DNA of 64,000 nucleotides from an uncultured Candidatus Peribacteria bacterium (GTDB lineage Bacteria; Patescibacteriota; Gracilibacteria; UBA1369; UBA12473). Each line of letters starts with the position of its first letter. Position 1 is the stretch's first letter. The stretch is from positions 5,045 through 69,044 of the forward strand of contig CAYYQE010000002.1 in NCBI GenBank assembly GCA_964473745.1, given 5' to 3'. Below the pieces are notes generated by a model. The model saw nothing but the letters and a program-made list of their open reading frames with translations. It did not search any database and had not been told where the DNA came from. Position numbers and translations under genes: made by a program. Shown here in pieces: positions 1 to 64,000 of this stretch.

Positions 1-472
1 TCTCAAGATAAGGTTCATACCAAACATCACTTTCTGTGATTTCATAATCAAATCCCTCCACCACAATTTTGGCAGCCTCTACAAAATTAATCATGTTTGC
101 CGGCTGAAAACTACCATCGGGGTAGCCGCCAATAACTTCTTCGTCATAAGCCACACATACATAAGGAGTAAACCATTCTTCGTGATCAAAATCCGGAAAC
201 ACATTTTTGGGCATATTACAGTTTTCAATTCGAGTTTCTGTAAACACAGAATTCACAATAATTTTCGTAAACTCAGCTCTGTTAACTAGGGCGTCTGGTA
301 AATAAGTGCCATCATCATAACCATCTACAATTCCTTCGCTTTGAACATAAGAAACCGCGTCATAATACAAATAATCCTCGGAAACATCACTAAAACTGGC
401 CAAAGCCGTGACCACATTTAGGGAAATTAATAAAGACAAGGCCAAAAAATGAATGCAGAATTTTTTAAGCAT
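1..472 (-). CDS. SLH-domain secreted protein, N-terminal part (C-terminus lies beyond the window start)
   Basis: It is absent from the ORF track because it runs off the edge. The reverse complement from ATG (470-472) reads MLKKFCIHFLALSLLISLNVVTALA, which looks like a signal peptide. Two SLH-like repeats follow (FSDVSEDYLYYDAVSYVQSEGIVDGYDDGTYLPDALVNRAEF and FPDFDHEEWFTPYVCVAYDEEVIGGYPDGSFQPANMINFVEAAK), with no stop down to base 1. Confidence 0.7.
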   Translation of the reverse strand, partial: MLKKFCIHFLALSLLISLNVVTALASFSDVSEDYLYYDAVSYVQSEGIVDGYDDGTYLPDALVNRAEFTKIIVNSVFTETRIENCNMPKNVFPDFDHEEWFTPYVCVAYDEEVIGGYPDGSFQPANMINFVEAAKIVVEGFDYEITESDVWYEPYLE

Positions 473-636
473 AGGACGGTGTTTAATAAAATAAAAACAT
501 GTTTAATTATTACTACGCAAACTACCAAAAATTTCTTTCAAAAACAATTGAGCTATAAGTGTTTTGGCGTATGGGATATTTACAAAACACCCAATTATGA
601 AGTAGGGTAATTTCCTGATCTTTAATCAAATAAACT

Positions 637-1539
637 ATGTTAGTAGCTGACGATGTTAGAAATCATCACCTTGATGATTTAGATAAGGATGTTCTTTATC
701 ATTTTGGGATTACGACACTTGATGAGCTTCAAGAGATGTTTGGGGATGTTAAATATGTTTGTATGGGGGGTAGCGCCGTCAGAGCTGATGTTTTTGCGCA
801 TAAGGCAGCAGAAGAATTAGGGATTGACGTTCCAGAAGGAGGTTTTCAACCTATCGGAAAAACTGAACGATATTCACTTTACAAAGTTGGCCCAATCATT
901 TCTGTAAATCATGGAATGGGGCAACCTTCCTTAGAAATCATGCTAAACGAAATAACTAAGATGCTTCAGTACGCTGGCTGTGAAGATGTTACCTATCTTC
1001 GAATTGGGACTTCTGGTGGTGTTGGAGTAGAAGGCGGAACAGTTGTGGTTACCGAAGAGGGTCTTGATGGTGAGTTAAAACCAGAGCTTACTTCGATCCA
1101 ACTTGGAAAACGGCGAACTTATCCCGCCCAAACCAACGCTGAATTAAATGCGGAGCTGGTTGAGGTTAGTGAGGAGCTTGGCGATCGCTTAAATGTTGTA
1201 GTTGGTAAAACCATGTCCGCTGATGGTTTTTATGAGGAGCAGGGCCGTTTAGACGGCGCCCTTCAACCAGAATACGATGAAGCCGAAAAGATGGCGTTCT
1301 TGCGTGAGGCGCACGAGTTAGGGGTGAGAAATATCGAGATGGAAGCTTGTCGTTTTGCCGCGTTCTGTCTTCGAGCGGGAATCCCGGCAACGGTTGTTTG
1401 TGCGGCCTTACTAAATCGTCTTAATGGCGATCAAGTTGAGGCATCAATAGAACAATTAGGCGAATACTCAGATAACGCTCAAACACTTGTGATTGAGTGG
1501 ATCCGAAAACGCCTAGCCCAAAACGGCGCAATAGAGTAA
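637..1539 (+). CDS. Uridine phosphorylase, nucleoside phosphorylase-I fold, animal UPP1/UPP2-like type
   Basis: 300-aa ORF with motifs DVLYHFG, FGDVKYVCMGGS, RYSLYKVGP, LRIGTSGGVG, FYEEQGRLDGA, GVRNIEMEA and LLNRLNGDQ. From memory these track human UPP1 closely and differ from E. coli Udp. Confidence 0.8.
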   Translation: MLVADDVRNHHLDDLDKDVLYHFGITTLDELQEMFGDVKYVCMGGSAVRADVFAHKAAEELGIDVPEGGFQPIGKTERYSLYKVGPIISVNHGMGQPSLEIMLNEITKMLQYAGCEDVTYLRIGTSGGVGVEGGTVVVTEEGLDGELKPELTSIQLGKRRTYPAQTNAELNAELVEVSEELGDRLNVVVGKTMSADGFYEEQGRLDGALQPEYDEAEKMAFLREAHELGVRNIEMEACRFAAFCLRAGIPATVVCAALLNRLNGDQVEASIEQLGEYSDNAQTLVIEWIRKRLAQNGAIE

Positions 1540-1545
1540 AAACTC

Positions 1546-1623
1546 TGGGGTGAGTAGTGGGGTTCGAACCCACGACCTTCCGGACCACAACCGGACGCTC
1601 TAACCAACTGAGCTATACCCACC
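1546..1623 (-). tRNA. tRNA-His (anticodon GTG) with encoded G(-1) and encoded CCA
   Basis: Hand-folded cloverleaf: acceptor GTGGGTA/TACTCAC, D arm GCTC-AGTTGGTTA-GAGC, anticodon stem TCCGG/CCGGA with loop TTGTGGT, T arm GTGGG-TTCGAAC-CCCAC. The discriminator is C, followed by CCA. An extra 5' G lies opposite the discriminator, which is the His identity element. Confidence 0.93.
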
Positions 1624-1648
1624 TTAATTTGGCCTCAAGGGCAGCCGT

Positions 1649-1677
1649 ATTGTACGGATTTCCGCCTCAAGGTGCAA
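1649..1677 (-). promoter_or_regulatory. sigma70-like promoter for tRNA-His (TTGCAC-N17-TACAAT)
   Basis: On the minus strand the -35 TTGCAC is at 1672-1677 and the -10 TACAAT at 1649-1654, with a 17-nt spacer. The -10 ends about 25 nt upstream of the tRNA 5' end. Confidence 0.5.
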
Positions 1678-1762
1678 TCTTTTTTCTTTACTATTTCATT
1701 ACGCCAGGTTTTTCGGTATCATTCGTTCGCACAAATCCCAGAAAACTTAAAAAACCTCCCTT

Positions 1763-2302
1763 ATGGCGACCGTGACTGTGAAAATAGCGCTGACACCGGT
1801 TCAACAAAAAGTTCGCAAAACACTCAAGTGGTTCATTCGACTCAATTTTATTGCAATTTTGATTACGCTTTATTTGACGTACATGCATTATAAACCCGAG
1901 GCGAGTGAAATTTGCACTCTTGGCGACACTTTTAATTGTGACATTGTAAATAAGAGCTCGTATGCTGAGTTATTCGGCGTGCCCGTGGCCATTCTGGGGC
2001 TTATTGCATATCTGTTTTTGTTTGGAGCGGCGATTGGGATTGCGCGCGACATCAAATTTTATAAATATCTCAAATTTTTACGACCGATTCGACTTATGTG
2101 GCTTATGTTTGCGGTGACTGCCGTGGGAGTTCTGTTTTCCGGTTATCTGACCTACATCGAACTGTTTGTGCTAGAGGCGCTTTGTCTTTTTTGCGTGGTA
2201 CAACAGATAATAATTATTATTGATTTATTCATGATGCTCAGCATTTTGAGCACCATAGACGAAGGGAAAAAGGAAAATCCCAATGTCTGTGAATTTTGTT
2301 AA
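1763..2302 (+). CDS. Vitamin K epoxide reductase (VKOR) family membrane thiol oxidoreductase
   Basis: 179 aa with multiple TM helices. It has a loop cysteine pair (CTLGDTFNC) and a membrane CxxC (CLFC) in the VKOR arrangement, plus the NKSSYAELFGVP motif. Confidence 0.75.
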   Translation: MATVTVKIALTPVQQKVRKTLKWFIRLNFIAILITLYLTYMHYKPEASEICTLGDTFNCDIVNKSSYAELFGVPVAILGLIAYLFLFGAAIGIARDIKFYKYLKFLRPIRLMWLMFAVTAVGVLFSGYLTYIELFVLEALCLFCVVQQIIIIIDLFMMLSILSTIDEGKKENPNVCEFC

Positions 2303-2313
2303 CCAATTTTCCC

Positions 2314-2691
2314 ATGTTCAAAAAACTCACTATTTTAGGTTTACTTGCTATCACAACAATTTCACTAACCGCCTGCGCTCCAGTTGACGGTGGGGAAAGT
2401 TACGACGAATTTGCCCAGTGCTTAACCGACGAAGGAATGACTTTGTACGGAGCTTACTGGTGTAGCCATTGTGCCGATCAAAAACAAATGTTTGGTTTGG
2501 CCATGGATTACATTGATTATGTGGAGTGCGATCCCAAAGGAGATGATGGTCAACCAGAAGTTTGTTTAGAAGAAGAAATCGAAGGCTATCCAACCTGGAA
2601 ACACAGTGATGGTCGTTCCTGGATTGGTGCCCAGTCTTTCGAAAAACTAGGTGAAATCACTGGTTGTGAAGTCCCGCCAGAAATCGAATAA
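2314..2691 (+). CDS. Thioredoxin-like lipoprotein (VKOR partner domain encoded as a separate gene)
   Basis: I use the internal ATG at 2314. The N-terminus MFKKLTILGLLAITTISLTAC carries a lipobox, and WCSHC is a thioredoxin-fold active site. The gene starts 12 nt after the VKOR stop. Confidence 0.7.
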   Translation: MFKKLTILGLLAITTISLTACAPVDGGESYDEFAQCLTDEGMTLYGAYWCSHCADQKQMFGLAMDYIDYVECDPKGDDGQPEVCLEEEIEGYPTWKHSDGRSWIGAQSFEKLGEITGCEVPPEIE

Positions 2692-2710
2692 TTCTTAACT
2701 CAAAATTATT

Positions 2711-3400
2711 GTGGACGTTAAACTAATTACTGTTATCACCACCGCCCTGGTGGACTCGATTAATCCGTGTGCAATTGGAGTTTTGGTTTTGCTTATTAGC
2801 ACGTTGCTCGCCCTAACGCACAACAAAAAAAGGATGATGTTTGTGGGGCTGGTGTACTTGAGTGTTGTTTATATAACCTATTTTCTTGCCGGACTTGGAC
2901 TTTTGTATTTTATTCAAAAACTTGCTATTGCCGATGGGGTAGCGATTACAGCCGGGATTTTGGTGATTATTTTAGGGATTATTGAAATTAAGGATTTTTA
3001 TTGGTATGGGAGGGGGATTTCCCTGACAATCCCTAAAAGTCAGATTGGAAGAATTAAAAGATACGCTGAAAAAGCCAGTATTCCAGGAGTGGTTTTGTTA
3101 GGGATGTTGGTTGCGGCCGTGGAATTACCATGTACTGGCGGGCCATATTTAGCCATTACTTCTTTGTTGGCCAAAGATTTTGACTGGATCGCTTTTTGGT
3201 ACTTAGCGCTCTACAATTTTATTTTTGTGTTGCCGCTTTTGGTGATTTTGATAGCGGTTTACACCACTCTAACCGTGGCTCATATCGATGCTTGGAAAGG
3301 TAAGTATAAAAAATGGATGCGCTTAGTGAGCGGCTTGGTTATGGTTGCTCTTGGGATTGTTTTGATTCTGTACGCCAACGGGGATATAAACTTGGGGTAA
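2711..3400 (+). CDS. ccdA: CcdA/DsbD-family transmembrane thiol:disulfide electron transporter
   Basis: GTG start. It is a polytopic membrane protein with the two conserved membrane cysteines in the INPCA and ELPCTGGPY contexts typical of CcdA/DsbD-beta. Confidence 0.75.
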   Translation: MDVKLITVITTALVDSINPCAIGVLVLLISTLLALTHNKKRMMFVGLVYLSVVYITYFLAGLGLLYFIQKLAIADGVAITAGILVIILGIIEIKDFYWYGRGISLTIPKSQIGRIKRYAEKASIPGVVLLGMLVAAVELPCTGGPYLAITSLLAKDFDWIAFWYLALYNFIFVLPLLVILIAVYTTLTVAHIDAWKGKYKKWMRLVSGLVMVALGIVLILYANGDINLG

Positions 3401-3537
3401 GTAGGCCTATAAAAAGCGTGAGTGAATTTTGTTAAGGTTTTTTAGAATAAAAAACCGTCAAGCTACACAGCGAGCCGCAAACACCCGCGGGTCTCGTGGG
3501 CCCCGGGGAAAATTTTCCGAAGTTTAGCGAGACTTAC

Positions 3538-3600
3538 TTTTTGCGAACATCAGCTAGGAGGGGGAGCTCACGAGGGGGAGCCCCAGGTTCCCTCTCGTGT
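3538..3600 (+). repeat. Degenerate third copy of the GC-rich structured intergenic repeat (see 4607-4729 and 59327-59434)
   Basis: It shares TTGCGAACA and AGGTTCCCTC blocks with the other copies. It forms its own hairpin, CACGAGGGGGA / TCCCTCTCGTG, with 11 pairs including one G-U. Confidence 0.4.
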
Positions 3601-3605
3601 TACAG

Positions 3606-3640
3606 AAAAACCCCCGCCCTCCCTTGAGCCAGGGGTTTTT
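3606..3640. terminator. Bidirectional hairpin terminator between convergent ccdA and the HExxH protein gene
   Basis: AAAAACCCC ... GGGGTTTTT forms a 9-bp stem flanked by an A-run and a T-run. It lies between two convergent stops (3400 and 3695). Confidence 0.55.
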
Positions 3641-3694
3641 CAAAATCTGCAGGAATCACCTAGCTAAAAGCCGAGTGACCCTTAAGATACAAAA

Positions 3695-4504
3695 TTATGA
3701 ATCTTTTGACCCCCTAAGAGCCAAAAAGGATTCTAAATCAAAGTTCAGTCGCGTCATATCATAGACACGCTCGTAAACACCTTTCGACGTTGTTTCCAGT
3801 GCAAAATCGAACTCAACTCCATCAAACACAGTCGTTTTCAAATAATTATATTTTTCCGCTAAGACTTCGTTCAGTTCAGCGTAATCTCTAAACAATGGAC
3901 CATGCAGCACGTAAGCAGTGTAAGCCTCGGCAAAATCTTCGAAGGGATTAGTGCGTGAGTAACCAGACACAAAGTCCCATTTAGAGCCAGTTAGCGATTC
4001 ACTATCAGCCCAGCTAGCAGTGTAAAACTGCACGCTAGGATCAGAATCAAGAACTACTCGTCCTCGATCGACAAATGGAGAAATTTCTCCTTCATCAGTC
4101 GAGGTAATAAGACCAGTATCAACTACATGTCCCAGTTCGTGAATCAGAACAGCCACCAGTTCCTCCGGAGTGGTGTTCACACAACGAAGGATAATCGTAT
4201 GATCTCCTCCCAGGCCCCGGCGCGCCTCTGAGTCAAAACTCAAAATAAGGTTGGTCGCGGCCGCTGTGTGGTTCTCCGGAAGAATGGTGAACACATCAGT
4301 TACAAATTCGGTACACCATTCCAGGGTCTCGGCATCGGCAGTCCCAGCTACCTGGTAGAGCTCAGTTGAGTCCACCGGTGCGCTTTGGAAATTTGAAGTG
4401 AGGGCTTCACGAGATGATGCGGAGATAGTCCCTGAAAACGGGACCGAAGCGGAAAGTAGAATAAGTTGGGAAAGGGCGAGGCTGAGTAGGCGGAAACGAA
4501 TCAT
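3695..4504 (-). CDS. Secreted putative zinc metallopeptidase (HExxH motif)
   Basis: 269 aa with a signal-peptide-like N-terminus (MIRFRLLSLALSQLILLSASVPFSG). The single HELGH motif sits in the context VAVLIHELGHVVD. I recognise no finer family. Confidence 0.55.
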   Translation of the reverse strand: MIRFRLLSLALSQLILLSASVPFSGTISASSREALTSNFQSAPVDSTELYQVAGTADAETLEWCTEFVTDVFTILPENHTAAATNLILSFDSEARRGLGGDHTIILRCVNTTPEELVAVLIHELGHVVDTGLITSTDEGEISPFVDRGRVVLDSDPSVQFYTASWADSESLTGSKWDFVSGYSRTNPFEDFAEAYTAYVLHGPLFRDYAELNEVLAEKYNYLKTTVFDGVEFDFALETTSKGVYERVYDMTRLNFDLESFLALRGSKDS

Positions 4505-4569
4505 ATTAGGTGCTAAATAGTAATTTAGACACTTTGATGTTTGTTTCCGTCAGTCAGCGTAAGGGGGTA

Positions 4570-4597
4570 ATTATAACGATTTGAGGGAGTTTGTCAA
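4570..4597 (-). promoter_or_regulatory. Consensus sigma70 promoter (TTGACA-N16-TATAAT) for the HExxH protein gene
   Basis: The minus strand reads TTGACAaactccctcaaatcgtTATAAT. The -35 is at 4592-4597 and the -10 at 4570-4575, about 65 nt upstream of the ATG at 4504. Confidence 0.6.
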
Positions 4598-4606
4598 TGG
4601 TAAGTC

Positions 4607-4729
4607 AAAGGGAGAGCCCTGAATCTTCCCCTCACAACTGGAGGGAACCTTTTCGGATGCGTGATCCGAAAAGAACCCCTCTCGCCTGTTGGCGGGACGT
4701 TTGTTCGCGAAAGTCCAGGACTCTCCTTT
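4607..4729 (-). repeat. GC-rich structured intergenic repeat, copy A (inverted relative to copy B at 59327-59434)
   Basis: The reverse complement of 4638-4710 aligns with 59349-59410. The blocks ACGTCCCGCC-N-ACAGGCGAGAGGGGTTCTT and AAGGTTCCCTCCAG are identical between copies. The central hairpin is CTTTTCGGAT/ATCCGAAAAG. An outer closing stem pairs 4607-4621 with 4716-4729. Confidence 0.65.
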
Positions 4730-4800
4730 GGTGGATTTGACCAAATAGCCTCAATTCAATAATTAGAAGAGGTTTTTTATGGTGTAATTTAACAGAGAAG

Positions 4801-4822
4801 AATCTGTGCCCGGGCACAGATT
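4801..4822. other. Perfect 22-nt palindrome (AATCTGTGCCCGGGCACAGATT), hairpin/terminator-like
   Basis: The sequence is its own reverse complement and is followed by TTTT on the plus strand. No gene sits immediately upstream in either direction. Confidence 0.4.
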
Positions 4823-5133
4823 TTCAGGGTAGATTTTATTTGAAATCTTTACGCCCAAAATATGTCAAATCTGCGCGTCTTGCAAAATCTCCCTAATCGA
4901 TTATGAAGAGGGGAGTTTAGGGTTGGACTCAGGGGAAGGGAAGTCGACCGAGGCGCCACCAAGGGGTGAGCCTAAAGAAGAATCTTGCCTTCCCCGCGTG
5001 ATGCGGGGTTTGAAACAAGCAGTTGAAGAATGTGAAAAGGGGTTGTGTAGGGATCCAGCATCTAAAAGCCAGTGGATCATCTACGGGGAAAGGGAAGGGA
5101 ACGACGCCGGCATGATGCCGCCGCTCCCGAAAG

Positions 5134-5658
5134 CTAGTCGTCGGACGGGTGGTCGTCGCCGCGCGCCGCGCGGCGGGCGCGGTACCAGCGGATGATCTTG
5201 GTCAGGAGCATCCCGAACGGGGACAAGAGCACGAGTGCCCCGGTCGCCGTCATGGGGAGCCAGATCAAGGCCGCCGCGGGCGATACAGCCAGGGAACCGA
5301 GCACCGCGAGGATGCCCAGCCCGGTGAAGACCGCACCAGCCACCAGCACGATGGCGATCTGGACCGTGCGCGCGACCAACTTCTCGGTCCGGCTTTCACC
5401 GGGCCAGAGGCGGATCACGTGGTACACGATCCAGGCGAGGACGAAGATGGCCAGGGGGAGGACCCCCATCACCACCGACACGACCCCACCGACCAGGACC
5501 TGGATCAGGACCCAGCCACCACCACCGGAGGACGACGAGCCGCCACCACCACCGTACTGCCGAAGCAGCTCCTCCTGCTCGGAGGAGTATCCGCAGCCCG
5601 CGAGGACCACGAACAGGGTGATGAGGACGAAGAACAGATACCAGTTTGAGTTTCTCAC
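5134..5658 (-). CDS. High-G+C small membrane lipoprotein, compositionally foreign
   Basis: GTG start (5656-5658) preceded by GGAG with a 5-nt spacer. The N-terminus MRNSNWYLFFVLITLFVVLAGC carries a lipobox. A Gly/Ser linker, about four hydrophobic helices and a basic tail (RWYRARRAARG) follow. Third codon positions are almost all G/C, unlike every other gene here. Confidence 0.6.
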   Translation of the reverse strand: MRNSNWYLFFVLITLFVVLAGCGYSSEQEELLRQYGGGGGSSSSGGGGWVLIQVLVGGVVSVVMGVLPLAIFVLAWIVYHVIRLWPGESRTEKLVARTVQIAIVLVAGAVFTGLGILAVLGSLAVSPAAALIWLPMTATGALVLLSPFGMLLTKIIRWYRARRAARGDDHPSDD

Positions 5659-5959
5659 GATTTCTCCACGTATGCGCCGAAGCGTGTTTTTGTTGTTTCG
5701 AGACAGAACCCCCTGATTCGCGCAAAACTGTTAAAATAAATAAAAACATATCGTGCGCATCTCAGGCGGGTCTGCCTCATGAATTCCGCATCACAAAGAG
5801 TCCATGAAAGCACCATAAACCTTATGATGCCCTCATCACTCTCTGTAATGCCCCTAATTTTCAAGGAACAAAATCATCTTTTCTCTCAACTAAAATCTAC
5901 CACATATAGCAAAATAAGTCAATGGTGTCAAACCTTATAATGTTAATAAAAATTTACAA

Positions 5960-8900
5960 CTAAAACGGTAAACGGTCTTTCAGTTTTTCCCACAACCAAT
6001 CGCCACCTTTTTGAGCCCAACTCTTCTTACACATTTCATAGCGATCAGTTAGAAGAGTCTGGTATTCCTTTAAATATTTAGCTTCATTTGTCGGATCAAG
6101 CAGAACTTTTAAGATGTAGGCATCCTGCTGTTCCTTCATTTCTGCTCGGGCCGCATTCACTAGGGCCATATCGAGATCGGTTGGGTTCGTCGCCTTAATT
6201 TTATCGTCCCAAACATTATAAAGAAGATCCATTTTTCCACGTAAATCCAGCACCCATTTCTTTATTACCTCTGGACTAACCGGCCCTGGAGTAACTCCTT
6301 GCTGCTCAGAAAGCTTACGCAAAAGGTCAACAACGTCATCCCACATATCGGGATCAAACGGATTAGTCTTATTTGCTAGAATATCGGCCCCATATTCAGC
6401 TTCAAATTCCTCATAACTAAGAATTCCATCCAATTCTTCCGGCACTTCATCACTTCCCACGACATCATCAAGCCAGGTTCCAGTTACTCCCTTGCGATTC
6501 GCATGGGCACTGTGCACCGCAGTCATAGCCTTAAACTGAACATAGCGCATATAACCATCATGAACCTTTGTCCAATCCGCTGAATCAGTGTTACGAAGAC
6601 TACCAGTATATATTTCTACAACATTCATGAAATCATTTTGAATGTCTTCACTCTGGCTTCCTTGGAAAAAATCAGAACCAGCATAGTCAGTTCCGTCTAA
6701 CTGCCTTCGGAAATTAGCCATATGCTTAGAATAACTTGCGTTCCCATAACCATACGAAGACAGTTGATCATAAATTGCTGCAAACTCATCTGAAGTGAAT
6801 TTTTCAGGTGGAGTCTTGGCACTTTTATTCGCTATCCAGGCACTAATTGCCTGGTTAAAAGCTTCTAACTGGCCAGTCATATTAGCGCCTTTTTGCTGGT
6901 CCAAAAGATCTACCGCCGCCTTCATGGCTGCCGGGTTACCTTTGTGCTTTTCACGAACAGCGCGCAAGTCTTGTTGATAATGCAATCGTGCTTCTTGTTT
7001 TTTGTATTCAACTAGTGATTCCCAGCGATTATCCGCCACTGTTCCGTAAAACAGATCACTAAAATCAAAGCCCGTCACATTTTCCCACGTGATCGAACGA
7101 CCTTCCATCCCCACAAAAATAGTACTCAAAGCATCAAAAGGATCATTGAAATCAGGATCAGATTCCAACCAAGCCGCTTTCATCTTAATAATGTCATCTG
7201 TTAGCGCAAAATCCTCCACTTTTGGTGGGGAAGTAGATTGATCAAATTTCCATTCAATTCCGCTGTCTTTAAAACGAATAACCAATAAATTCGGGTTACT
7301 TGGATCTGGTGGCAAAATTTCATAAGAATCTCGCGCTAATCCCTGCATAACCGGGTTTTGGTTCACAACCTCATCCGCCACTCGACTAACCGTTCGCTCA
7401 TAAGGAGGCGTCTGACTCAAAGCGCTTTCAATACCAAGCGCTTCTACTAGAGTTATCGATGAATCAAAATGCCTCGACCAAAAGCCAGAATCAGCATTTT
7501 GAGCTTCATTCAAAGCAACTTTTATCGCTTCATTTAAATCACGAATATACTGAACTTGCGTGGCTGTTAATTCCGGGCGATCTTTTAACACTTTAGTATG
7601 TTGATACCAAATGTCTTTAAGTTGAAATAGGATTCGGTTGTGGTCCGGATCAGACCGTTCCGCAAACCCGTTAAAATCAAAATCACTTAAAATTGTATCT
7701 GTAAATATTTGGTATTCTGTGGCGTAAGCATCAGAAAAACCATGGTGTTCAAACTTATCACGAGTTTGCTCATAGGCCGCCTGGCTAGTTTCGGCCGCTG
7801 TTCCTAATTCTGCCGGAAGAGTTTCTAGATCTGTTAAAGCCTTTTCAATAGACTCTTCATAAGCTCGTTCAAGCTGGCCCGGAGCAACTGATTTTCCTTC
7901 AAAAGTTTCAAGCCTCATTCGGTAATCACCTAAGATTTGACCTTTTTTCGCTTTAACTAATTCTTCCCAATAGTTATTAGTGCTGTCCGGCCATCTTAGT
8001 TGTCCAATATCTAGGAACCATCTCCCTGCGGAAAGTTTTTCTCCGGCCCCTTCAAATTTCTTAAATAATGCCTTAAATTCATGATTGTCAGCTGCCTTAT
8101 TCACCAAGGCCTCCACTAAATTATCACTAAGCGTAAGTGATTCAATCACATACTCATTTTTAAGCACATTCCATTCCAAAATTACTGGCGCACCAGCGAT
8201 AACTCCTTTAATTTTCCAATCACTAGTAACCCCAGTTACTTCTAAACCAAGGCTCATTAAACGACTTGTTTCTGGGGAATTATTCATTTGCTGCCCAATC
8301 TCCTTCTCCAAAATCTCGTTTTGGAAGATTTTTTTCATTTCTTCTAAATTAGAAGCTTTCTTATCACCGAAAACTAATTGTGCGGTTTTTTCCTCTGTTA
8401 CTTCAAAAGTTAGCGGGAAAGAGTGTGGTTGCTGTCGGTTACCTAATTGACTAGCTAAAGTATAACTATAATCAGGTTTAACCTTCCATTTTTTAGAGCT
8501 CGCATCCCATTCCACTGAATAAGAGCTGTCAAAACCAGTGTATTCAAAAAGTCTAGCCACTCGTTCTTCTATATAAGCGGTTAATTCACCCTTAGTTCGT
8601 TCTAATTTTTCTTTTTCTGAAGTTCCCATATCTTCACTAATCGAAAAAGCAAAAACCCGACCTGTTGTAGTGTCTTTGAAAACATGTTGCGTTACGTCAT
8701 AACCTAAAAAATAATCTTTACTAGAATAATCAAAAGAATACCCCATCAACTCCACGTCTCCGAGAGCAGGGGATTCACTAAGTCCTAACTGTTTTAATCC
8801 TGGGACAGCCGTGGTTATAGCAATAGCCACTCCCGCGGCCACCCTTTCAGTTCTTTCAGAAGGTGCTGACCCGGCACTAGGTTTTTTTTTACCGCTACCA

Positions 8901-10111
8901 CCAGTAGAACTAGTGGTTTCTTCGTCAGTTGAGGTTTCGGCCGAGGCCAAACCATCGCCGGTAGAAGAACCCGAATCACTTGCTTCCGAAGCTTCCTCTT
9001 CAGCACTAGCTATTCCCGAACCAGTTCCATCGGACTCAACACTGGATGAAGCGCCAGTACCTCCAGAACAAGGTGTTTTTTCCATAAAAATTACTTCTCG
9101 CAAGTTATAGTAACCACGAGATCCGGTTTCTGGAGTATTTTCTACATATTGCTCTCTATAAACATCAACTTTTGTTCCGACAATAGCAAACATTTCTTGG
9201 TACATGGCTTTCCCATGAGTTTGGTTGAAATATTTAGCCGGTAAAGTGCGTCCTTGCGGTGTTCGGCGCAAAGTACTCATATTAATTTCATCTTTGTGAT
9301 TTCGGCGGGCGTGATCATAAGCATTCAAAAAAGTTTCAAAAGGAATCGAACCAATACCCCACATATGACGTAGTGATTGGCGATCAACTTTATCTAATCC
9401 AGTTTGACCATCAAGGAACTGGAGAACTTCATCATCAATGTCCGGGTCTCCAATTAGGCCTTCAATATGTTCCACAGCTGATTTATCTGTAAAGATTTCT
9501 GTTAAATAGTTACCCGTCAATAGCCCAACGCCAGTCAAAGCCGCATACTTAAACCAGGGGCGTTCTTTTTTATCACCAAGCATCTTAAAAGACGTACCCC
9601 ACAAAGCATAGGCACCGATAAGCGTTGCTCCGATAGCTCCAATAGTTAAAAATTTATGATCAACATAACTTTCTTTAATCTTTTCAGCTGCTTTCCCCAA
9701 AAGGCCAGTTACTGTTTCGGTATTAATTGTTTCAAAACTTTCAGTCATTTCGTGATATTGAAATTGTCGTTCTCGTAAAAGAGCCACAATCTTATCAAGT
9801 ACTTTTTTCCCGTATTTATATTTTTCAGAAGAAGGGTCAGCTCGTAAAAAACTTAGCAATTTCACTCCCGGTTCCACCGTAGAAAAGGTTCTTTCAATTT
9901 CATCTAAATGATCGCTGCTCAAAGGGTTAGATGACCATCCCTCAAAATCAATTGTTTGGTTTCGGCAGTATTCTAGGATTCGGTCTAAATCGCGTCCCGA
10001 AAGATTCGATTCCACACTTTCTTTAAGTTTTTCAAGTTCGGCACTGGAGCCAGTTGGCATCTCAACCGCGGAAAGGTCAATAGCACATTCTTCTGTTTCT
10101 TCATGACCCAT
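5960..10111 (-). CDS. Giant orphan membrane-associated protein (1383 aa)
   Basis: Uninterrupted ORF. Two adjacent hydrophobic helices (FLTIGAIGATLIGAYALWGTSF and WFKYAALTGVGLLTGNYL) lie near residues 165-215. A Ser/Thr/Gly/Glu-rich low-complexity linker is encoded at about 8830-9070. I recognise no enzymatic motif. Confidence 0.7.
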   Translation of the reverse strand: MGHEETEECAIDLSAVEMPTGSSAELEKLKESVESNLSGRDLDRILEYCRNQTIDFEGWSSNPLSSDHLDEIERTFSTVEPGVKLLSFLRADPSSEKYKYGKKVLDKIVALLRERQFQYHEMTESFETINTETVTGLLGKAAEKIKESYVDHKFLTIGAIGATLIGAYALWGTSFKMLGDKKERPWFKYAALTGVGLLTGNYLTEIFTDKSAVEHIEGLIGDPDIDDEVLQFLDGQTGLDKVDRQSLRHMWGIGSIPFETFLNAYDHARRNHKDEINMSTLRRTPQGRTLPAKYFNQTHGKAMYQEMFAIVGTKVDVYREQYVENTPETGSRGYYNLREVIFMEKTPCSGGTGASSSVESDGTGSGIASAEEEASEASDSGSSTGDGLASAETSTDEETTSSTGGSGKKKPSAGSAPSERTERVAAGVAIAITTAVPGLKQLGLSESPALGDVELMGYSFDYSSKDYFLGYDVTQHVFKDTTTGRVFAFSISEDMGTSEKEKLERTKGELTAYIEERVARLFEYTGFDSSYSVEWDASSKKWKVKPDYSYTLASQLGNRQQPHSFPLTFEVTEEKTAQLVFGDKKASNLEEMKKIFQNEILEKEIGQQMNNSPETSRLMSLGLEVTGVTSDWKIKGVIAGAPVILEWNVLKNEYVIESLTLSDNLVEALVNKAADNHEFKALFKKFEGAGEKLSAGRWFLDIGQLRWPDSTNNYWEELVKAKKGQILGDYRMRLETFEGKSVAPGQLERAYEESIEKALTDLETLPAELGTAAETSQAAYEQTRDKFEHHGFSDAYATEYQIFTDTILSDFDFNGFAERSDPDHNRILFQLKDIWYQHTKVLKDRPELTATQVQYIRDLNEAIKVALNEAQNADSGFWSRHFDSSITLVEALGIESALSQTPPYERTVSRVADEVVNQNPVMQGLARDSYEILPPDPSNPNLLVIRFKDSGIEWKFDQSTSPPKVEDFALTDDIIKMKAAWLESDPDFNDPFDALSTIFVGMEGRSITWENVTGFDFSDLFYGTVADNRWESLVEYKKQEARLHYQQDLRAVREKHKGNPAAMKAAVDLLDQQKGANMTGQLEAFNQAISAWIANKSAKTPPEKFTSDEFAAIYDQLSSYGYGNASYSKHMANFRRQLDGTDYAGSDFFQGSQSEDIQNDFMNVVEIYTGSLRNTDSADWTKVHDGYMRYVQFKAMTAVHSAHANRKGVTGTWLDDVVGSDEVPEELDGILSYEEFEAEYGADILANKTNPFDPDMWDDVVDLLRKLSEQQGVTPGPVSPEVIKKWVLDLRGKMDLLYNVWDDKIKATNPTDLDMALVNAARAEMKEQQDAYILKVLLDPTNEAKYLKEYQTLLTDRYEMCKKSWAQKGGDWLWEKLKDRLPF

Positions 10112-10190
10112 AATTTTGGGGTTTTATTATTTTTATCTACTAATTATACCAAAAAACCGCTTCTAGATCAAGCCCAGGTTATAAAAAACT

Positions 10191-10538
10191 CTACTTTTTT
10201 TCCGGCGGCTCATCCATTGCCAAATGTACGGCATCTCCCATCATCATCATTTGATTGTAAGTGGAATCTAGCACGCCTTCGAGGGTGTCTTGCAAGTCCG
10301 GACGACTCTCAATTATTACGTTAAGCGCCTCCTCGTTAGAGGCCTCTGGGTGAGATGTTTGATAAGTCTTCATAACTTCCCAGTCCTGATCTGTTAGGGT
10401 TTGTTCCAAAGCATTTTGAATCTGTTTATCAATCACTTTTTCTAAACGAAATTCAATGGTTTTTTGCATGTTAGGCGTAATTTTCCCTAAATTTAGGTCT
10501 TTTATAATCAGTCGAATAAAATCTTTAAGTTTTTTCAT
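10191..10538 (-). CDS. Small acidic helical protein (115 aa), hypothetical
   Basis: The ORF starts 9 nt after the stop of the upstream giant gene. By eye it is helical and acidic, and it resembles small CPR-type proteins of unknown function. That resemblance is memory-based and weak. Confidence 0.55.
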   Translation of the reverse strand: MKKLKDFIRLIIKDLNLGKITPNMQKTIEFRLEKVIDKQIQNALEQTLTDQDWEVMKTYQTSHPEASNEEALNVIIESRPDLQDTLEGVLDSTYNQMMMMGDAVHLAMDEPPEKK

Positions 10539-10547
10539 GAGAGGGGG

Positions 10548-13500
10548 TTAATTATTGCTGCCACGACCACGACGGCTACGGCGGTGCAAAAGCCAGTTAG
10601 TAACAAAGGAGCTTCCTAAACTAAATAAACGATCCGCAGAAAGCCACGAACGCCAGCCAGTAGTGGCTACCGCAGTCCCATCACCATCCGCATCACCATC
10701 GGTCGGACCTTCAATTAGCGGTTGGCGAACGCCGCGGTCGGCCTGGGCCTCGGAAATCGTCATAAAATGGCCAGGATTGCCACTAACATCACCGGTAAGT
10801 TGTTCACCAAGCATCGAGGCAAATAACGCGGCTTTATCTGTTGGGGCATTTGGTGCACTTAATTTTTTGCGGACCAAAGCCGTGCAATAAACAGCCTCGA
10901 GCCGTTCCAATAAATACACAATTTTGGCACTGTCTTTTAAGCGTAGACGAGCCCCACTTTTAGCATCCATGGCCAATGGCCGCACATGATCATCAATTAA
11001 TTCGCGCAGTGATTCTAGACTCAACACCGCGGTATCGCCTTCGCCTACCCAGCTCGCTATTTCAGATAGGGGAGTGTTAAGTCGCAATTTTTCTAATTGT
11101 CGGAATTTTGGATTAGTTAACAAATGGTCAATGCGATATTCATCAAAACTGCGCGGAGCCTTGCCCATAACAATATCTTTTTGCTCGCGAACCCATTGCA
11201 CAACTCCCGATGGAGTAGACGCATTTTCCGCTAAACGACGGATTCGACGCGCATAAACCGCTCGATTTCGGGCGGTATTTACCATCAGCAAAGCCGAAAC
11301 CATTGATCGGAATTTCCTTTCTTCTGGATCCCCAAACTTTTTCATATATTCCGGATCAGTCATGTGTAACTGACGTAGCGTTTCAATGGGGGTGAGATTG
11401 TTCGTAGGACGGCCAGCATGAGCTTGGCGAGTCGCTTTGGCCTGAGACACCCCTCGCACGGCTTCCGTATATTCAGTCTCAAGTTGTTGGAAATTTAAAT
11501 AATGAGCGTCTTTAAGATCTGTTTTGGTAGTTCCGGTAGGTAATTCAGTAGTTTTATATTTTTCAAAAGCTAGCGTGGGATCAAAGCGCTCATCAAATTT
11601 TCTCTGGTCATCAATTTGCGTTTGATCAAGAGCTCTTTTGTCAGTTTCCCAGGTTGCAAATCGGGTTGTGTGGTCCGCCATCAACGCCGCTGGGGCGTCA
11701 GTCAAAGATTTCATAGCTGCATCCCAGGCCGCCTGATCAGCAACCGCTGAAAGGGCGAGAGGACCTGAATTAACAACTGAAAAAAGACCTTTGATAGTCG
11801 CATCAGCGTGGTTAATCTGCCGGTTAAAGGCGGTCGTGTAACCAGCTCTTAAGCGACGACTCTTGGCGGTTAATTGACCTAATTTAGTTTGAGCTTGTTG
11901 ATGTTCGCTTTGAAGAGTTTGGAGTTGCGCTTCCATAGCCTGCAGTCGTGTTTCGCGCGGGTCGGCCATGGGAGCCATCGGCATAAGATTAGGTGCCGCC
12001 GGAGCAGGAGGTTTATTGCTAATATCATCTTTTAAAGCTTGGATACTCTTTTCTAAAGCGAGTTTGTCGGCTTCAAATCGGCGAATTTCAGCTTGTTCAT
12101 CCTGTTCCGCTTGTTGAAGTTCATTTTCAAATCTTTGGAATCGGTCCTTTCTCTCTTGAAGAAGCTTCGGATTATTATCACTTGGATCTGCTTCTTGTTT
12201 TTGGATCTTTCGCCTCGTATAGCCAATCCTATTTTTAAGTTTACGAACCTCTTCAGCGCGGACGGTGCGAGCTAACTCGCGTCCAGTTTCTAAATCTTGC
12301 AGCTCCCTTTCTTGTCTTTGTAAAAGATCTTCGCGTGGGTCAGGCGTAGCATTAGGGGCCGCACTAGGAGTTGGTGCTGGTGGCGGAGTAGAGCTTATCT
12401 GACCACGAAGCGTTCCGACAGCTTGCTCTTGTTTTTTTGCGCGTCCATCAAGCTCGTCTACCTCACCCTTTTTAGTGAAGCGTTCTTCTTCAGCTTCAAT
12501 AATTTTAATAATTGCATCCGCGGCTGGTTGATAACGGTTCAAAGTAGTTTCTCTTTCCGCCATTAGGCGAGATTTTTCTGCTTTTTTGCGGTCGAATTTA
12601 CGTTTTTCCGCATCACGAAATTTCTTTATAGGTTCATAGAATTTTCCAACTTCGGTTAAACGTTCTTCGGCTTTGGTTACGTCCCCGCCCACAGCCTCGG
12701 TATGTAATTCCTTTAAACGGGCCAGAGGTTGTTCATCGGGAGCCAGAGGGGGCTTGCCCGGAACGGGTCGAGTTGTCGGCCGTCTTAAATAAGCCAAAAC
12801 AGCAATCATATCCGGAGTAGCTTCAATTTTTCCGCTCCCACTTTTGTCTTTAGGGATTAAATCTTCTCCCATTAGGTCTCGCAAAGTATCTCTTAAATCA
12901 GCTCGACTAGCATCATTAACCCAGTTCAAGTTTTCCTGTGGATGGAAAATTGTTAAATGTGGAGCAGTGCGCACCAGTGTTTCTCGGAAAACCTCTTTCC
13001 CTTCGTTAGTAAGCACTTTATTAGGGTCAGCATGATCAAATTCCCTTCCTTGCATATTTACACGGAAGAAACGCTTAACTCGGTGGCGCAAAACCCATTG
13101 ATATAGGGTGTAATTTTTTTTGTCGCGCTCTGATACACGGGATTTGGGGATGATTGGATCGGCCTGTCGGGTAGGGGACAGCGAAAACTGTTTCATCTTA
13201 GATTCAACACCTTCAACCTCTGTTTTGGAGGCATTAGCCGCTTGTGCAGCAGCCGTAAGCCTGGTTGCTATTCCAGAGTCATTCGGATCCCTGTTAAACA
13301 TTCGCAGGGCCTCTTCAGCCTCGCTTTTCGCCCGTGATGCCTGACTAGCGGCCTTTTCTGTCTGTTGCCAAATATCGTTTGCTTTCGCGGTGATATCTTC
13401 GGCTAATTTTGCCTTAGCTTTAGCCATAATTATCACCGCTGGGCTCGCCCCTGACTGGGTTAGTCTATTGACAGCTTCATTGGCAGCATATGCTCTGATA

Positions 13501-15365
13501 TCCATCCTATTAACAAGGATTTCGGTTGCATCTCCTGCCTGGCGGGTTTTTTTCTGGGCATTTGTTGAGGTTGTCACCAAATTTCTTATCACTGCTTGAG
13601 AAGGTCTAACAGTTGTTGCCGCTTGAGTAACTTTATCCATTTGCTCCACGCTTGATTTTGCCGCAACAAGCGCTGTTGAAGAATTTCTAACGGCCAAACC
13701 TGGCTCAATTACTTCGTTGGCCATTTTTTGTATAGCCCCATCGGCTAACTGGGCTGCCCCAGCAGCCTGACTAGAGGCCTGGACAGCGCTCCAAGTTTTA
13801 GCTTGTAGATCATCAAACGCTTTTTTAGCCTCAGCTTCTTTTTTAGCAGCATCACTGGCTAGCGTCTGAACTCGTTCTTCAAGAGTTTTAGCTAATGCTT
13901 CAGCGGCAACCGCTTTGGCCTCAGCGGCTGCTATCACGTCCGGGGTTGTAGCTGTAACAACCGCAGCTCGTTTGTCGGTTGCGTCGGTTCGCGCCTTGGC
14001 TGCATCGGCCGTTGTTGAAGTAATTAGTACCTCAGCGGCAACCACTTCGGCCTCGGCGTCAGAACTAGCATTAAATGCTGTCATAGCGGCAGCAGACGCT
14101 TCTTTAGCGGCTTGTGCCTTGGTAGCCGCGTCTTTCACCAGTGTTTTAACCTGATTCTTAGTAATTTCAGCAAAGGCCTCCGCTTCAATTGCTTTAGCCT
14201 CGGCTGCTGCTATCACGTCAGGATTTGCCCCTTTTCGAATAGCCGTAATAGCTGCAGTTCGTGCGGCAGTCGCAGACGTCGCTGTTGACTTGGCTAGTGC
14301 CTCCACAGCAGTTTGCGTTATTTTCGCTTTTGAATTCATTCTAGTTACCGCGACCATCACAGCAGCCATGCCCGTTTCGGATGGAGAGGTTGGTATTTCT
14401 TTTTTGGAAACATTAAAAGCTGCGCCGGCAAGCCTACTAGTCGCGGCAATTTTCTTAGGTACTTCAGCTGGCATTGCGGTTTCAACTGCATAGGCGGCGG
14501 TTTTAGCTTCAGTGGTCATTTTCAAAACCTTTATAGCCTGTTTTTGGGCCGTATCAGCAAGCTTTGCTATTGCCTCTGCTTCCTTAATTTGAACAATTAT
14601 ATCAGCTTTATCGTAAGGAGGTACTCTCTTAACCTTACCTCGAAGGCCCTCGGCTGTAGCTTCAGTTGCAGCAGCCAGACCCTCCGCCGTGGTTTTGGCA
14701 ATAGTTGCTCTATTTTCGGCGGTATCAGCCGCTTCTTTTAAAGGCTCTAAGCCAACGTTTATAGATACCTTTCCAGCGGTGTTAGCTGCCAACACCAATT
14801 TTCTTAAAGCTTCAGTTGCTTCACCTTTAGTAATCCGGGCCTCTCTTCGCTGATCGGCATCAAATTTCTCTAACTTTAGAGCAATATCTTCTCTTACAAC
14901 AGTTTCCGCAGACTCCATCGCCGCATCAGACGCATTAACTTTCCTTACTCTATCCAACGCCTTTCCACTAGCTACACTCTCCTTACTAATTTGGCTTTGT
15001 TTTTGCCCTAGCGAACGATTTATAACCTTCACCTTCCCCTGATCTTGTTTTAATATTTTCGCCAATTCTGCCTCGGGCATATCGTGGATAATTCCAAATT
15101 CCGCTTCTAGGGCGGCAGCTTCTCGATCCCAAATAACCCGATAAGCAATTGGGTCGGTAACAGCAGTTATTTTTTTAAGATTTCTTTTTCGAATAGAATC
15201 TATCGGAATTTCGCCGTCAGCATCAGGCTGGGACATACGATCCCAAACTGCGTCCGCCTCCGCTTGGCCAGGCGCAACTCCCTCCAAACTCCAGTCACCT
15301 TCCAGAAGGTCACGCTGTGCAGCATCATAAGCCGCCTGTCCGTGTTTTATGTCGGATGTTTGCAT
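10548..15365 (-). CDS. Giant orphan Ala-rich/coiled-coil protein (1605 aa from ATG 15365; ORF track extends to 15425)
   Basis: Uninterrupted ORF with no N-terminal signal peptide. It contains a 93-aa Ala/Lys/Glu-rich tandem duplication, a duplicated Pro-rich plus heptad-like module, and a C-terminal hydrophobic segment followed by a polybasic tail (HRRSRRGRG). I moved the start to 15365 because the track's TTG start is the first codon of a TTGACA -35 hexamer. Confidence 0.7.
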   Translation of the reverse strand: MQTSDIKHGQAAYDAAQRDLLEGDWSLEGVAPGQAEADAVWDRMSQPDADGEIPIDSIRKRNLKKITAVTDPIAYRVIWDREAAALEAEFGIIHDMPEAELAKILKQDQGKVKVINRSLGQKQSQISKESVASGKALDRVRKVNASDAAMESAETVVREDIALKLEKFDADQRREARITKGEATEALRKLVLAANTAGKVSINVGLEPLKEAADTAENRATIAKTTAEGLAAATEATAEGLRGKVKRVPPYDKADIIVQIKEAEAIAKLADTAQKQAIKVLKMTTEAKTAAYAVETAMPAEVPKKIAATSRLAGAAFNVSKKEIPTSPSETGMAAVMVAVTRMNSKAKITQTAVEALAKSTATSATAARTAAITAIRKGANPDVIAAAEAKAIEAEAFAEITKNQVKTLVKDAATKAQAAKEASAAAMTAFNASSDAEAEVVAAEVLITSTTADAAKARTDATDKRAAVVTATTPDVIAAAEAKAVAAEALAKTLEERVQTLASDAAKKEAEAKKAFDDLQAKTWSAVQASSQAAGAAQLADGAIQKMANEVIEPGLAVRNSSTALVAAKSSVEQMDKVTQAATTVRPSQAVIRNLVTTSTNAQKKTRQAGDATEILVNRMDIRAYAANEAVNRLTQSGASPAVIIMAKAKAKLAEDITAKANDIWQQTEKAASQASRAKSEAEEALRMFNRDPNDSGIATRLTAAAQAANASKTEVEGVESKMKQFSLSPTRQADPIIPKSRVSERDKKNYTLYQWVLRHRVKRFFRVNMQGREFDHADPNKVLTNEGKEVFRETLVRTAPHLTIFHPQENLNWVNDASRADLRDTLRDLMGEDLIPKDKSGSGKIEATPDMIAVLAYLRRPTTRPVPGKPPLAPDEQPLARLKELHTEAVGGDVTKAEERLTEVGKFYEPIKKFRDAEKRKFDRKKAEKSRLMAERETTLNRYQPAADAIIKIIEAEEERFTKKGEVDELDGRAKKQEQAVGTLRGQISSTPPPAPTPSAAPNATPDPREDLLQRQERELQDLETGRELARTVRAEEVRKLKNRIGYTRRKIQKQEADPSDNNPKLLQERKDRFQRFENELQQAEQDEQAEIRRFEADKLALEKSIQALKDDISNKPPAPAAPNLMPMAPMADPRETRLQAMEAQLQTLQSEHQQAQTKLGQLTAKSRRLRAGYTTAFNRQINHADATIKGLFSVVNSGPLALSAVADQAAWDAAMKSLTDAPAALMADHTTRFATWETDKRALDQTQIDDQRKFDERFDPTLAFEKYKTTELPTGTTKTDLKDAHYLNFQQLETEYTEAVRGVSQAKATRQAHAGRPTNNLTPIETLRQLHMTDPEYMKKFGDPEERKFRSMVSALLMVNTARNRAVYARRIRRLAENASTPSGVVQWVREQKDIVMGKAPRSFDEYRIDHLLTNPKFRQLEKLRLNTPLSEIASWVGEGDTAVLSLESLRELIDDHVRPLAMDAKSGARLRLKDSAKIVYLLERLEAVYCTALVRKKLSAPNAPTDKAALFASMLGEQLTGDVSGNPGHFMTISEAQADRGVRQPLIEGPTDGDADGDGTAVATTGWRSWLSADRLFSLGSSFVTNWLLHRRSRRGRGSNN

Positions 15366-15385
15366 AGGTTTTTTTATTCTTCTAT

Positions 15386-15425
15386 ATTCTAACATAAATT
15401 TACAAAATTGGCAACCCATTGTCAA
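15386..15425 (-). promoter_or_regulatory. Two overlapping sigma70-like promoters for the giant-protein operon
   Basis: The first is TTGACA (15420-15425)-N17-TAAATT (15397-15402). The second is TTGCCA (15409-15414)-N17-TAGAAT (15386-15391) with a TGT extension. Both are upstream of the ATG at 15365. Confidence 0.55.
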
Positions 15426-15502
15426 GTTAATTGTTTTGTTCTAAAATCATTTGCCAAACCTCCTAAAGCCACGTAGCATAAAATCAATTTAATCTTATAT
15501 TT

Positions 15503-16780
15503 ATGAAAGTCACTGTTTCTAAACCTGAAAAATCAACTGTCACTATTACCATCGAAGCCGCCGAAGGGGACTTAACCAAGCATTTAAAGCAAGCGGCTGC
15601 CGAACTTTCCAAAGAAGTTAAAATTGATGGATTTCGGAAAGGAAAAATTCCCAAAGACGTTTTGGAAAAACACGTTGGCAAAGAAGTGATCCGGGCTCAT
15701 GGGCTCGAAATGGCTATCCCACATCTCTATGCTGAGGCTGTTATCGAAGAAAAAATTCAAGTAGTAGCTCGACCAGAGATTAGCGTTAAATCCAACGATC
15801 CTTTTACGTTCGAGGCCAAGGTTGCCATTCTTCCAGAAGTGAAAATTTCGGGACATGAAAAGATTAAGGTTCCCAAAAAAGACACAACTGTAACCAAAGA
15901 AGATCTCGAAGAAGTAGTTAATTATTTCCGAAAACAAGGAGCAACTTACCCGGACGTTAAACGGGCCGCCAAAAAAGGGGATCGCGTTGAAGTAGATTTC
16001 GATGGCTTTGACCCCGAGGGAGATGTTCCTTTAGAAGGGACAAGCAGTAAAAATCATCCCGTAGTATTAGGGGAAGGGGGATTAATCCCAGGCTTTGAAG
16101 AAGAAATTACTGGTATGAAGGCTGGCGAAGAAAAAGAATTTGAAATCAAATTCCCAAAGGATTACCACTCGGACAAATTCAAAGGGAAAAAAGTTAAATT
16201 CAAAATCAAACTTCACAAAGTCCAAGAAGTAGAACTCCCCGAGATAACTAAAGATTGGGTCAAAAAAATGACTGGGAAAGAGATGGGGCCAGACGAGTTC
16301 CGCGAGGAAGTCAAAGAAAACCTCACCAAAGAACGCGACCAACAAGTAAAGCAACAGCGCGAAGCCGAGTTTTTTGAAGAACTAACAAAGCTGGCTAAAG
16401 TCGATATCCCAGAAGCGCTTATAGAAGAGGAAATTGACTTTATTCTTGATAGAACTAAAATGGAGTTGGAATCGCGCGGGCTCTCCTGGGATCAATACGA
16501 AAAATACCTAGAAGAGCAAAAACGCGACATCAGGCAAGACAAGCGTTCCCAAGCCGAAAAACAGGTTACGTTAAGACTTGTCCTGAATCACCTCTACAAG
16601 GTTGAAAAAATCGAACCAACAGACAAGGAAATAAAAGAAGAGGTTGAGAAAATGCTCGTTCGTTATCCACGGTCCGAGCAAGACAAAGTCCGCACCAACT
16701 ATGAAAAGGGTCAGCAGGGGTATGCGCAAATTCATAATGCGATTTGCCTCGACCGATTCCTCAAAAAATATCTTTCTTAA
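15503..16780 (+). CDS. tig: Trigger factor
   Basis: 425 aa. The N-terminus MKVTVSKPEKSTVTITIE ... IDGFRKGKIPKDVLEKHVG carries the ribosome-binding GFRxGxxP signature. A central FKBP-like segment and a charged C-terminal arm follow. Confidence 0.9.
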   Translation: MKVTVSKPEKSTVTITIEAAEGDLTKHLKQAAAELSKEVKIDGFRKGKIPKDVLEKHVGKEVIRAHGLEMAIPHLYAEAVIEEKIQVVARPEISVKSNDPFTFEAKVAILPEVKISGHEKIKVPKKDTTVTKEDLEEVVNYFRKQGATYPDVKRAAKKGDRVEVDFDGFDPEGDVPLEGTSSKNHPVVLGEGGLIPGFEEEITGMKAGEEKEFEIKFPKDYHSDKFKGKKVKFKIKLHKVQEVELPEITKDWVKKMTGKEMGPDEFREEVKENLTKERDQQVKQQREAEFFEELTKLAKVDIPEALIEEEIDFILDRTKMELESRGLSWDQYEKYLEEQKRDIRQDKRSQAEKQVTLRLVLNHLYKVEKIEPTDKEIKEEVEKMLVRYPRSEQDKVRTNYEKGQQGYAQIHNAICLDRFLKKYLS

Positions 16781-16797
16781 AATCTAGCCCTCTCACT

Positions 16798-17052
16798 ATG
16801 CGCGTCCTTTACCTCGTTGGATCAATCATCAGTTTTGTTGTTGTTCTGGTTTTGGCGTTTGAAAATATTCAAGCTTCTTGTAACCAGCTAAATTTCTTCT
16901 TTTGGGAATTGAATTCTAGCATTGCTCCTACCTTTGTTTTATTTGGAGCCGCTATTATCGGTATGATTACCGGTGGATTTTTGACTTTACTGGCTACTTC
17001 AGTTTTGAGTGAGCCGGAGGAAGACGAAGATGATGAAGATTTTGAGGCCTAG
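16798..17052 (+). CDS. Small two-TM membrane protein with acidic tail (LapA/DUF1049-like)
   Basis: I use the internal ATG at 16798 (MRVLYLVGSIISFVVVLVLAF...). There are two hydrophobic helices, then EPEEDEDDEDFEA. Confidence 0.5.
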   Translation: MRVLYLVGSIISFVVVLVLAFENIQASCNQLNFFFWELNSSIAPTFVLFGAAIIGMITGGFLTLLATSVLSEPEEDEDDEDFEA

Positions 17053-17076
17053 AATTCACACAAAAACACGTAGAAA

Positions 17077-17105
17077 ACAGCCCCTTTAAAAGGGCTGTTT
17101 TTGTT
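17077..17105 (+). terminator. Rho-independent terminator
   Basis: The hairpin ACAGCCC-ctttaaaa-GGGCTGT is followed by TTTTTGTTT, 25 nt after the stop at 17052. Confidence 0.7.
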
Positions 17106-17343
17106 TCTGAATAAAGGAAAGAAGGTGATCAATAAAAGTATACAGTCTTTTAACTAAGAGCTCAGAAGTGAACAAAAAAATAATACAGATCAAGAACCCA
17201 AATAAAAGGTTCAGTCAACAAAAAAGGAAAGAGAACCTAACCTGTAAAATAAAAAGTGAATAAAAAAAGCGAACAAACTCTTGATTTTCGAAAACAAAAC
17301 TTATACATTCATTGCATAGTGCACAAAATATGTGTACAACTAG

Positions 17344-17922
17344 ATGCTTGTTCCTATGCTCTTAAAGCGCCTTTTCACTTCACAGACTCGCGTAAAACTT
17401 CTTACCCTGTTTCTAACGAATCCCGAGGAGGAATATTTTATTCGCGAGCTTACCAGGCGACTTGATGAACAAATAAATTCTGTTCGGAGGGAGCTAGATA
17501 ATCTGAAGAAATTTGGGCTCCTTAGAAGCCGTATGAAAAATCGTAAAAAATTCTACGTAGTAAATCCCAAATTCCCATTATTATCAGAATTACAGAGTAT
17601 TATCCTAAAAAGCACCGACCAAAACGCCAAAGTAGTCGAAGCAATCTTAAAATTGGGGCAAGTTGATTTACTTTTGCTTTCGGGATTTTTTCTTAAAAAA
17701 GATTCCGAAGTGGATTTACTATTAGTCGGCGAAATGGACAAAGATGTTTTACAAAGCTTCCTCGATAAAGAGGTTAATTCCGATCGAGCAATTAAATACA
17801 CGTCTTTAACTCGGGAAGATTTCATTTATCGAATTAAGTGTAATGACCGTTTTATCAAGGATTTACTTACCGATCCGGAAAACATGATTGCGCATAATCA
17901 GCTTCAAAACGCTCTTTCTTGA
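17344..17922 (+). CDS. Winged-helix (ArsR-like) DNA-binding protein with C-terminal domain of unknown function
   Basis: N-terminal RVKLLTLFLTNPEEEYFIRELTRRLDEQINSVRRELDNLKKFGLL is a typical wHTH pattern. The true start may instead be the ATG at 17356. Confidence 0.55.
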   Translation: MLVPMLLKRLFTSQTRVKLLTLFLTNPEEEYFIRELTRRLDEQINSVRRELDNLKKFGLLRSRMKNRKKFYVVNPKFPLLSELQSIILKSTDQNAKVVEAILKLGQVDLLLLSGFFLKKDSEVDLLLVGEMDKDVLQSFLDKEVNSDRAIKYTSLTREDFIYRIKCNDRFIKDLLTDPENMIAHNQLQNALS

Positions 17923-18013
17923 GTTAACCTTAAAAAAATTTGCCTTTACAACCATGCCTTGCTTCCCTATAATCGGGCAGTCTTAATCTCAAAAAAATCT
18001 CAAAAAATCCATC

Positions 18014-18685
18014 ATGAATCAACAATTACTTTCGCACGTTCAGCAAAAATCTCTTCAAAAGAGAGTCCCACCAATTCGTCCCGGGAATACGGTGCGAGTT
18101 CATCAAAAAATTGTTGAATCAACTAAAGATGGATCCAAGGAGCGCATCCAGCTTTTTGAGGGGCTAGTGATTGCCGTAAACAGCGGCACCGGAACAGATA
18201 AAACTTTTACAGTTCGCAAAATTGCCAGTGGGGTCGGAGTAGAAAAGATTTTCCCAGTTCACTCCAGCAATATTGCCAAAATTGAAGTACTTAGAAATTC
18301 AAAAATTCGCCGTTCAAAACTATATTTCATGCGGGATCGAACCGGTAAAAGCGCTCGACTAAAAGAAGCCAAACTTTTGGGTTGTGATTTTTCAGAGGAG
18401 GAAGAAGTAACCGAAGAAGCAATTCAAGAAGCAGTAGTGGCCGCCAAAGAAGCTGAAGAGGCAGAAAAGGTTGCCAAAGAGGAGGCTGGCGAAGAACCAG
18501 CCGCCGAAGAACCAGCCGCCGAAGAACCAGCCGCCGAAGAACCAGCCGCCGTTGAAGAACCGGCGGAAGTAGAACCCGAAGCAGTAGAAGCCGCTCCAGA
18601 AGAAACTACTCCAGAAGAAACACCCGAGGTTGCGCCTGAGCCGGAAGCAGCAACCGAAGAACCCGAGGAAGAGAAATCTGCCTAA
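18014..18685 (+). CDS. rplS: 50S ribosomal protein L19 with about 105-aa acidic C-terminal extension
   Basis: The core RPGNTVRVHQKIVE...RIQLFEGLVIAV...FTVRKIASGVGVEKIFPVHSSNIAKIEV matches L19. The tail after about residue 118 is Glu/Pro/Ala-rich. Confidence 0.9.
   Translation: MNQQLLSHVQQKSLQKRVPPIRPGNTVRVHQKIVESTKDGSKERIQLFEGLVIAVNSGTGTDKTFTVRKIASGVGVEKIFPVHSSNIAKIEVLRNSKIRRSKLYFMRDRTGKSARLKEAKLLGCDFSEEEEVTEEAIQEAVVAAKEAEEAEKVAKEEAGEEPAAEEPAAEEPAAEEPAAVEEPAEVEPEAVEAAPEETTPEETPEVAPEPEAATEEPEEEKSA
18491..18550 (+). repeat. Perfect 4x tandem 15-nt repeat (GAAGAACCAGCCGCC) encoding (EEPAA)4 in the L19 tail
   Basis: Read directly: units at 18491-18505, 18506-18520, 18521-18535 and 18536-18550. 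Confidence 0.95.
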
Positions 18686-18693
18686 CCATTGGA

Positions 18694-19263
18694 ATGACCT
18701 CCCAAAAACAAGTGATCGCTGGGATGGATGAAGCTGGTCGGGGACCATGGGCTGGGCCAGTAGTGGCTGCAGCGGTAATTTTGCCTAAAGGTATTCATTT
18801 ACCAGGCTTAAACGATTCAAAAAAAGTAACTCTAGCTAAGCGGGAGCAGCTTTATGCAAAAATCACCCAGAGAGCCGAGTGGGGGATTGGTCAGGCCTCC
18901 CACAAGGAAATTGACCGCCACGGCCTCTTAAAAGCCACTGAATTAGCTTTTAGACGTGCTTTAAAAGCACTACCAGCCCTTCCAAACCATATCTATATAG
19001 ATGGGCGAGATGCTTTTACTTTTTCAGTATCACACACTTCTGTTGTTAGAGGAGATCAAAAAATACGCTGTATAAAAGCCGCTTCTATCTTGGCCAAAGT
19101 AACGAGGGATAGGCTAATGAGTAAGTATGGGGTAAAATTTCCACACTACCATTTTGAAAAGCACAAAGGTTATGGAACTCTCAAACACCGAAATGCTCTC
19201 AAAAAACATGGTATTACACCCTGGCACCGGCGCAGTTTTAAGCCTGTTCAACCTCATATCTAA
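18694..19263 (+). CDS. rnhB: Ribonuclease HII
   Basis: IAGMDEAGRGPWAGPVVAAAV is the DEAGRG catalytic motif. DSKK and the size (189 aa) fit RNase HII. Confidence 0.9.
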   Translation: MTSQKQVIAGMDEAGRGPWAGPVVAAAVILPKGIHLPGLNDSKKVTLAKREQLYAKITQRAEWGIGQASHKEIDRHGLLKATELAFRRALKALPALPNHIYIDGRDAFTFSVSHTSVVRGDQKIRCIKAASILAKVTRDRLMSKYGVKFPHYHFEKHKGYGTLKHRNALKKHGITPWHRRSFKPVQPHI

Positions 19264-19269
19264 TTCTAT

Positions 19270-20310
19270 ATGACCAAACCAACCTGGATCATTTGTGGCA
19301 ATTATGGAGCTGGGAATTTAGGAGACGAGGCTGTTTTAAGGGGCCTTTTAAACCTGTGGGGAACAGAAAAAAACCTAATTGTAATGAGCGTCAATCCCAT
19401 CCAGACACACCAAGAATTTGGAGTAAAGACTATTAACAGATTACCCAGCGGCCTGCGGTCCCGCTTAAAGGCCTGGTTCATTCCCAAATATCGAGCTGAA
19501 TTAAACAAAACTAAAGAAGCTATTTCAAATTGCGATCGCTTTATTTTAGGTGGGGGAACCCTGCTAACTGATGAGCCGCGCGCCTCGATGTTTGTTTGGG
19601 GAAAACAGTTAAAAGCAGCTTTTAAATATGGGAAAAAAGTTGAATTTTATGCCAATGGAATTGGTCCCCTAAACTCAAAATGGGCTAAAAAGTGGGCCAA
19701 ATCTCTTTTGCAGCGTGCCCAAGCACTGAGCGTCCGAGATAATCTTTCCTTAGAATGGCTAGATTCACTCGGGATTAAAGGAGCTCAATTAGTAAAAGAT
19801 CCTGCTCTACACCTCACTTTAAACCCTACAAAAGCAACTAAAGAGTTCCCCAAAAACACCATAATCCTGGCGCCACGGTTTTGGGAAAAGCACCATAATC
19901 AGACCACAGAATCGCTCAAAAAATTTGTTCAATACCTCTGTGTTGAACAAGGTAAATATATGGTTGGAATACCCTTTGAAAAGAACAACAAAAAAGACAC
20001 GGATTTGCTGAGTAAAATATTTGATCAAGAAGGGGTAAGGAATTCATCTGAAATTTGGAAAGATTACAAAAATGAAAATGAAGTTTTAGAAACTATGGCC
20101 CAAGCAGAAATGGTTATCGGCATGCGCTTGCACAGTCTTCTTTTTGCTCACCTTGCCGCAACACCTTTCATTGGTTTGGCCTACATGGAAAAAGTAGTTG
20201 CTCTTGCTAAAGATTTAGATCCCGAAAATCCCATTATCAGCTTAGATAATTTATCTTACGAAAATCTAAAAAGAGCCTATCTAAGTTGCGCCCCAAAAGT
20301 TTCTTCGTAA
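19270..20310 (+). CDS. csaB: Polysaccharide pyruvyl transferase, CsaB-like
   Basis: The pattern GNYGAGNLGDEAVL ... ILGGGTLLTD ... NGIGP ... VRD..S ... DPAL matches my memory of the PS_pyruv_trans family. The exact orthology to CsaB is inferred from the co-occurring SLH proteins. Confidence 0.65.
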   Translation: MTKPTWIICGNYGAGNLGDEAVLRGLLNLWGTEKNLIVMSVNPIQTHQEFGVKTINRLPSGLRSRLKAWFIPKYRAELNKTKEAISNCDRFILGGGTLLTDEPRASMFVWGKQLKAAFKYGKKVEFYANGIGPLNSKWAKKWAKSLLQRAQALSVRDNLSLEWLDSLGIKGAQLVKDPALHLTLNPTKATKEFPKNTIILAPRFWEKHHNQTTESLKKFVQYLCVEQGKYMVGIPFEKNNKKDTDLLSKIFDQEGVRNSSEIWKDYKNENEVLETMAQAEMVIGMRLHSLLFAHLAATPFIGLAYMEKVVALAKDLDPENPIISLDNLSYENLKRAYLSCAPKVSS

Positions 20311-21233
20311 CGATTCACAAACTCTTCATAGCTTGGGTGATGATTTTGCGTTCCAATATTTTCAACAACATAAGTGGCCATCAAGGCTCCCATGCGCCCA
20401 CAAGCTTTTAGCTCCCGACCTTCAACATATCCTTTTAGAAAACCAGCTCGATAGCCATCACCACATCCGGTGGGGTCAACCATTTCTCGAGCAACCGCAA
20501 CCGGCACTTTAATAGGTGAAAGAGCACTAGTTTCTGGCGTGTAAATTTCAGATCCTTCTTTGCCACGGGTGACAATAAGGAGTTTAACTTTTTCCAAGAT
20601 ATCTACTAAATCCAAATGAGTTCTCTTTTTAAACATCTCGAGCTCATAATCATTCAAGAAAAGCCCCTCGGCTCCGTCAATTGCTTCGTGTAATTGCTCG
20701 GGCGTGAAAATAGGCATATTTTGCCCCGGATCAAAGAAATAAGGTGTCCCAGCCGACTTAGCCTCTCGGATATATTGCATCACTCGTCCGGAATCATCAG
20801 GAGCAATAATAATTGCCTTTACCTCCTTAAAAGCATCCTCAGTATTAATCGGTTCATCGGCACTCATTGCCCCTGGATGGAATTGAGCAATTTGATGACC
20901 TTTTGGATCAGTCATAATTGTCGCCGAGGCAGTTGGGACCTTAGAAAAAACTTTTATATTTTTCAGATCCACGTTTTTTTCAGATAACCATTTTTTATAA
21001 TCCCCAAAATCATATCCCACGGCCGCCACCAAGGTGGCTGATTCTTCCAAAAGAGCTAAATTATAAGCAATATTTCCTCCGGTTCCACCAAAATGTCGAA
21101 CCTTATCATGAACCAAAAAACAAACACTAAGTTCAGCTAATTTATCTGGCAAAAGTACTTTTTCGAAAGGGCGCTCATAACTAGAAATATAATCGTAAGC
21201 TAATGAGCCGGTAACTGCGATTTGAGAAGACAT
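20277..21233 (-). CDS. PfkB-family carbohydrate/nucleoside kinase
   Basis: GGTGGNIAYNLA is the N-terminal PfkB motif and DPTGCGDGYRAGF is the C-terminal DTxGAGD-type motif. The ATG lies 2 nt after the infB stop. Confidence 0.8.
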   Translation of the reverse strand: MSSQIAVTGSLAYDYISSYERPFEKVLLPDKLAELSVCFLVHDKVRHFGGTGGNIAYNLALLEESATLVAAVGYDFGDYKKWLSEKNVDLKNIKVFSKVPTASATIMTDPKGHQIAQFHPGAMSADEPINTEDAFKEVKAIIIAPDDSGRVMQYIREAKSAGTPYFFDPGQNMPIFTPEQLHEAIDGAEGLFLNDYELEMFKKRTHLDLVDILEKVKLLIVTRGKEGSEIYTPETSALSPIKVPVAVAREMVDPTGCGDGYRAGFLKGYVEGRELKACGRMGALMATYVVENIGTQNHHPSYEEFVNRYEETFGAQLR

Positions 21234-21235
21234 AA

Positions 21236-23308
21236 TTAAAGGGTTTTATGACGAGTTTCCTCTTTAGAAAATTCAAAGATATCTCCTTCTTGGAGTTTGA
21301 TTTTACCTTTATAGCGAATTCCGCATTCCGATCCTTTTTCAATCTCCTTCACATCTTCATTTACTAGTTTTAGGCCAACTGCTTTCCCAATTCCGATTTG
21401 TTCCTTATCTCGGAAAACATTAATGTCAGCATTCACTTCAACTTTTCCGGCGGTAATTTTGCACCCGGCCACCATCTCGTTTTTGCCAGTAAAGAAAATT
21501 TGAAGAATCTTGGCTTTTCCAAGCTCAACTACCACAGTTTCAGGTTCCAAAAGACCAGAAAGAATTTTTCGGAGATCATCAATAAGCTCATAAATTACTT
21601 TATAAACCGAAACTTCAGTGTGGTGCCGTTCCGCCAGCCGATTGACCTGAGGTGACACCCCGGTATGAAATCCGATTACTACTCCATGACTAGCCGCGGC
21701 CATCATTACATCAGACTCGGTAACATTCCCAACGCCCGAATGAATTACTTTCACGGCCACATCACTAGATTTAAGTTCCTTGGCAATACTTTGTTTAATT
21801 GCTTCGAGTGAACCATTTGTATCCGCTTTTAAAACCACCTTAACCGTTTTGAGCTGACCTTCTTTGATCTGTTCTACTATTTCACCTAGGCCCATCCCCA
21901 TATTCTGGATTTTCCCCTCTTTAATTAAAGTGGAAACCTCTTCGGCTTTTTGGCGAGCCATTCGTTCATTACTAATTACTTGCAAAATATCGCCAGCTTG
22001 CGGTGTTTTCGAAAGACCAGCAACCAAGGCTGTGCCTGACGGACCAATTTTTTGAAAACGTTTTCCAAGATGGTTTTGCATTAATTTAATTTTTCCGTGA
22101 GTTGCTCCTACAATCACCGGATCCATCACTTTTAAGGTTCCAGTATTAATCAAAACCGTGGCCACGGGCCCTAGATTCGGGTCAAGATGAGCTTCGACAA
22201 CCGTTCCTACGGCTGGACGTTTGGAGTTCGCTTTCAAATCCTGTAATTCCGCGACCACTAAAATCATATCTAATAGTTTGTCGATCCCTTCGTTTTTAAG
22301 AGCAGAAATCGGAACCATGACCGTGTCTCCGCCCCATTCTTCGGGGATTAGTTCGTGTTCAGCTAATTCACCTTTTACTTTGTCCGGATTGGCATTTGGT
22401 TTGTCCATTTTGTTAATCGCCACAATAATCGGCACTTTTGCTTCTTTAGCGTGATTAATAGCCTCGATTGTTTGCGGTTTAACTCCTTCATCAGAAGCAA
22501 CCACCAAAATAGCAACATCCGTAACGCGGGCTCCACGTGCTCGCATAGCCGTAAAAGCTTCGTGCCCCGGAGTATCTAAAAAAGTAATTTGATGACCATT
22601 CTTTTCAACCTGATACGCACCAATATGTTGCGTGATTCCGCCCGACTCAGTGTCTACCACATTGGCATCTCGAATAGTGTCCAATAATTTCGTTTTCCCA
22701 TGGTCAACATGCCCCATTACTGTTACGACCGGGGGGCGAGTTTTTAGGTTGGCTGCCTCATCTTCCTGTAATAGTTTTTCTAAATCTCCTTTCATAATAT
22801 CCTCGGATTCCGCGGCGGCATGTTTACGCACAATTTTCACTCCCAAATCTTCGGCCAAAATATGAGCAGTTTCGTAATCCACGGGTTGGTTAATGTTAGC
22901 CAAAATTCCGTTTTTCATCAGTTCGCCAATAATTCGTACCGGACTAATACCAATCTTTTCCGCAAATTCTTTAACTGGAATAAAATCAGGGATTTCGATT
23001 ATCCCTTTTTTAACCTGGGCTTTTTCTTCGGCGTCATCAGTTTTGACTTTATCCGTGTGGCGCCCCGCTGTTTTTTTACGCTGTTTTTTAATTAGCTCTT
23101 TTTCCATCTCTTGTGAAACTATTTCATCGTAAGCGTCCGCTTTATCACTAACTTCTTTGTTAAATTCTTCGGCTAAAAGTGCTGCCAAATCATCTTCCAA
23201 AGTGTCTGCATCTTCTTCAATATCAAAGCCTAGCGCAGCGCTCCGAGCTATTAATTGCTCCTTAGATAAACCGACTTTTTTAGCAAATTGAACTAAAGGT
23301 GTAGACAT
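21236..23308 (-). CDS. infB: Translation initiation factor IF-2
   Basis: G domain [25 protein letters not shown] and NKMD, with the domain order typical of IF-2. Confidence 0.95.
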
Positions 23309-23353
23309 AACGGGAATAGTCTACCCGATGATAAGGGAAAAGAAAAGAGAAGC

Positions 23354-24403
23354 TTAAGAGGTGATTTTTTTAGGAATTTCCGTCCCTCCCTCGATGGTTT
23401 CCAATTTGTCACGAAATCTAGAAAGGCGCTTTTCCGAAGAGACATAGCTGTTTTGAGCTCGCCCCAAGTGTGTCCCAACTAAATTGAAGTCCTCGCCAAA
23501 TTTAGTAAAATCAGTTTGCAAACGACCCAGCGTAGTCAAAATGTCTTTGGCTCCTTTTTCAATCTGTAAACCTCGTAATCCCAACAAAATCGCCTGCAGA
23601 TAAATATAAAAACTATTTGGTGAAACCGGTATTACCCGCTTGGAAAGAGCATACTGGCTAATACTCTTTTCATCTTGATCCTTAACAATCACCTCGTAAT
23701 ACACATTTTCGGCCGGTACATACATCAAGGCAAAATCAAAAGTTCCTTCATCCGGAAGAATATACTTGGCCGCAATATCATCAATATGTTTGCGAACATC
23801 AGTTGTAAACAATTTTTTAGCTTTTCGCTGTGTGTCTTCGTCATCTTTAGCCTCTATAACTCGTTTGAAATTTTCTAGCGGAAACTTGGCGTCTACTGGT
23901 ACCATCATTTTGTCGCGCAATTGAATGACGGCATCAACCATTGCTCCGGTTTTAAACTTGTATTGCAAGGTAAAGTTTTCTTTTGGGAAAATTTGGGAAA
24001 GCAAATCACCTAAGAAAAATTCACCTAAATTTCCACGGAGTTTAGGGGCCTTAAGAATTTCTTGAAGACTGGAAATATCTTTTCCAACTTCATAGATCTT
24101 TTTATTAGACTCTTCGAGCGATGAAAGGCGAGAAGTAACCTGGGTAACAGCCTTTGCTGCCGTGTCTAGTCGTTCGCCAACGCTACGATGAGCTCGTTCA
24201 TTTATGCGAGCTCCTTCTTTTAGTCGTTCATCCAAAATACTTGATACAGCGTTCAACTGCTGCAGCATGGTTTGTGTTGTCTGACTAAATTGCTGACTCA
24301 TTTGATCGAGCCGCGGGTCAGTGGGAGTTTGCTGGCGTGATAACAGTAGATAAAGAACCGCTCCGGTCGCCACAATTGAAAAAATAATAAGAAAGATCTC
24401 CAT
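23354..24403 (-). CDS. rmuC: DNA recombination protein RmuC
   Basis: N-terminal TM helix, a coiled-coil, then a nuclease-like core (VPVDAKFPLENF, ALMYVPAENVYYE), as in RmuC. Confidence 0.85.
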   Translation of the reverse strand: MEIFLIIFSIVATGAVLYLLLSRQQTPTDPRLDQMSQQFSQTTQTMLQQLNAVSSILDERLKEGARINERAHRSVGERLDTAAKAVTQVTSRLSSLEESNKKIYEVGKDISSLQEILKAPKLRGNLGEFFLGDLLSQIFPKENFTLQYKFKTGAMVDAVIQLRDKMMVPVDAKFPLENFKRVIEAKDDEDTQRKAKKLFTTDVRKHIDDIAAKYILPDEGTFDFALMYVPAENVYYEVIVKDQDEKSISQYALSKRVIPVSPNSFYIYLQAILLGLRGLQIEKGAKDILTTLGRLQTDFTKFGEDFNLVGTHLGRAQNSYVSSEKRLSRFRDKLETIEGGTEIPKKITS

Positions 24404-24858
24404 AGGTAAAATTATATTACATGAGCCTGGTTAAAGATAAAAACCCCAAAAAGACTTGACTAAGGGTTCTTAAAATGTTATCATTAGGTAATCTGATCAT
24501 TGAAATTCCAAGAGTCTTAGAGAGAAATCTGCTTTAGAAAGTGGGTGATATCGCGTTATCATTGGCTTCCTAAGGCAGTTTCCTCTCTGAGAACAGATAG
24601 CCGCCGTCTAAGATGCTGCTCCCGACGTTGCATCTTACCGCCGTTTCCTCGTTTTTGGTTAGGGGCAATACGCCATTAATAGAGATTTGGGCCAGATAGG
24701 ATGGCTTGAGCGTGATCGGTTTTTCCTTTCATACTCAGCTACCCTAGGGAACTAGGGCTTTCATTTTCGCTTTGCGTTTCTGAAAACTCTTATCCTTCAT
24801 TTCATGGATTTTATTTATGAAATGATCCAGTGTTGGTGACTGTTCTTAGGGAGTTTTT
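24404..24858. other. 455-bp non-coding spacer rich in hairpins; candidate structured RNA of unknown class
   Basis: No ORF longer than about 24 codons on either strand. There is a 76-nt extended hairpin at 24516-24591. An 8-bp hairpin at 24609-24637 is flanked by CCGCCGT direct repeats. Further hairpins lie at 24742-24757 and 24797-24825. Confidence 0.35.
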
Positions 24859-27747
24859 TTATGCGGCTGCTTTATTGCAAATCAAACGGTAATCACAATA
24901 TTTACAGATCATGGGCGAAGGAACAGGCTCAAACTTAGAAGTTCCAATTGTCTGTGCAATTGTTTCTAATTCATTTTTAGTTTTCTCAAGCGTATCCACC
25001 GAACGAACCGTAGAGATTTTTTTATTATCCTCTAAATAGTAGAGGGAAAGTTTTGAAACAGGAATTTTAAGAGCATCCTGACAAGCCAGAGCATAAATTG
25101 AAAGCTGTAAGTCCTTATCAATAAATCTTTGGTCTTTTAACCGTCCTGTTTTATAGTCAATCACCTCAAAAGTGCCATCCGAAAGCCGATCAATGCGGTC
25201 AATTCTTCCCGAAACACATAATCCAGATTTTGTTTTCAAGGTAAACGGACGTTCCAAAAAAGACGGAATAATCCAATCCTCAGCCTGGGTGGTGTAAAAC
25301 CGTTCCAAAATTTCTAATCCCTGCGCTTTTCGGGCTTTTAAGTGCGCCGGGCTAGTGTAACCAATGGGAATCCAATATTTTTCATAAATAGCTTGTAGCC
25401 GCTCCAAAGAAGGAGTTTTGCCCTGCTTTAACTCTTGATAAAAAGCATTCAAAGCATTGTGAACACTAGAGCCAAAACTTAAAGCATGTGAAAGTGGCTC
25501 TGCTAATCTGTAAATGTATTGAAATTTATACATCAAAGGACACCGCTTAAAAGAGTTAATCCGACTAAAACTCAATCTAAGAGCACGATGCGAGCGAACC
25601 AGCAATTCCGGAGAATCGATCACTTCTGGGACTTCCGGAGAATCAATTATTTTCAAGGATTTAGCTGGCTTAATTTCCGCATGATTGCTCTCCGCGTGAT
25701 CTGTTTTTTTAGCTTCATCTAGAAAAATCGAGGGCTTCCACCGCTTTTTGCCATCATAAAAATTGCTAGCCGTTAAAAAAAGATGCTTTCTAGCTCTCGT
25801 ACAGGCCACATAAAACAACCTTCTTTCTTCGTGGAGGTGTGTAGAATCCTGATCAAAAGCCGTGGTTAGGAGCTCATTCGGGATTTCAAAAGAATCACGC
25901 CGATTTATAGAAGGAAAACGATTTTGCACCAAATCCACCACAAACACGGTGTCAAATTCCAACCCTTTAGCCGCGTGAACAGTTAAAACTTTCACAGTGT
26001 CGGCATCCAGCGCTTCTTCGGGCGGGGCCGAACGATCACCCATTTCTTGGCGAGATTCCAAATAGTCTAAACATTCCAACAACCGAGAAGATCCCTGCGT
26101 TTCCTCAAAAGTTCGTATAATTTGGGATAAAGTCGCAATGTTTTGCAATCGTTCCATCGCCTCCGGGCTCTCATCGGTTTGCAGGGCTTCTAAATAGCCA
26201 GATTTTTTAAGGAAAACGCCTAAAAGTTGACTGGTTGATTGCTCCTTAATTCCTCGCTGTAGTTGGTCAAAAAGGTTTAAAAATTCTTCTAAAGAACCGT
26301 CTTTTGCGGTAAATAAGTCAGGTGTTTTTTGAGCTTGGCGAAATGCTTGCAAAAGGGGAGTAGAGGTGGTTCGAGCCTTTTGCAAAATCCCTAAAAGATA
26401 CTCATCTTCAAACCTGAAAACCGGCATTGAAACAACTCGAAACAAAGCAATATCATCAAATGGTTTCGCTAAAGCTCGTAAAACTGCTACCAAATCTTTG
26501 ATTTCCGGTCGCTGATAAAGTCCCTGAGCACCCGAAAAATAAGTTGGAATTTTAGCCTGAGTTAATCCATCCAAAAAAGGCAGAGCATGAGCTGTGGCGC
26601 GTACCAAAATCGCCACATCTTTGTAAGAAATGTCTTTATTTTCACTGATATAACGCTGGATATGTTCAGTTACAAACCCAACCTCTTGCTGGTAATCATC
26701 AAAATGGATTATATGTGGTTTTTGAGGAGTCCCTTCAACTTTAGAAGTTAGACGTTTATTGATTTGCTCGCGATCTTCCAATCGAAAAGGATTGTTATGT
26801 TGAATGATCTCATAACTCATATCCAAAATGTTCTGAGTTGAGCGATAGTTCTCTGTTAAAACAATTTTTTTAGCCTCTGGGAAGCGTTTTTCAAACTGCA
26901 AAATATTAGTTAGCGAGGCTCCTCGCCATTTATAAATACTTTGGTCATCATCACCAACCACCATTACGTTTTTATGTTTTTGTGCCAGCAATTCAACAAG
27001 CCGGTTTTGAGCAGTATTAGTGTCTTGATATTCATCCACCAACAAGTATTGAAATCGGTTTTGATATTCTTTTAAAACACTGGGATGTTCTGTGAAAAGG
27101 CGGAGCGTTAAATAATTTAGGGTAGCAAAATCAATCACTCCTTCTTTTAGCAATAATTCATCGTAGTGTTTATAAGCGGTTGCTAATTCCAACATTTTAA
27201 AAGCCTCCTCTTTGTCTTCAGTTGATTCCGCTGTTTTAACTTGCTCTTTGGCGTAAGTTAAGTAGCTTTCCGGAGACACCATTTCATCTCTTAAATGACC
27301 AAAATGGGACGTTAAAGCGGCTAAAAACCGCAGGGGATTCCCTAAGGGCCGGTAATAATTTAGCTCAAACGAAAAAAGGTGCTTTTTTAAAAAAAGCAGC
27401 GCATCGGTTTGGGTGAGAATTTTGTAGGCCGTATCAAGTCCTAATTCCAGACCTCGTTCCCGTAAAACCGCATCACAAAAACCATGAAATGTTTTTACCC
27501 AAAGTTCCGAATAGCCATAGGGGAGTAACACATCCAAGCGTTCTTGCATCTCCAAAGTCGCTTTTTCAGTAAAAGTTAGAGCCAAAATTGACTCTGGATC
27601 AACACCCTCTTCTTGAGTTAAATAACAAAACCGATGTGTTAAAACCCGAGTTTTCCCCGTACCAGCACCCGCAATAATTAAAAGAGGACCCTCTTTATGA
27701 GTGACTGCTTGTTTTTGGGCGGGGTTAAGGGTTTTTAAAATTTCCAC
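24859..27747 (-). CDS. UvrD/PcrA-type superfamily-1 helicase fused to a C-terminal PD-(D/E)XK (Cas4/AddB-like) nuclease with Cys cluster
   Basis: GTG start. Walker A is AGAGTGKT, with DEYQDT and helicase motifs through VHAAKGLEF and YVACTRAR. The C-terminus has CPLMYKF ... GRIDRID ... IDYKTG ... QLSIYA ... CKYCDYRLIC. Confidence 0.85.
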   Translation of the reverse strand: MEILKTLNPAQKQAVTHKEGPLLIIAGAGTGKTRVLTHRFCYLTQEEGVDPESILALTFTEKATLEMQERLDVLLPYGYSELWVKTFHGFCDAVLRERGLELGLDTAYKILTQTDALLFLKKHLFSFELNYYRPLGNPLRFLAALTSHFGHLRDEMVSPESYLTYAKEQVKTAESTEDKEEAFKMLELATAYKHYDELLLKEGVIDFATLNYLTLRLFTEHPSVLKEYQNRFQYLLVDEYQDTNTAQNRLVELLAQKHKNVMVVGDDDQSIYKWRGASLTNILQFEKRFPEAKKIVLTENYRSTQNILDMSYEIIQHNNPFRLEDREQINKRLTSKVEGTPQKPHIIHFDDYQQEVGFVTEHIQRYISENKDISYKDVAILVRATAHALPFLDGLTQAKIPTYFSGAQGLYQRPEIKDLVAVLRALAKPFDDIALFRVVSMPVFRFEDEYLLGILQKARTTSTPLLQAFRQAQKTPDLFTAKDGSLEEFLNLFDQLQRGIKEQSTSQLLGVFLKKSGYLEALQTDESPEAMERLQNIATLSQIIRTFEETQGSSRLLECLDYLESRQEMGDRSAPPEEALDADTVKVLTVHAAKGLEFDTVFVVDLVQNRFPSINRRDSFEIPNELLTTAFDQDSTHLHEERRLFYVACTRARKHLFLTASNFYDGKKRWKPSIFLDEAKKTDHAESNHAEIKPAKSLKIIDSPEVPEVIDSPELLVRSHRALRLSFSRINSFKRCPLMYKFQYIYRLAEPLSHALSFGSSVHNALNAFYQELKQGKTPSLERLQAIYEKYWIPIGYTSPAHLKARKAQGLEILERFYTTQAEDWIIPSFLERPFTLKTKSGLCVSGRIDRIDRLSDGTFEVIDYKTGRLKDQRFIDKDLQLSIYALACQDALKIPVSKLSLYYLEDNKKISTVRSVDTLEKTKNELETIAQTIGTSKFEPVPSPMICKYCDYRLICNKAAA

Positions 27748-27765
27748 CCTTGAACCATAACAAAT

Positions 27766-28056
27766 TTAAGAATCCTTTTTAAGCGTAAGTTGTTGCAATT
27801 CTTTCACAATCGTTTCTGGGATAGCAATTCCTAACCAAAACTGTAGGGGACAACATTTGCGCCCCTTTTGCTTGAGTGCCTTCTGCAAACAAGCTTCATT
27901 GGCACATAAATAAGCCCCTCTTCCAGGAGTTTTTTGGCTTTTTTGCGGGAACTCCACCAAAAACTGCCCTTTATTTGTTTTGACAACTCGAATCAATTCC
28001 CGCTGAGGGAATTCTTGGAAGCAACCCGTGCAACGACGCAAAGGGGTCGAGTTCAT
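27766..28056 (-). CDS. ylxR: YlxR/RnpM (DUF448) family RNA-binding protein
   Basis: I use the internal ATG at 28056, downstream of the rpsA stop. It reads MNSTPLRRCTGCFQEFPQRELIRVV ... GRGAYLCANEACLQKA, which is the YlxR signature. The track's longer ORF overlaps rpsA and encodes a spurious Arg/Lys-rich leader. Confidence 0.8.
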   Translation of the reverse strand: MNSTPLRRCTGCFQEFPQRELIRVVKTNKGQFLVEFPQKSQKTPGRGAYLCANEACLQKALKQKGRKCCPLQFWLGIAIPETIVKELQQLTLKKDS

Positions 28057-28066
28057 AACAAGAAAA

Positions 28067-29269
28067 TTATTCTTTGTCTTCAGCCGGCTCTTCCGCTTCT
28101 TCAGCCTCAGCTTCGGGCTCCTTAGCCTCCTCAGCCTCGTCACTCTTCTCACTCTTTTTAGAGGCGGCCATGGCTTTTTCATTAAGCTCTTTTAGACTAA
28201 GCCCAATTCGGTGTTCATCTAAATTCACATCAATCACTTTAACTTCAACTTTTTCGCCAACAGCCAGAGCTTCACTAGGTTCATTTACTGGTTTACCATC
28301 CTCATGAACAATTTCGGAAAGATGAATAAGACCGTTAATATCATCGGTTAACTTCATAAAAGCACCAAACGGCGCTAAACGAGTAATTTCTCCCTTAACA
28401 ACTGTGCCGATTTTGAACTTTTTAGCGGCATCAGCCCAAGGATCATCCATTAGACGTTTCATGCTAAGAGAAATTTTATCTCCTTCAATCCCAATAATTT
28501 TAACTTCAACTTCATCGCCGACCTTGCCATGATCAGAAGGGTTTTTAACATGTCCCCAAGCAATTTCAGAGATATGAACCAAACCTTCCAAACCTTCAAA
28601 AGCCACAAAAATCCCAAAATTAACCACACCACTGATCCTTCCTTTAACCGTAGAACCAATAGCAATATTTTTGAGAGCCTTTTTACGATCTTCTTGAAAA
28701 GCCGCTCTTTCCGAAAGAATTAACTTTCCACTGTCTTTGTCTAAGTTAATAATTTTTACAGAAAGAGAAACTCCAACTAGTTTTTTGAGTTTTTGCAAAA
28801 TGAGATTAGCATCTGCTCCATTTACACGCGGATAATGGAGAGGCGCCAACTGTGAAACAGGAATAAATCCTTTGATTCCATCCACTTCTAGTAACAGGCC
28901 ACCTTTATTAGCTTCGGTTGGTTTAACATCAACCACTTCATCATCGTTATGAGCTCCTTCAAATCGTTTCCAAGCCCGTTCTTGACTGGCTTTTCGCAAT
29001 GAAAGCAGCACAAAACCATCTTCATTTTCTGATTCAAGTACGCAAGAGAAAACAGCATCACCAGGAGCAAGTTCTTTAATAGTATTCAAACTATCTTTCG
29101 TCTCGCGACCACTGATAATACCAGTATTAACACCGCCAATATCAACTAAAATTCGGTGTTTAGAAACCGAAATAACAGATCCTTCTAAAAGCTCCCCAGG
29201 ATTGGGGATAATCATCTGGGGCGAGCTCTTGAGAAGCTCATCCATAGGTATGGTTTGAGTTGCAGCCAT
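28067..29269 (-). CDS. rpsA: 30S ribosomal protein S1 (four S1 domains)
   Basis: Repeated S1/OB modules (GSVISVSKHRILVDIGG, VKGRISGVVNFGIFVAF..GLVHISE, VKGEITRLAPFGAFMKL..GLIHLSE) and an acidic tail. Confidence 0.85.
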   Translation of the reverse strand: MAATQTIPMDELLKSSPQMIIPNPGELLEGSVISVSKHRILVDIGGVNTGIISGRETKDSLNTIKELAPGDAVFSCVLESENEDGFVLLSLRKASQERAWKRFEGAHNDDEVVDVKPTEANKGGLLLEVDGIKGFIPVSQLAPLHYPRVNGADANLILQKLKKLVGVSLSVKIINLDKDSGKLILSERAAFQEDRKKALKNIAIGSTVKGRISGVVNFGIFVAFEGLEGLVHISEIAWGHVKNPSDHGKVGDEVEVKIIGIEGDKISLSMKRLMDDPWADAAKKFKIGTVVKGEITRLAPFGAFMKLTDDINGLIHLSEIVHEDGKPVNEPSEALAVGEKVEVKVIDVNLDEHRIGLSLKELNEKAMAASKKSEKSDEAEEAKEPEAEAEEAEEPAEDKE

Positions 29270-29388
29270 AAAGCTTATTGGAGCAAGGATTAAAAAAGTA
29301 ATAGTTCTTAAACTAAGTGTCCTTGCTACCTTGATTGCACTTAACTTAGAACGCGTGGATTATAAGGGAGTTCTACCTTATGTGCAAG

Positions 29389-31977
29389 TTAACTTTTTTT
29401 CATTTCCAATTCAGTGCCCTTTTTGATGATTTTTACTTTATCGCCTTCTTTGAATTTTCCGTTCAAAAGTTTTTCCGCTAGAACATCCTCAATGCGATCT
29501 TGGATCACTCGTCTAGCGGGCCGCGCCCCATAGTCTGGGTCATAGCTTAATTTGGCAAGTAGATCGAGAGCTCCTGGGGAAAATTTAAGAGAAATCTTTT
29601 TATCTTTTAAGCGTTCTTCTAAATCTGTAATTTGTAGTCTTACAATCGCTTTTAAATGATCATGGGTAAGTGGGTGGAACACAATAATTTTATCCAGACG
29701 ATTTAAGAATTCTGGTCGGAAATGATCTTTTAATTCTTTTAGAATATCTTCTTTTTTGTCGTTAAATCCTTGTTCTGCTCGTTTGAGTTCATCTTCTTCT
29801 AAGGTAAAGCCAATTGGTCCAGCCGACTCCGTGAGTTGCCTAGCACCAATGTTTGTAGTTAAAACAATAATTGTGTTTTTGAAATCTACTTTACGACCTT
29901 TCCCATCTGTTAAAGAGCCATCTTCTAAGATTTGAAGAAGCATGTTCATAACATCCGGGTGAGCTTTTTCTACCTCATCAAATAGCACAACCGAGTAAGG
30001 TTTACGTCTAATCATTTCCGTAAGCTGACCACCATCATCATAACCAACATAACCAGCAGTCGTTCCTGTTAATCGAGAAGCATTATGACGCTCCATGAAT
30101 TCACTCATATCAATTTTAACCAACGCCTCTTCATCATTATAAACCTCACGAGCTAAGGATTTCACCAGCTCAGTTTTACCAACACCAGTTGGGCCCATAA
30201 AAATAAAAGACGCAATCGGGCGGTGCGGCGCTCCGACCCCCATTCGGGAACGACGAATTGCTTTGGAAACAGATTCAATTGCTTCCTCTTGACCAACAAT
30301 GCGACGCTTGAGTAGTTGCTCAATATTTTTAAGACGATCAATGTCATCTTTCATCAGCTTAGTAGTCGGGATCCCCGTGCTTTTTGATAAAACCTGGGCA
30401 ATATCTTCAGCATCAATACATCCCCGAAGCTCTTTCGGAACTTTTATCCGGCGAGCAGCTTCAATTTTTTCCATTATTTGCAATTCTTCGGTACGCAAAT
30501 TCGCTGCCTGTTCATAATCTTGTTTCGAAACAGCTTCTTCTTTGGTTTGAATAATCTTATTAAGTTGTTTTTGGAATTTCCCCACCGCATTAGAATCATC
30601 AGTCTTTACTTTCATTCCTTTTAATGAAGAGGCTTCATCCATCAAATCAATCGCCTTATCAGGTAGGAAACGGTCATTTACATAACGTTTTGATAAACGA
30701 ACCGCCGCTTCCAAAGCTTCATCACTAATAACTAAACTATGATGCTCTTCAAAAGCCTCTTTAAGACCCTGCATAATTTGCAAAGTCTCATCTTCAGTTG
30801 GTTCATCGATCATAACAGTTTGAAAACGGCGCTCAAGCGCACTGTCGTTTTCAATATGCTTGCGGTATTCATTAGTCGTTGTAGCTCCCACAATTCGAAT
30901 ATCACCTCGAGAAAGAGCAGGTTTTAGGATGTTGGCAGCGTCTAAACTACCTTCCGCTGATCCCGCTCCAACCACGGTATGAACTTCATCAATTAAAAGA
31001 ATAACATTTTCCTGGGTAGCAGCTTCGTCAATGATTTGTTTAAGACGTTCCTCAAATTCTCCACGATATTTAGTTCCGGCGACAATAGAGGCCATGGAAA
31101 GTGCGAGAATGCGCTTATCAAGCATAGAATCTGGAACACGTTCCATCACAATTGCTTGGGCTAATCCTTCGACAACCGCGGTTTTACCAACGCCTGGCTC
31201 ACCAATTAAGACCGGGTTGTTTTTAGTTTTTCTCTGTAAAATACTAATCGTTCGTTCAATCTCCTTTTCGCGACCAATAATCGGATCAGTCTTACCTTTT
31301 CGGCATTTCGCCACCAAATCTTCGGTAAAATAATCCAAAGCCGGAGTCTTGGACTTATCTCCTTGTTTAGAAAAACCGGTTTCTTTTTCGCCGCCAGCCA
31401 TTACTCCCTGAAGTCCACTTAAAAAGAATTCGAGTGGATTCATTTGCCCCGAAGGATCAGCTCCTTGAAAGCCGCCACCTTCCGTGGCTGGGTAACTTTT
31501 TTGATTTCGTTTTAAATTTTCAAAGGCATTTTCGATTTCAGATTGAATAGCATTAGGACGAACCTTCATGTTTTCTAAAATTACGGTGGCCGCGGTATTT
31601 TCTTGGCCAACTAAGGCAAAAAGAAGGTGTTCAGTCCCGACAAACATGTGATTATGACCTTGAGCACATTTTACAGCGTCCTCAATAACTTTTTTAGCAA
31701 AACCACTAAGCCCGCCAGCGCTAGATCCTGATTTAGAAGAGCTAGTCGTTCGACCAACTGTTTTAAGAACAAGATTTACATTATCTAGGGAAACTCCAAA
31801 ATTCATTAAAATCGAAGCCCCGAGAGAGTTTGGCTGACTTAAAATTCCAATTAAAACGTGTTCAGTGCCCACATAATTAGTTTGCGTTTTTTTGGCAACT
31901 TCTTGTGCTACAACCAAGGCTTGTTTAGCCTCTTTGGTGAATTTCTCGAATCGACTGTCGTCCTTATCTTTAGCCAT
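29389..31977 (-). CDS. clpC: ATP-dependent Clp protease ATP-binding subunit ClpC
   Basis: Clp N-repeat domain, two AAA+ modules (GEPGVGKT and GPTGVGKT), and a short UVR-like middle domain ([13 protein letters not shown]). A GPIGF loop is present, consistent with ClpP docking. Confidence 0.9.
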
Positions 31978-32092
31978 GAAGAATTAAAAGTTAGGAATTA
32001 ATTTCCACAAATTATAACACATTTTGGGTCGGAATAGCACGGTTTAGGGCTTGCTTAAATTTGAAGAATAGTGTGTAGCTACCACCTGATAA

Positions 32093-32119
32093 TTAGCACT
32101 CTAAACTCTACAGTGCTAA
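32093..32119. promoter_or_regulatory. CIRCE-like inverted repeat (HrcA operator type) upstream of clpC
   Basis: TTAGCACTC-taaactcta-CAGTGCTAA compared with consensus TTAGCACTC-N9-GAGTGCTAA. The left arm matches 9/9, the spacer is 9 nt, and the right arm matches 8/9. Confidence 0.7.
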
Positions 32120-32133
32120 CGCGCTAAAGTCAA
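32105..32133 (-). promoter_or_regulatory. sigma70-like promoter overlapping the CIRCE element (TTGACT-N17-TAGAGT)
   Basis: On the minus strand the -35 is at 32128-32133 and the -10 at 32105-32110. The operator covers the spacer and the -10. A second candidate -10 (TATAAT, 32011-32016) lies closer to the clpC ATG. Confidence 0.45.
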
Positions 32134-32176
32134 TCACAAACAGAAGGTCCAAGTTTTGGCTGGGGAAAGGGGAAAA

Positions 32177-33685
32177 CTAAGTTGACTGAATCGATCCTGC
32201 CATTGTTTCAATTTGACTTTGGTACTCAGAATCACCACTAAGACGATAACTAGATTCATCATCGCGCGGGACATCAGCCAAGAAAACACCTGACGAATTC
32301 CAAGTTTTCAAAACAGAAACCGTTTCCTCTTTTATTTCTAAAGTAACCAAAGCATTTGTGGCGTCAGCCGGCTCATTACTAAAATAAAAATAACTACCAG
32401 CGCGACTGTAGTACCAACTAGAAGGGTACTGCATTTGAAACTGTAAGGTAGCGCTTTCCAGAGCACGATATCCTTCTAAAACCACCATGCTTTCTCCAGT
32501 GTCAGCGTTAATGGTTGTGAATTCCTGACCCTTGGCTTCATCAACCCCAGAAGTCAATACCCAATCTGTTACTGACCCTTCATCAAAAGTCGCCAGTACC
32601 TCAAAATCACCACCACCCAGGTTTCTTAAAAGGTCTCGTTGCAGAGCGCCATCATTCGAATAATAAACCATATAAATATAATCTGGTTCCACAAATTCAT
32701 ATCGAACTAGTGTCACATCGCCATCGGCTAATGAGGAGATAACTGTTTCATAATCAGTTTCCTCGTCCGTGGCGACATCCACTTCATCCACCTCGTCGAC
32801 CACCTCATCAACCTCATCCACAACCTCATCAACCTCATCCACAACCTCAGTCTCCTCGACCACTTCCTCGGTAACTACTTCCTCTTCGGCTCGAGCCCCA
32901 TCTTCTAACAAATCAAACGAAAGCAAAACTTCATTAAATAAATTACTGTAAGCCAGTTCAAAATCATCCTGCTTTTTAAGGTGCATGATCATATAAGTTC
33001 GCTCACCGCCAGCCACGTAATAAAGCAAAGAATTACCATCCACAATCTTAATTGCTTCGATTTGATCTGGGCTAATCACACTTTTGGTGTAGGGGAGATC
33101 TAAGTCTTGATAAGCCAACACCCATTCTTCTAGTCCCAAGCCTTCTTTGTTCAGAAGAGAACTAACTTGAATTAAATCAGTTTCCACAAATTCTTCGGCA
33201 TCTTCCGGTTGGGGAGCAGTAAATTCTACGGCTGAAGTGTGTTCTTCGATTTCCCAATCTGACTGATAACCAATCGCAAATCCTAAACTTTCACTCGTGT
33301 AGGTTTCCATATTTATTTCAATGGTTTCCTCCTCTTCTTCTTCCTCCAAAACCGTCAATTGTTCAATGGCAAGCACAGCTTTGTCATCGTCTTCTACTCC
33401 GGGGATTAATAGCCCACTAACTTCTACGGATTGATTTAAATGAATAGTGTCCCAAAGATTATAAAAATCACTATAAACATAAAGCAGTGAATCATCATCA
33501 AGTCGCAAAAGATGAGTAGCATCTGGATTAAATTTAACGCTTCCGAGTGATTGTAGTAAGCCTTCATAAGTTACAAATTCATAAGCAATATCCTCTTGGG
33601 TTGAGTTGTCTTCGGTAAAAGGAAGGCAACCAAACAGAAAACCACCTACAACTAGCAAAATTAGATAAGGAATAAGCCGTTTCAT
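32177..33685 (-). CDS. Acidic secreted lipoprotein, hypothetical (502 aa)
   Basis: MKRLIPYLILLVVGGFLFGC carries a lipobox. The protein is very acidic, with a VDEVDEVVDEVDEV repeat. No known motif. The start is 21 nt after the ruvB stop. Confidence 0.6.
   Translation of the reverse strand: MKRLIPYLILLVVGGFLFGCLPFTEDNSTQEDIAYEFVTYEGLLQSLGSVKFNPDATHLLRLDDDSLLYVYSDFYNLWDTIHLNQSVEVSGLLIPGVEDDDKAVLAIEQLTVLEEEEEEETIEINMETYTSESLGFAIGYQSDWEIEEHTSAVEFTAPQPEDAEEFVETDLIQVSSLLNKEGLGLEEWVLAYQDLDLPYTKSVISPDQIEAIKIVDGNSLLYYVAGGERTYMIMHLKKQDDFELAYSNLFNEVLLSFDLLEDGARAEEEVVTEEVVEETEVVDEVDEVVDEVDEVVDEVDEVDVATDEETDYETVISSLADGDVTLVRYEFVEPDYIYMVYYSNDGALQRDLLRNLGGGDFEVLATFDEGSVTDWVLTSGVDEAKGQEFTTINADTGESMVVLEGYRALESATLQFQMQYPSSWYYSRAGSYFYFSNEPADATNALVTLEIKEETVSVLKTWNSSGVFLADVPRDDESSYRLSGDSEYQSQIETMAGSIQST
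32782..32848 (-). repeat. Tandem 21-nt repeat inside the lipoprotein gene encoding (V/D/E) repeats
   Basis: The plus-strand unit CTCATCAACCTCATCCACAAC is perfect at 32804-32824 and 32825-32845. A diverged unit lies at 32782-32803. Confidence 0.85.
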
Positions 33686-33706
33686 ATTTATTGTAAAATT
33701 AAAAAA

Positions 33707-34762
33707 TTAAAAAAGTTTAGATTTAGCTGGGGGAGCAAGTCCTAAATGTTGATAACCACGCGGTGTTACGGCGCGACCACGAGCTGTTCGCTCCAAAAAA
33801 CCCTGTTTTAACAGATAAGGTTCATAAATATCCTCAATGGTTTGCGATTCTTCATGAGTAGCCGCGGCCAAAGTAGATAAACCCACCGGCCCACCTTGGA
33901 ATTTTTCAACAATAAGTAGCATCAAGTAGCGGTCCATATCATCGAGTCCCAATTCGTCGATCCCCATTTTTTTAAGAGCTTTTTCAACCAACTCTTCAGA
34001 AATAAAATCATTATCATTAACAGCCGCAAAATCACGGACGCGGCGCAAAAGGCGATTAGCAATACGGGGAGTCTGTCGCGCCGAAAGAGCTAAGCGCTTG
34101 GTGGCCCCGCTATTGATTTTTGTTTCGAGAATTTTGGATGAACGTTGCACGATCTGTTCTATTTCACCTTGAGAATAAAAATTAAGTCGAAAAACATGAC
34201 CAAAACGATCTCGAAGAGGGGAGGAGATCAAGCTTAATTTCGTTGTTGCCCCAATCAAAGTAAAGCGAGGCAAGCTCAATCGCATCGAACGAGCCGAGGC
34301 TCCTTTCCCCAAAATAATATCAATCGCAAAATCTTCCATCGCCGTATACAAAGTCTCTTCTACAATTGGGCGCAACCGATGAATTTCATCAATAAAAAGA
34401 ACATCACCGTCCTGCAGATTAGTAATAATCGCGGCAATGTCACCTTGGCGTTCCAGAGCCGGCCCAGAAGTAACCCGAATATTAGCCTTCATTTCACGAG
34501 CAATAATATGCGCCAGAGTGGTTTTGCCAAGTCCGGGAGGTCCGTGAATTAAAACATGCTCCAAAGCTTCTTCACGCTTTTTTGAAGCTTCCATAAAAAC
34601 CGACAAGTTTCGCTTAATTTCCGGTTGTCCGACGTATTCATCAAGAACATCAGGGCGTAGTTTGTTTTCCTGTTGTTCATGAGGATCGCAGAGCGGCTCG
34701 GGTGAGAGCGTTCGCTCCGGCGAATCATCAGAAGTTGCGAAGTTGGCAGAATGGACAGCCAT
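33707..34762 (-). CDS. ruvB: Holliday junction branch migration helicase RuvB
   Basis: HGPPGLGKTTLAHIIA, LFIDEIHRL and the C-terminal winged helix. I use the internal ATG at 34762, which gives 351 aa and removes the overlap with the divergent gene. Confidence 0.93.
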   Translation of the reverse strand: MAVHSANFATSDDSPERTLSPEPLCDPHEQQENKLRPDVLDEYVGQPEIKRNLSVFMEASKKREEALEHVLIHGPPGLGKTTLAHIIAREMKANIRVTSGPALERQGDIAAIITNLQDGDVLFIDEIHRLRPIVEETLYTAMEDFAIDIILGKGASARSMRLSLPRFTLIGATTKLSLISSPLRDRFGHVFRLNFYSQGEIEQIVQRSSKILETKINSGATKRLALSARQTPRIANRLLRRVRDFAAVNDNDFISEELVEKALKKMGIDELGLDDMDRYLMLLIVEKFQGGPVGLSTLAAATHEESQTIEDIYEPYLLKQGFLERTARGRAVTPRGYQHLGLAPPAKSKLF

Positions 34763-34814
34763 AGGATACAATGCTAGTCGAATTTCAACACGAAGATACC
34801 TCAATTTTTTAAAA

Positions 34815-35561
34815 ATGCCTAGCGCGACCAAAGCTTGGACAGCTCCTCCTTGGACGATATCTGATCTTTTCCAGGTGTTTGTACTAATCGCGGCTCTAAT
34901 GATCGTGGTTTTATCAGTGGCGGATTATGTTTTTAGTGATGGAGCGATATTTGGGCACTGGCCCCAAGAAACCATAACTGGGATTCTTTATGTTGCCCAA
35001 AGCATAACTCTTTTAGCGCCGCTTTTTCTATTTACAAAACTTAAACACAAAAGTGATTGGACTTTATTTGGGTTTCACAAAATAGCTGTTAAAAAAATTC
35101 TAGTCCGTATTGCGCAGGGGTATTTGTTTTATTATTTGATTAGTGCGGTTTTCTTTCAGATCAAAATGAGTTTTCAAACCGAAATTCCTGGTTATGGAGA
35201 ACAACTTTCACACATTCCATTATTTGGCAGCAATCCTGTAAGTATTGTTTTGGGAGGAATTATTATTATTTTTATCGCCCCCTTAATTGAAGAGCTCTTT
35301 TTTCGGGGTTATGTTCAGCAAATTTTCAAAAAATACACCAATGCTGTGGGGGGAGGGATTGGCTCAGCTTTAATTTTTACTCTGTTCCACTTTGAATTTC
35401 AGATTTTTATTCCTATTTTTATTCTTGGCTTATTGTTGAGTTGGCTTTTTGAAAGAACTGGATCTATTTGGACGCCAATTTGTTTTCATATGATTAACAA
35501 TGGGTTAGCTTTCTTGATAGAAGTAGCGATTTTTTATGAGTGGATTTATGCGCCCATATAG
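34815..35561 (+). CDS. CPBP-family (CAAX/Abi) intramembrane glutamic protease
   Basis: EELFFRGY, a FHF motif and HMINN in a polytopic membrane protein. I use the ATG at 34815. Confidence 0.75.
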   Translation: MPSATKAWTAPPWTISDLFQVFVLIAALMIVVLSVADYVFSDGAIFGHWPQETITGILYVAQSITLLAPLFLFTKLKHKSDWTLFGFHKIAVKKILVRIAQGYLFYYLISAVFFQIKMSFQTEIPGYGEQLSHIPLFGSNPVSIVLGGIIIIFIAPLIEELFFRGYVQQIFKKYTNAVGGGIGSALIFTLFHFEFQIFIPIFILGLLLSWLFERTGSIWTPICFHMINNGLAFLIEVAIFYEWIYAPI

Positions 35562-35564
35562 CGG

Positions 35565-35570
35565 TATAAT
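35565..35570 (+). promoter_or_regulatory. Perfect TATAAT -10 box 12 nt upstream of tRNA-Arg
   Basis: TATAAT at 35565-35570. Only a weak -35 (TGGATT) is present at 18-nt spacing. Confidence 0.35.
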
Positions 35571-35582
35571 ACGCCAGAACTT

Positions 35583-35659
35583 GCCCCGGTAGCTCAGCTG
35601 GATAGAGCGACGGCCTTCTAAGCCGTAGGTCAGAGGTTCGAATCCTCTCCGGGGTGCCA
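35583..35659 (+). tRNA. tRNA-Arg (anticodon TCT) with encoded CCA
   Basis: Cloverleaf: acceptor GCCCCGG/CCGGGGT, D arm GCTC-AGCTGGATA-GAGC, anticodon stem ACGGC/GCCGT with loop CTTCTAA, T arm AGAGG-TTCGAAT-CCTCT. Discriminator G followed by CCA. Confidence 0.93.
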
Positions 35660-35791
35660 GTTTCCTTAGACTTTCCAGGGTGCCTAACCTTAACTTTTTG
35701 CTTGCGTTAAGTATTTAATTATGTTATTATATATCATTGCAAAAGGCGCCAAATTATGCACAAAAACCAAAACCAACCTGAAAAAAACAAA

Positions 35792-35850
35792 CCACCCGGT
35801 TAACGGGTGGATTAATTATTTTCCCCTGGGAACTCCCCAGGCTTTTTATT
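35792..35850 (+). promoter_or_regulatory. Two hairpins in the leader of the giant SLH gene, the second terminator-like
   Basis: The first is CCACCCG-gttaa-CGGGTGG (35792-35810). The second is CCTGGG-aactc-CCCAGG (35825-35841), followed by CTTTTTATTT. A candidate promoter TTGCGT (35702-35707)-N17-TATTAT (35725-35730) lies upstream. Confidence 0.4.
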
Positions 35851-35893
35851 TCCTAATCAAACAGTAAAAACAAATTTTTTAACCTCAAACAAA

Positions 35894-38800
35894 ATGAAAA
35901 AACAAACACACTTCCAACTTCACCACCACATTGTGGCGTGGCTTGGAATCACGGCGTTGCTAACAACGATGTTTTTAGCAGTAACGCCCTTTAACTCTTC
36001 GGTTTCCGAGGCGCAAGGCAGTACTTTTAGTATCGCCTCAGGTATCGGATTGTACGGAGAAGCAGGTTTCTCAACAAATAGCGGTAGCCCAATTGAAACA
36101 GTTTTTGCTATTACCATGGGCGCGGATGAAGATGGTCAAACTTTAAACCAAATAGATATTGGTTTTGGCGCTGAAAGTGGTAATCCTACTTGGGACAATG
36201 CAAGTGTAAACTCTAGTGTTTTAGCAGATCTAGATGGTTATAGTGATATGAGTGGAGTAGTACTTTTTAAGGATAACGCCACAATGGGTATGGCCAGCAT
36301 GATTGATCCTTGGGATGATGAATTTATTGCTTTAAACAACCCTATTTACAATTCTAACACCTTAGCTTTAGTCCCTTTAATGCCTGAAACAATTACAGCT
36401 GGGGATGTTTATATGATTGGGATCCAGACTAATCCCACTATTACTGACGGTGACGCCTTTAATATGAGCTTTCAAGCTAATGGGGTCACTACCTCAGTTA
36501 CAAGTCCTACTAACTCAGCAGTTAACGCTGCTACCATCACCCTTACCGATGATGATGAATGGGGAGATAGTAATGCAGAACTTATAAGTCTTAAAGCTCT
36601 TGATGGTTCCTTAACCAACGGCGACACGCTAGAATTAATTTTCAGTACTAGTCTTCAAGATATCACTTGGAACGGAGTTACATCCAATGAGATTGATTGG
36701 TATGTTTGGGCTCGTGATGAAAACTGGAACTACCGCACGGCCGGTGATGACGCCACGCTCGCCCTTTCCACTACAAATTTAACCAATGACACGCTTACGC
36801 TTACTCTTGGTGCAAACGTAGACATGATAAGTGGCGATATGATCGAATACAATGTTCCTTTAGCAGATTACAACTGGGTTTGGGGTGAAGAAGATCTTGA
36901 TCTTACCGGCCCAACTCTTGATGCAGTTATTTTTAATGATGGAGATAGTAATGGACTATACTCTACTGTAGGAGATTGTGCTGACTTTATATTTAGTGAA
37001 GCAATTGACCAAGACACTATTAGTTCTGCTAGTTTCCATACTAATATACCTAATAGTGATACTACGGCCTTTCCACCAGTAATGTTGCGATGGAATGCGC
37101 CAAATATTGTTGAAGTTTGTTTGACAGATATTGTGTTGGATGTTGTTGGAGCAACCTTTGATCCAGCCGCTACTGTCAAAGATTTGGCTGGAAATGCTGA
37201 TGCAACTTTAACTCCTCCCGCAATGACCGCTGGTACTGCTCCTGAAGGGGTAACGGGCATAAGCTTAGTCGATGAAGACACGGTACAATATGGTGTCGAT
37301 GCCTATGACGTTACCGTGACTTGGGGTGCTTACGCCGATGGTGCCTGTGATCACTTAGATGTATATCTTTTACCAGATGATGTTCCGCTTCAACTCGATG
37401 CTCACTTTCCTATGAATGACACTGATCTAGAGTGTAGCGCGACTAGCTTTACAGCGGATACTGACACAAGTGCTTACTTTTTATGGGAAGATAGTCGAGC
37501 TAATTATGCGGCCGACTATAGCAGCCGAACTGAATGGTATGATTTAGATTCCGGAATTGATTATGTTCCTTATGTTGTTGCCAGTAGCGTAGCACACGGT
37601 TCAGAAGACTTAACAAATACCGCTATTTCTCAAGCTGGCGCAAGCCAATTTACTGGTGAATGGGGTGGTGGTGGAACAGAAGACTGGGATATGAATCCTT
37701 ATCTATGGAGTTACACTCCATCTTGGGGATCTACAGTTTCAAGTAACACTCGAAATCTTTCAATTCTCTGGAGTGAAGAAATGGACGCGACTTCTGCTGC
37801 GGACACAGAGAACTTCAACGTCGAATATGACAGTAACGGAGATGGATCTACAGATACGAATATACCTCTTGCAAGTATCACCTATAACGAAGAGGAGTGG
37901 GTTACTCAGATCGTACTTGACGAAGATCTACCAAGTACAGCCAACAGACTAGTTAGAGTTAATGCCCTGGCTGCTATTACTGATAACATGGGGACAGCAA
38001 TGGGATATGATGACTATTTTGACTTTTACTCTTCTGGAGCAGCCGACGTAACCGTGCCAACTATAGTTTATGAATCTATAAGCAACCTAGATGTTGGAGT
38101 GTCAACTTATGAAGCAATGGAATTCTCATTCTCAGAACCCATGGACATCTCTACGATTGACGTGAATTCAGTTACTATAAGTCCGCAAGTGGTTGGCATG
38201 GAAGTAAACTATGATAGTTGGGGAGACCAATTAGAAGTTCGTTTCCCAAATCCTATGAATGCTACTACGGGTTATGCTTTAAGTTTAAGCACAGCCATCC
38301 AAGATCTATCTGGGAATGCCTTAGCTAGCACCACCTATAATTTCACTACTGGTGCCGCTGATGCAACCGAACCAGTGATTAGCTATGGTTGGGGTGATGA
38401 ATGGGGAATTGTAGTTGGATTTAGTATGCCTATGAATGAAGCCAGTCTCACAAATACCAGTAATCTAACTTTAGCCGATTCCACCGGAGTTCCAGTTAAT
38501 TTGAGTGGTGCTTCTATGTGGTATAATTATGAATGGAATGAATTCGAAATTTCTGGGCTTGATGTTCCAGAGGAGTCAGACTATACCCTTACTTTTAATA
38601 GTAATGTTAAAGGCTCCAATGGTGTCGCCCTTGATCAGGACAACAACAATAACGTTCTTTCCTTTACAATTATGGCGATGGATGATTATGGTTTCGATAA
38701 CATGACCGATGGTGACTTTGGTTATATGGATGACGAGATGGGGGCTTACACAGCTGACTTTGCAATGTTTTCCCCAGCGTGGGTCTGGCCTCGAAACTCT

Positions 38801-41800
38801 ATGGCTGGCCAAAGCGCTACCTATGATTTTGGTTTCCCAGTTAATGGGGCCCTAGGGGATGGAAGTATGGTTATAGTTCAGTTCCCTTCTGGGTTTGATG
38901 TGAGTGGACCAATTACCATGAATACTACGGATTTTTGGGGAGCAAGCGACCTTAATGGTGGAGGTGCTGGAGTTGTAACCGCAGGAAATATTACTAGTGA
39001 TGATACAGAAAAGACTGTGACCATCACTCTTGATATCACGGATGGGCCAACTTCTGCTAACGATTATTTGGACTTTAGCCTTGATGGGATTGTGAATCCG
39101 ACTGATGCCGCTGCAGTTGACTGGAGTGTTTACCCAGCAACTGGTGGGCACAATTTATATTTCACGGTACGAAATGAAGGTTATACGGTTGTTGTTGATA
39201 ACCTTGCGTCTGAGCAGTTTGAAATTATCGAATCAGGACCTGGGTCTATTACAGGAAGAGTTCTAGATGATAGTGATAATCCAGTAGAAGGCGCTGTTGT
39301 TTACGCTGAAAACTGGGCCGTTGGAATGATGACCGACACTACTGCCGCTGATGGTACATGGCTCATTGAGGGCTTACCGGTCACTGATACTGGCTGCCCA
39401 ACTTGTGATCAGTACTACTGGCTTTGGGTAGATTCACCAGCTGGTTATATTGATAATTACAACTGGGATGAAGTTGTTTTAACAGCTACAACTCCAGCCT
39501 CTGCCGGAAACGACTTGTATGTTACCGAGGCTAACTGTGTGATTTCTGGAACGATTACTCACACCGGCGTAACCGAAGATTCTCGAGTTATGGCTAATGG
39601 GCCAGGAGCTTGGATTGAAGAAGAAGTAGCTCTTACTGGTAGCAGCACAGAATATAGTCTTAGCCTAACAGAAGGTACTTGGGATGTGGGAATTGAACCG
39701 ATGTTCTGGAATCCAGGACAACAGAGCTTTTCGCCACCTCAAAATGAGCAAGTAGAATGTACAGCCGCTACTACTCCAGTTGATCATGATATCACAATTG
39801 AACAAGCAGCTTACACTATTACTGGTACGGTTACGGATCAAAACGGTAATGGATTAGGAAATGTTCACGTTGATGCTTGGAATAACAACTCCTGGGGAGG
39901 AGGTGGAGGAGCCTGGGGTGACACTTCTCCGGATGGTACCTATACACTTTATGTAACTTCTGGGAATTATTCCGTTAGTGTTTGGAAAGAAGGGTTGAAT
40001 TGGGTGCCAGAAAAAAACGTTTACCTTGATGCAGATAACACTACAGATGTGGCGGACTTTACGCTAAACAAACCTAACTCTACCGTGTCAGGTACTGTTA
40101 CTGATGACGCTGGTAATGCTTTGGCCTGGGCTTCAGTTGAAGCTTATCCATCTACTGGTGGATTTTATGACAGTGCTTGGACCCAAACAGATTCTTCTGG
40201 TAACTACACTATGTATATGACTGCCGGAACCTGGGATTTAGAAGTTTATGCTTATCCATATGGTAAAGTTCCAGCCGCAAACGGTGTCACGGCTACTAGC
40301 GTTGTTGTCGCTGCGGACACCGATTATACCGGTTTCAACTTTCAATATGATGAAAGTGCCTTTAACACCGTTTCTGGACAAGTGCTCGATAGCGAAAGCA
40401 ATGGAGTGCCTAACGCCATGATCTGGTGTGATGAAATCAACAGCTCAACTGGTATGTATACCAACAATTTTAACTCTGACATGAGTGATCCAGAGGGTTA
40501 TTACAGCATTCGTTTGCCTAAGACAACCACTGGCAGAGAATATGTTTGTATGGCTAACTCCTGGGAAAAAGGAGATAGTGATCCTTTAACTGGCATTGAT
40601 AATTCTACTGGAGATGTTACTGGTCAAGACATCACCTTTGGACTTCAATATGAAGTAACCGTTTCTATTAGTGGTGCTCCAAATGATGTTGGCTGGGCCT
40701 GGGTTGATATCTGGGATCCAACTAGTTACCGTGGTAACGGAACAGACATAAATCTTTCTAGCGGTGCTGGAAGTAACACTGTTTATCTTGGTGATGGAAC
40801 TTACGAAGTTCATACCTGGATTGACGGTTTTGGAGATTTTGATGCTGACCTAACAGTTGCCGGAGAAAACACTTCTGTAACTATTGATATTGCTGAATAT
40901 CTAGCCAACGCCATTACGATTAGTGGAACTGTAACTGATGGTAGCACGGCAGTTCCTTACGCTTGGGTTGATGCTTTTAATAGCAACAACGGTAAAGTTA
41001 GGGGAACAAACACCAATGAAAATGGAGTTTACAGCTTAGTTGTTAGTGAAGGAATCTGGGAAGTTAGAGCAGATGCTCCTAACTATGTCAGTGGAACCCC
41101 AACCAGTGTTTCTGAAACTAGTACAGTCAACCTCACCCTCGAATCAGCTGATGCTACGGTTAGTGGAATAGTCTATCAATCAAATGGAACCACAGCCGCA
41201 AATGGTGGCTGGGTCTGGGCTGAATCTGATACGGGTGCTTTTGCTACTGCTCCAGTTAATGGAGACGGAACATATAGTTTAGGTGTTTCTAGTGGTAGTG
41301 GTACTTGGACAGTTAATGCTGGTGATATGGGTATGGAAGGAACTGCAACTGCAGAGGTTGGGTCTGCCGTAGCCAATGTGACTATGGATACCGCCATCGG
41401 ATGGTGGGATGAAGAACTTGAGCCAGGTGGAGGTGTTGTTGATCCGGATGAAGGTTATAACTTTACGGATCAAGCCGGAGTTGATATTAGTTTTGGCCCT
41501 GGAGATTTAGGTACTGGTGATCCAGCAACAGTGACTATTACACCGGCTGTTGCCCCATCAACTAGCACCAAGGATATCTTTAACGCCAAGGATATCTCCG
41601 TGGTCCAAGGTGATCAAACTATTAGTGATTTAGGTAGCTCTGTTGACCTTGATCTTGTTCTAGATACCGATACTATCAATAATCTACTTGATACTGGAGA
41701 AGTCGTTATGGAACTTCATAGACAGGACTTTGCAAATGCCGTGGTTAACTCCTGGAGTGCTGATAATAACGATTTTGTCCCAGCGGATGCTACTACTATT

Positions 41801-43039
41801 CAGGTTACATTTGATGGAGCAGCTATGGATACAGACATCTTTATGGATGCCCTTGCGGCCGACAATGACTTATGTACTGCTGAAACCCCTTGTGAGATTA
41901 ATTACGATTCAGGGACGCAGCATTTAACCATATTTGGCCTTGTTGTCTCTTCTGACACAACTGATCCTGCTACTCCAAGTGGATTAGGCGCAACAGCCGG
42001 AGACGGTTCAGTTGCCTTAGCTTGGACTGCTAACAGTGATTCTGACCTTATGGAGTACGAAGTTTATCGTTCTACTTCAAGTTCAGTTGCTCTTACAGAT
42101 GGTAACCAACTTAATAGCACTCAGCTTACAACTAATGCTTTCTCCGATACTACTGCTGTTAATGGAACAGCTTACTACTATGTGGTAACCGCGGTTGATA
42201 CTTCTGGTAATGAATCTGCCGCTCCAACTGCTGTTACAGCTACTCCAACCGCTGGTGACGACCCGGATCCAGATCCTGTCACAGTAATTGGTGGTGGTGG
42301 TACCTCAACCGGAGACCCTGTTGTAGCTGATGACGAAGAAGCTACTACTGATGAAGATACCGAGGAAGCTGCTACCGACGACGAAGTTGCTGATGAGGAA
42401 GTCACTGCTGTAGGAGTTACTGCAGAAGATTTGACAGAAGCTGCCGACGAAGTAACCGCTGATGTAGCTGAAGAACCAGTAAACGACTATGTTGATCACT
42501 GGGCTGAGAGTTACATCGCCACAATTATGGAACTAGGTATCGCGGAAGGAGTTTCTGAAAATAAATTCGCTCCAGATACTACAATCACTCGAGTTGAATT
42601 AACCAAGATGGTTGTTAATGCCGCTGGTTATGAAGTTCCTGATGTAGCTGAAGAAACATCTTTCAGTGATGTGGATCTTGATGCTTGGTACGCTCCTTAT
42701 GTTGAAGTAGCCGAGGATGAAGGTCTTGTTGAAGGATACAGTGATGGAACCTTTGGTGTCGCCGAAGAAGTAAATCGCGCCGAAGCTCTTAAGATTCTTC
42801 TTGAAAGCACTCTTGGCGAGGAGATTGTTCTCGACGAAACTCAAAGTGTTCTAGCTAACTTTGGTCTTGAAGAGAATCCATTCACGGATTTTGATACTAG
42901 TGCCTGGTACGCCAAATATGTCTTGTACGCCCTTAACCACGAAATTGTGGCTGGATACGGCGACGGAAAATTTGGTCCAGACAACAGCATTACTAGAGCT
43001 GAATTCTCTAAAGTTCTAGTTCTAGCAATGGAACTCTAA
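35894..43039 (+). CDS. Giant SLH-anchored surface protein, S-layer protein candidate (2381 aa)
   Basis: N-terminal signal/anchor (HHIVAWLGITALLTTMFLAVTPF). Several D.T.P-initiated Ig-like modules are present (for example DVTVPTIVYE...FSFSEPMD and DATEPVISYG). At least six CarboxypepD_reg-like repeats (SGTVTD..GN.L....V) are encoded at about 39240-41300. One FN3-like module lies at about 41965-42230. An acidic linker and three C-terminal SLH repeats lie at about 42480-43036. Confidence 0.8.
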   Translation: MKKQTHFQLHHHIVAWLGITALLTTMFLAVTPFNSSVSEAQGSTFSIASGIGLYGEAGFSTNSGSPIETVFAITMGADEDGQTLNQIDIGFGAESGNPTWDNASVNSSVLADLDGYSDMSGVVLFKDNATMGMASMIDPWDDEFIALNNPIYNSNTLALVPLMPETITAGDVYMIGIQTNPTITDGDAFNMSFQANGVTTSVTSPTNSAVNAATITLTDDDEWGDSNAELISLKALDGSLTNGDTLELIFSTSLQDITWNGVTSNEIDWYVWARDENWNYRTAGDDATLALSTTNLTNDTLTLTLGANVDMISGDMIEYNVPLADYNWVWGEEDLDLTGPTLDAVIFNDGDSNGLYSTVGDCADFIFSEAIDQDTISSASFHTNIPNSDTTAFPPVMLRWNAPNIVEVCLTDIVLDVVGATFDPAATVKDLAGNADATLTPPAMTAGTAPEGVTGISLVDEDTVQYGVDAYDVTVTWGAYADGACDHLDVYLLPDDVPLQLDAHFPMNDTDLECSATSFTADTDTSAYFLWEDSRANYAADYSSRTEWYDLDSGIDYVPYVVASSVAHGSEDLTNTAISQAGASQFTGEWGGGGTEDWDMNPYLWSYTPSWGSTVSSNTRNLSILWSEEMDATSAADTENFNVEYDSNGDGSTDTNIPLASITYNEEEWVTQIVLDEDLPSTANRLVRVNALAAITDNMGTAMGYDDYFDFYSSGAADVTVPTIVYESISNLDVGVSTYEAMEFSFSEPMDISTIDVNSVTISPQVVGMEVNYDSWGDQLEVRFPNPMNATTGYALSLSTAIQDLSGNALASTTYNFTTGAADATEPVISYGWGDEWGIVVGFSMPMNEASLTNTSNLTLADSTGVPVNLSGASMWYNYEWNEFEISGLDVPEESDYTLTFNSNVKGSNGVALDQDNNNNVLSFTIMAMDDYGFDNMTDGDFGYMDDEMGAYTADFAMFSPAWVWPRNSMAGQSATYDFGFPVNGALGDGSMVIVQFPSGFDVSGPITMNTTDFWGASDLNGGGAGVVTAGNITSDDTEKTVTITLDITDGPTSANDYLDFSLDGIVNPTDAAAVDWSVYPATGGHNLYFTVRNEGYTVVVDNLASEQFEIIESGPGSITGRVLDDSDNPVEGAVVYAENWAVGMMTDTTAADGTWLIEGLPVTDTGCPTCDQYYWLWVDSPAGYIDNYNWDEVVLTATTPASAGNDLYVTEANCVISGTITHTGVTEDSRVMANGPGAWIEEEVALTGSSTEYSLSLTEGTWDVGIEPMFWNPGQQSFSPPQNEQVECTAATTPVDHDITIEQAAYTITGTVTDQNGNGLGNVHVDAWNNNSWGGGGGAWGDTSPDGTYTLYVTSGNYSVSVWKEGLNWVPEKNVYLDADNTTDVADFTLNKPNSTVSGTVTDDAGNALAWASVEAYPSTGGFYDSAWTQTDSSGNYTMYMTAGTWDLEVYAYPYGKVPAANGVTATSVVVAADTDYTGFNFQYDESAFNTVSGQVLDSESNGVPNAMIWCDEINSSTGMYTNNFNSDMSDPEGYYSIRLPKTTTGREYVCMANSWEKGDSDPLTGIDNSTGDVTGQDITFGLQYEVTVSISGAPNDVGWAWVDIWDPTSYRGNGTDINLSSGAGSNTVYLGDGTYEVHTWIDGFGDFDADLTVAGENTSVTIDIAEYLANAITISGTVTDGSTAVPYAWVDAFNSNNGKVRGTNTNENGVYSLVVSEGIWEVRADAPNYVSGTPTSVSETSTVNLTLESADATVSGIVYQSNGTTAANGGWVWAESDTGAFATAPVNGDGTYSLGVSSGSGTWTVNAGDMGMEGTATAEVGSAVANVTMDTAIGWWDEELEPGGGVVDPDEGYNFTDQAGVDISFGPGDLGTGDPATVTITPAVAPSTSTKDIFNAKDISVVQGDQTISDLGSSVDLDLVLDTDTINNLLDTGEVVMELHRQDFANAVVNSWSADNNDFVPADATTIQVTFDGAAMDTDIFMDALAADNDLCTAETPCEINYDSGTQHLTIFGLVVSSDTTDPATPSGLGATAGDGSVALAWTANSDSDLMEYEVYRSTSSSVALTDGNQLNSTQLTTNAFSDTTAVNGTAYYYVVTAVDTSGNESAAPTAVTATPTAGDDPDPDPVTVIGGGGTSTGDPVVADDEEATTDEDTEEAATDDEVADEEVTAVGVTAEDLTEAADEVTADVAEEPVNDYVDHWAESYIATIMELGIAEGVSENKFAPDTTITRVELTKMVVNAAGYEVPDVAEETSFSDVDLDAWYAPYVEVAEDEGLVEGYSDGTFGVAEEVNRAEALKILLESTLGEEIVLDETQSVLANFGLEENPFTDFDTSAWYAKYVLYALNHEIVAGYGDGKFGPDNSITRAEFSKVLVLAMEL

Positions 43040-43067
43040 GGATCTAAAAACGCTAAAAAATTAGTGT

Positions 43068-43100
43068 AAAAAGGGCCGTCTCAAATGAGGCGGTCCTTTT
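43068..43100. terminator. Rho-independent terminator after the giant SLH gene
   Basis: AAAAA-GGGCCGTCTC-aaat-GAGGCGGTCC-TTTT forms a 10-bp stem including two G-U pairs. It lies about 30 nt after the stop. Confidence 0.7.
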
Positions 43101-43173
43101 AAATCTCTACAAATAGACGCCATCCCCAAATTCCTTTATGATTCGGACGCTATCTAGTCTTAACTTTTTGAAA

Positions 43174-44343
43174 ATGGTTAAAAAAATAATGCTTCTAGGT
43201 TCTGGTGAACTCGGTAAGGAATTTGTTATTTCGGCCAAACGATTAGGCCAATACGTTATTGCCGTGGATTCATATGATGATGCTCCGGCCATGCAGGTCG
43301 CTGACGTGCGTGAAGTTATTAATATGTTAGATGGGGATGCTCTGGATACGATTGTAGCCAAGCATCAACCTGATCTTATTGTCCCCGAAATTGAAGCGAT
43401 TCGCACGGAGCGCTTTTATGATTACGAAAAACAAGGGATTCAGGTGGTTCCCAGTGCCAAAGCCGCTAATTTTACTATGAATCGTAAGGCTATTCGCGAC
43501 TTAGCAGCCCAGGATTTAGGCCTTAAAACCGCTAAATATCGCTACGCTACCTCTTTAGAAGAAACGAAAGCTGCGGTCGCTGAAATTGGCATTCCCTGCG
43601 TAGTAAAACCCCTCATGTCTTCTTCCGGGAAAGGGCAATCAACTATAAAAACCGAGGAGGACATCGAAAAATCATGGAATTTAGCCACCACCAAAAGTAG
43701 GGGAGACCTAAACGAAATAATTATCGAAGAATTTATTAGTTTTAGAACTGAAATCACCCTCTTAACTGTAACTCAAAAAAACGGGACAACCCTGTTCTGT
43801 CCACCGATTGGCCACCGCCAAGAAAGAGGGGACTACCAGGAAAGCTGGCAACCCTCTGGCGTCACTCCGGAAGAGCTAGCCGAGGCCGAACGCATGGCTG
43901 ACCTTGTTACCAGAGAATTAACTGGAGCCGGACTTTGGGGGGTCGAATTTTTTATGGGGGATGAAGGAGTGATTTTTTCTGAATTATCACCACGCCCTCA
44001 TGACACCGGCATGGTTACCCTTGGTGACACCCAAAACTTCAATGAATTCGAACTTCATTTAAGAGCTGTTTTAGGTCTTCCAATCGAAGAAATCACCCTG
44101 GAACAAGCCGGTGCTAGTGCTGTTATATTAGCCCCTGGAGATAGCGCCAAACAAGACCCCACTTACACTGGACTAGAAGACGCTGTAACTATTCCTAAAT
44201 CTGATGTGAGACTCTTTGGAAAGCCAGAAACTCGCCCCTTCCGTCGCATGGGTGTGGCTGTAGCTTATGACAAACCAGGAACTGACATGCAAAGTCTCCG
44301 TGATCGGGCTAAAGAAGTAGCTGATAAGGTTAAGGTGAATTAA
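43174..44343 (+). CDS. purT: Formate-dependent phosphoribosylglycinamide formyltransferase (GAR transformylase 2), ATP-grasp
   Basis: [22 protein letters not shown]...[23 protein letters not shown] and ATP-grasp motifs. It appears collinear with PurT from memory. I use the ATG at 43174. Confidence 0.8.
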
Positions 44344-44346
44344 CTC

Positions 44347-46590
44347 CTAATTCACTACTAACGCCATGATATAGCTTTCCGCTTGGTTTTGTTGGATTGC
44401 CAATACTCGATAAATCATTTCAGCGACTTCGCCACGGGTCATAGTTTCCCCAACATCCAAAGTGTCCGACTCCCAAGGTAGAATATTCATTTGTTTACCG
44501 AATTGAGCGTACGGCGCGTACCATTCAAGATAGTGAACATCTTCGAAAGGATTACCAATCACAACTGGGTCAACATCAACTCCGAGGGCTAAGCTCAAAA
44601 TCTTAATTGCTTCCACGCGATTTACAGAATCACCTGGGCGAAAATAACCAGTACCACCATCACCCTGCACAATCCCCTCATATTGCGCTGTAGCGACATA
44701 AGGAGCATACCAGGCTGTCGGGTCAGTATCCGGGAAATCCAAAGATGAACCAGCTAATAATTCCTTCATAAACGCCTCGTACATCATTTTCAAAATCTCA
44801 ACGCGCGACACCGGGTCATCAGCCCTAAAAGTATGGTCATCATAACCTTCTACTACTCCCAAAGCTTTTAAATACTCAATTGCTTGATAATAAGGGTTAT
44901 CATTTGCTAAATCTACAAACAATGTCGGAGTAAGTTGCGAACTGCGACCAGTAATATCACCACTGTAAACTCCCAAAAGCACCGAATCATCGGTTAGGGG
45001 AGTGAATTCTAAAGTTGCCATCCCATCTTCAAAATCGTTTTCCGTTAAAGCATAACGAGAAAAGAATCCTTCTCCCATCAAAACCTCAAACTGAATTGGC
45101 TCTGAAAGTTCAAAAGACAGAAGCCTCTCATTATCTTCATTTAAGGCCACTACCACAATTGGTTCAGATTCACCCAAATAAAATGTTCCATCAGTTTCAA
45201 TAACAAAAGAGTCGAGTGGTTTAAGCTGCCCAGTTACAATTATTTCATCGGTTTCGTATGTTTCACCTAAAAAGGTAAAAGTAAGAGTAGAAGTCCCAGC
45301 CGCTAAAGCCTGGACTTTAATCTCGGTATATCCTTTTACAAAATCTATCTTATCTATTCCCAAGCCAGTAACATTCAAAGTTTCGGAGTTCTCGGCTGTG
45401 ACCGTCACATCAGCGTTAAAAGAAGGATTCAAAACATATTCACCACGCTCATCAACCAGTGATACTTTGAGCATTTGTTCAGTTCCCTCTTCCATATAGG
45501 GGTTGAAATCAAATTCCATGTGATCAAACGGTCGGATATAAACCTCTTCTTCCTCTTCAACTACAACTTCTTCAACCGCATCGGTAATTACATCTGTTAT
45601 TTCTACGTCAATAACCACACTTTCCTCTTCAATAACTTCTTCCACTACTTCTTCCTCTGACGCGGCTTCATCCGTGCTACTCAAAACAATTTCCGTGCCC
45701 ACATCTAAATAAGATTGAACATAATCAAACGGATTAATTGTGTAAGCATACATATTATCTTGACCAACACCCTCATTTACAGCTTGGAAAAAGCCACCAA
45801 CCGCATTTGCTTCGGCTGTTGTAAAAGGCCAATACAAATGCCAAGGGGCATCGCTATTATCAATCTGGAAATGAAGATGATCAGTCGTAGCAGTCCCTGT
45901 GTCACCAATTGTCCCGATCTTTTGACCTTTGGTCATGACATCTCCTTCGGCTACTGAAATCGAACTCAAGTGAGCATAACCAGAATAAAGAGTTGTTCCC
46001 ACATTCGGATTATCAGGTGAAGGAACATTGTTATGACGTATTACAACCAAATTCCCAAAACCATAATCAGAATAACTAACTCGATCCACCACACCATTCA
46101 TAATCGAATAAACAGGCGTTCCTTTAAGAGTTTTTACATCAACGGCCGGGTGACTTCCCGTGCCTTCAATTCCATCTAATCGATAAGTCCCAGCATAAAG
46201 CACCGGATAAGTAATTTGCATCAATCTAGTATAATCATCATAAGTGTCTCCCCAGGTTAAGTTCGTCGAACTCACGCTTAAACGAGAAGGTTCATAAGAA
46301 GGGATATCAATTAATTTAGAAGAAGGGAAATTGTCAAAACTTAAATTTTGCTCATCGGCCGTAACATTAAGCCAGTCCGGAATGTTCTGAACTGGATAAA
46401 CAGTCCCGTCAAAAGGGGCATGACTTGGGACAGTTAAAATACTCAATTGTAAATATTGGGCATTATCTTTGACAGCCGCGGTAGCAAACATCAGCAAAAC
46501 CATAATAACGGCCCAGCCGCGTTTGTGACCCTTCCATAAACGTTTTGATTGAACGTGAGGGTGATCCTTGTGAAGTTTTTGGTTAACCAT
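44347..46590 (-). CDS. SLH-anchored M23 (LytM-type) metallopeptidase
   Basis: The M23 core is HPAVDV ... GYAHLSSISVAEGDVMTKGQKIGTIGDTGTATTDHLHFQI. An acidic linker and Ig-like segments follow. Three C-terminal SLH repeats are present (YYQAIEYLKALGVVEGYDDHTFRADDPVSRVE and so on). Confidence 0.85.
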   Translation of the reverse strand: MVNQKLHKDHPHVQSKRLWKGHKRGWAVIMVLLMFATAAVKDNAQYLQLSILTVPSHAPFDGTVYPVQNIPDWLNVTADEQNLSFDNFPSSKLIDIPSYEPSRLSVSSTNLTWGDTYDDYTRLMQITYPVLYAGTYRLDGIEGTGSHPAVDVKTLKGTPVYSIMNGVVDRVSYSDYGFGNLVVIRHNNVPSPDNPNVGTTLYSGYAHLSSISVAEGDVMTKGQKIGTIGDTGTATTDHLHFQIDNSDAPWHLYWPFTTAEANAVGGFFQAVNEGVGQDNMYAYTINPFDYVQSYLDVGTEIVLSSTDEAASEEEVVEEVIEEESVVIDVEITDVITDAVEEVVVEEEEEVYIRPFDHMEFDFNPYMEEGTEQMLKVSLVDERGEYVLNPSFNADVTVTAENSETLNVTGLGIDKIDFVKGYTEIKVQALAAGTSTLTFTFLGETYETDEIIVTGQLKPLDSFVIETDGTFYLGESEPIVVVALNEDNERLLSFELSEPIQFEVLMGEGFFSRYALTENDFEDGMATLEFTPLTDDSVLLGVYSGDITGRSSQLTPTLFVDLANDNPYYQAIEYLKALGVVEGYDDHTFRADDPVSRVEILKMMYEAFMKELLAGSSLDFPDTDPTAWYAPYVATAQYEGIVQGDGGTGYFRPGDSVNRVEAIKILSLALGVDVDPVVIGNPFEDVHYLEWYAPYAQFGKQMNILPWESDTLDVGETMTRGEVAEMIYRVLAIQQNQAESYIMALVVN

Positions 46591-46683
46591 TTTTTTGTTT
46601 TTATTTTCTAGCTCCTTTTTTTATTCTTTTGATTATACCAATTTCTCCTTTAAAAATCAAGTGTTGTAGGGCAAAATAGGCTC

Positions 46684-47112
46684 ATGGAATTAATTAGTTT
46701 ATCTCCAGAAGAAACTTTGGCGCTTGGGGGGAAGATCCGGCAAGAGTTCCCCGAACACCGTATTATTTGTCTGATGGGGCCACTTGGTAGCGGGAAAACT
46801 TGTTTTACAAAGGGAGTTGGGGAAAGTCTTGGTTTTGATAAAAAACAGATTAAAAGCCCAACTTTCACTACTGTTTTGGAGCATCGCGGAGCCAGCCAAG
46901 ATTTAGTACATTGTGATTTTTATCGATATGAAGAACCGCACGATTTGGATGTTGCTTGGTGGGCCGAAATAATCGACACCCCAGATCAAGTAATTGTAAT
47001 TGAATGGGCCGAACGTATTGAGCCGCACTTGCCAACCCCCCGTTTAGAGGTGCGTTTTGAAGATTTAGGGGAAAACCAGAGAAAGCTTTTTTTTAACCCC
47101 ATTAACACATGA
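46684..47112 (+). CDS. tsaE: tRNA threonylcarbamoyladenosine biosynthesis ATPase TsaE
   Basis: GPLGSGKTCFTKG P-loop, HCDFYR motif and the 142-aa size. Confidence 0.85.
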   Translation: MELISLSPEETLALGGKIRQEFPEHRIICLMGPLGSGKTCFTKGVGESLGFDKKQIKSPTFTTVLEHRGASQDLVHCDFYRYEEPHDLDVAWWAEIIDTPDQVIVIEWAERIEPHLPTPRLEVRFEDLGENQRKLFFNPINT

Positions 47113-47705
47113 CCGAAGAAGGAGTTGAACAACTTTATGATGAATTTCACACCCCAGTACATGTCCGAGCGCACTGCTTGCAAGTGGCGCGAGTAGGTTT
47201 GCAAATAGCCGAAGAACTTAGCGAAGCCGGAGTGCAAATTGACCCAGAACTCGTCTGGATTGCTGGTTTGGTACATGATTTTGCTCGAATTATAGACTTT
47301 CAGGAGCTTCCTAGTGATTTAGGCACCAAAGAGGACCAAATTGTTTGGGAAAAGCTTAGATCAACCTATCAGGGCCATCACGCAGACGTGGGAGCTAAAA
47401 TATTAGAAGAAATGGACGAAAAAGTTCTGTCAGAAATTGTTCGCAAGCATAAATACACTAATATTATCGATGACCCGCCGCAAACTTGGGAGGAGAAAGT
47501 GATTTATTACGCTGATAAGCGCGTAATGCATGGTGATGTTGTTTCCCTAGAAAATCGGCTAAATGAAGGACATAAAAGACATTTTCCCAATGAAAGTGTC
47601 AGCCCCGAAGAAAAAAACCGCCGCCACGCTATTCATGCTTTAGAAAAAGAACTCTTTGCGCCAATTGATCTAAATCCCGAAGATCTAGAGCAAAGAATTC
47701 AATAA
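47109..47705 (+). CDS. HD-domain phosphohydrolase
   Basis: H...HD (GLVHDFAR) and YYADKR motifs. The ATGA start overlaps the tsaE stop. Confidence 0.7.
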   Translation: MTEEGVEQLYDEFHTPVHVRAHCLQVARVGLQIAEELSEAGVQIDPELVWIAGLVHDFARIIDFQELPSDLGTKEDQIVWEKLRSTYQGHHADVGAKILEEMDEKVLSEIVRKHKYTNIIDDPPQTWEEKVIYYADKRVMHGDVVSLENRLNEGHKRHFPNESVSPEEKNRRHAIHALEKELFAPIDLNPEDLEQRIQ

Positions 47706-49133
47706 CGCCCGAGTGGTGTCGTCTAAAACCCCGGCATTTTCATCAGTTTCAGTATCAATCAAGCTGTTTGCTATTTGAAAAGCAATAACCGCTATTTCTG
47801 TTTGTTCCCCATAAAACTGCGTCAAAAACGAGCCTTTAAAAAACCCAAGTTGTCGCAAAAGAGACTGTAACTCTTTCACATCATCACCTCGGTCACCACC
47901 AACTAAATAGCGCGAAAAAGTTTCTTCACTGGCCAGTACAATTTCTTCATCAACTTCAGGGAGTGGAGCACGCTCATTACGGGTATAAGCCAAGTAACTC
48001 ATGCTTTTTAAACGTTCCCCCAAAATTGAGTTCATGGCGGAACGAGTCTGCGGTCCCATAACGCCAGCTCCATCATCTTCCTTTGTTTGAAGAATTCCTT
48101 GTTTTTGTTGAAATTTAAACACCGCGTGTTCTGTTAATTCCCCAAAATATCCCGTAGGCTCAATTCTCATAAAACCTAAATGAACTAATTCTTCTTGCAG
48201 AATTCGAACATCTTCACCAACCACGCCCAGCGTTAAGGTGCGCGCAAAATTAGTGGCGTTTTTTTCTAAATCCGGATATTTAGGAATAAGCAGTAATCCT
48301 TGTTGATATTTTTGAAAAACAACCTGTTCTTGCTCCTCTTTCAAACGAGCAATCGCTAAATCAAGCATTTTGCGAGTATTAACCCCGGCGTGCCCAGCTC
48401 CTAAATCTTCATCAGATTCGACAACTTCGTTATCTAGCTGAAACAAATAAACAGCCTCTCGCGTGTCATCACCGTAAAAACCAGTAATTTCACCATCAAA
48501 ATATCCCAAAATTCGCAAATAACTTTGTAAATCTTCAACATCTTCACCAGTACTTAAATACCAAATATCTTGTTCAAAAAGTTGCGGTGCTAGAATTACA
48601 TTTTTTATAAATGCTTCAGTTGTGGAAAATCCTTCTAAATAAACAGATTCCGTAATCGAATCATCAATTCCGTAAACTGTTACTTGGACATCTTTTTTAC
48701 CCCAAGTCAGAGCTCTGGTTAAACCAACGTCACAATATCCCATCCACACATCCAGCCGATCATATATTTGGTTGCGATTTCCAGCGGTAACGATTGCTCC
48801 ACCGCGATCATGCACCGCGGTAATTCCAACACCCGGGATGCTCATTTTAGTGCCAAAAGGATAAGTCTTGGGGGCCGCAATCATACCTGGGTAAACTGGG
48901 GTCCCATCCGCTCCATTTACACCACTTCCATTCAAACGAATATCACCAGCGTGAGTGCCGGTCACATATCGTTCTTGCCCTTCACAAGGCGAATAATAAG
49001 CAGAGATCGTAAAAGTCTTGGTATAAGGGAAAAGCTCGTCCGCCTGCGCTAGGGGAGCATTAGTCATTTGCGGCATCATCACCAGCGATGTGAACGCCGC
49101 CACTGACAACAGTTTTAGTAAACCCTTTTTCAT
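47685..49133 (-). CDS. Secreted cell-wall protein: N-terminal 3D (DPBB, lytic-transglycosylase-like) domain plus three PG_binding_1-like repeats
   Basis: Signal peptide (MKKGLLKLLSVAAFTSLVMM). The 3D-domain pattern is ISAYYSPCEGQ...GTKMSIPGVG...VHDRGGAI. There are three repeats of LQ..L..LGF..G..TG.YG..T..AV..FQ. Confidence 0.75.
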   Translation of the reverse strand: MKKGLLKLLSVAAFTSLVMMPQMTNAPLAQADELFPYTKTFTISAYYSPCEGQERYVTGTHAGDIRLNGSGVNGADGTPVYPGMIAAPKTYPFGTKMSIPGVGITAVHDRGGAIVTAGNRNQIYDRLDVWMGYCDVGLTRALTWGKKDVQVTVYGIDDSITESVYLEGFSTTEAFIKNVILAPQLFEQDIWYLSTGEDVEDLQSYLRILGYFDGEITGFYGDDTREAVYLFQLDNEVVESDEDLGAGHAGVNTRKMLDLAIARLKEEQEQVVFQKYQQGLLLIPKYPDLEKNATNFARTLTLGVVGEDVRILQEELVHLGFMRIEPTGYFGELTEHAVFKFQQKQGILQTKEDDGAGVMGPQTRSAMNSILGERLKSMSYLAYTRNERAPLPEVDEEIVLASEETFSRYLVGGDRGDDVKELQSLLRQLGFFKGSFLTQFYGEQTEIAVIAFQIANSLIDTETDENAGVLDDTTRALLNSLL

Positions 49134-49210
49134 GTTTGTTTTGGTTTTTTAATTCAAAAAAGTATAGCAGAAAAGCCCTAAAAAGTCCACCTTAAGTCTT
49201 AGGTCCTATT

Positions 49211-51712
49211 TTAAATCGCTCCCAATCTTCGGAATATCTCTCGCTCCACAAAATCCTTATCGCGACCATATTTAAGACGAGAAAGCTGCTTGTAAGCCTC
49301 GGCTGCCTCGTGGTCACCTTGAACCAAATAAGGATTGATCGGAATAATACTAAATGGACGACTTGGCTGAGTATCGATCGAGAGCTTCATAACTCCCTTA
49401 TATTTATCCATGGAAATCAAATCTTGCTCCGAGAAAACCGGGGCCATTTCTTTAGCCATAAACTCGGCGTCTTGGGCCCCAATCTTATAAGACATAATCG
49501 AGCCCACATTACCAAAAATCGCATCTTTTAAGCTCACTTGTTTTGACCCTTTCTTGGCCTGAGAACCTTCGAGTTGCGCCAAATACTGATGAGCAATAAT
49601 TAATCCTAAACGATACTTACGAGCTTCAGACAAAATTGATTCAATACTCTCGGTAACATAATTTTGGAATTCATCGATGTACAAGAAGAAATCCTGACGA
49701 TCTTCTTTGGATTGTTTTTGGCGTCGCATAGCTGCCATTTGAATTTTTGAAACCGTAATTAAACCAAGAAGTTTGGAGTTAACTTCACCAGTTTCACCTT
49801 TCGAAAGATTCATTAAAAGGATCTTTTTGTTATTCATCACATCAGTAAAATCAAAAGCTGATTTAGATTGACCAATAATGTTACGCATCATGCCATTGGT
49901 CACAAATTGACCAAATTTCGCGGCAAAATACGGAATCATCTCCTGTTTTTCACGAGCACCAGTTTTAGCCATCTGGTGGGCCCAAAACGATTTAACAATT
50001 GGATTCTTAACATGTTTAACTTTTTCACGCTGATAATCATCATCCGTAAACAGTCTTACCACATCTGTTAGGGCACCTCCTTCGGGATCCGCCATCAAGG
50101 TCAAACAACCATTACGAAAGTAATCTTGAATTCGCGGTCCAAAGATCTCTTCATCAAACAATTTAATCATAATATTCATGGCTTCTAAGGCCACCCAGTC
50201 ACGTTCTTCTTCTGTTTCCGCCTCTAGCAAATTAAGGCCCAGCGGACGATCCAAATCACCGGGATTAAAATAAATCACATCATCAGCCCGTTCACGGGGC
50301 ACAAACGGCAAAATATCCTCAATTAGTGAGCCATGCGGATCAATCACACAAAGGCCGCGGCCTTCCGCTAAATCCTGACGAATCATGACCTGCATAGTCG
50401 AAGATTTACCAGTCCCGGTTTGTCCAATAACATAAAAATGCCGAAACCGATCCTCGTTTTTAATGCGAATTTCGCGACTTTCCCCACGATAAAAATTGTT
50501 CCCCAAAAGCAGCCCTTCCTTTGGTAAATCCGCCGGAGCTTTAACAACCCGAAAGTTTTGCCAGTGAATATGTGGCGCCAGGTTATAACGAATATCTGGG
50601 ATATGATAAAGCGAGGCCAATTCTTCTGATGACATAATCATCGGCCCATTAAATAAATGGAAAAATCGTTGGGTCCAATTCCGCTTTAACGAGCGATAAA
50701 TATAGCGAATAGCTAGATACTTATTAGTATGATAACGGGTATACAAAAGAGCATTACGATCAGTTGAAGCATACTGCGCAAAAGCACTCCGGATGCTTAA
50801 ATACTGTTGTTTAGCCGAATAGGGTTTTGGTGAACTTACCAGTAAACGAATAACGGTTTCAAACCCTGGCTGCGTGTTTTTTTCTTCAATGGCCTTAATT
50901 TGTTCATCGGTCAGGGGAGTGGTGCGCTCGGTGTGTCGTTGGGACTCGGCATCAAATCCAATGTACTCCTGAGTTGGACCTCTAAAAAACATATTAAGCA
51001 ACATGCTAACCCACGAAAGCGGGTTTAAAAATCGCAAAAAACTACCCTCTTTTTGGTGCATAATATCAGCCGCTAATTTACGGCCCCGCTTTTGCCAGCC
51101 ATCACGTTTAGGACGGATTACAACCTGCAAAGTGGCAGCCTCATCATTTTCTAATTTCGAAAAAACATTTGTAATCCCATTTAAAGGATCGGTATTTAAG
51201 TGCTGATAAGTCTTAAACGGGTATTTAAAAGGTTTGTGATGACGGAAATAACAGCCTCTTACATGAGCTCCCTCCGAAAAAATATTAGGCTCTGGACCAT
51301 ATTCAACATAAATATCCGGATAAAAACTCGTTAATTGCTTTTCCACAATCTTAGCCGCTTCTTTGGGGACGCCAATATAAAAATCAATCAAATTATTTTG
51401 CACGGCAATCTCAAAACTCATAAATGTTTGTCCTCTAAGCCAAGCCACAAAACCCACATCATAAACACTATGTAATGCTTCATAAAAATGTTTCATTACC
51501 GAAGCCGCTTCTTTAAAATCAGTTGTTGTCGCGAATTTTTCTTTTTCCTTTTCTTTTTCTTCTTTAGTTTCCTTTCTCGGGATTTGAAGTTTCATGAAAA
51601 CCATATTCATGGATCGTCCATGATTCAGGCGGCAACGCATCCACCACCACAATAGGAGGAGGAAGGCGACCGACCCTAGAACTGAACTCAGACTAATCAT
51701 CCAGAATTCCAT
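49211..51712 (-). CDS. VirD4/TraD-like membrane-anchored P-loop ATPase (type IV coupling-protein-like)
   Basis: N-terminal TM helix. Walker A is VIGQTGTGKSS and Walker B is FFLYIDEFQNY, with an ARKYRLGLIIAHQ arginine-finger-like region. The family call is from memory of similar CPR and plasmid proteins. Confidence 0.6.
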   Translation of the reverse strand: MEFWMISLSSVLGSVAFLLLLWWWMRCRLNHGRSMNMVFMKLQIPRKETKEEKEKEKEKFATTTDFKEAASVMKHFYEALHSVYDVGFVAWLRGQTFMSFEIAVQNNLIDFYIGVPKEAAKIVEKQLTSFYPDIYVEYGPEPNIFSEGAHVRGCYFRHHKPFKYPFKTYQHLNTDPLNGITNVFSKLENDEAATLQVVIRPKRDGWQKRGRKLAADIMHQKEGSFLRFLNPLSWVSMLLNMFFRGPTQEYIGFDAESQRHTERTTPLTDEQIKAIEEKNTQPGFETVIRLLVSSPKPYSAKQQYLSIRSAFAQYASTDRNALLYTRYHTNKYLAIRYIYRSLKRNWTQRFFHLFNGPMIMSSEELASLYHIPDIRYNLAPHIHWQNFRVVKAPADLPKEGLLLGNNFYRGESREIRIKNEDRFRHFYVIGQTGTGKSSTMQVMIRQDLAEGRGLCVIDPHGSLIEDILPFVPRERADDVIYFNPGDLDRPLGLNLLEAETEEERDWVALEAMNIMIKLFDEEIFGPRIQDYFRNGCLTLMADPEGGALTDVVRLFTDDDYQREKVKHVKNPIVKSFWAHQMAKTGAREKQEMIPYFAAKFGQFVTNGMMRNIIGQSKSAFDFTDVMNNKKILLMNLSKGETGEVNSKLLGLITVSKIQMAAMRRQKQSKEDRQDFFLYIDEFQNYVTESIESILSEARKYRLGLIIAHQYLAQLEGSQAKKGSKQVSLKDAIFGNVGSIMSYKIGAQDAEFMAKEMAPVFSEQDLISMDKYKGVMKLSIDTQPSRPFSIIPINPYLVQGDHEAAEAYKQLSRLKYGRDKDFVEREIFRRLGAI

Positions 51713-51796
51713 ACTATGATTTTAGGGGGTATTCAAAAAATTACAATCCATATAATTATACCACAAAAACAGAGAGAAAACAACTTAAAGCTCTCC

Positions 51797-53560
51797 CTAT
51801 TCTTCTAAGAATTTAATATTCATTTCAGCAATCTGCTCTTCCGGTAATTCACTTGGAGAACCAACCATTAAATCTTTTGCTTTTTGATCTTTCGGAAAGG
51901 CGATTACCTCTCGAATATTTGGCTCATCTTGAATCAACATAATAATGCGATCCAATCCCCAGGCAATTCCGCCATGTGGAGGAGCACCATACTTAAAAGC
52001 ATTTAAAAGATGACCAAAACGGTCAGCAGCATCCTCCTTAGAAATCCCCAGCGCTCCAAAAATTTTCTGCTGAAGCTCAGCATCATGAATTCTAATACTA
52101 CCACCGGCAATTTCTGATCCATTCAAAGAAAGATCATAAGCCAAAGCCTTTACTTTTTCAGGAGCAGATTCCAATAAACCAACATCTTCGGGGCGAGGAC
52201 AAGTAAAAGGATGATGAGCCGCGGCATACCGACCTTCTTCTTCATTAAATTCAAAGAGTGGGAAATCCGTCACCCAACAAAAAGCCAATTTAGAAGGATC
52301 ACGCAACTCGAACCGATCAGCACACGCCAAGCGCACATATCCCATTGCGGTGCAGGCAATTTCAAATGTATCGGCTGTAAAAAACACAATATCTCCGGGT
52401 TTAGCTGCTACCGCATCAACTAAAGAGCGACCCTCGTCTTCAAAAAACTTAGTAATAGGAGACTTCAATCCAGCTTCTTCGACAATCAAATAAGCCAAGC
52501 CTTTGGCGCCATACACTTTTGCCAGCTCGGTTAATTCATCAATATCCTTCCGACTAAATTTTGCCCCTCCTTCTACGCGAAGAGCCTTTACGGTGCCACC
52601 ATCTTTGACGGCTTTTTCAAACACTTGAAACCCACAACCCGCACAAAGCTCGGAAACATCCTGGACCTCCATTTCAAACCGAATATCAGGTTTGTCTGAA
52701 CCGTATTTATTCATGGCCTCCTCCCAAGTCAGACGAGGATAAGGTTTAGTTAGAATTTCTTTATTTGGGCAGAGTTCTTCAAAAATAGTAGTCAAAACCT
52801 CTTCATTTATATTCATAATATCTTCTGGTTCCACAAACGACATTTCCATGTCCAATTGCGTAAACTCTGGCTGACGATCGCCACGCTGGTCTTCATCACG
52901 GAAACAACGGGCAATTTGAAAGTATTTATCCATTCCCGACACCATCAAAAGCTGTTTAAGCTGTTGCGGTGATTGCGGCAAAACAAAACATTTCCCTGGG
53001 TAAAGTCGTGAAGGAATTATATATTCGCGACTTCCTTCGGGCGTTCCTTTAATCAAAATAGGAGTTTCCACTTCTACAAAACCATGTTCATCAAACAAAT
53101 CACGTGTTCTTTTAATAAATTTATGCCGCATTACAAGATTGTTTCGCATACGACTCCGGCGTAAATCTAGATAACGATATTTCAAACGCAACTCTTCTCC
53201 AACGGGCTTGTTTTGGTCAATTTCAAACGGGGGAGTCAAAGATTCATTTAATATTGTAATTTCTTCCACCAAAACCTCAATTCCACCAGTTTCCATATCC
53301 TCATTGGTCATACCTTCCGGGCGCTTACGAACTGTTCCCGTAACTTGCACTACGAACTCCGAGCGAAGGCTATCCATTGTCTGGTGAACCTCCTGATTGT
53401 TTTGAGGATCAGAAACAATTTGCGTTAGCCCATAACGATCGCGCAAAACAACAAAAATTAGGCCACCATGATCGCGTCGTTGGTGAACCCAACCTGACAA
53501 AGTAACTTTTTGGCCATCATGCTCCGGACAAAGTTGATCTAAAGTATGTGTTCGATACAT
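51797..53560 (-). CDS. aspS: Aspartate--tRNA ligase (bacterial type)
   Basis: The N-terminal OB (GWVHQRRDHGGLIFVVLRD), class II motifs (FRDEDQRGDRQPEFTQLD, GGSIRIH) and the bacterial insertion domain are present. Confidence 0.95.
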   Translation of the reverse strand: MYRTHTLDQLCPEHDGQKVTLSGWVHQRRDHGGLIFVVLRDRYGLTQIVSDPQNNQEVHQTMDSLRSEFVVQVTGTVRKRPEGMTNEDMETGGIEVLVEEITILNESLTPPFEIDQNKPVGEELRLKYRYLDLRRSRMRNNLVMRHKFIKRTRDLFDEHGFVEVETPILIKGTPEGSREYIIPSRLYPGKCFVLPQSPQQLKQLLMVSGMDKYFQIARCFRDEDQRGDRQPEFTQLDMEMSFVEPEDIMNINEEVLTTIFEELCPNKEILTKPYPRLTWEEAMNKYGSDKPDIRFEMEVQDVSELCAGCGFQVFEKAVKDGGTVKALRVEGGAKFSRKDIDELTELAKVYGAKGLAYLIVEEAGLKSPITKFFEDEGRSLVDAVAAKPGDIVFFTADTFEIACTAMGYVRLACADRFELRDPSKLAFCWVTDFPLFEFNEEEGRYAAAHHPFTCPRPEDVGLLESAPEKVKALAYDLSLNGSEIAGGSIRIHDAELQQKIFGALGISKEDAADRFGHLLNAFKYGAPPHGGIAWGLDRIIMLIQDEPNIREVIAFPKDQKAKDLMVGSPSELPEEQIAEMNIKFLEE

Positions 53561-53588
53561 TAAAAATTTTATTTAAGTAAGTGCCATA

Positions 53589-56500
53589 CTAAATAATTGT
53601 GGCCATCTCCGCAATCTGACTTTTCAAATCATCCGAAACAGCAACCCCAAAAGGAACTTTTATTCGCTTAACCATCCCAGCCTGTTTTATTTGGATCTCT
53701 ACCCGTTGTTTACCCTGGTGACGTAGCAACAACTCTTTTAGTTTGAGTAATTGCTCCGAGGAAGCCTCGGCATCACTCATTGTGATCACTAAATCTTCAA
53801 TTGTTGGTGGGGGAGTTTTAGGAGCCACCTTTTTTTTGGCTGATTCCGGCTTAAGCTCTGGCTCTGGTTTGGATTCTGGCTCAGATTCTGGTTCGGGCTC
53901 AGAATTAGAAACAAAACTAACGCGCTCTTCGGGATTGTAAAGTTTTGCTTGCTTGGCCTTACTAATCATTGTTTCCAAGGAAACTCCCTGGATAGTTTGC
54001 GCTAAAATTTGAAATTGCCCTCTTCTAAATTCAACTTTACCAGCAATTGTCACAACACTTTCGGGCGTCAAAAGATCTTTGAATTTAGCAAAAGTATTCG
54101 GGAAAATTGTTATTTCTAGACGACCAGTGGGGTCTTCTAGGGTTAAATAAGCCATTTGTGATCCACTTTTGGTGAAAATCTTTTTTACACTAGTCAAAAT
54201 CCCAGCCAATTTAATAGATTTCCCAACTAGTTTTTTATCAATAGATTCAATCAAATTCACTTTGCGTCTAAGGTATTGCCTTAATCCTTGTAATGGATGG
54301 CCAGATACATAAAATCCCAAAAACTCTTTTTCCCATTGCAATCGTTGTAAAGGAGATGCCTCGGGGACATCCGCCAAAACAAACGGTGGTAAAGCCGCTT
54401 CCTCCTCGGTTAACATTGAAAAAATATCGGTTTGCCCCTGCGCCGAAGTAGTTTGAATAAGCCGAGCATGACGAGAAATATCTTCAATACTGGCCACCAG
54501 GGCTTTGCGTTCACCAAGGTCATCCAAAGCTCCCGCATAACCTAGTGCTTCTAGAGTTTTTTTGTTTAAAAAATTATAGGGGACTCGCTTTGTAAAATCT
54601 TCAATATCTTTAAAAGCCCCGCCTTTTTCCCGAATTTCTAAGAGCTCATTAACTTTCCCAGCTCCGACTCCTTTAATAGCAGCCAAACCAAACCGAATAG
54701 TGCCATCATCAACCACCGTGAAGTTCGCCATAGATTCATTTATAGAAGGAGGAAGAATTTTAATCCCCATGGCCGCGGCTTCGTTAAATTCAATTATTAG
54801 TCGATCCGTATTATCACAATCCGAAGTCATCAAAGCCGCCATAAATTCAGCTGGATACTGACTTTTTAAATAAGCCGTTCGGTAGGCGATCATGGCGTAA
54901 CAAGTGGCATGCGCTTTGTTAAAACCATACCCAGCAAAGGGTTCAATCACTTTTTCAAATACATCAGTGGCAAATTTTTCAGTGTGGTCCTTTTTTATAG
55001 AGCCTTCAATAAACTTGGTGCGCTGCTGGGCTAGTAATTCTGGAATCTTTTTCCCAACCGCTTTACGCAAAATATCGGCCTCACCAAGCGAAAACCCAGC
55101 CACCATTTGGGATAGTTTAAGAATTTGTTCCTGATAAACCGCCACCCCATAAGTTTCTTCTAAAATTTCCTTAAAACTAGGGTGAAGATATTTAACTTTT
55201 TTGGTGTTGTGTTTTCCTTGAATATAAGACGGAATCCAATCCATTGGGCCCGGTCGATACAAGGCATTCATCGCAATCAAATCTTCAAAACGGGTTGGTT
55301 TAAGTTGTTTTAAATAACGCTTCATTCCGGCTGATTCAAATTGGAAAACTCCTGTAGTTTCTCCGCGAGCCATTAAGGCAAAGGTTTTTTTGTCATCCAA
55401 AGGAAGGTCATCTAGGTTTATTTCAACGTCCTTGGTTCGTTTAATAATTTCTAACGCATATTGCAAGATAGAAAGATTTTTCAACCCTAAGAAATCCATT
55501 TTAAGAAGTCCAAGTTTTTCTACGGAATACATATCGTACTGCGTGATGATGGCCTCTTCTTTACCACCTGGGGCGAATTGTAGGGGAGTGTACTTAGCCA
55601 AAGGCTTATCAGAAATAACAACGGCACAGGCATGCACCGAAGCATGACGAACTACACCTTCTAACTTCTTGGCCAAATTCAACAACTTTTTCATCTGGGG
55701 ATTAGAATCATAATGCGCTTTTAAATCCATTTCTTGCTCTAGTGCTTCTTCTAATTTAACGCCTGGGCGGCCCGGGATAAGCTTGGCAATAACATCAACT
55801 TCGGAATAAGGAATTCCCAAAGCGCGACCCACATCCCGCACTGCCGCCCGGGCCGCCATAGTTCCAAAAGTAATAATTTGAGCAACGTGTTCTTTTCCAT
55901 ACTTTTCAACCACATATTCCAAAACTTCATCACGCCGCACATCAGCAAAATCAATATCAATATCCGGCATACTTACCCGTTCTGGATTCAAAAAACGCTC
56001 AAAAAGAAGCCCGTATTTAATCGGATCTACATCTGTAATTTTTAAACAATAAGCAATAATCGAACCCGCGGCTGAACCTCGGCCAGGTCCCACCAAAATC
56101 CCGGAATTCTTCGCAAAAGCCACAAAATCATGAACAATTAAAAAGTAGGTATCAAATCCCATTTTGTGCACCAAGTCTAATTCATATTCCAATCGATCCA
56201 GAGCCTCTTGGGAAGGATTTCCCCCATAATGATCTTTTAGACCCTCTTCACATAATTCACGCAAATAATCTTCATTCTTTTTATCAAAAGGGGCTTTAAA
56301 GGAAGGGATCAAATATTGATCTCCGAGTGCAATCTCCACATCACAGCGATTCGCAATTTCCAAAGTATTAGTGATTGCTTCCGGAATATAATCAAAATCT
56401 TGAGCCATTTTAGTTTTCGAACGCATCGAAAGATCCGCTTCCATGCGAAACCGATCTTCATCATCAACCTTATTTCCAGTTTGCACACAAAGCAGAACAT

Positions 56501-57155
56501 CGTGCGCCTCTTTGTCCTCGGGGTTAATATAATGACAGTCATTCGTCGCTACCAACGGAGTCTTAGTCCCTTGAGACAGAGTGATTAATTTTTCATTAAC
56601 AATACTTTGCTCCATAAGTTGGGGATGGCTTTGCATCTCCAAGAAAACACTTTCTTTGCCAAAAACAGACTGAAGTTCGGTTAAAACCTCGCGCGCCTCA
56701 TCCTCTTTATTAGCTAACAGCAACTTGGGAATATTTCCGTTCAAACACCCAGTTAACACAATTAAACCATCCGAATAATCTCGTAAAAGTTCCATATCCA
56801 CCCGCGGCTTATAATAAAATCCCTCTAAGTGCGCTTTTGTCGAAATTTCCAATAAATTTTCATATCCTTTTTTATTCTCGGCCAACAAAACCAAATGCCC
56901 CACCTGGTTATCAATTCCTGTTTGTTTAGAAAAACGAGTTGAAACAGCGGTATAGGCCTCCATCCCAATAATCGGCTTTATGCCAGCCTTTTTCGCTGTC
57001 TGATAAAATTCTACGGCACCATAGAGGTTACCGTGATCAGTTATCGCAACCGCGGGAGCTTCATCCTGAAGCGCTCGTTCCACATAATCCTTTGGCTTAG
57101 GAAGCCCATCCAAAAGACTGTAATGGGTATGGCAATGAAGATGTACAAAAGTCAT
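53589..57155 (-). CDS. dnaE: DNA polymerase III alpha subunit
   Basis: PHP domain (FVHLHCHTHYSLLDG), polymerase core (PDIDIDF) and OB fold. A Pro/Glu/Ser-rich linker (EPEPESEPESKPEPELKPE) and an extra C-terminal segment of about 90 aa follow. Confidence 0.95.
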   Translation of the reverse strand: MTFVHLHCHTHYSLLDGLPKPKDYVERALQDEAPAVAITDHGNLYGAVEFYQTAKKAGIKPIIGMEAYTAVSTRFSKQTGIDNQVGHLVLLAENKKGYENLLEISTKAHLEGFYYKPRVDMELLRDYSDGLIVLTGCLNGNIPKLLLANKEDEAREVLTELQSVFGKESVFLEMQSHPQLMEQSIVNEKLITLSQGTKTPLVATNDCHYINPEDKEAHDVLLCVQTGNKVDDEDRFRMEADLSMRSKTKMAQDFDYIPEAITNTLEIANRCDVEIALGDQYLIPSFKAPFDKKNEDYLRELCEEGLKDHYGGNPSQEALDRLEYELDLVHKMGFDTYFLIVHDFVAFAKNSGILVGPGRGSAAGSIIAYCLKITDVDPIKYGLLFERFLNPERVSMPDIDIDFADVRRDEVLEYVVEKYGKEHVAQIITFGTMAARAAVRDVGRALGIPYSEVDVIAKLIPGRPGVKLEEALEQEMDLKAHYDSNPQMKKLLNLAKKLEGVVRHASVHACAVVISDKPLAKYTPLQFAPGGKEEAIITQYDMYSVEKLGLLKMDFLGLKNLSILQYALEIIKRTKDVEINLDDLPLDDKKTFALMARGETTGVFQFESAGMKRYLKQLKPTRFEDLIAMNALYRPGPMDWIPSYIQGKHNTKKVKYLHPSFKEILEETYGVAVYQEQILKLSQMVAGFSLGEADILRKAVGKKIPELLAQQRTKFIEGSIKKDHTEKFATDVFEKVIEPFAGYGFNKAHATCYAMIAYRTAYLKSQYPAEFMAALMTSDCDNTDRLIIEFNEAAAMGIKILPPSINESMANFTVVDDGTIRFGLAAIKGVGAGKVNELLEIREKGGAFKDIEDFTKRVPYNFLNKKTLEALGYAGALDDLGERKALVASIEDISRHARLIQTTSAQGQTDIFSMLTEEEAALPPFVLADVPEASPLQRLQWEKEFLGFYVSGHPLQGLRQYLRRKVNLIESIDKKLVGKSIKLAGILTSVKKIFTKSGSQMAYLTLEDPTGRLEITIFPNTFAKFKDLLTPESVVTIAGKVEFRRGQFQILAQTIQGVSLETMISKAKQAKLYNPEERVSFVSNSEPEPESEPESKPEPELKPESAKKKVAPKTPPPTIEDLVITMSDAEASSEQLLKLKELLLRHQGKQRVEIQIKQAGMVKRIKVPFGVAVSDDLKSQIAEMATII

Positions 57156-57514
57156 AGGGATCCGTTCGTATAGGCCTCAATATTTTGTTGAAGCCAATCA
57201 TCCAACCAACGAAATAATTCCCCAATCCAGGGAATTTCCGAAAGAATTTGGCTTACAATAAAGGTTATAATGGTCAAAACTGCTACTGTTCCCAAAATAA
57301 ATCCTAAACCACGCGCTGTTCCAGCTAAAAAGTTAGTCCAAATAATACTCTTGGGGGAGGCAAGATATCGGAAATATTCCTGGTTATCTTTTAATTTCAA
57401 GGTGTCCACGTTGATATAAGTGTTGTGAACAACTTTGGCACGAGTTTTTTTGGTCTCCTTTGTAACTGTAACTGCTTTCTTAGGACGTTTTTTAGTAGAA
57501 GATTTGGTGGCCAT
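57152..57514 (-). CDS. Small membrane protein with basic N-terminus, hypothetical
   Basis: 120 aa with a Lys-rich N-terminus and one or two TM helices (GLGFILGTVAVLTIITFIV). Its TGA stop overlaps the dnaE ATG (ATGA), suggesting translational coupling. Confidence 0.55.
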   Translation of the reverse strand: MATKSSTKKRPKKAVTVTKETKKTRAKVVHNTYINVDTLKLKDNQEYFRYLASPKSIIWTNFLAGTARGLGFILGTVAVLTIITFIVSQILSEIPWIGELFRWLDDWLQQNIEAYTNGSL

Positions 57515-57621
57515 GGGTTAGGGGAGTTAATTAGGAGGGCGTAAGCAAGTTTATATTATTTCCATAGACAACCAAAGGTCTTTTCTTTAAAATCGGATTG
57601 TTCATTTAAATGATCGACTTT

Positions 57622-57706
57622 GCCGGGGTGGTGAAATTGGCAGACACGCATGCCTTAGGAGCATGTGCCGCAAGGCGTGAGGGTTCGAGTCCCTCCCCCG
57701 GCACCA
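57622..57706 (+). tRNA. tRNA-Leu (anticodon TAG), long variable arm, encoded CCA
   Basis: Acceptor GCCGGGG/CCCCGGC, anticodon stem CATGC/GCATG with loop CTTAGGA, variable arm TGCCGCAAGGCGT, T arm GAGGG-TTCGAGT-CCCTC. Discriminator A followed by CCA. Confidence 0.93.
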
Positions 57707-57709
57707 GGT

Positions 57710-57737
57710 GCAAAACGGAATAAAATTCCGGTTTTGC
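57710..57737 (+). terminator. Hairpin immediately after tRNA-Leu
   Basis: GCAAAAC-GGAAT-aaa-ATTCC-GGTTTTGC forms 12 pairs with one bulged C. No clear T-run follows. Confidence 0.45.
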
Positions 57738-57767
57738 GCAAAGAATAGACTTTTTTAAAAACCACCC

Positions 57768-57797
57768 TTGACAACATGTCAACTAGTTGTTTATAAT
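57768..57797 (+). promoter_or_regulatory. Consensus sigma70 promoter (TTGACA-N18-TATAAT) upstream of the sigma-region-4/HARE-HTH gene
   Basis: The -35 is at 57768-57773 and the -10 at 57792-57797. A second TTGACA-N17-TAAATT lies about 60 nt further downstream. Confidence 0.6.
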
Positions 57798-57904
57798 TCA
57801 CCCCATTCATTGACGAGCTGTTAAAAACCTTTTCATTTGACATTCGCTCCAAAATGGATTAAATTCCTCCTCCAAGCCACCAATTAACCTTAAAACCGTA
57901 CGAC

Positions 57905-58978
57905 ATGCCCACGTCAACCTCGCAACTCAGTGAAACTCTAGACCTTCAAAAGGTAGTAGAGGATCTTTTTATGGTGCTTTCCCCAAAGGAGAAGGAAGTC
58001 GTTATTAAGCGATTCTCACTAAATAACACCCCGAAACAAACTCTAGAAAGCATTGGCAAAAAATTCGGTGTTACCCGCGAACGAATCCGACAAATTGAAA
58101 AAATCGCGCTTACCAAACTTAAACGTACGGCCCCAAACACTAAACTCCGTGTGATTTCTGAATTAGCACTTCAAATACTCAATAGAAATGGTGGAGCAGT
58201 CACAGAAGTCAATGTTATTCAAGAGATCCTTGATATGATGTGTAGCACAAACGAAGTAGACGGGCATATCGTCAAACTTGCGCTAGTAATCAATCCAGAG
58301 CTAAGTCGAGTTAATGACGGCGATATCACAAATGCTTATTTCCACACAAAAACTGTTACACCAAAAGAAATTGAAACCGCTCGCCGACAAGCCATCAAGC
58401 TTCTTACCAAAAAGGGTGATGTTTTGTCAGAAGGAAAACTTTTGAGTGATTTAGCCCTTACTCTTAATAACAGCGAAACTCAGGTTACCCCGGAATTCAT
58501 GCGTTCAGCCATCAACATTGATCGTCGTCTTCGCAAGATAGAGCAAGGATGGGGGCTCATGACCTGGCGTCATGTAAACCCAAAGAGTATTCGCGACAAA
58601 GCTTATATCGTTCTAAAAAAGACTCAAAAACCACTACATTTTGAAGATATTGCCAAAAAGATTAAAGAGGCAGGATTTGATAAAAAAACTGTTACCACCC
58701 AAGCGGTTCACAATGAACTCATTCGCTATGAACATTTTGTTCTAGTTGGACGAGGACTTTATGGACTTAAAGAATGGGGGTATAAAGAAGGTACGGTAGC
58801 GGATGTTATTGAGGGCATCCTCAAAAAGAAAAGCCCGCTCACCAAACAAGAGATCACCAGCAATGTGCTTAAACAACGCCACGTGAAGAAAGGAACTATC
58901 TCCTTAAATCTTCAAAAAAATCCACATTTTGTACGTGTCGGACGAGCTCTCTACGCTCTCGATCTCACCAAAAAATAA
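57905..58978 (+). CDS. Sigma-70 region 4 HTH fused to a C-terminal HARE-HTH-like domain (not a complete sigma factor)
   Basis: The N-terminus LSPKEKEVVIKRFSL...QTLESIGKKFGVTRERIRQIEKIALTKLK is a region 4.2 signature. No region 2 is present. The C-terminus KPLHFEDIAKKIKEAG...AVHNELIRYEHFVLVGRGLYGLKEWGY resembles the HARE-HTH of RNAP delta-like proteins. Confidence 0.65.
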   Translation: MPTSTSQLSETLDLQKVVEDLFMVLSPKEKEVVIKRFSLNNTPKQTLESIGKKFGVTRERIRQIEKIALTKLKRTAPNTKLRVISELALQILNRNGGAVTEVNVIQEILDMMCSTNEVDGHIVKLALVINPELSRVNDGDITNAYFHTKTVTPKEIETARRQAIKLLTKKGDVLSEGKLLSDLALTLNNSETQVTPEFMRSAINIDRRLRKIEQGWGLMTWRHVNPKSIRDKAYIVLKKTQKPLHFEDIAKKIKEAGFDKKTVTTQAVHNELIRYEHFVLVGRGLYGLKEWGYKEGTVADVIEGILKKKSPLTKQEITSNVLKQRHVKKGTISLNLQKNPHFVRVGRALYALDLTKK

Positions 58979-59004
58979 GGCCCTTTACAATTTAACCCTC
59001 CCAA

Positions 59005-59322
59005 ATGTCAAACGATTGCATCTTTTGTAAGATCCTTTCCGGAGAAATCCCTAGTAACAATATTTACAGCGACGACTTGTGTGTCGCTTTTCCTGATATA
59101 AATCCTCAAGCCAGGGTCCATATTTTAATTGTTCCCCTTAAACATATCCCGACCATAAAAGACTTAGAAGCAGGGGATGATCAAATAATGGGCCATCTTA
59201 TTAAAACTGCCCGGGATCTTGCTCAAAAAGAAGGACTCGATGGCTATCGCTTACAATTTAATGTTGGGAAAGCTGGTGGTCAGGAGGTTTTCCATGTTCA
59301 TTTACACTTGCTGGGGAATTAG
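59005..59322 (+). CDS. HIT-family nucleotide hydrolase/transferase
   Basis: CIFCKI and the histidine triad HVHLHLL, in 105 aa. Confidence 0.9.
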   Translation: MSNDCIFCKILSGEIPSNNIYSDDLCVAFPDINPQARVHILIVPLKHIPTIKDLEAGDDQIMGHLIKTARDLAQKEGLDGYRLQFNVGKAGGQEVFHVHLHLLGN

Positions 59323-59326
59323 AAAA

Positions 59327-59434
59327 GAAGCCCGGTGTTTTTTCGAAAACGTCCCGCCGACAGGCGAGAGGGGTTCTTGGAGGATCATGATCCGACAAGG
59401 TTCCCTCCAGCTGAGAAAAAAATAAACGGGCTTC
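59327..59434 (+). repeat. GC-rich structured intergenic repeat, copy B, filling the HIT/nadC convergent spacer
   Basis: The outer stem is GAAGCCCG (59327-59334) / CGGGCTTC (59427-59434). A small hairpin CGCC-gaca-GGCG is present. The central hairpin is GAGGG-GTT-CTTG-GA-GGAT-catg-ATCC-GA-CAAG-GTT-CCCTC. The core is nearly identical to the reverse complement of 4638-4710. Confidence 0.65.
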
Positions 59435-59441
59435 TTTTCTT

Positions 59442-60344
59442 TTAACTCACCATTAACGATAAATCCACCGGCAACACTGAATGCGTAATTGCTCCAACTG
59501 AAATCACATCAACACCGGTTTGGGCATAATCTTGAATGCTTTCCAGGGTAATTCCTCCCGAGGCCTCGTAAAACAAATAATCAGGCCGCGCCATATTAGT
59601 TTTTGACAACAAATTTCCTAACTCAGAGGCTTTAAAATTATCAAACATTACAAAGAAAGGTACGCGATAACTAGCGGGAAGCCTTTTTAATAAATCCTCA
59701 TACTGCTCTATAGTTTCTATTTCAACAGTTACAAAAGGAACATCTTCGGGAAGATGGGGGAGCACAGCCATTAATTCTCCTAAGTCATTTTGCAATAAAT
59801 TAAGGTGATTTTCCTTAAAAAGTGGGGCATCACCCAAGTTAAGACGGTGCGTTAACCCGCCACCCATAGCCACTGCATATATATCCAACAAGCCATATAG
59901 AGTTTTTCGGGTAGCAGCTACGGGAACAGGGGAGGCTGCGATGCGATATTGATCAGTTAGCGTAGAAATACCGCAAAGACGCTGTAAAACGTTCAAAAAA
60001 GCCCGTTCTGTGCGCAAAATACCAGAGGCTGGGCCTTTTAATTCCAAAATAATGTCGCCTTTTTTAAAATCAGCACTTTCTTCAAAATTTACTTGAACCC
60101 GAACATCTTCATAAATATGAGAAAAAAACCATTTAATTAACGGTCCGCCACAAAAAACCCCACTTTGCTTGGCGACCACCACACCAGAAACTTCTTTATT
60201 TGGAGTAACCAAGGCTTCTTCCGTGACATCACCAATAGCGGCATCCGATTCATAAGAACCAAGAAAATACCGCTCCAAATCCTGAACAAAAAGAGGGTTT
60301 TTCAGAGAAAGAAGATGGCTACGATCATAAGGATGAATTGGCAT
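59442..60344 (-). CDS. nadC: Nicotinate-nucleotide pyrophosphorylase (quinolinate phosphoribosyltransferase)
   Basis: The pattern TRKT..GLL..YAV..GG...HR..L.D and the C-terminal TIM-barrel motifs (SGGITLESI, ISVGAITHS) are present. I use the ATG at 60342-60344, directly after the nadA TGA. Confidence 0.88.
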   Translation of the reverse strand: MPIHPYDRSHLLSLKNPLFVQDLERYFLGSYESDAAIGDVTEEALVTPNKEVSGVVVAKQSGVFCGGPLIKWFFSHIYEDVRVQVNFEESADFKKGDIILELKGPASGILRTERAFLNVLQRLCGISTLTDQYRIAASPVPVAATRKTLYGLLDIYAVAMGGGLTHRLNLGDAPLFKENHLNLLQNDLGELMAVLPHLPEDVPFVTVEIETIEQYEDLLKRLPASYRVPFFVMFDNFKASELGNLLSKTNMARPDYLFYEASGGITLESIQDYAQTGVDVISVGAITHSVLPVDLSLMVS

Positions 60345-60347
60345 CAA

Positions 60348-61244
60348 TCAAAGGTTAAACATACGCTCAAACGCTTTCAAGGCTCCGGTCCGCACCGCTT
60401 CATCAACCATCACTATCGGTTCTTCATTTACCAAACAATCACGAATTTTTTCCAAGGTATTCTTTTTCATATCAAAGCACATCGAACACAGGGTGTAAAA
60501 CTTTCGGTCTGGGAATAATTTTTGCAGACGCTTAATCATGCCGCACTCGGTCATAATAATAAATTCTTTAGCTTCTTCTTGGCGCACCGCCTCCACCATT
60601 TTACTGGTGCTTAAACAATAATCAGCTGCTTTACTAACCTCGAGTGGACATTCCGGATGAGCAATGATTTTAGCCTTTGGGTGGCGCTTACGAGCTTGAT
60701 TCACGTAATCCAAAGTAAGACGTTGGTGGATTGGGCAATAGCCATCCCAAGGAATAATTTCCTTTTCTGGAACCTTAGATTGAATAAAATCAGCCAAATT
60801 CTTATCAGGCGCACAAATAACCCGCTTTTCAGGTAACGATTGCACCACTTTTACGGCATTGGCCGAAGTACACAAAACATCTGATTCAGCCTTAATCTCA
60901 GCTGTTGAATTGACATACATCACTACTGGGACCCCCGGATAATTCGCCTTCATAGCTCGTAACCCTTTGATGTCGATCATGTCAGCCATGGCGCAACCAG
61001 CTTCTGGGTCAGGAATAACCACTTTTTTGTCCGGATTTAAAATCGCCGCGCTCTCGGCCATAAAATGAACACCAGAAAAAACAATCATCCGAGCTTCGGT
61101 TTGGCGTGCTTCCTGACAAAGCCCCAATGAATCGCCAATAAAATCAGCCACTTCAAACACTTCGGTTCGTTGATAATTATGCGCCAAAATAATAGCGTTT
61201 TTTTTCCGTTTCAGGCCTTTAATTTCCTCGATTAAATCTTTCAT
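60348..61244 (-). CDS. nadA: Quinolinate synthase
   Basis: ILAHNYQ, VHFMAE, the three-fold repeat architecture and conserved Cys residues are present. I use the ATG at 61244 (MKDLIEEIKGLKRKKNAIILAHNYQ). Confidence 0.9.
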   Translation of the reverse strand: MKDLIEEIKGLKRKKNAIILAHNYQRTEVFEVADFIGDSLGLCQEARQTEARMIVFSGVHFMAESAAILNPDKKVVIPDPEAGCAMADMIDIKGLRAMKANYPGVPVVMYVNSTAEIKAESDVLCTSANAVKVVQSLPEKRVICAPDKNLADFIQSKVPEKEIIPWDGYCPIHQRLTLDYVNQARKRHPKAKIIAHPECPLEVSKAADYCLSTSKMVEAVRQEEAKEFIIMTECGMIKRLQKLFPDRKFYTLCSMCFDMKKNTLEKIRDCLVNEEPIVMVDEAVRTGALKAFERMFNL

Positions 61245-61296
61245 TTTTAGACACGTCAAAAATGGGTCTATAAGATAGCACAAACCCTAAAAAAAG

Positions 61297-61827
61297 CTAT
61301 ACAATCCCGTGCACCACCTTAAGCCACAAATTCCTAACAAATTCCGCCGTGGCATGCAAAAGATCAGCCAAAAGATTTTTAAGTTCCCGCATCCGGGTCA
61401 CAGCCGCCGCTAATTCCTTGAATTTAGCTCGACGCTGACAGCGAGCCGCTTCCTTTTCTAAGTGACGAATTTCTTGGTGGACATGCGCCCGAATCTCTTT
61501 GATCATGGCTTTTGGAGGAGGAAGCTCTTTGAGTAATTTCTTTTTCAGGGCTTCAGCCTCATCTTTAGTCATTTTCTTTTTAAAATCTCCAAACTTTTTA
61601 CCGGTTGCCTGCCGATGTTCGCCAACTCCCTCTTTTTTCTCGGAAAGTTTAATGGAATCAACTGTTTCACTACCATCATCAATTCCTTCCAAAATATTGC
61701 CGGTGTCAACATCCACCTCAGCAGCTAAATTAGAATCTTCGACCGAGCTTTCCGGAGTTTTTGATTTTTCCGGGGTGGTTTCGGGTGAAATTTTTTCTGG
61801 ACCTTTTTGTTGATTATCTCCTACCAT
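61297..61827 (-). CDS. Hypothetical protein: acidic disordered N-terminus, helical C-terminus
   Basis: 176-aa ORF in an operon-like position upstream of nadA. No recognisable motif. Confidence 0.45.
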   Translation of the reverse strand: MVGDNQQKGPEKISPETTPEKSKTPESSVEDSNLAAEVDVDTGNILEGIDDGSETVDSIKLSEKKEGVGEHRQATGKKFGDFKKKMTKDEAEALKKKLLKELPPPKAMIKEIRAHVHQEIRHLEKEAARCQRRAKFKELAAAVTRMRELKNLLADLLHATAEFVRNLWLKVVHGIV

Positions 61828-61956
61828 AGAAAATTTGTTGCTTCTTCTTAATCATACACTTTTAACCTGTAAATGTCAACAGCGATCAGAGCGAAAGCTT
61901 ATTAAGACCAGAGGGAGTATGCTATAAAAGGCTAAGATAAATCAAGTATTTTTTAT

Positions 61957-64000
61957 ATGACAGAAATCCCAAAAGCCTACAACGCGAAGGATTATGAGCA
62001 AGCCATTTATAAAAAATGGGAGAAAAGTGGGGCCTTTATTCCCAAGATTGACCCTAAGAAAAAGCCTTTTACAATTTCTTTGCCACCACCCAACGCCACC
62101 GGGCAACTTCATTTAGGACACGCCATGATGTTGGCTATTGAGGATATTATGATTCGATATAATCGAATGAAAGGGAGGCCTAGCTTATGGCTCCCCGGGA
62201 CAGATCACGCCGCTATTGCCACTCAAAACAAGGTTGAAAAATTAATTGCGGAAGAGGGATTAGATCGGCACAGCATGGGACGCACTAAATTTTTATCGCG
62301 CGTTAAAAAATATGTCGCAGAGTCGCAAGACACTATTCGTGATCAAATTAGACAAATGGGAGCCTCTATAGATTGGACTCGCGAACGCTACACTATGGAT
62401 GAACAATTAACCCACGCCGTACGAGCCGCGTTTTTAAAGATGTACAAAGATGGGCTTATCTACCGTGGTCATCGCATTGTCAACTGGTGCACGCGCTGTG
62501 GATCCACTCTTGCTGACGACGAATTGGAATACCGGGAAGAAAAATCTAAGTTTTATTACTTAAAATACGGACCAGTTGTAATTGGAACAGCTCGGCCAGA
62601 GACCAAATTTCACGACAAAATCATTATTGTTCACCCTAAAGATAAGCGCTACAAAGATTTAATTGGCAAAGAATTAGATGTGCCGTGGATTACCGGTACA
62701 GTCAAAGCCAAGTTTGTGGCCGATGAGTGCGCAGATATGGAAATGGGAAGTGGCGCTATGACCATCACGCCAGCGCATAGTTTTCTCGATTTTGATTTAG
62801 CACAAAAGTATGGGTTTGAAATCACCCAAATCATTAACGAAAAAGGAGAAATAACAGAGGCAGGAGGTCCAAATTTTGAGGGTCTACATGTTCTTGAGGC
62901 CCGCGAAAAAGTTGTTAAACAATTAGATAAAAAAGGCCTTTTAGACCATATCGACGAAGAATATGTTCACAATTTATCGTGCTGTTATCGCTGTGGAACT
63001 GCGGTAGAACCGCTTGTGTCTGAGCAATGGTTTATTGACGTTAACAAAAAAGTCCGCGGCAAAACTTTAAAAGAACGTTCGCTGGAGGCGGTTCGCAAAG
63101 GCGATATCGAAATCCTTCCCGACCGATTTAATAAAGTCTATTTTCACTGGATTGAAAATCTTCGGGATTGGTGTATTTCGCGGCAAATTTGGTGGGGACA
63201 CCGAATTCCGGTTTGGTCTTGCACCGATAAAACTTGCAAACACCATAAAGAACCGATTGTGAGCCTTAAAAATCCTGAAAAATGCCCTAAATGTAAAAAC
63301 CCCAAGCTCAAACAGGACCCTGATACGCTCGATACCTGGTTTTCCTCTGGGTTGTGGACTTTTTCTACGCTGGGGTGGCCAGAAAAAACCAAGGATTTTG
63401 AATATTTCCATCCAACATCGGTGCTAGAAACCGGTTATGACATTTTGTTTTTCTGGGTGGCCCGCATGATTTTAATGACCACTTATTTGTTAGATGAGGT
63501 GCCTTTTGAGACTGTTTATTTGCATGGGTTAATACGTGATAAGCAGGGCCGTAAAATGAGTAAATCTCTAGATAATGGCATCGACCCTCTCGATATGATT
63601 GATAAGTACGGTGCCGATTCCGTGCGTCTTAGTTTGGTTCTCGGTTCATCACCAGGTAACGATCTTCGTATTTATGAAGAAAAAATCGCTGGTTACCGTA
63701 ATTTTGTTAATAAGATTTGGAATAGCGCTCGCTATGTGCTTATGAATCTTGAAAAAGAAGACTTCCATACCGAAATCGATCCCAAAACACTTTCAAGCGC
63801 CGACAAATGGATTCTTCACCGATTAAATCAGGTCACCAAACAAGCCACCAAAAGTCTTGATAAATACAGCCTTTCCGAAGTTGGCTTGGGGATCTATAAC
63901 TTTTTCTGGAACGAATATTGTGATTGGTATCTCGAAATTAGCAAAATTCAACCGAATAAAGCCGTCTTAGCTCACGGTTTAAAAACCATTGTTAAGCTCT
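61957..64000 (+). CDS. valS: Valine--tRNA ligase, N-terminal about 680 aa (continues beyond window end)
   Basis: It is not in the ORF track because no stop is reached. I translated it by hand from ATG 61957: MTEIPKAYNAKDYEQAIYKKWEKSGAF...PPPNATGQLHLGHA (HIGH-type motif), WLPGTDHAAIATQ, and KMSKS (RKMSKSLDNG) near 63550. Confidence 0.92.
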   Translation, partial: MTEIPKAYNAKDYEQAIYKKWEKSGAFIPKIDPKKKPFTISLPPPNATGQLHLGHAMMLAIEDIMIRYNRMKGRPSLWLPGTDHAAIATQNKVEKLIAEEGLDRHSMGRTKFLSRVKKYVAESQDTIRDQIRQMGASIDWTRERYTMDEQLTHAVRAAFLKMYKDGLIYRGHRIVNWCTRCGSTLADDELEYREEKSKFYYLKYGPVVIGTARPETKFHDKIIIVHPKDKRYKDLIGKELDVPWITGTVKAKFVADECADMEMGSGAMTITPAHSFLDFDLAQKYGFEITQIINEKGEITEAGGPNFEGLHVLEAREKVVKQLDKKGLLDHIDEEYVHNLSCCYRCGTAVEPLVSEQWFIDVNKKVRGKTLKERSLEAVRKGDIEILPDRFNKVYFHWIENLRDWCISRQIWWGHRIPVWSCTDKTCKHHKEPIVSLKNPEKCPKCKNPKLKQDPDTLDTWFSSGLWTFSTLGWPEKTKDFEYFHPTSVLETGYDILFFWVARMILMTTYLLDEVPFETVYLHGLIRDKQGRKMSKSLDNGIDPLDMIDKYGADSVRLSLVLGSSPGNDLRIYEEKIAGYRNFVNKIWNSARYVLMNLEKEDFHTEIDPKTLSSADKWILHRLNQVTKQATKSLDKYSLSEVGLGIYNFFWNEYCDWYLEISKIQPNKAVLAHGLKTIVKL

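Follow-up and report, generated by a model that had tools for sequence, protein, structure and literature searches.

The minus-strand genes G1, S and G2 are best explained as a gene cluster of the core genome that is particular to Peregrinibacteria, and it is tentatively proposed that their products build a lineage-specific, non-enzymatic structural scaffold on the cytoplasmic side of the membrane. The cluster spans 9.4 kb, or 14.7% of the window, that is, of the whole 64,000-nucleotide stretch of DNA that was analysed. ORF calls bear out the arrangement described in an earlier, sequence-only reading of this DNA, namely three co-oriented minus-strand ORFs separated by 9 and 79 nt, and the three are real genes that look co-transcribed:

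10548..15365, minus strand: G1 (A family), 1605 aa (ORF and translation)
10191..10538, minus strand: S, acidic, 115 aa (ORF and translation)
5960..10111, minus strand: G2, 1383 aa (ORF and translation; full-length orthologues found)

The listed ORF of G1 (10548..15425, minus strand) extends to a TTG at 15425; G1 proper begins at the ATG at 15365, because both orthologues have their ATG at the aligned position and the TTG sits upstream of the -10 box. The S gene always lies immediately 3' of the A gene, and the spacing between them is tight (5-9 nt in closer relatives and 9 nt in the window).

The window belongs to a CPR bacterium, Candidatus Peregrinibacteria. These genes had been taken for orphans, but orthologues are present in at least 10 Peregrinibacteria loci. 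In all relatives retrieved, the cluster divergently adjoins tig, the trigger-factor gene, and in every one of them it is placed between tig and a block of putative peptidase, SfLAP and VKOR genes; one syntenic relative is a 1.43-Mb contig, probably most of a genome. All relatives keep the anticipated synteny, and their ORFs are intact, although A-S-G2 is only one of two forms, the other being A-S-B-C-G2, in which two extra genes, B and C, lie between S and G2 (5 relatives). G1 orthologues of 876-938 aa occupy the same position in loci L002, L003 and L082, and an S HMM detects copies of S in 10 near-clade loci and in L005, L006 and L008. The cluster is lineage-specific, as had been supposed, being kept throughout uncultured Peregrinibacteria. 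When 1.84 billion representative proteins were searched exhaustively with HMMER, G2 had only 17 relatives, and the cluster was not found in viral contigs. Judged by their sequences, G1 and G2 are fast-evolving, with 24-37% identity between relatives versus 46-92% for neighbouring genes.

Two regions of the cluster carry promoter-like sites:

15366..15502, no strand assigned: regulatory region in the divergent G1-tig intergenic spacer, with two overlapping sigma70-like promoters
10143..10171, minus strand: promoter-like site, putative internal promoter in the S-G2 spacer (TTGATC-17-TATAAT with TG; consensus scan)

The two overlapping sigma70 promoters previously proposed ahead of G1 exist as sites in the consensus scan, the first (TTGACA-17-TAAATT, 15425..15397) overlapping the upstream TTG and the second (TTGCCA-17-TAGAAT, 15414..15386) having an upstream TG. 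The scan by itself is no proof, because promoter-like matches in the region are no commoner than in shuffles (15 observed vs 15.8 expected). Nevertheless, the 137-nt intergenic region shows 81% column identity among three genomes (the window, L002 and L003) whose giant genes are there ~32-35% identical, and both hexamer pairs are kept in all three (TTGACA, TTGCC(A/T), TGTTAGAAT), which supports a real regulatory region. The site in the S-G2 spacer could act as an internal promoter.

Downstream of G2, the cluster is followed by a conserved neighbour and its leader:

5655..5922, minus strand: promoter-like site plus the RNA leader of gene D, which contains a long inverted repeat; L002 and L003 share the region
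5134..5658, minus strand: gene D, 174 aa, with an extreme GC3 (0.88), hydrophobic helices and a signal resembling that of lipoproteins (LAGC)

The leader region contains a promoter-like TTGACT-17-TAGATT at 5922..5894 (minus strand), and the leader RNA is very stable (fold z-score -8.1, with none of 200 shuffles equally stable); Rfam holds no family for it. Positional orthologues of D in L003, L082, L085 and L086 have GC3 values of 0.80-0.89, and what had been regarded as a foreign island is a positionally conserved gene and no recent insertion. In addition to D, the envelope-related neighbours comprise a signal-bearing putative metallopeptidase (Mx), an SfLAP/DsbD-like protein and VKOR, with a CsaB-like pyruvyl transferase among the nearby cell-envelope genes, and a VirD4/TrwB-like coupling ATPase is encoded elsewhere in the window (49211-51712).

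G1 is predicted to consist of long alpha-helices, with neither a signal peptide nor a transmembrane segment; its AF2 model is all helical, with helices of 50-63 residues, and of low confidence (mean pLDDT 49). The features attributed to it beforehand were recovered, including the lack of a signal, the Ala/Lys/Glu/Thr-rich region, the duplicated Pro-rich plus helix module and DGDADGDG:

13296..15212, minus strand: Ala/Thr/Lys/Glu-rich window-specific insertion, aa ~52-690, not in the L002 and L003 orthologues
11811..12413, minus strand: duplicated Pro-rich plus helix module, aa 985-1060 and 1105-1185 (self-comparison)
10791..11918, minus strand: conserved C-terminal core, aa ~1150-1525, where the A family is most conserved
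10551..10703, minus strand: C-terminal tail, with acidic DGDADGDG, Trp, a short weakly hydrophobic stretch and polybasic HRRSRRGRG

The insertion holds three copies of a ~65-aa module starting G-x-x-P-[DA]-V-I (shuffle z-scores 10.7, 5.4 and 4.7), with no tandem repeat at the DNA level. Self-comparison aligns aa 992-1050 with aa 1116-1177 (41.5% identity, E 5e-7), and the second Pro-rich copy alone is common to the orthologues in the family alignment. Altogether, ~770 aa of G1, comprising the Ala-rich repeats and one Pro-rich copy, are a window-specific internal duplication missing in the 876-938-aa orthologues, and through internal duplications the window G1 is ~700 aa longer than these. The core is 31-35% identical to those of L002 and L003 and has a weak collinear profile match (E 0.0043) to the A'' proteins of L006 and L008. 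The order of the tail (acidic, then hydrophobic, then basic) recurs, with few exceptions, among the A, A' and A'' proteins without sequence conservation, with 4-9 Lys and Arg within the last 25 residues across three clades no longer alignable, which points to a physico-chemical property, membrane binding for example, as the target of selection. The tail anchor suggested earlier is not established, since the C-terminal stretch is weakly hydrophobic and below the transmembrane threshold (mean Kyte-Doolittle 1.6 per 19 residues), and the hydrophobic moment of the C-terminal tails (0.36-0.62) is not above the same-protein background (0.47 +/- 0.09), so an amphipathic membrane-targeting helix is not demonstrated. 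In the A'' proteins of L006 and L008, the C-terminal segment resembles a true transmembrane helix.

The layout previously given for G2 (a head, a membrane hairpin, a Ser/Thr/Gly/Glu-rich linker and a long remainder) is present, with ~960 residues after the linker, although the second helix of the hairpin is weak:

9491..9652, minus strand: hydrophobic two-helix hairpin, aa ~154-207, position conserved across the family
9077..9490, minus strand: juxtamembrane conserved helical domain, aa 208-345, motifs GSIPF, AYxHAR and GKAMYxE, AF2 pLDDT mostly 65-85
8849..9076, minus strand: disordered Ser/Thr/Gly/Glu-rich linker, aa 346-421, AF2 pLDDT 25-40
5963..8848, minus strand: ordered body, aa 422-1383, AF2 pLDDT mostly 75-93

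An acidic 150-aa N-terminal domain precedes the hairpin, which consists of helix 1 (Kyte-Doolittle 1.8), a loop of ~20 aa and a Gly-rich helix 2 (~1.0, range 1.0-1.4, weakly hydrophobic), and whose position is conserved in 12 of the 15 tabulated family members and visible in the remaining 3. The linker varies in length and sequence among orthologues. The AF2 model of the body shows first a region rich in beta structure, then a helical domain, a small beta domain and finally a large domain that is again helical.

The cluster proteins gave nothing above threshold in Pfam, NCBIfam, PHROGs, PADLOC or PDB sequences, with no relation found in PHROGs or PADLOC, and their database copies are named only "hypothetical protein"; the view that this is an undescribed system therefore stands, with no curated family or fold match and no confident profile or structure match to SMC/Rad50, tape-measure, adhesin or secretion families. 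The motif check revealed no conserved P-loop, HExxH or LPxTG. Foldseek found no match in PDB or BFVD for the G2 AlphaFold model, which is usable (mean pLDDT 72).

According to the proposed scaffold, for which we infer the topology, the physical interaction of G1, S and G2 and the cellular role, G1 would be a cytoplasmic product, an elongated rod of mainly alpha-helical structure that can vary in length by internal duplication, and would be tethered at the membrane through the hydrophobic and polybasic tail at its C-terminus. S, whose synthesis would be tightly coupled to that of G1 across the 9-nt spacer, could be the small helical partner or adaptor of G1. G2 would be membrane-inserted through the two-helix hairpin, with its N-terminal head on the cytoplasmic side and the 960-residue body, via the flexible acidic linker, likewise cytoplasmic. 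B and C might be dispensable accessory subunits in some lineages, and the complex may organise the membrane or envelope, for instance with respect to cell shape, to polarity, or to a site of attachment or division. Counted in favour of this proposal are the core synteny, the lack of an export signal, the conservation of tail and hairpin, the rod-like, variable-length G1 and the lack of any enzyme sign, as well as the probably coupled and strong expression of A and S suggested by their tight spacing and the conserved strong promoter. Against it count the fast evolution and the Ser/Thr/Gly-rich linker following a membrane segment, which are typical of surface proteins too, the envelope or exported nature of the neighbours D, Mx, SfLAP and VKOR, the low pLDDT of the G1 model, a tail amphipathicity no higher than background, and the hairpin charges, which weakly favour the opposite topology.

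This last point, together with the neighbourhood, could speak for a cell-surface or host-contact apparatus, an unlikely reading in which the G2 juxtamembrane domain, stalk and 960-aa body lie outside an episymbiotic CPR cell, the second G2 helix being a signal anchor, the Ser/Thr/Gly/Glu-rich stalk spanning the wall, and G1 and S assisting from inside. The hairpin loop is slightly positive (net charge -1 to +3, or 0 to +3 as argued for this reading) and the flanks are slightly acidic, so the positive-inside rule weakly favours termini outside; the linker directly after the membrane segments is disordered and acidic; G2 as a whole is strongly acidic (net charge -78), resembling the genome's exported proteins; evolution is far quicker in the giants than in the neighbouring genes; and D, the putative metallopeptidase, the SfLAP/DsbD-like protein and VKOR, all of them neighbours, are envelope-related. 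However, N-terminal signal peptides are missing from G1, S and G2, whereas the genome's real surface proteins have them and two also have SLH domains (the exported proteins with such signals being SLH proteins, the Mx peptidase and D), which makes surface or host contact the weaker option of the two raised in the sequence-only reading, membrane tethering being plausible. Moreover, the cluster lacks SLH or any other wall-binding domain, the weak hydrophobicity of helix 2 does not favour a signal anchor, and the 150-aa acidic head would need to be translocated, which is unlikely, unless G2 had a single-span topology, against which the second hydrophobic helix argues. Conserved cysteines are absent from the 15-sequence G2 alignment despite the adjoining VKOR-type disulfide system, and the good G2 model has no Ig-like, adhesin-like or beta-helix folds.

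It is quite improbable that the cluster encodes an over-diverged enzyme or transport machine, for example for the synthesis or remodelling of an envelope polymer, with the G2 body as a novel catalytic domain and G1 and S as regulators. The alpha/beta and helical domains of G2 are well folded (pLDDT 75-93) and resemble no known fold, and the nearby cell-envelope genes (CsaB-like pyruvyl transferase, Mx peptidase, VKOR) would suit such a role, but polar residues are nearly missing from the invariant or near-invariant columns of the 15 G2 members, which hold Gly, Trp, Tyr, Phe, Leu, Met and one Lys, with no conserved catalytic-type residues; in addition, no nucleotide-binding or metal-binding motif occurs and no enzyme fold was matched.

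The least probable reading is a secreted giant effector with its chaperone, in which G1 leaves by a non-classical, e.g. type IV-like, route with its Arg/Lys-rich tail as secretion signal, S is a small acidic VirE1-like chaperone, and the hairpin of G2, bilobed like those of Inc proteins, could serve for insertion into a host membrane. In Agrobacterium and Bartonella, the C-terminal signals of T4SS substrates are positively charged, and chlamydial Inc proteins contain hydrophobic hairpins of bilobed form. The conserved positive charge of the tail in families A, A' and A'' would fit this reading, as would the VirD4/TrwB-like ATPase and the small acidic helical protein always encoded right after A, but no secretion genes lie within or beside the cluster in the loci examined, the VirD4-like gene is 34 kb distant without surrounding T4SS partners, the sole BID-domain match is noise (E 0.11), the hydrophobic stretch ahead of the basic tail better fits membrane binding, and effectors are not usually found in strict core-genome synteny with housekeeping genes.

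Several known systems can be set beside the proposed cytoplasmic-face scaffold. Phage tape-measure proteins are, like the giants, very long, helical and length-variable, and one is the best BFVD match of the G2 model (E 1.7e-3), but a TM-score of 0.08 and an rmsd of 36 Å mean no real superposition; PHROGs matches, nearby phage genes and viral-contig copies are all absent, and the synteny is core chromosomal. Vipp1/PspA/ESCRT-III proteins, also long helical hairpins acting at membranes, top the Foldseek list for the G1 model, a generic helix similarity only (E >= 1.0, query-normalised TM <= 0.11, model pLDDT 49). Distant S members (L006, L008) align full-length with DUF5663 (PF18908; model positions 2-83 of 84), alike in size and helical character, at 16-18 bits, below the 23.7-bit cut-off, whereas the window S and seven near relatives have no match; DUF5663 is an uncharacterised small-protein family without known function, and a literature search found no paper mentioning it. 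G2 shares with chlamydial Inc proteins two close hydrophobic helices, a short loop and large hydrophilic termini expected on the same side, but it is much larger, has no type III secretion system or signal, and gives no indication of leaving the cell. In the C-terminal membrane-targeting sequences of MinD and FtsA and in bacterial tail-anchored proteins, the extreme C-terminus is a short stretch, hydrophobic or amphipathic, that includes basic residues; MinD/FtsA-type tails resemble that of G1 in conserving the character of the stretch over its sequence on an otherwise soluble cytoplasmic protein, although G1 is otherwise unrelated to them, having neither an ATPase nor an actin fold, and its tail lacks above-background amphipathicity. 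Finally, the terminal organelle of Mycoplasma has no sequence or profile similarity to the cluster proteins, which lack an EAGR box, and no counterpart of S or of the hairpin-bearing G2, and Peregrinibacteria, unlike Mycoplasma, have a wall and SLH proteins. Nevertheless, its proteins HMW1, HMW2, HMW3 and P65 are giant, signal-less, fast-evolving and lineage-restricted proteins of reduced genomes, with coiled-coils or long helices and acidic and proline-rich segments, peripheral on the cytoplasmic face of the membrane, and it is to these that the cluster proteins may be likened in size, composition and lack of a signal peptide.

The cluster consists of three co-oriented genes on the minus strand, the first of which, G1, is divergent from the trigger-factor gene tig. 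The coordinates, given here as window positions, and the protein lengths come from a six-frame ORF list.

10548..15425, minus strand, G1 ORF (A family), 1605 aa counted from the ATG at 15365
10191..10538, minus strand, S, 115 aa
5960..10111, minus strand, G2, 1383 aa

This list bears out the three ORFs and the spacers of 9 nt and 79 nt described in the sequence-only reading, whose account of the cluster is accurate, except that "orphan" and "three-gene" need correcting. The G1 start was set at the ATG at 15365, because this codon is conserved and matches the start ATG in two orthologues; the alternative TTG at 15425 was rejected as start codon since it lies upstream of a conserved -10 box. Two promoter-like hexamer pairs were found ahead of G1 by a consensus scan, in agreement with the sigma70-like promoters previously proposed, but such matches are no commoner than in shuffled sequence (15 found versus 15.8 expected). 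Unlike the scan counts alone, conservation lends the promoter claim real support, since the 137-nt G1-tig intergenic region shows 81% identity by column and keeps both hexamer pairs.

Exhaustive phmmer searching with G2 aa 184-1383 against 1.84 billion representatives retrieved only 17 relatives (E-values 1e-191 to 1e-11), 12 of them at E < 1e-30 and nearly all 1200-1370 aa long, which are collinear with G2 along their full length, carry a hairpin of two hydrophobic helices near aa 150-200 and are encoded downstream of the A-S pair. Gene order in their contigs, one of which (L082, 1.43 Mb) is probably most of a genome, runs from tig to the divergent A-S-[B-C]-G2 genes and then to gene D, a putative Zn-peptidase (Peptidase_Mx-like), SfLAP and VKOR; B and C are two extra genes of some relatives, and the A-S-[B-C]-G2 order is constant in all contigs examined. 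Thus, the genes are not the orphans they had been taken for, given the relatives of G2 and the recurrence of the cluster beside tig, and the three-gene system is correct only in part, as three-gene and five-gene forms both exist among relatives. The ORFs are intact in the contigs examined, so pseudogenized or chance ORFs were rejected; the break in the sole split A gene (L084) falls at a run of unknown bases, and the databases also have an intact version of 821 aa.

A genome scan with tig, which in the best relatives is 76-80% identical to that of the window, assigned the window to Candidatus Peregrinibacteria/Peribacteria, a CPR lineage, and reached L002 and L003, whereas scanning the genome collection with the single G2 protein returned nothing. 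Both loci carry five minus-strand ORFs upstream of tig, as follows.

A, 926 aa in L002 and 876 aa in L003; matches G1 in three collinear blocks of 27-35% identity (BLAST)
S, 118 aa in both; 45-64% identical to the S of the window (BLAST)
B, 477 aa in L002 and 447 aa in L003; no counterpart anywhere within the window
C, 155 aa in L002 and 151 aa in L003; no counterpart anywhere within the window
G2, 1326 aa in L002 and 1347 aa in L003; 32-35% identical to G2 along its full length (BLAST)

An 11.4-kb ENA metagenome scaffold (L001) has the same three genes, almost identical, and a metagenome scan added one extra locus. A word-indexed search of 5.8 billion proteins returned only G1 itself and missed even the database entry of G2, probably because low-complexity linkers filled its candidate list.

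The cluster proteins diverge faster than their surroundings. Identity to L087 (same species as L003) is 32% for G2, 31% for G1 and 64% for S versus 68-92% for syntenic neighbours, and identity to L082 is 24% for G2 and 39% for S, with G1 not detected, versus 46-72%. In the distant L004/L010 clade (tig 43-44%), genes of 537-657, 106-108 and 1245-1254 aa lie beside tig, and the large protein is genuinely homologous to G2 (hhalign E 2.3e-6 across 706 collinear columns; family HMM E 3e-18 for the L004 member). The two smaller proteins, A' and S', were not linked to A and S by hhalign, and their equivalence is drawn from position, size and C-terminal pattern together with the G2 homology. By the S-family HMM, L005, L006 and L008 also have an S copy upstream of tig (E 1e-10 to 1e-12); those of L006 and L008 (S'') are preceded by proteins of 985-994 aa (A''), whose weak, collinear match to the G1 C-terminal core (E 0.0043) is suggestive only. 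L006 (JAABSF010000010.1) belongs to a MAG labelled Deltaproteobacteria, yet its tig and A''-S'' pair are typical of Peregrinibacteria-related CPR loci, and the contig is probably mis-binned or mislabelled. In L008:796-2637 (minus strand), the A''-S'' pair is followed by proteins of 339 and 613 aa, with no G2 homologue in that place; the 613-aa protein has tandem coiled-coil repeats (DTLENDQKRLDHDIAGTTGRV), so that the A-S pair is again linked with coiled-coil proteins.

B (430-534 aa) and C (99-155 aa, acidic and helical) sit between S and G2 in five relatives (L002:4815-6735, L003:4962-6770, L083:2463-4535, L084:6361-7979 and L086:5998-7998) and occur in neither the window nor L082 nor L085; in L086, the S-B interval is interrupted by a TPR gene and a beta-helix gene, both on the opposite strand. 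Mx, the Peptidase_Mx-like protein, shows the best conservation in the extended neighbourhood: at 41-49% identity, it recurs as the second gene after G2 in every clade, L004/L010 included. Further features of the neighbourhood are the following.

3695-4504, minus strand, Mx, 269 aa, signal peptide, sub-threshold Peptidase_Mx match
5134-5658, minus strand, gene D, just downstream of G2, lipoprotein-like membrane protein of 174 aa
5655-5922, minus strand, conserved promoter-like TTGACT-17-TAGATT between G2 and D, followed by a leader
18014-18685, plus strand, L19, 223 aa, Pfam domain only in residues 5-118
19270-20310, plus strand, CsaB-like polysaccharide pyruvyl transferase
35894-43039, plus strand, 2381-aa S-layer-like protein, net charge -329, CarboxypepD_reg, Big_5 and SLH domains
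44347-46590, minus strand, M23 peptidase with SLH domains
49211-51712, minus strand, stand-alone VirD4/TrwB-like coupling ATPase, 833 aa

The GC content of D is 0.67 and its GC3 is 0.88, versus a GC3 of 0.32-0.43 in neighbouring genes, and the region had been read as a foreign island. That reading fails, since positional orthologues in four other genomes (L003:25-624, L082:14197-14649, L085:5251-5793 and L086:12390-12809), although too diverged as proteins for BLAST, have a GC3 of 0.80-0.89; D is a conserved gene whose codon bias is conserved as well. The leader of about 240 nt between G2 and D contains a long conserved inverted repeat (CAGAGAGT.ATGAGGGC.TCAT ... ATGGACTCT.TGTGATG), with a variable insert between the arms in relatives, and its predicted fold is much more stable than those of shuffled sequences (-93.8 kcal/mol, z -8.1). 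It matches no Rfam family and could be an ncRNA or regulatory leader. Only about 126 residues of L19 align to relatives, its C-terminal extension of about 100 aa varying between them. The SLH proteins and the CsaB-like transferase together indicate an SLH/pyruvylated-polymer wall-anchoring system in this CPR bacterium.

None of the cluster families could be assigned to a known one. Pfam and NCBIfam gave nothing above threshold for G1, S, G2, their orthologues, B or C; PDB sequences gave nothing with single proteins or family profiles; and conserved P-loop, Walker B, HExxH, LPxTG and WxG motifs are absent from the families, as the sequence-only reading had it for P-loop, HExxH, adhesin and secretion motifs. 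The database entries are named only "hypothetical protein", a literature search found nothing on these proteins, and a genome paper on this lineage (PMC4736985) describes large exported Cys-rich proteins but gave no match to the cluster in a term search. Profile, PDB and structure comparisons likewise gave no confident match to SMC/Rad50, tape-measure, adhesin or T4SS/T7SS proteins. SMC and Rad50 proteins are recognized by Walker A/B ATPase heads flanking a coiled coil with a hinge or Zn hook, and an SMC-like ATPase was rejected on the negative family, P-loop/Walker B, PDB sequence and fold results. A tape-measure assignment needs TMP homology and a location inside a tail-gene module; a prophage or tape-measure origin was rejected, as PHROGs gave one weak coiled-coil match of unknown function, no cluster matches were found in viral contigs and the best structural match in BFVD has a TM of 0.08, while the cluster sits among tig, L19, RNase HII and IF-2, with CsaB-like pyruvyl transferase, PfkB, RmuC, ClpB, DnaE and three tRNAs as further housekeeping neighbours in the window. 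T7SS loci are marked by a hairpin protein of about 100 aa with a WxG motif, by an N-terminal LXG domain and by a nearby EssC ATPase, and a T7SS substrate (WXG100/LXG) was rejected, S having a conserved D-W and no WxG, LXG/WXG Pfam matches being absent and the cluster having no FtsK/EssC-like gene. An anti-phage defence system was rejected because PADLOC has no matches for G1, S, G2, B, C or D.

G1 has an Ala/Lys/Glu/Thr-rich region, and its repeats, previously noted by eye, are real: an Ala-rich module of about 65 aa occurs in three copies (shuffle z-scores 10.7, 5.4 and 4.7) and a Pro-rich plus helix module is duplicated (41.5% identity, E 5e-7), with no tandem repeat found beneath them at the DNA level. 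By internal duplication, G1 is about 700 aa longer in the window than in its orthologues, a freedom in length more usual in rods or spacers than in enzymes. A model of aa 700-1605 built from four sequences only has low confidence (pLDDT 49) and predicts uniformly long helices of up to 50-63 residues; its fold search, which brought up only helical-hairpin proteins without significance (Vipp1/PspA and CdvB among them, E at least 1.0), is uninformative. G1 ends in DGDADGDG, a short hydrophobic stretch and HRRSRRGRG, and in every clade the A-family C-terminus passes from an acidic through a short hydrophobic segment to a basic tail, with 4-9 K+R among the final 25 residues, although the sequences there do not align. 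A tail anchor had been proposed; the hydrophobic-then-basic pattern is indeed conserved, but the segment is only marginally hydrophobic and its hydrophobic moment does not exceed background, although that of the L006/L008 A'' proteins resembles a true TM helix. The class of C-terminal membrane-targeting signals is defined by a hydrophobic or amphipathic segment sufficient for membrane binding. Given the background-level moment, the pattern is regarded in general terms as a putative C-terminal membrane-association signal.

S follows A at 5-9 nt in closer relatives, which suggests coupled synthesis. The S of the window has no DUF5663 match, whereas the distant S'' proteins score 16.4-18.1 bits across the full length of this model, below the Pfam gathering threshold of 23.7 bits; sub-threshold as it is, DUF5663, itself an uncharacterized family that no paper found in a literature search mentions, is the only family-level lead for the cluster. 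Against PDB sequences, S shows a summed weak resemblance to designed HEAT-like alphaRep repeats, no stretch being significant alone.

G2 has an acidic head, then a pair of hydrophobic helices (aa about 154-207), a linker rich in Ser/Thr/Gly/Glu and some 960 more residues, as translation confirms for the hairpin, disordered linker and large body already described. Helix 1 has a Kyte-Doolittle value of 1.4-2.0 and the Gly-rich helix 2 one of 1.0-1.4; the hairpin position is conserved and the loop is usually 10-22 aa. The surrounding charge bias is weak and slightly favours loop-in, whereas the absence of a signal peptide and the acidic head, which puts 150 aa ahead of helix 1, speak for a topology with both termini inside. 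An AlphaFold model of aa 184-1383, obtained with a 15-sequence alignment, is usable (mean pLDDT 72) and predicts the following regions.

about aa 208-345, helical juxtamembrane domain, pLDDT mostly 65-85
aa 346-421, disordered linker, pLDDT 25-40
from aa 422, beta-rich region, helical domain, small beta domain and large helical domain, pLDDT mostly 75-93

Foldseek found no significant match for this model in the PDB (best E 0.09, TM at most 0.1), and its best match in BFVD, a tape-measure protein (E 1.7e-3, rmsd 36 A), is no real superposition.

From the observed anatomy and conservation we infer a topology, interactions and a role which, with somewhat less than an even chance of being right, would make the cluster products a structural complex without enzymatic activity, peculiar to the lineage and located at the cytoplasmic side of the membrane. 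G1 would be a helical rod tethered by its tail, S its small partner, and G2 a hairpin-anchored hub bearing a large body on a flexible linker, to which B and C might be added as optional subunits.

Display of the G2 body at the cell surface, which would agree with its fast evolution, linker, acidic composition and envelope-related neighbours, seems unlikely, since G2 lacks a signal peptide, an SLH domain and conserved cysteines and its helix 2 is weak. Gram-positive surface adhesins have an N-terminal signal peptide and a wall anchor (LPxTG or SLH), whereas the N-termini of G1, S and G2 are hydrophilic and have no export signal, as had been noted for G1, and the 2381-aa and 747-aa SLH proteins, Mx and D of the same genome carry obvious signal or lipoprotein sequences. 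An LPxTG/SLH adhesin or M-like protein was rejected for these reasons. That G2 is an unrecognized enzyme appears quite improbable from its conservation pattern: invariant or near-invariant columns of the 15-sequence alignment hold Gly, Trp, Tyr, Phe, Leu, Met and a single Lys, and no catalytic-looking residue cluster was found in the family.

A secreted effector with its chaperone is very improbable, even though G1 has a basic C-terminal tail, S is a small acidic partner and a lone VirD4-like gene lies 34 kb away. Type IV secretion substrates typically have a positively charged C-terminal signal and are linked to T4SS machinery or to a BID-type domain, whereas no T4SS or other secretion genes are linked to the cluster at any locus examined and the sole BID-type match has E 0.11. 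The basic A-family tails, conserved in character, come after a hydrophobic stretch and would suit membrane binding just as well as such a signal. The VirD4-like gene adjoins a peptidoglycan-binding-domain protein and AspRS, with no other type IV secretion genes found within the window. The least credible reading is a host-interaction system of an episymbiotic CPR bacterium, in which G1 would be exported via a non-classical route reading its basic tail, S would keep it secretion-competent and G2 would enter a membrane at the cell-cell contact by its Inc-like bilobed hairpin; if true, Peregrinibacteria would gain one of their first proposed candidate effector/chaperone modules, made up wholly of new folds.

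A structural complex at the cytoplasmic face of the membrane is the reading preferred here. Peregrinibacteria and other CPR bacteria have tiny genomes, about half of whose genes lack an assigned function, and next to nothing has been learned of their cell biology; uncharacterized lineage-specific families are common in them, so that the cluster is a good lead rather than a surprise. Nevertheless, a 9.4-kb cluster with a strong predicted promoter that combines a fixed chromosomal position across the lineage, fast sequence change and large proteins with no recognizable fold makes a concrete candidate for a cell architecture particular to the lineage, for instance a membrane skeleton, an attachment site or a division site, and families A, S, B, C and G2 and their boundaries are now defined and testable.

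The newness of the cluster means that nothing known is related to these proteins and is not a demonstration of a new mechanism. Its nearest analogues, in function and not by homology, might be the cytoskeletal proteins of the mycoplasma terminal organelle, membrane tethers of the MinD/FtsA or tail-anchor type and bilobed-hairpin proteins such as chlamydial Incs. The cluster is real, conserved and undescribed, and it lies so far from anything characterized that it ranks as new at the level of protein families.
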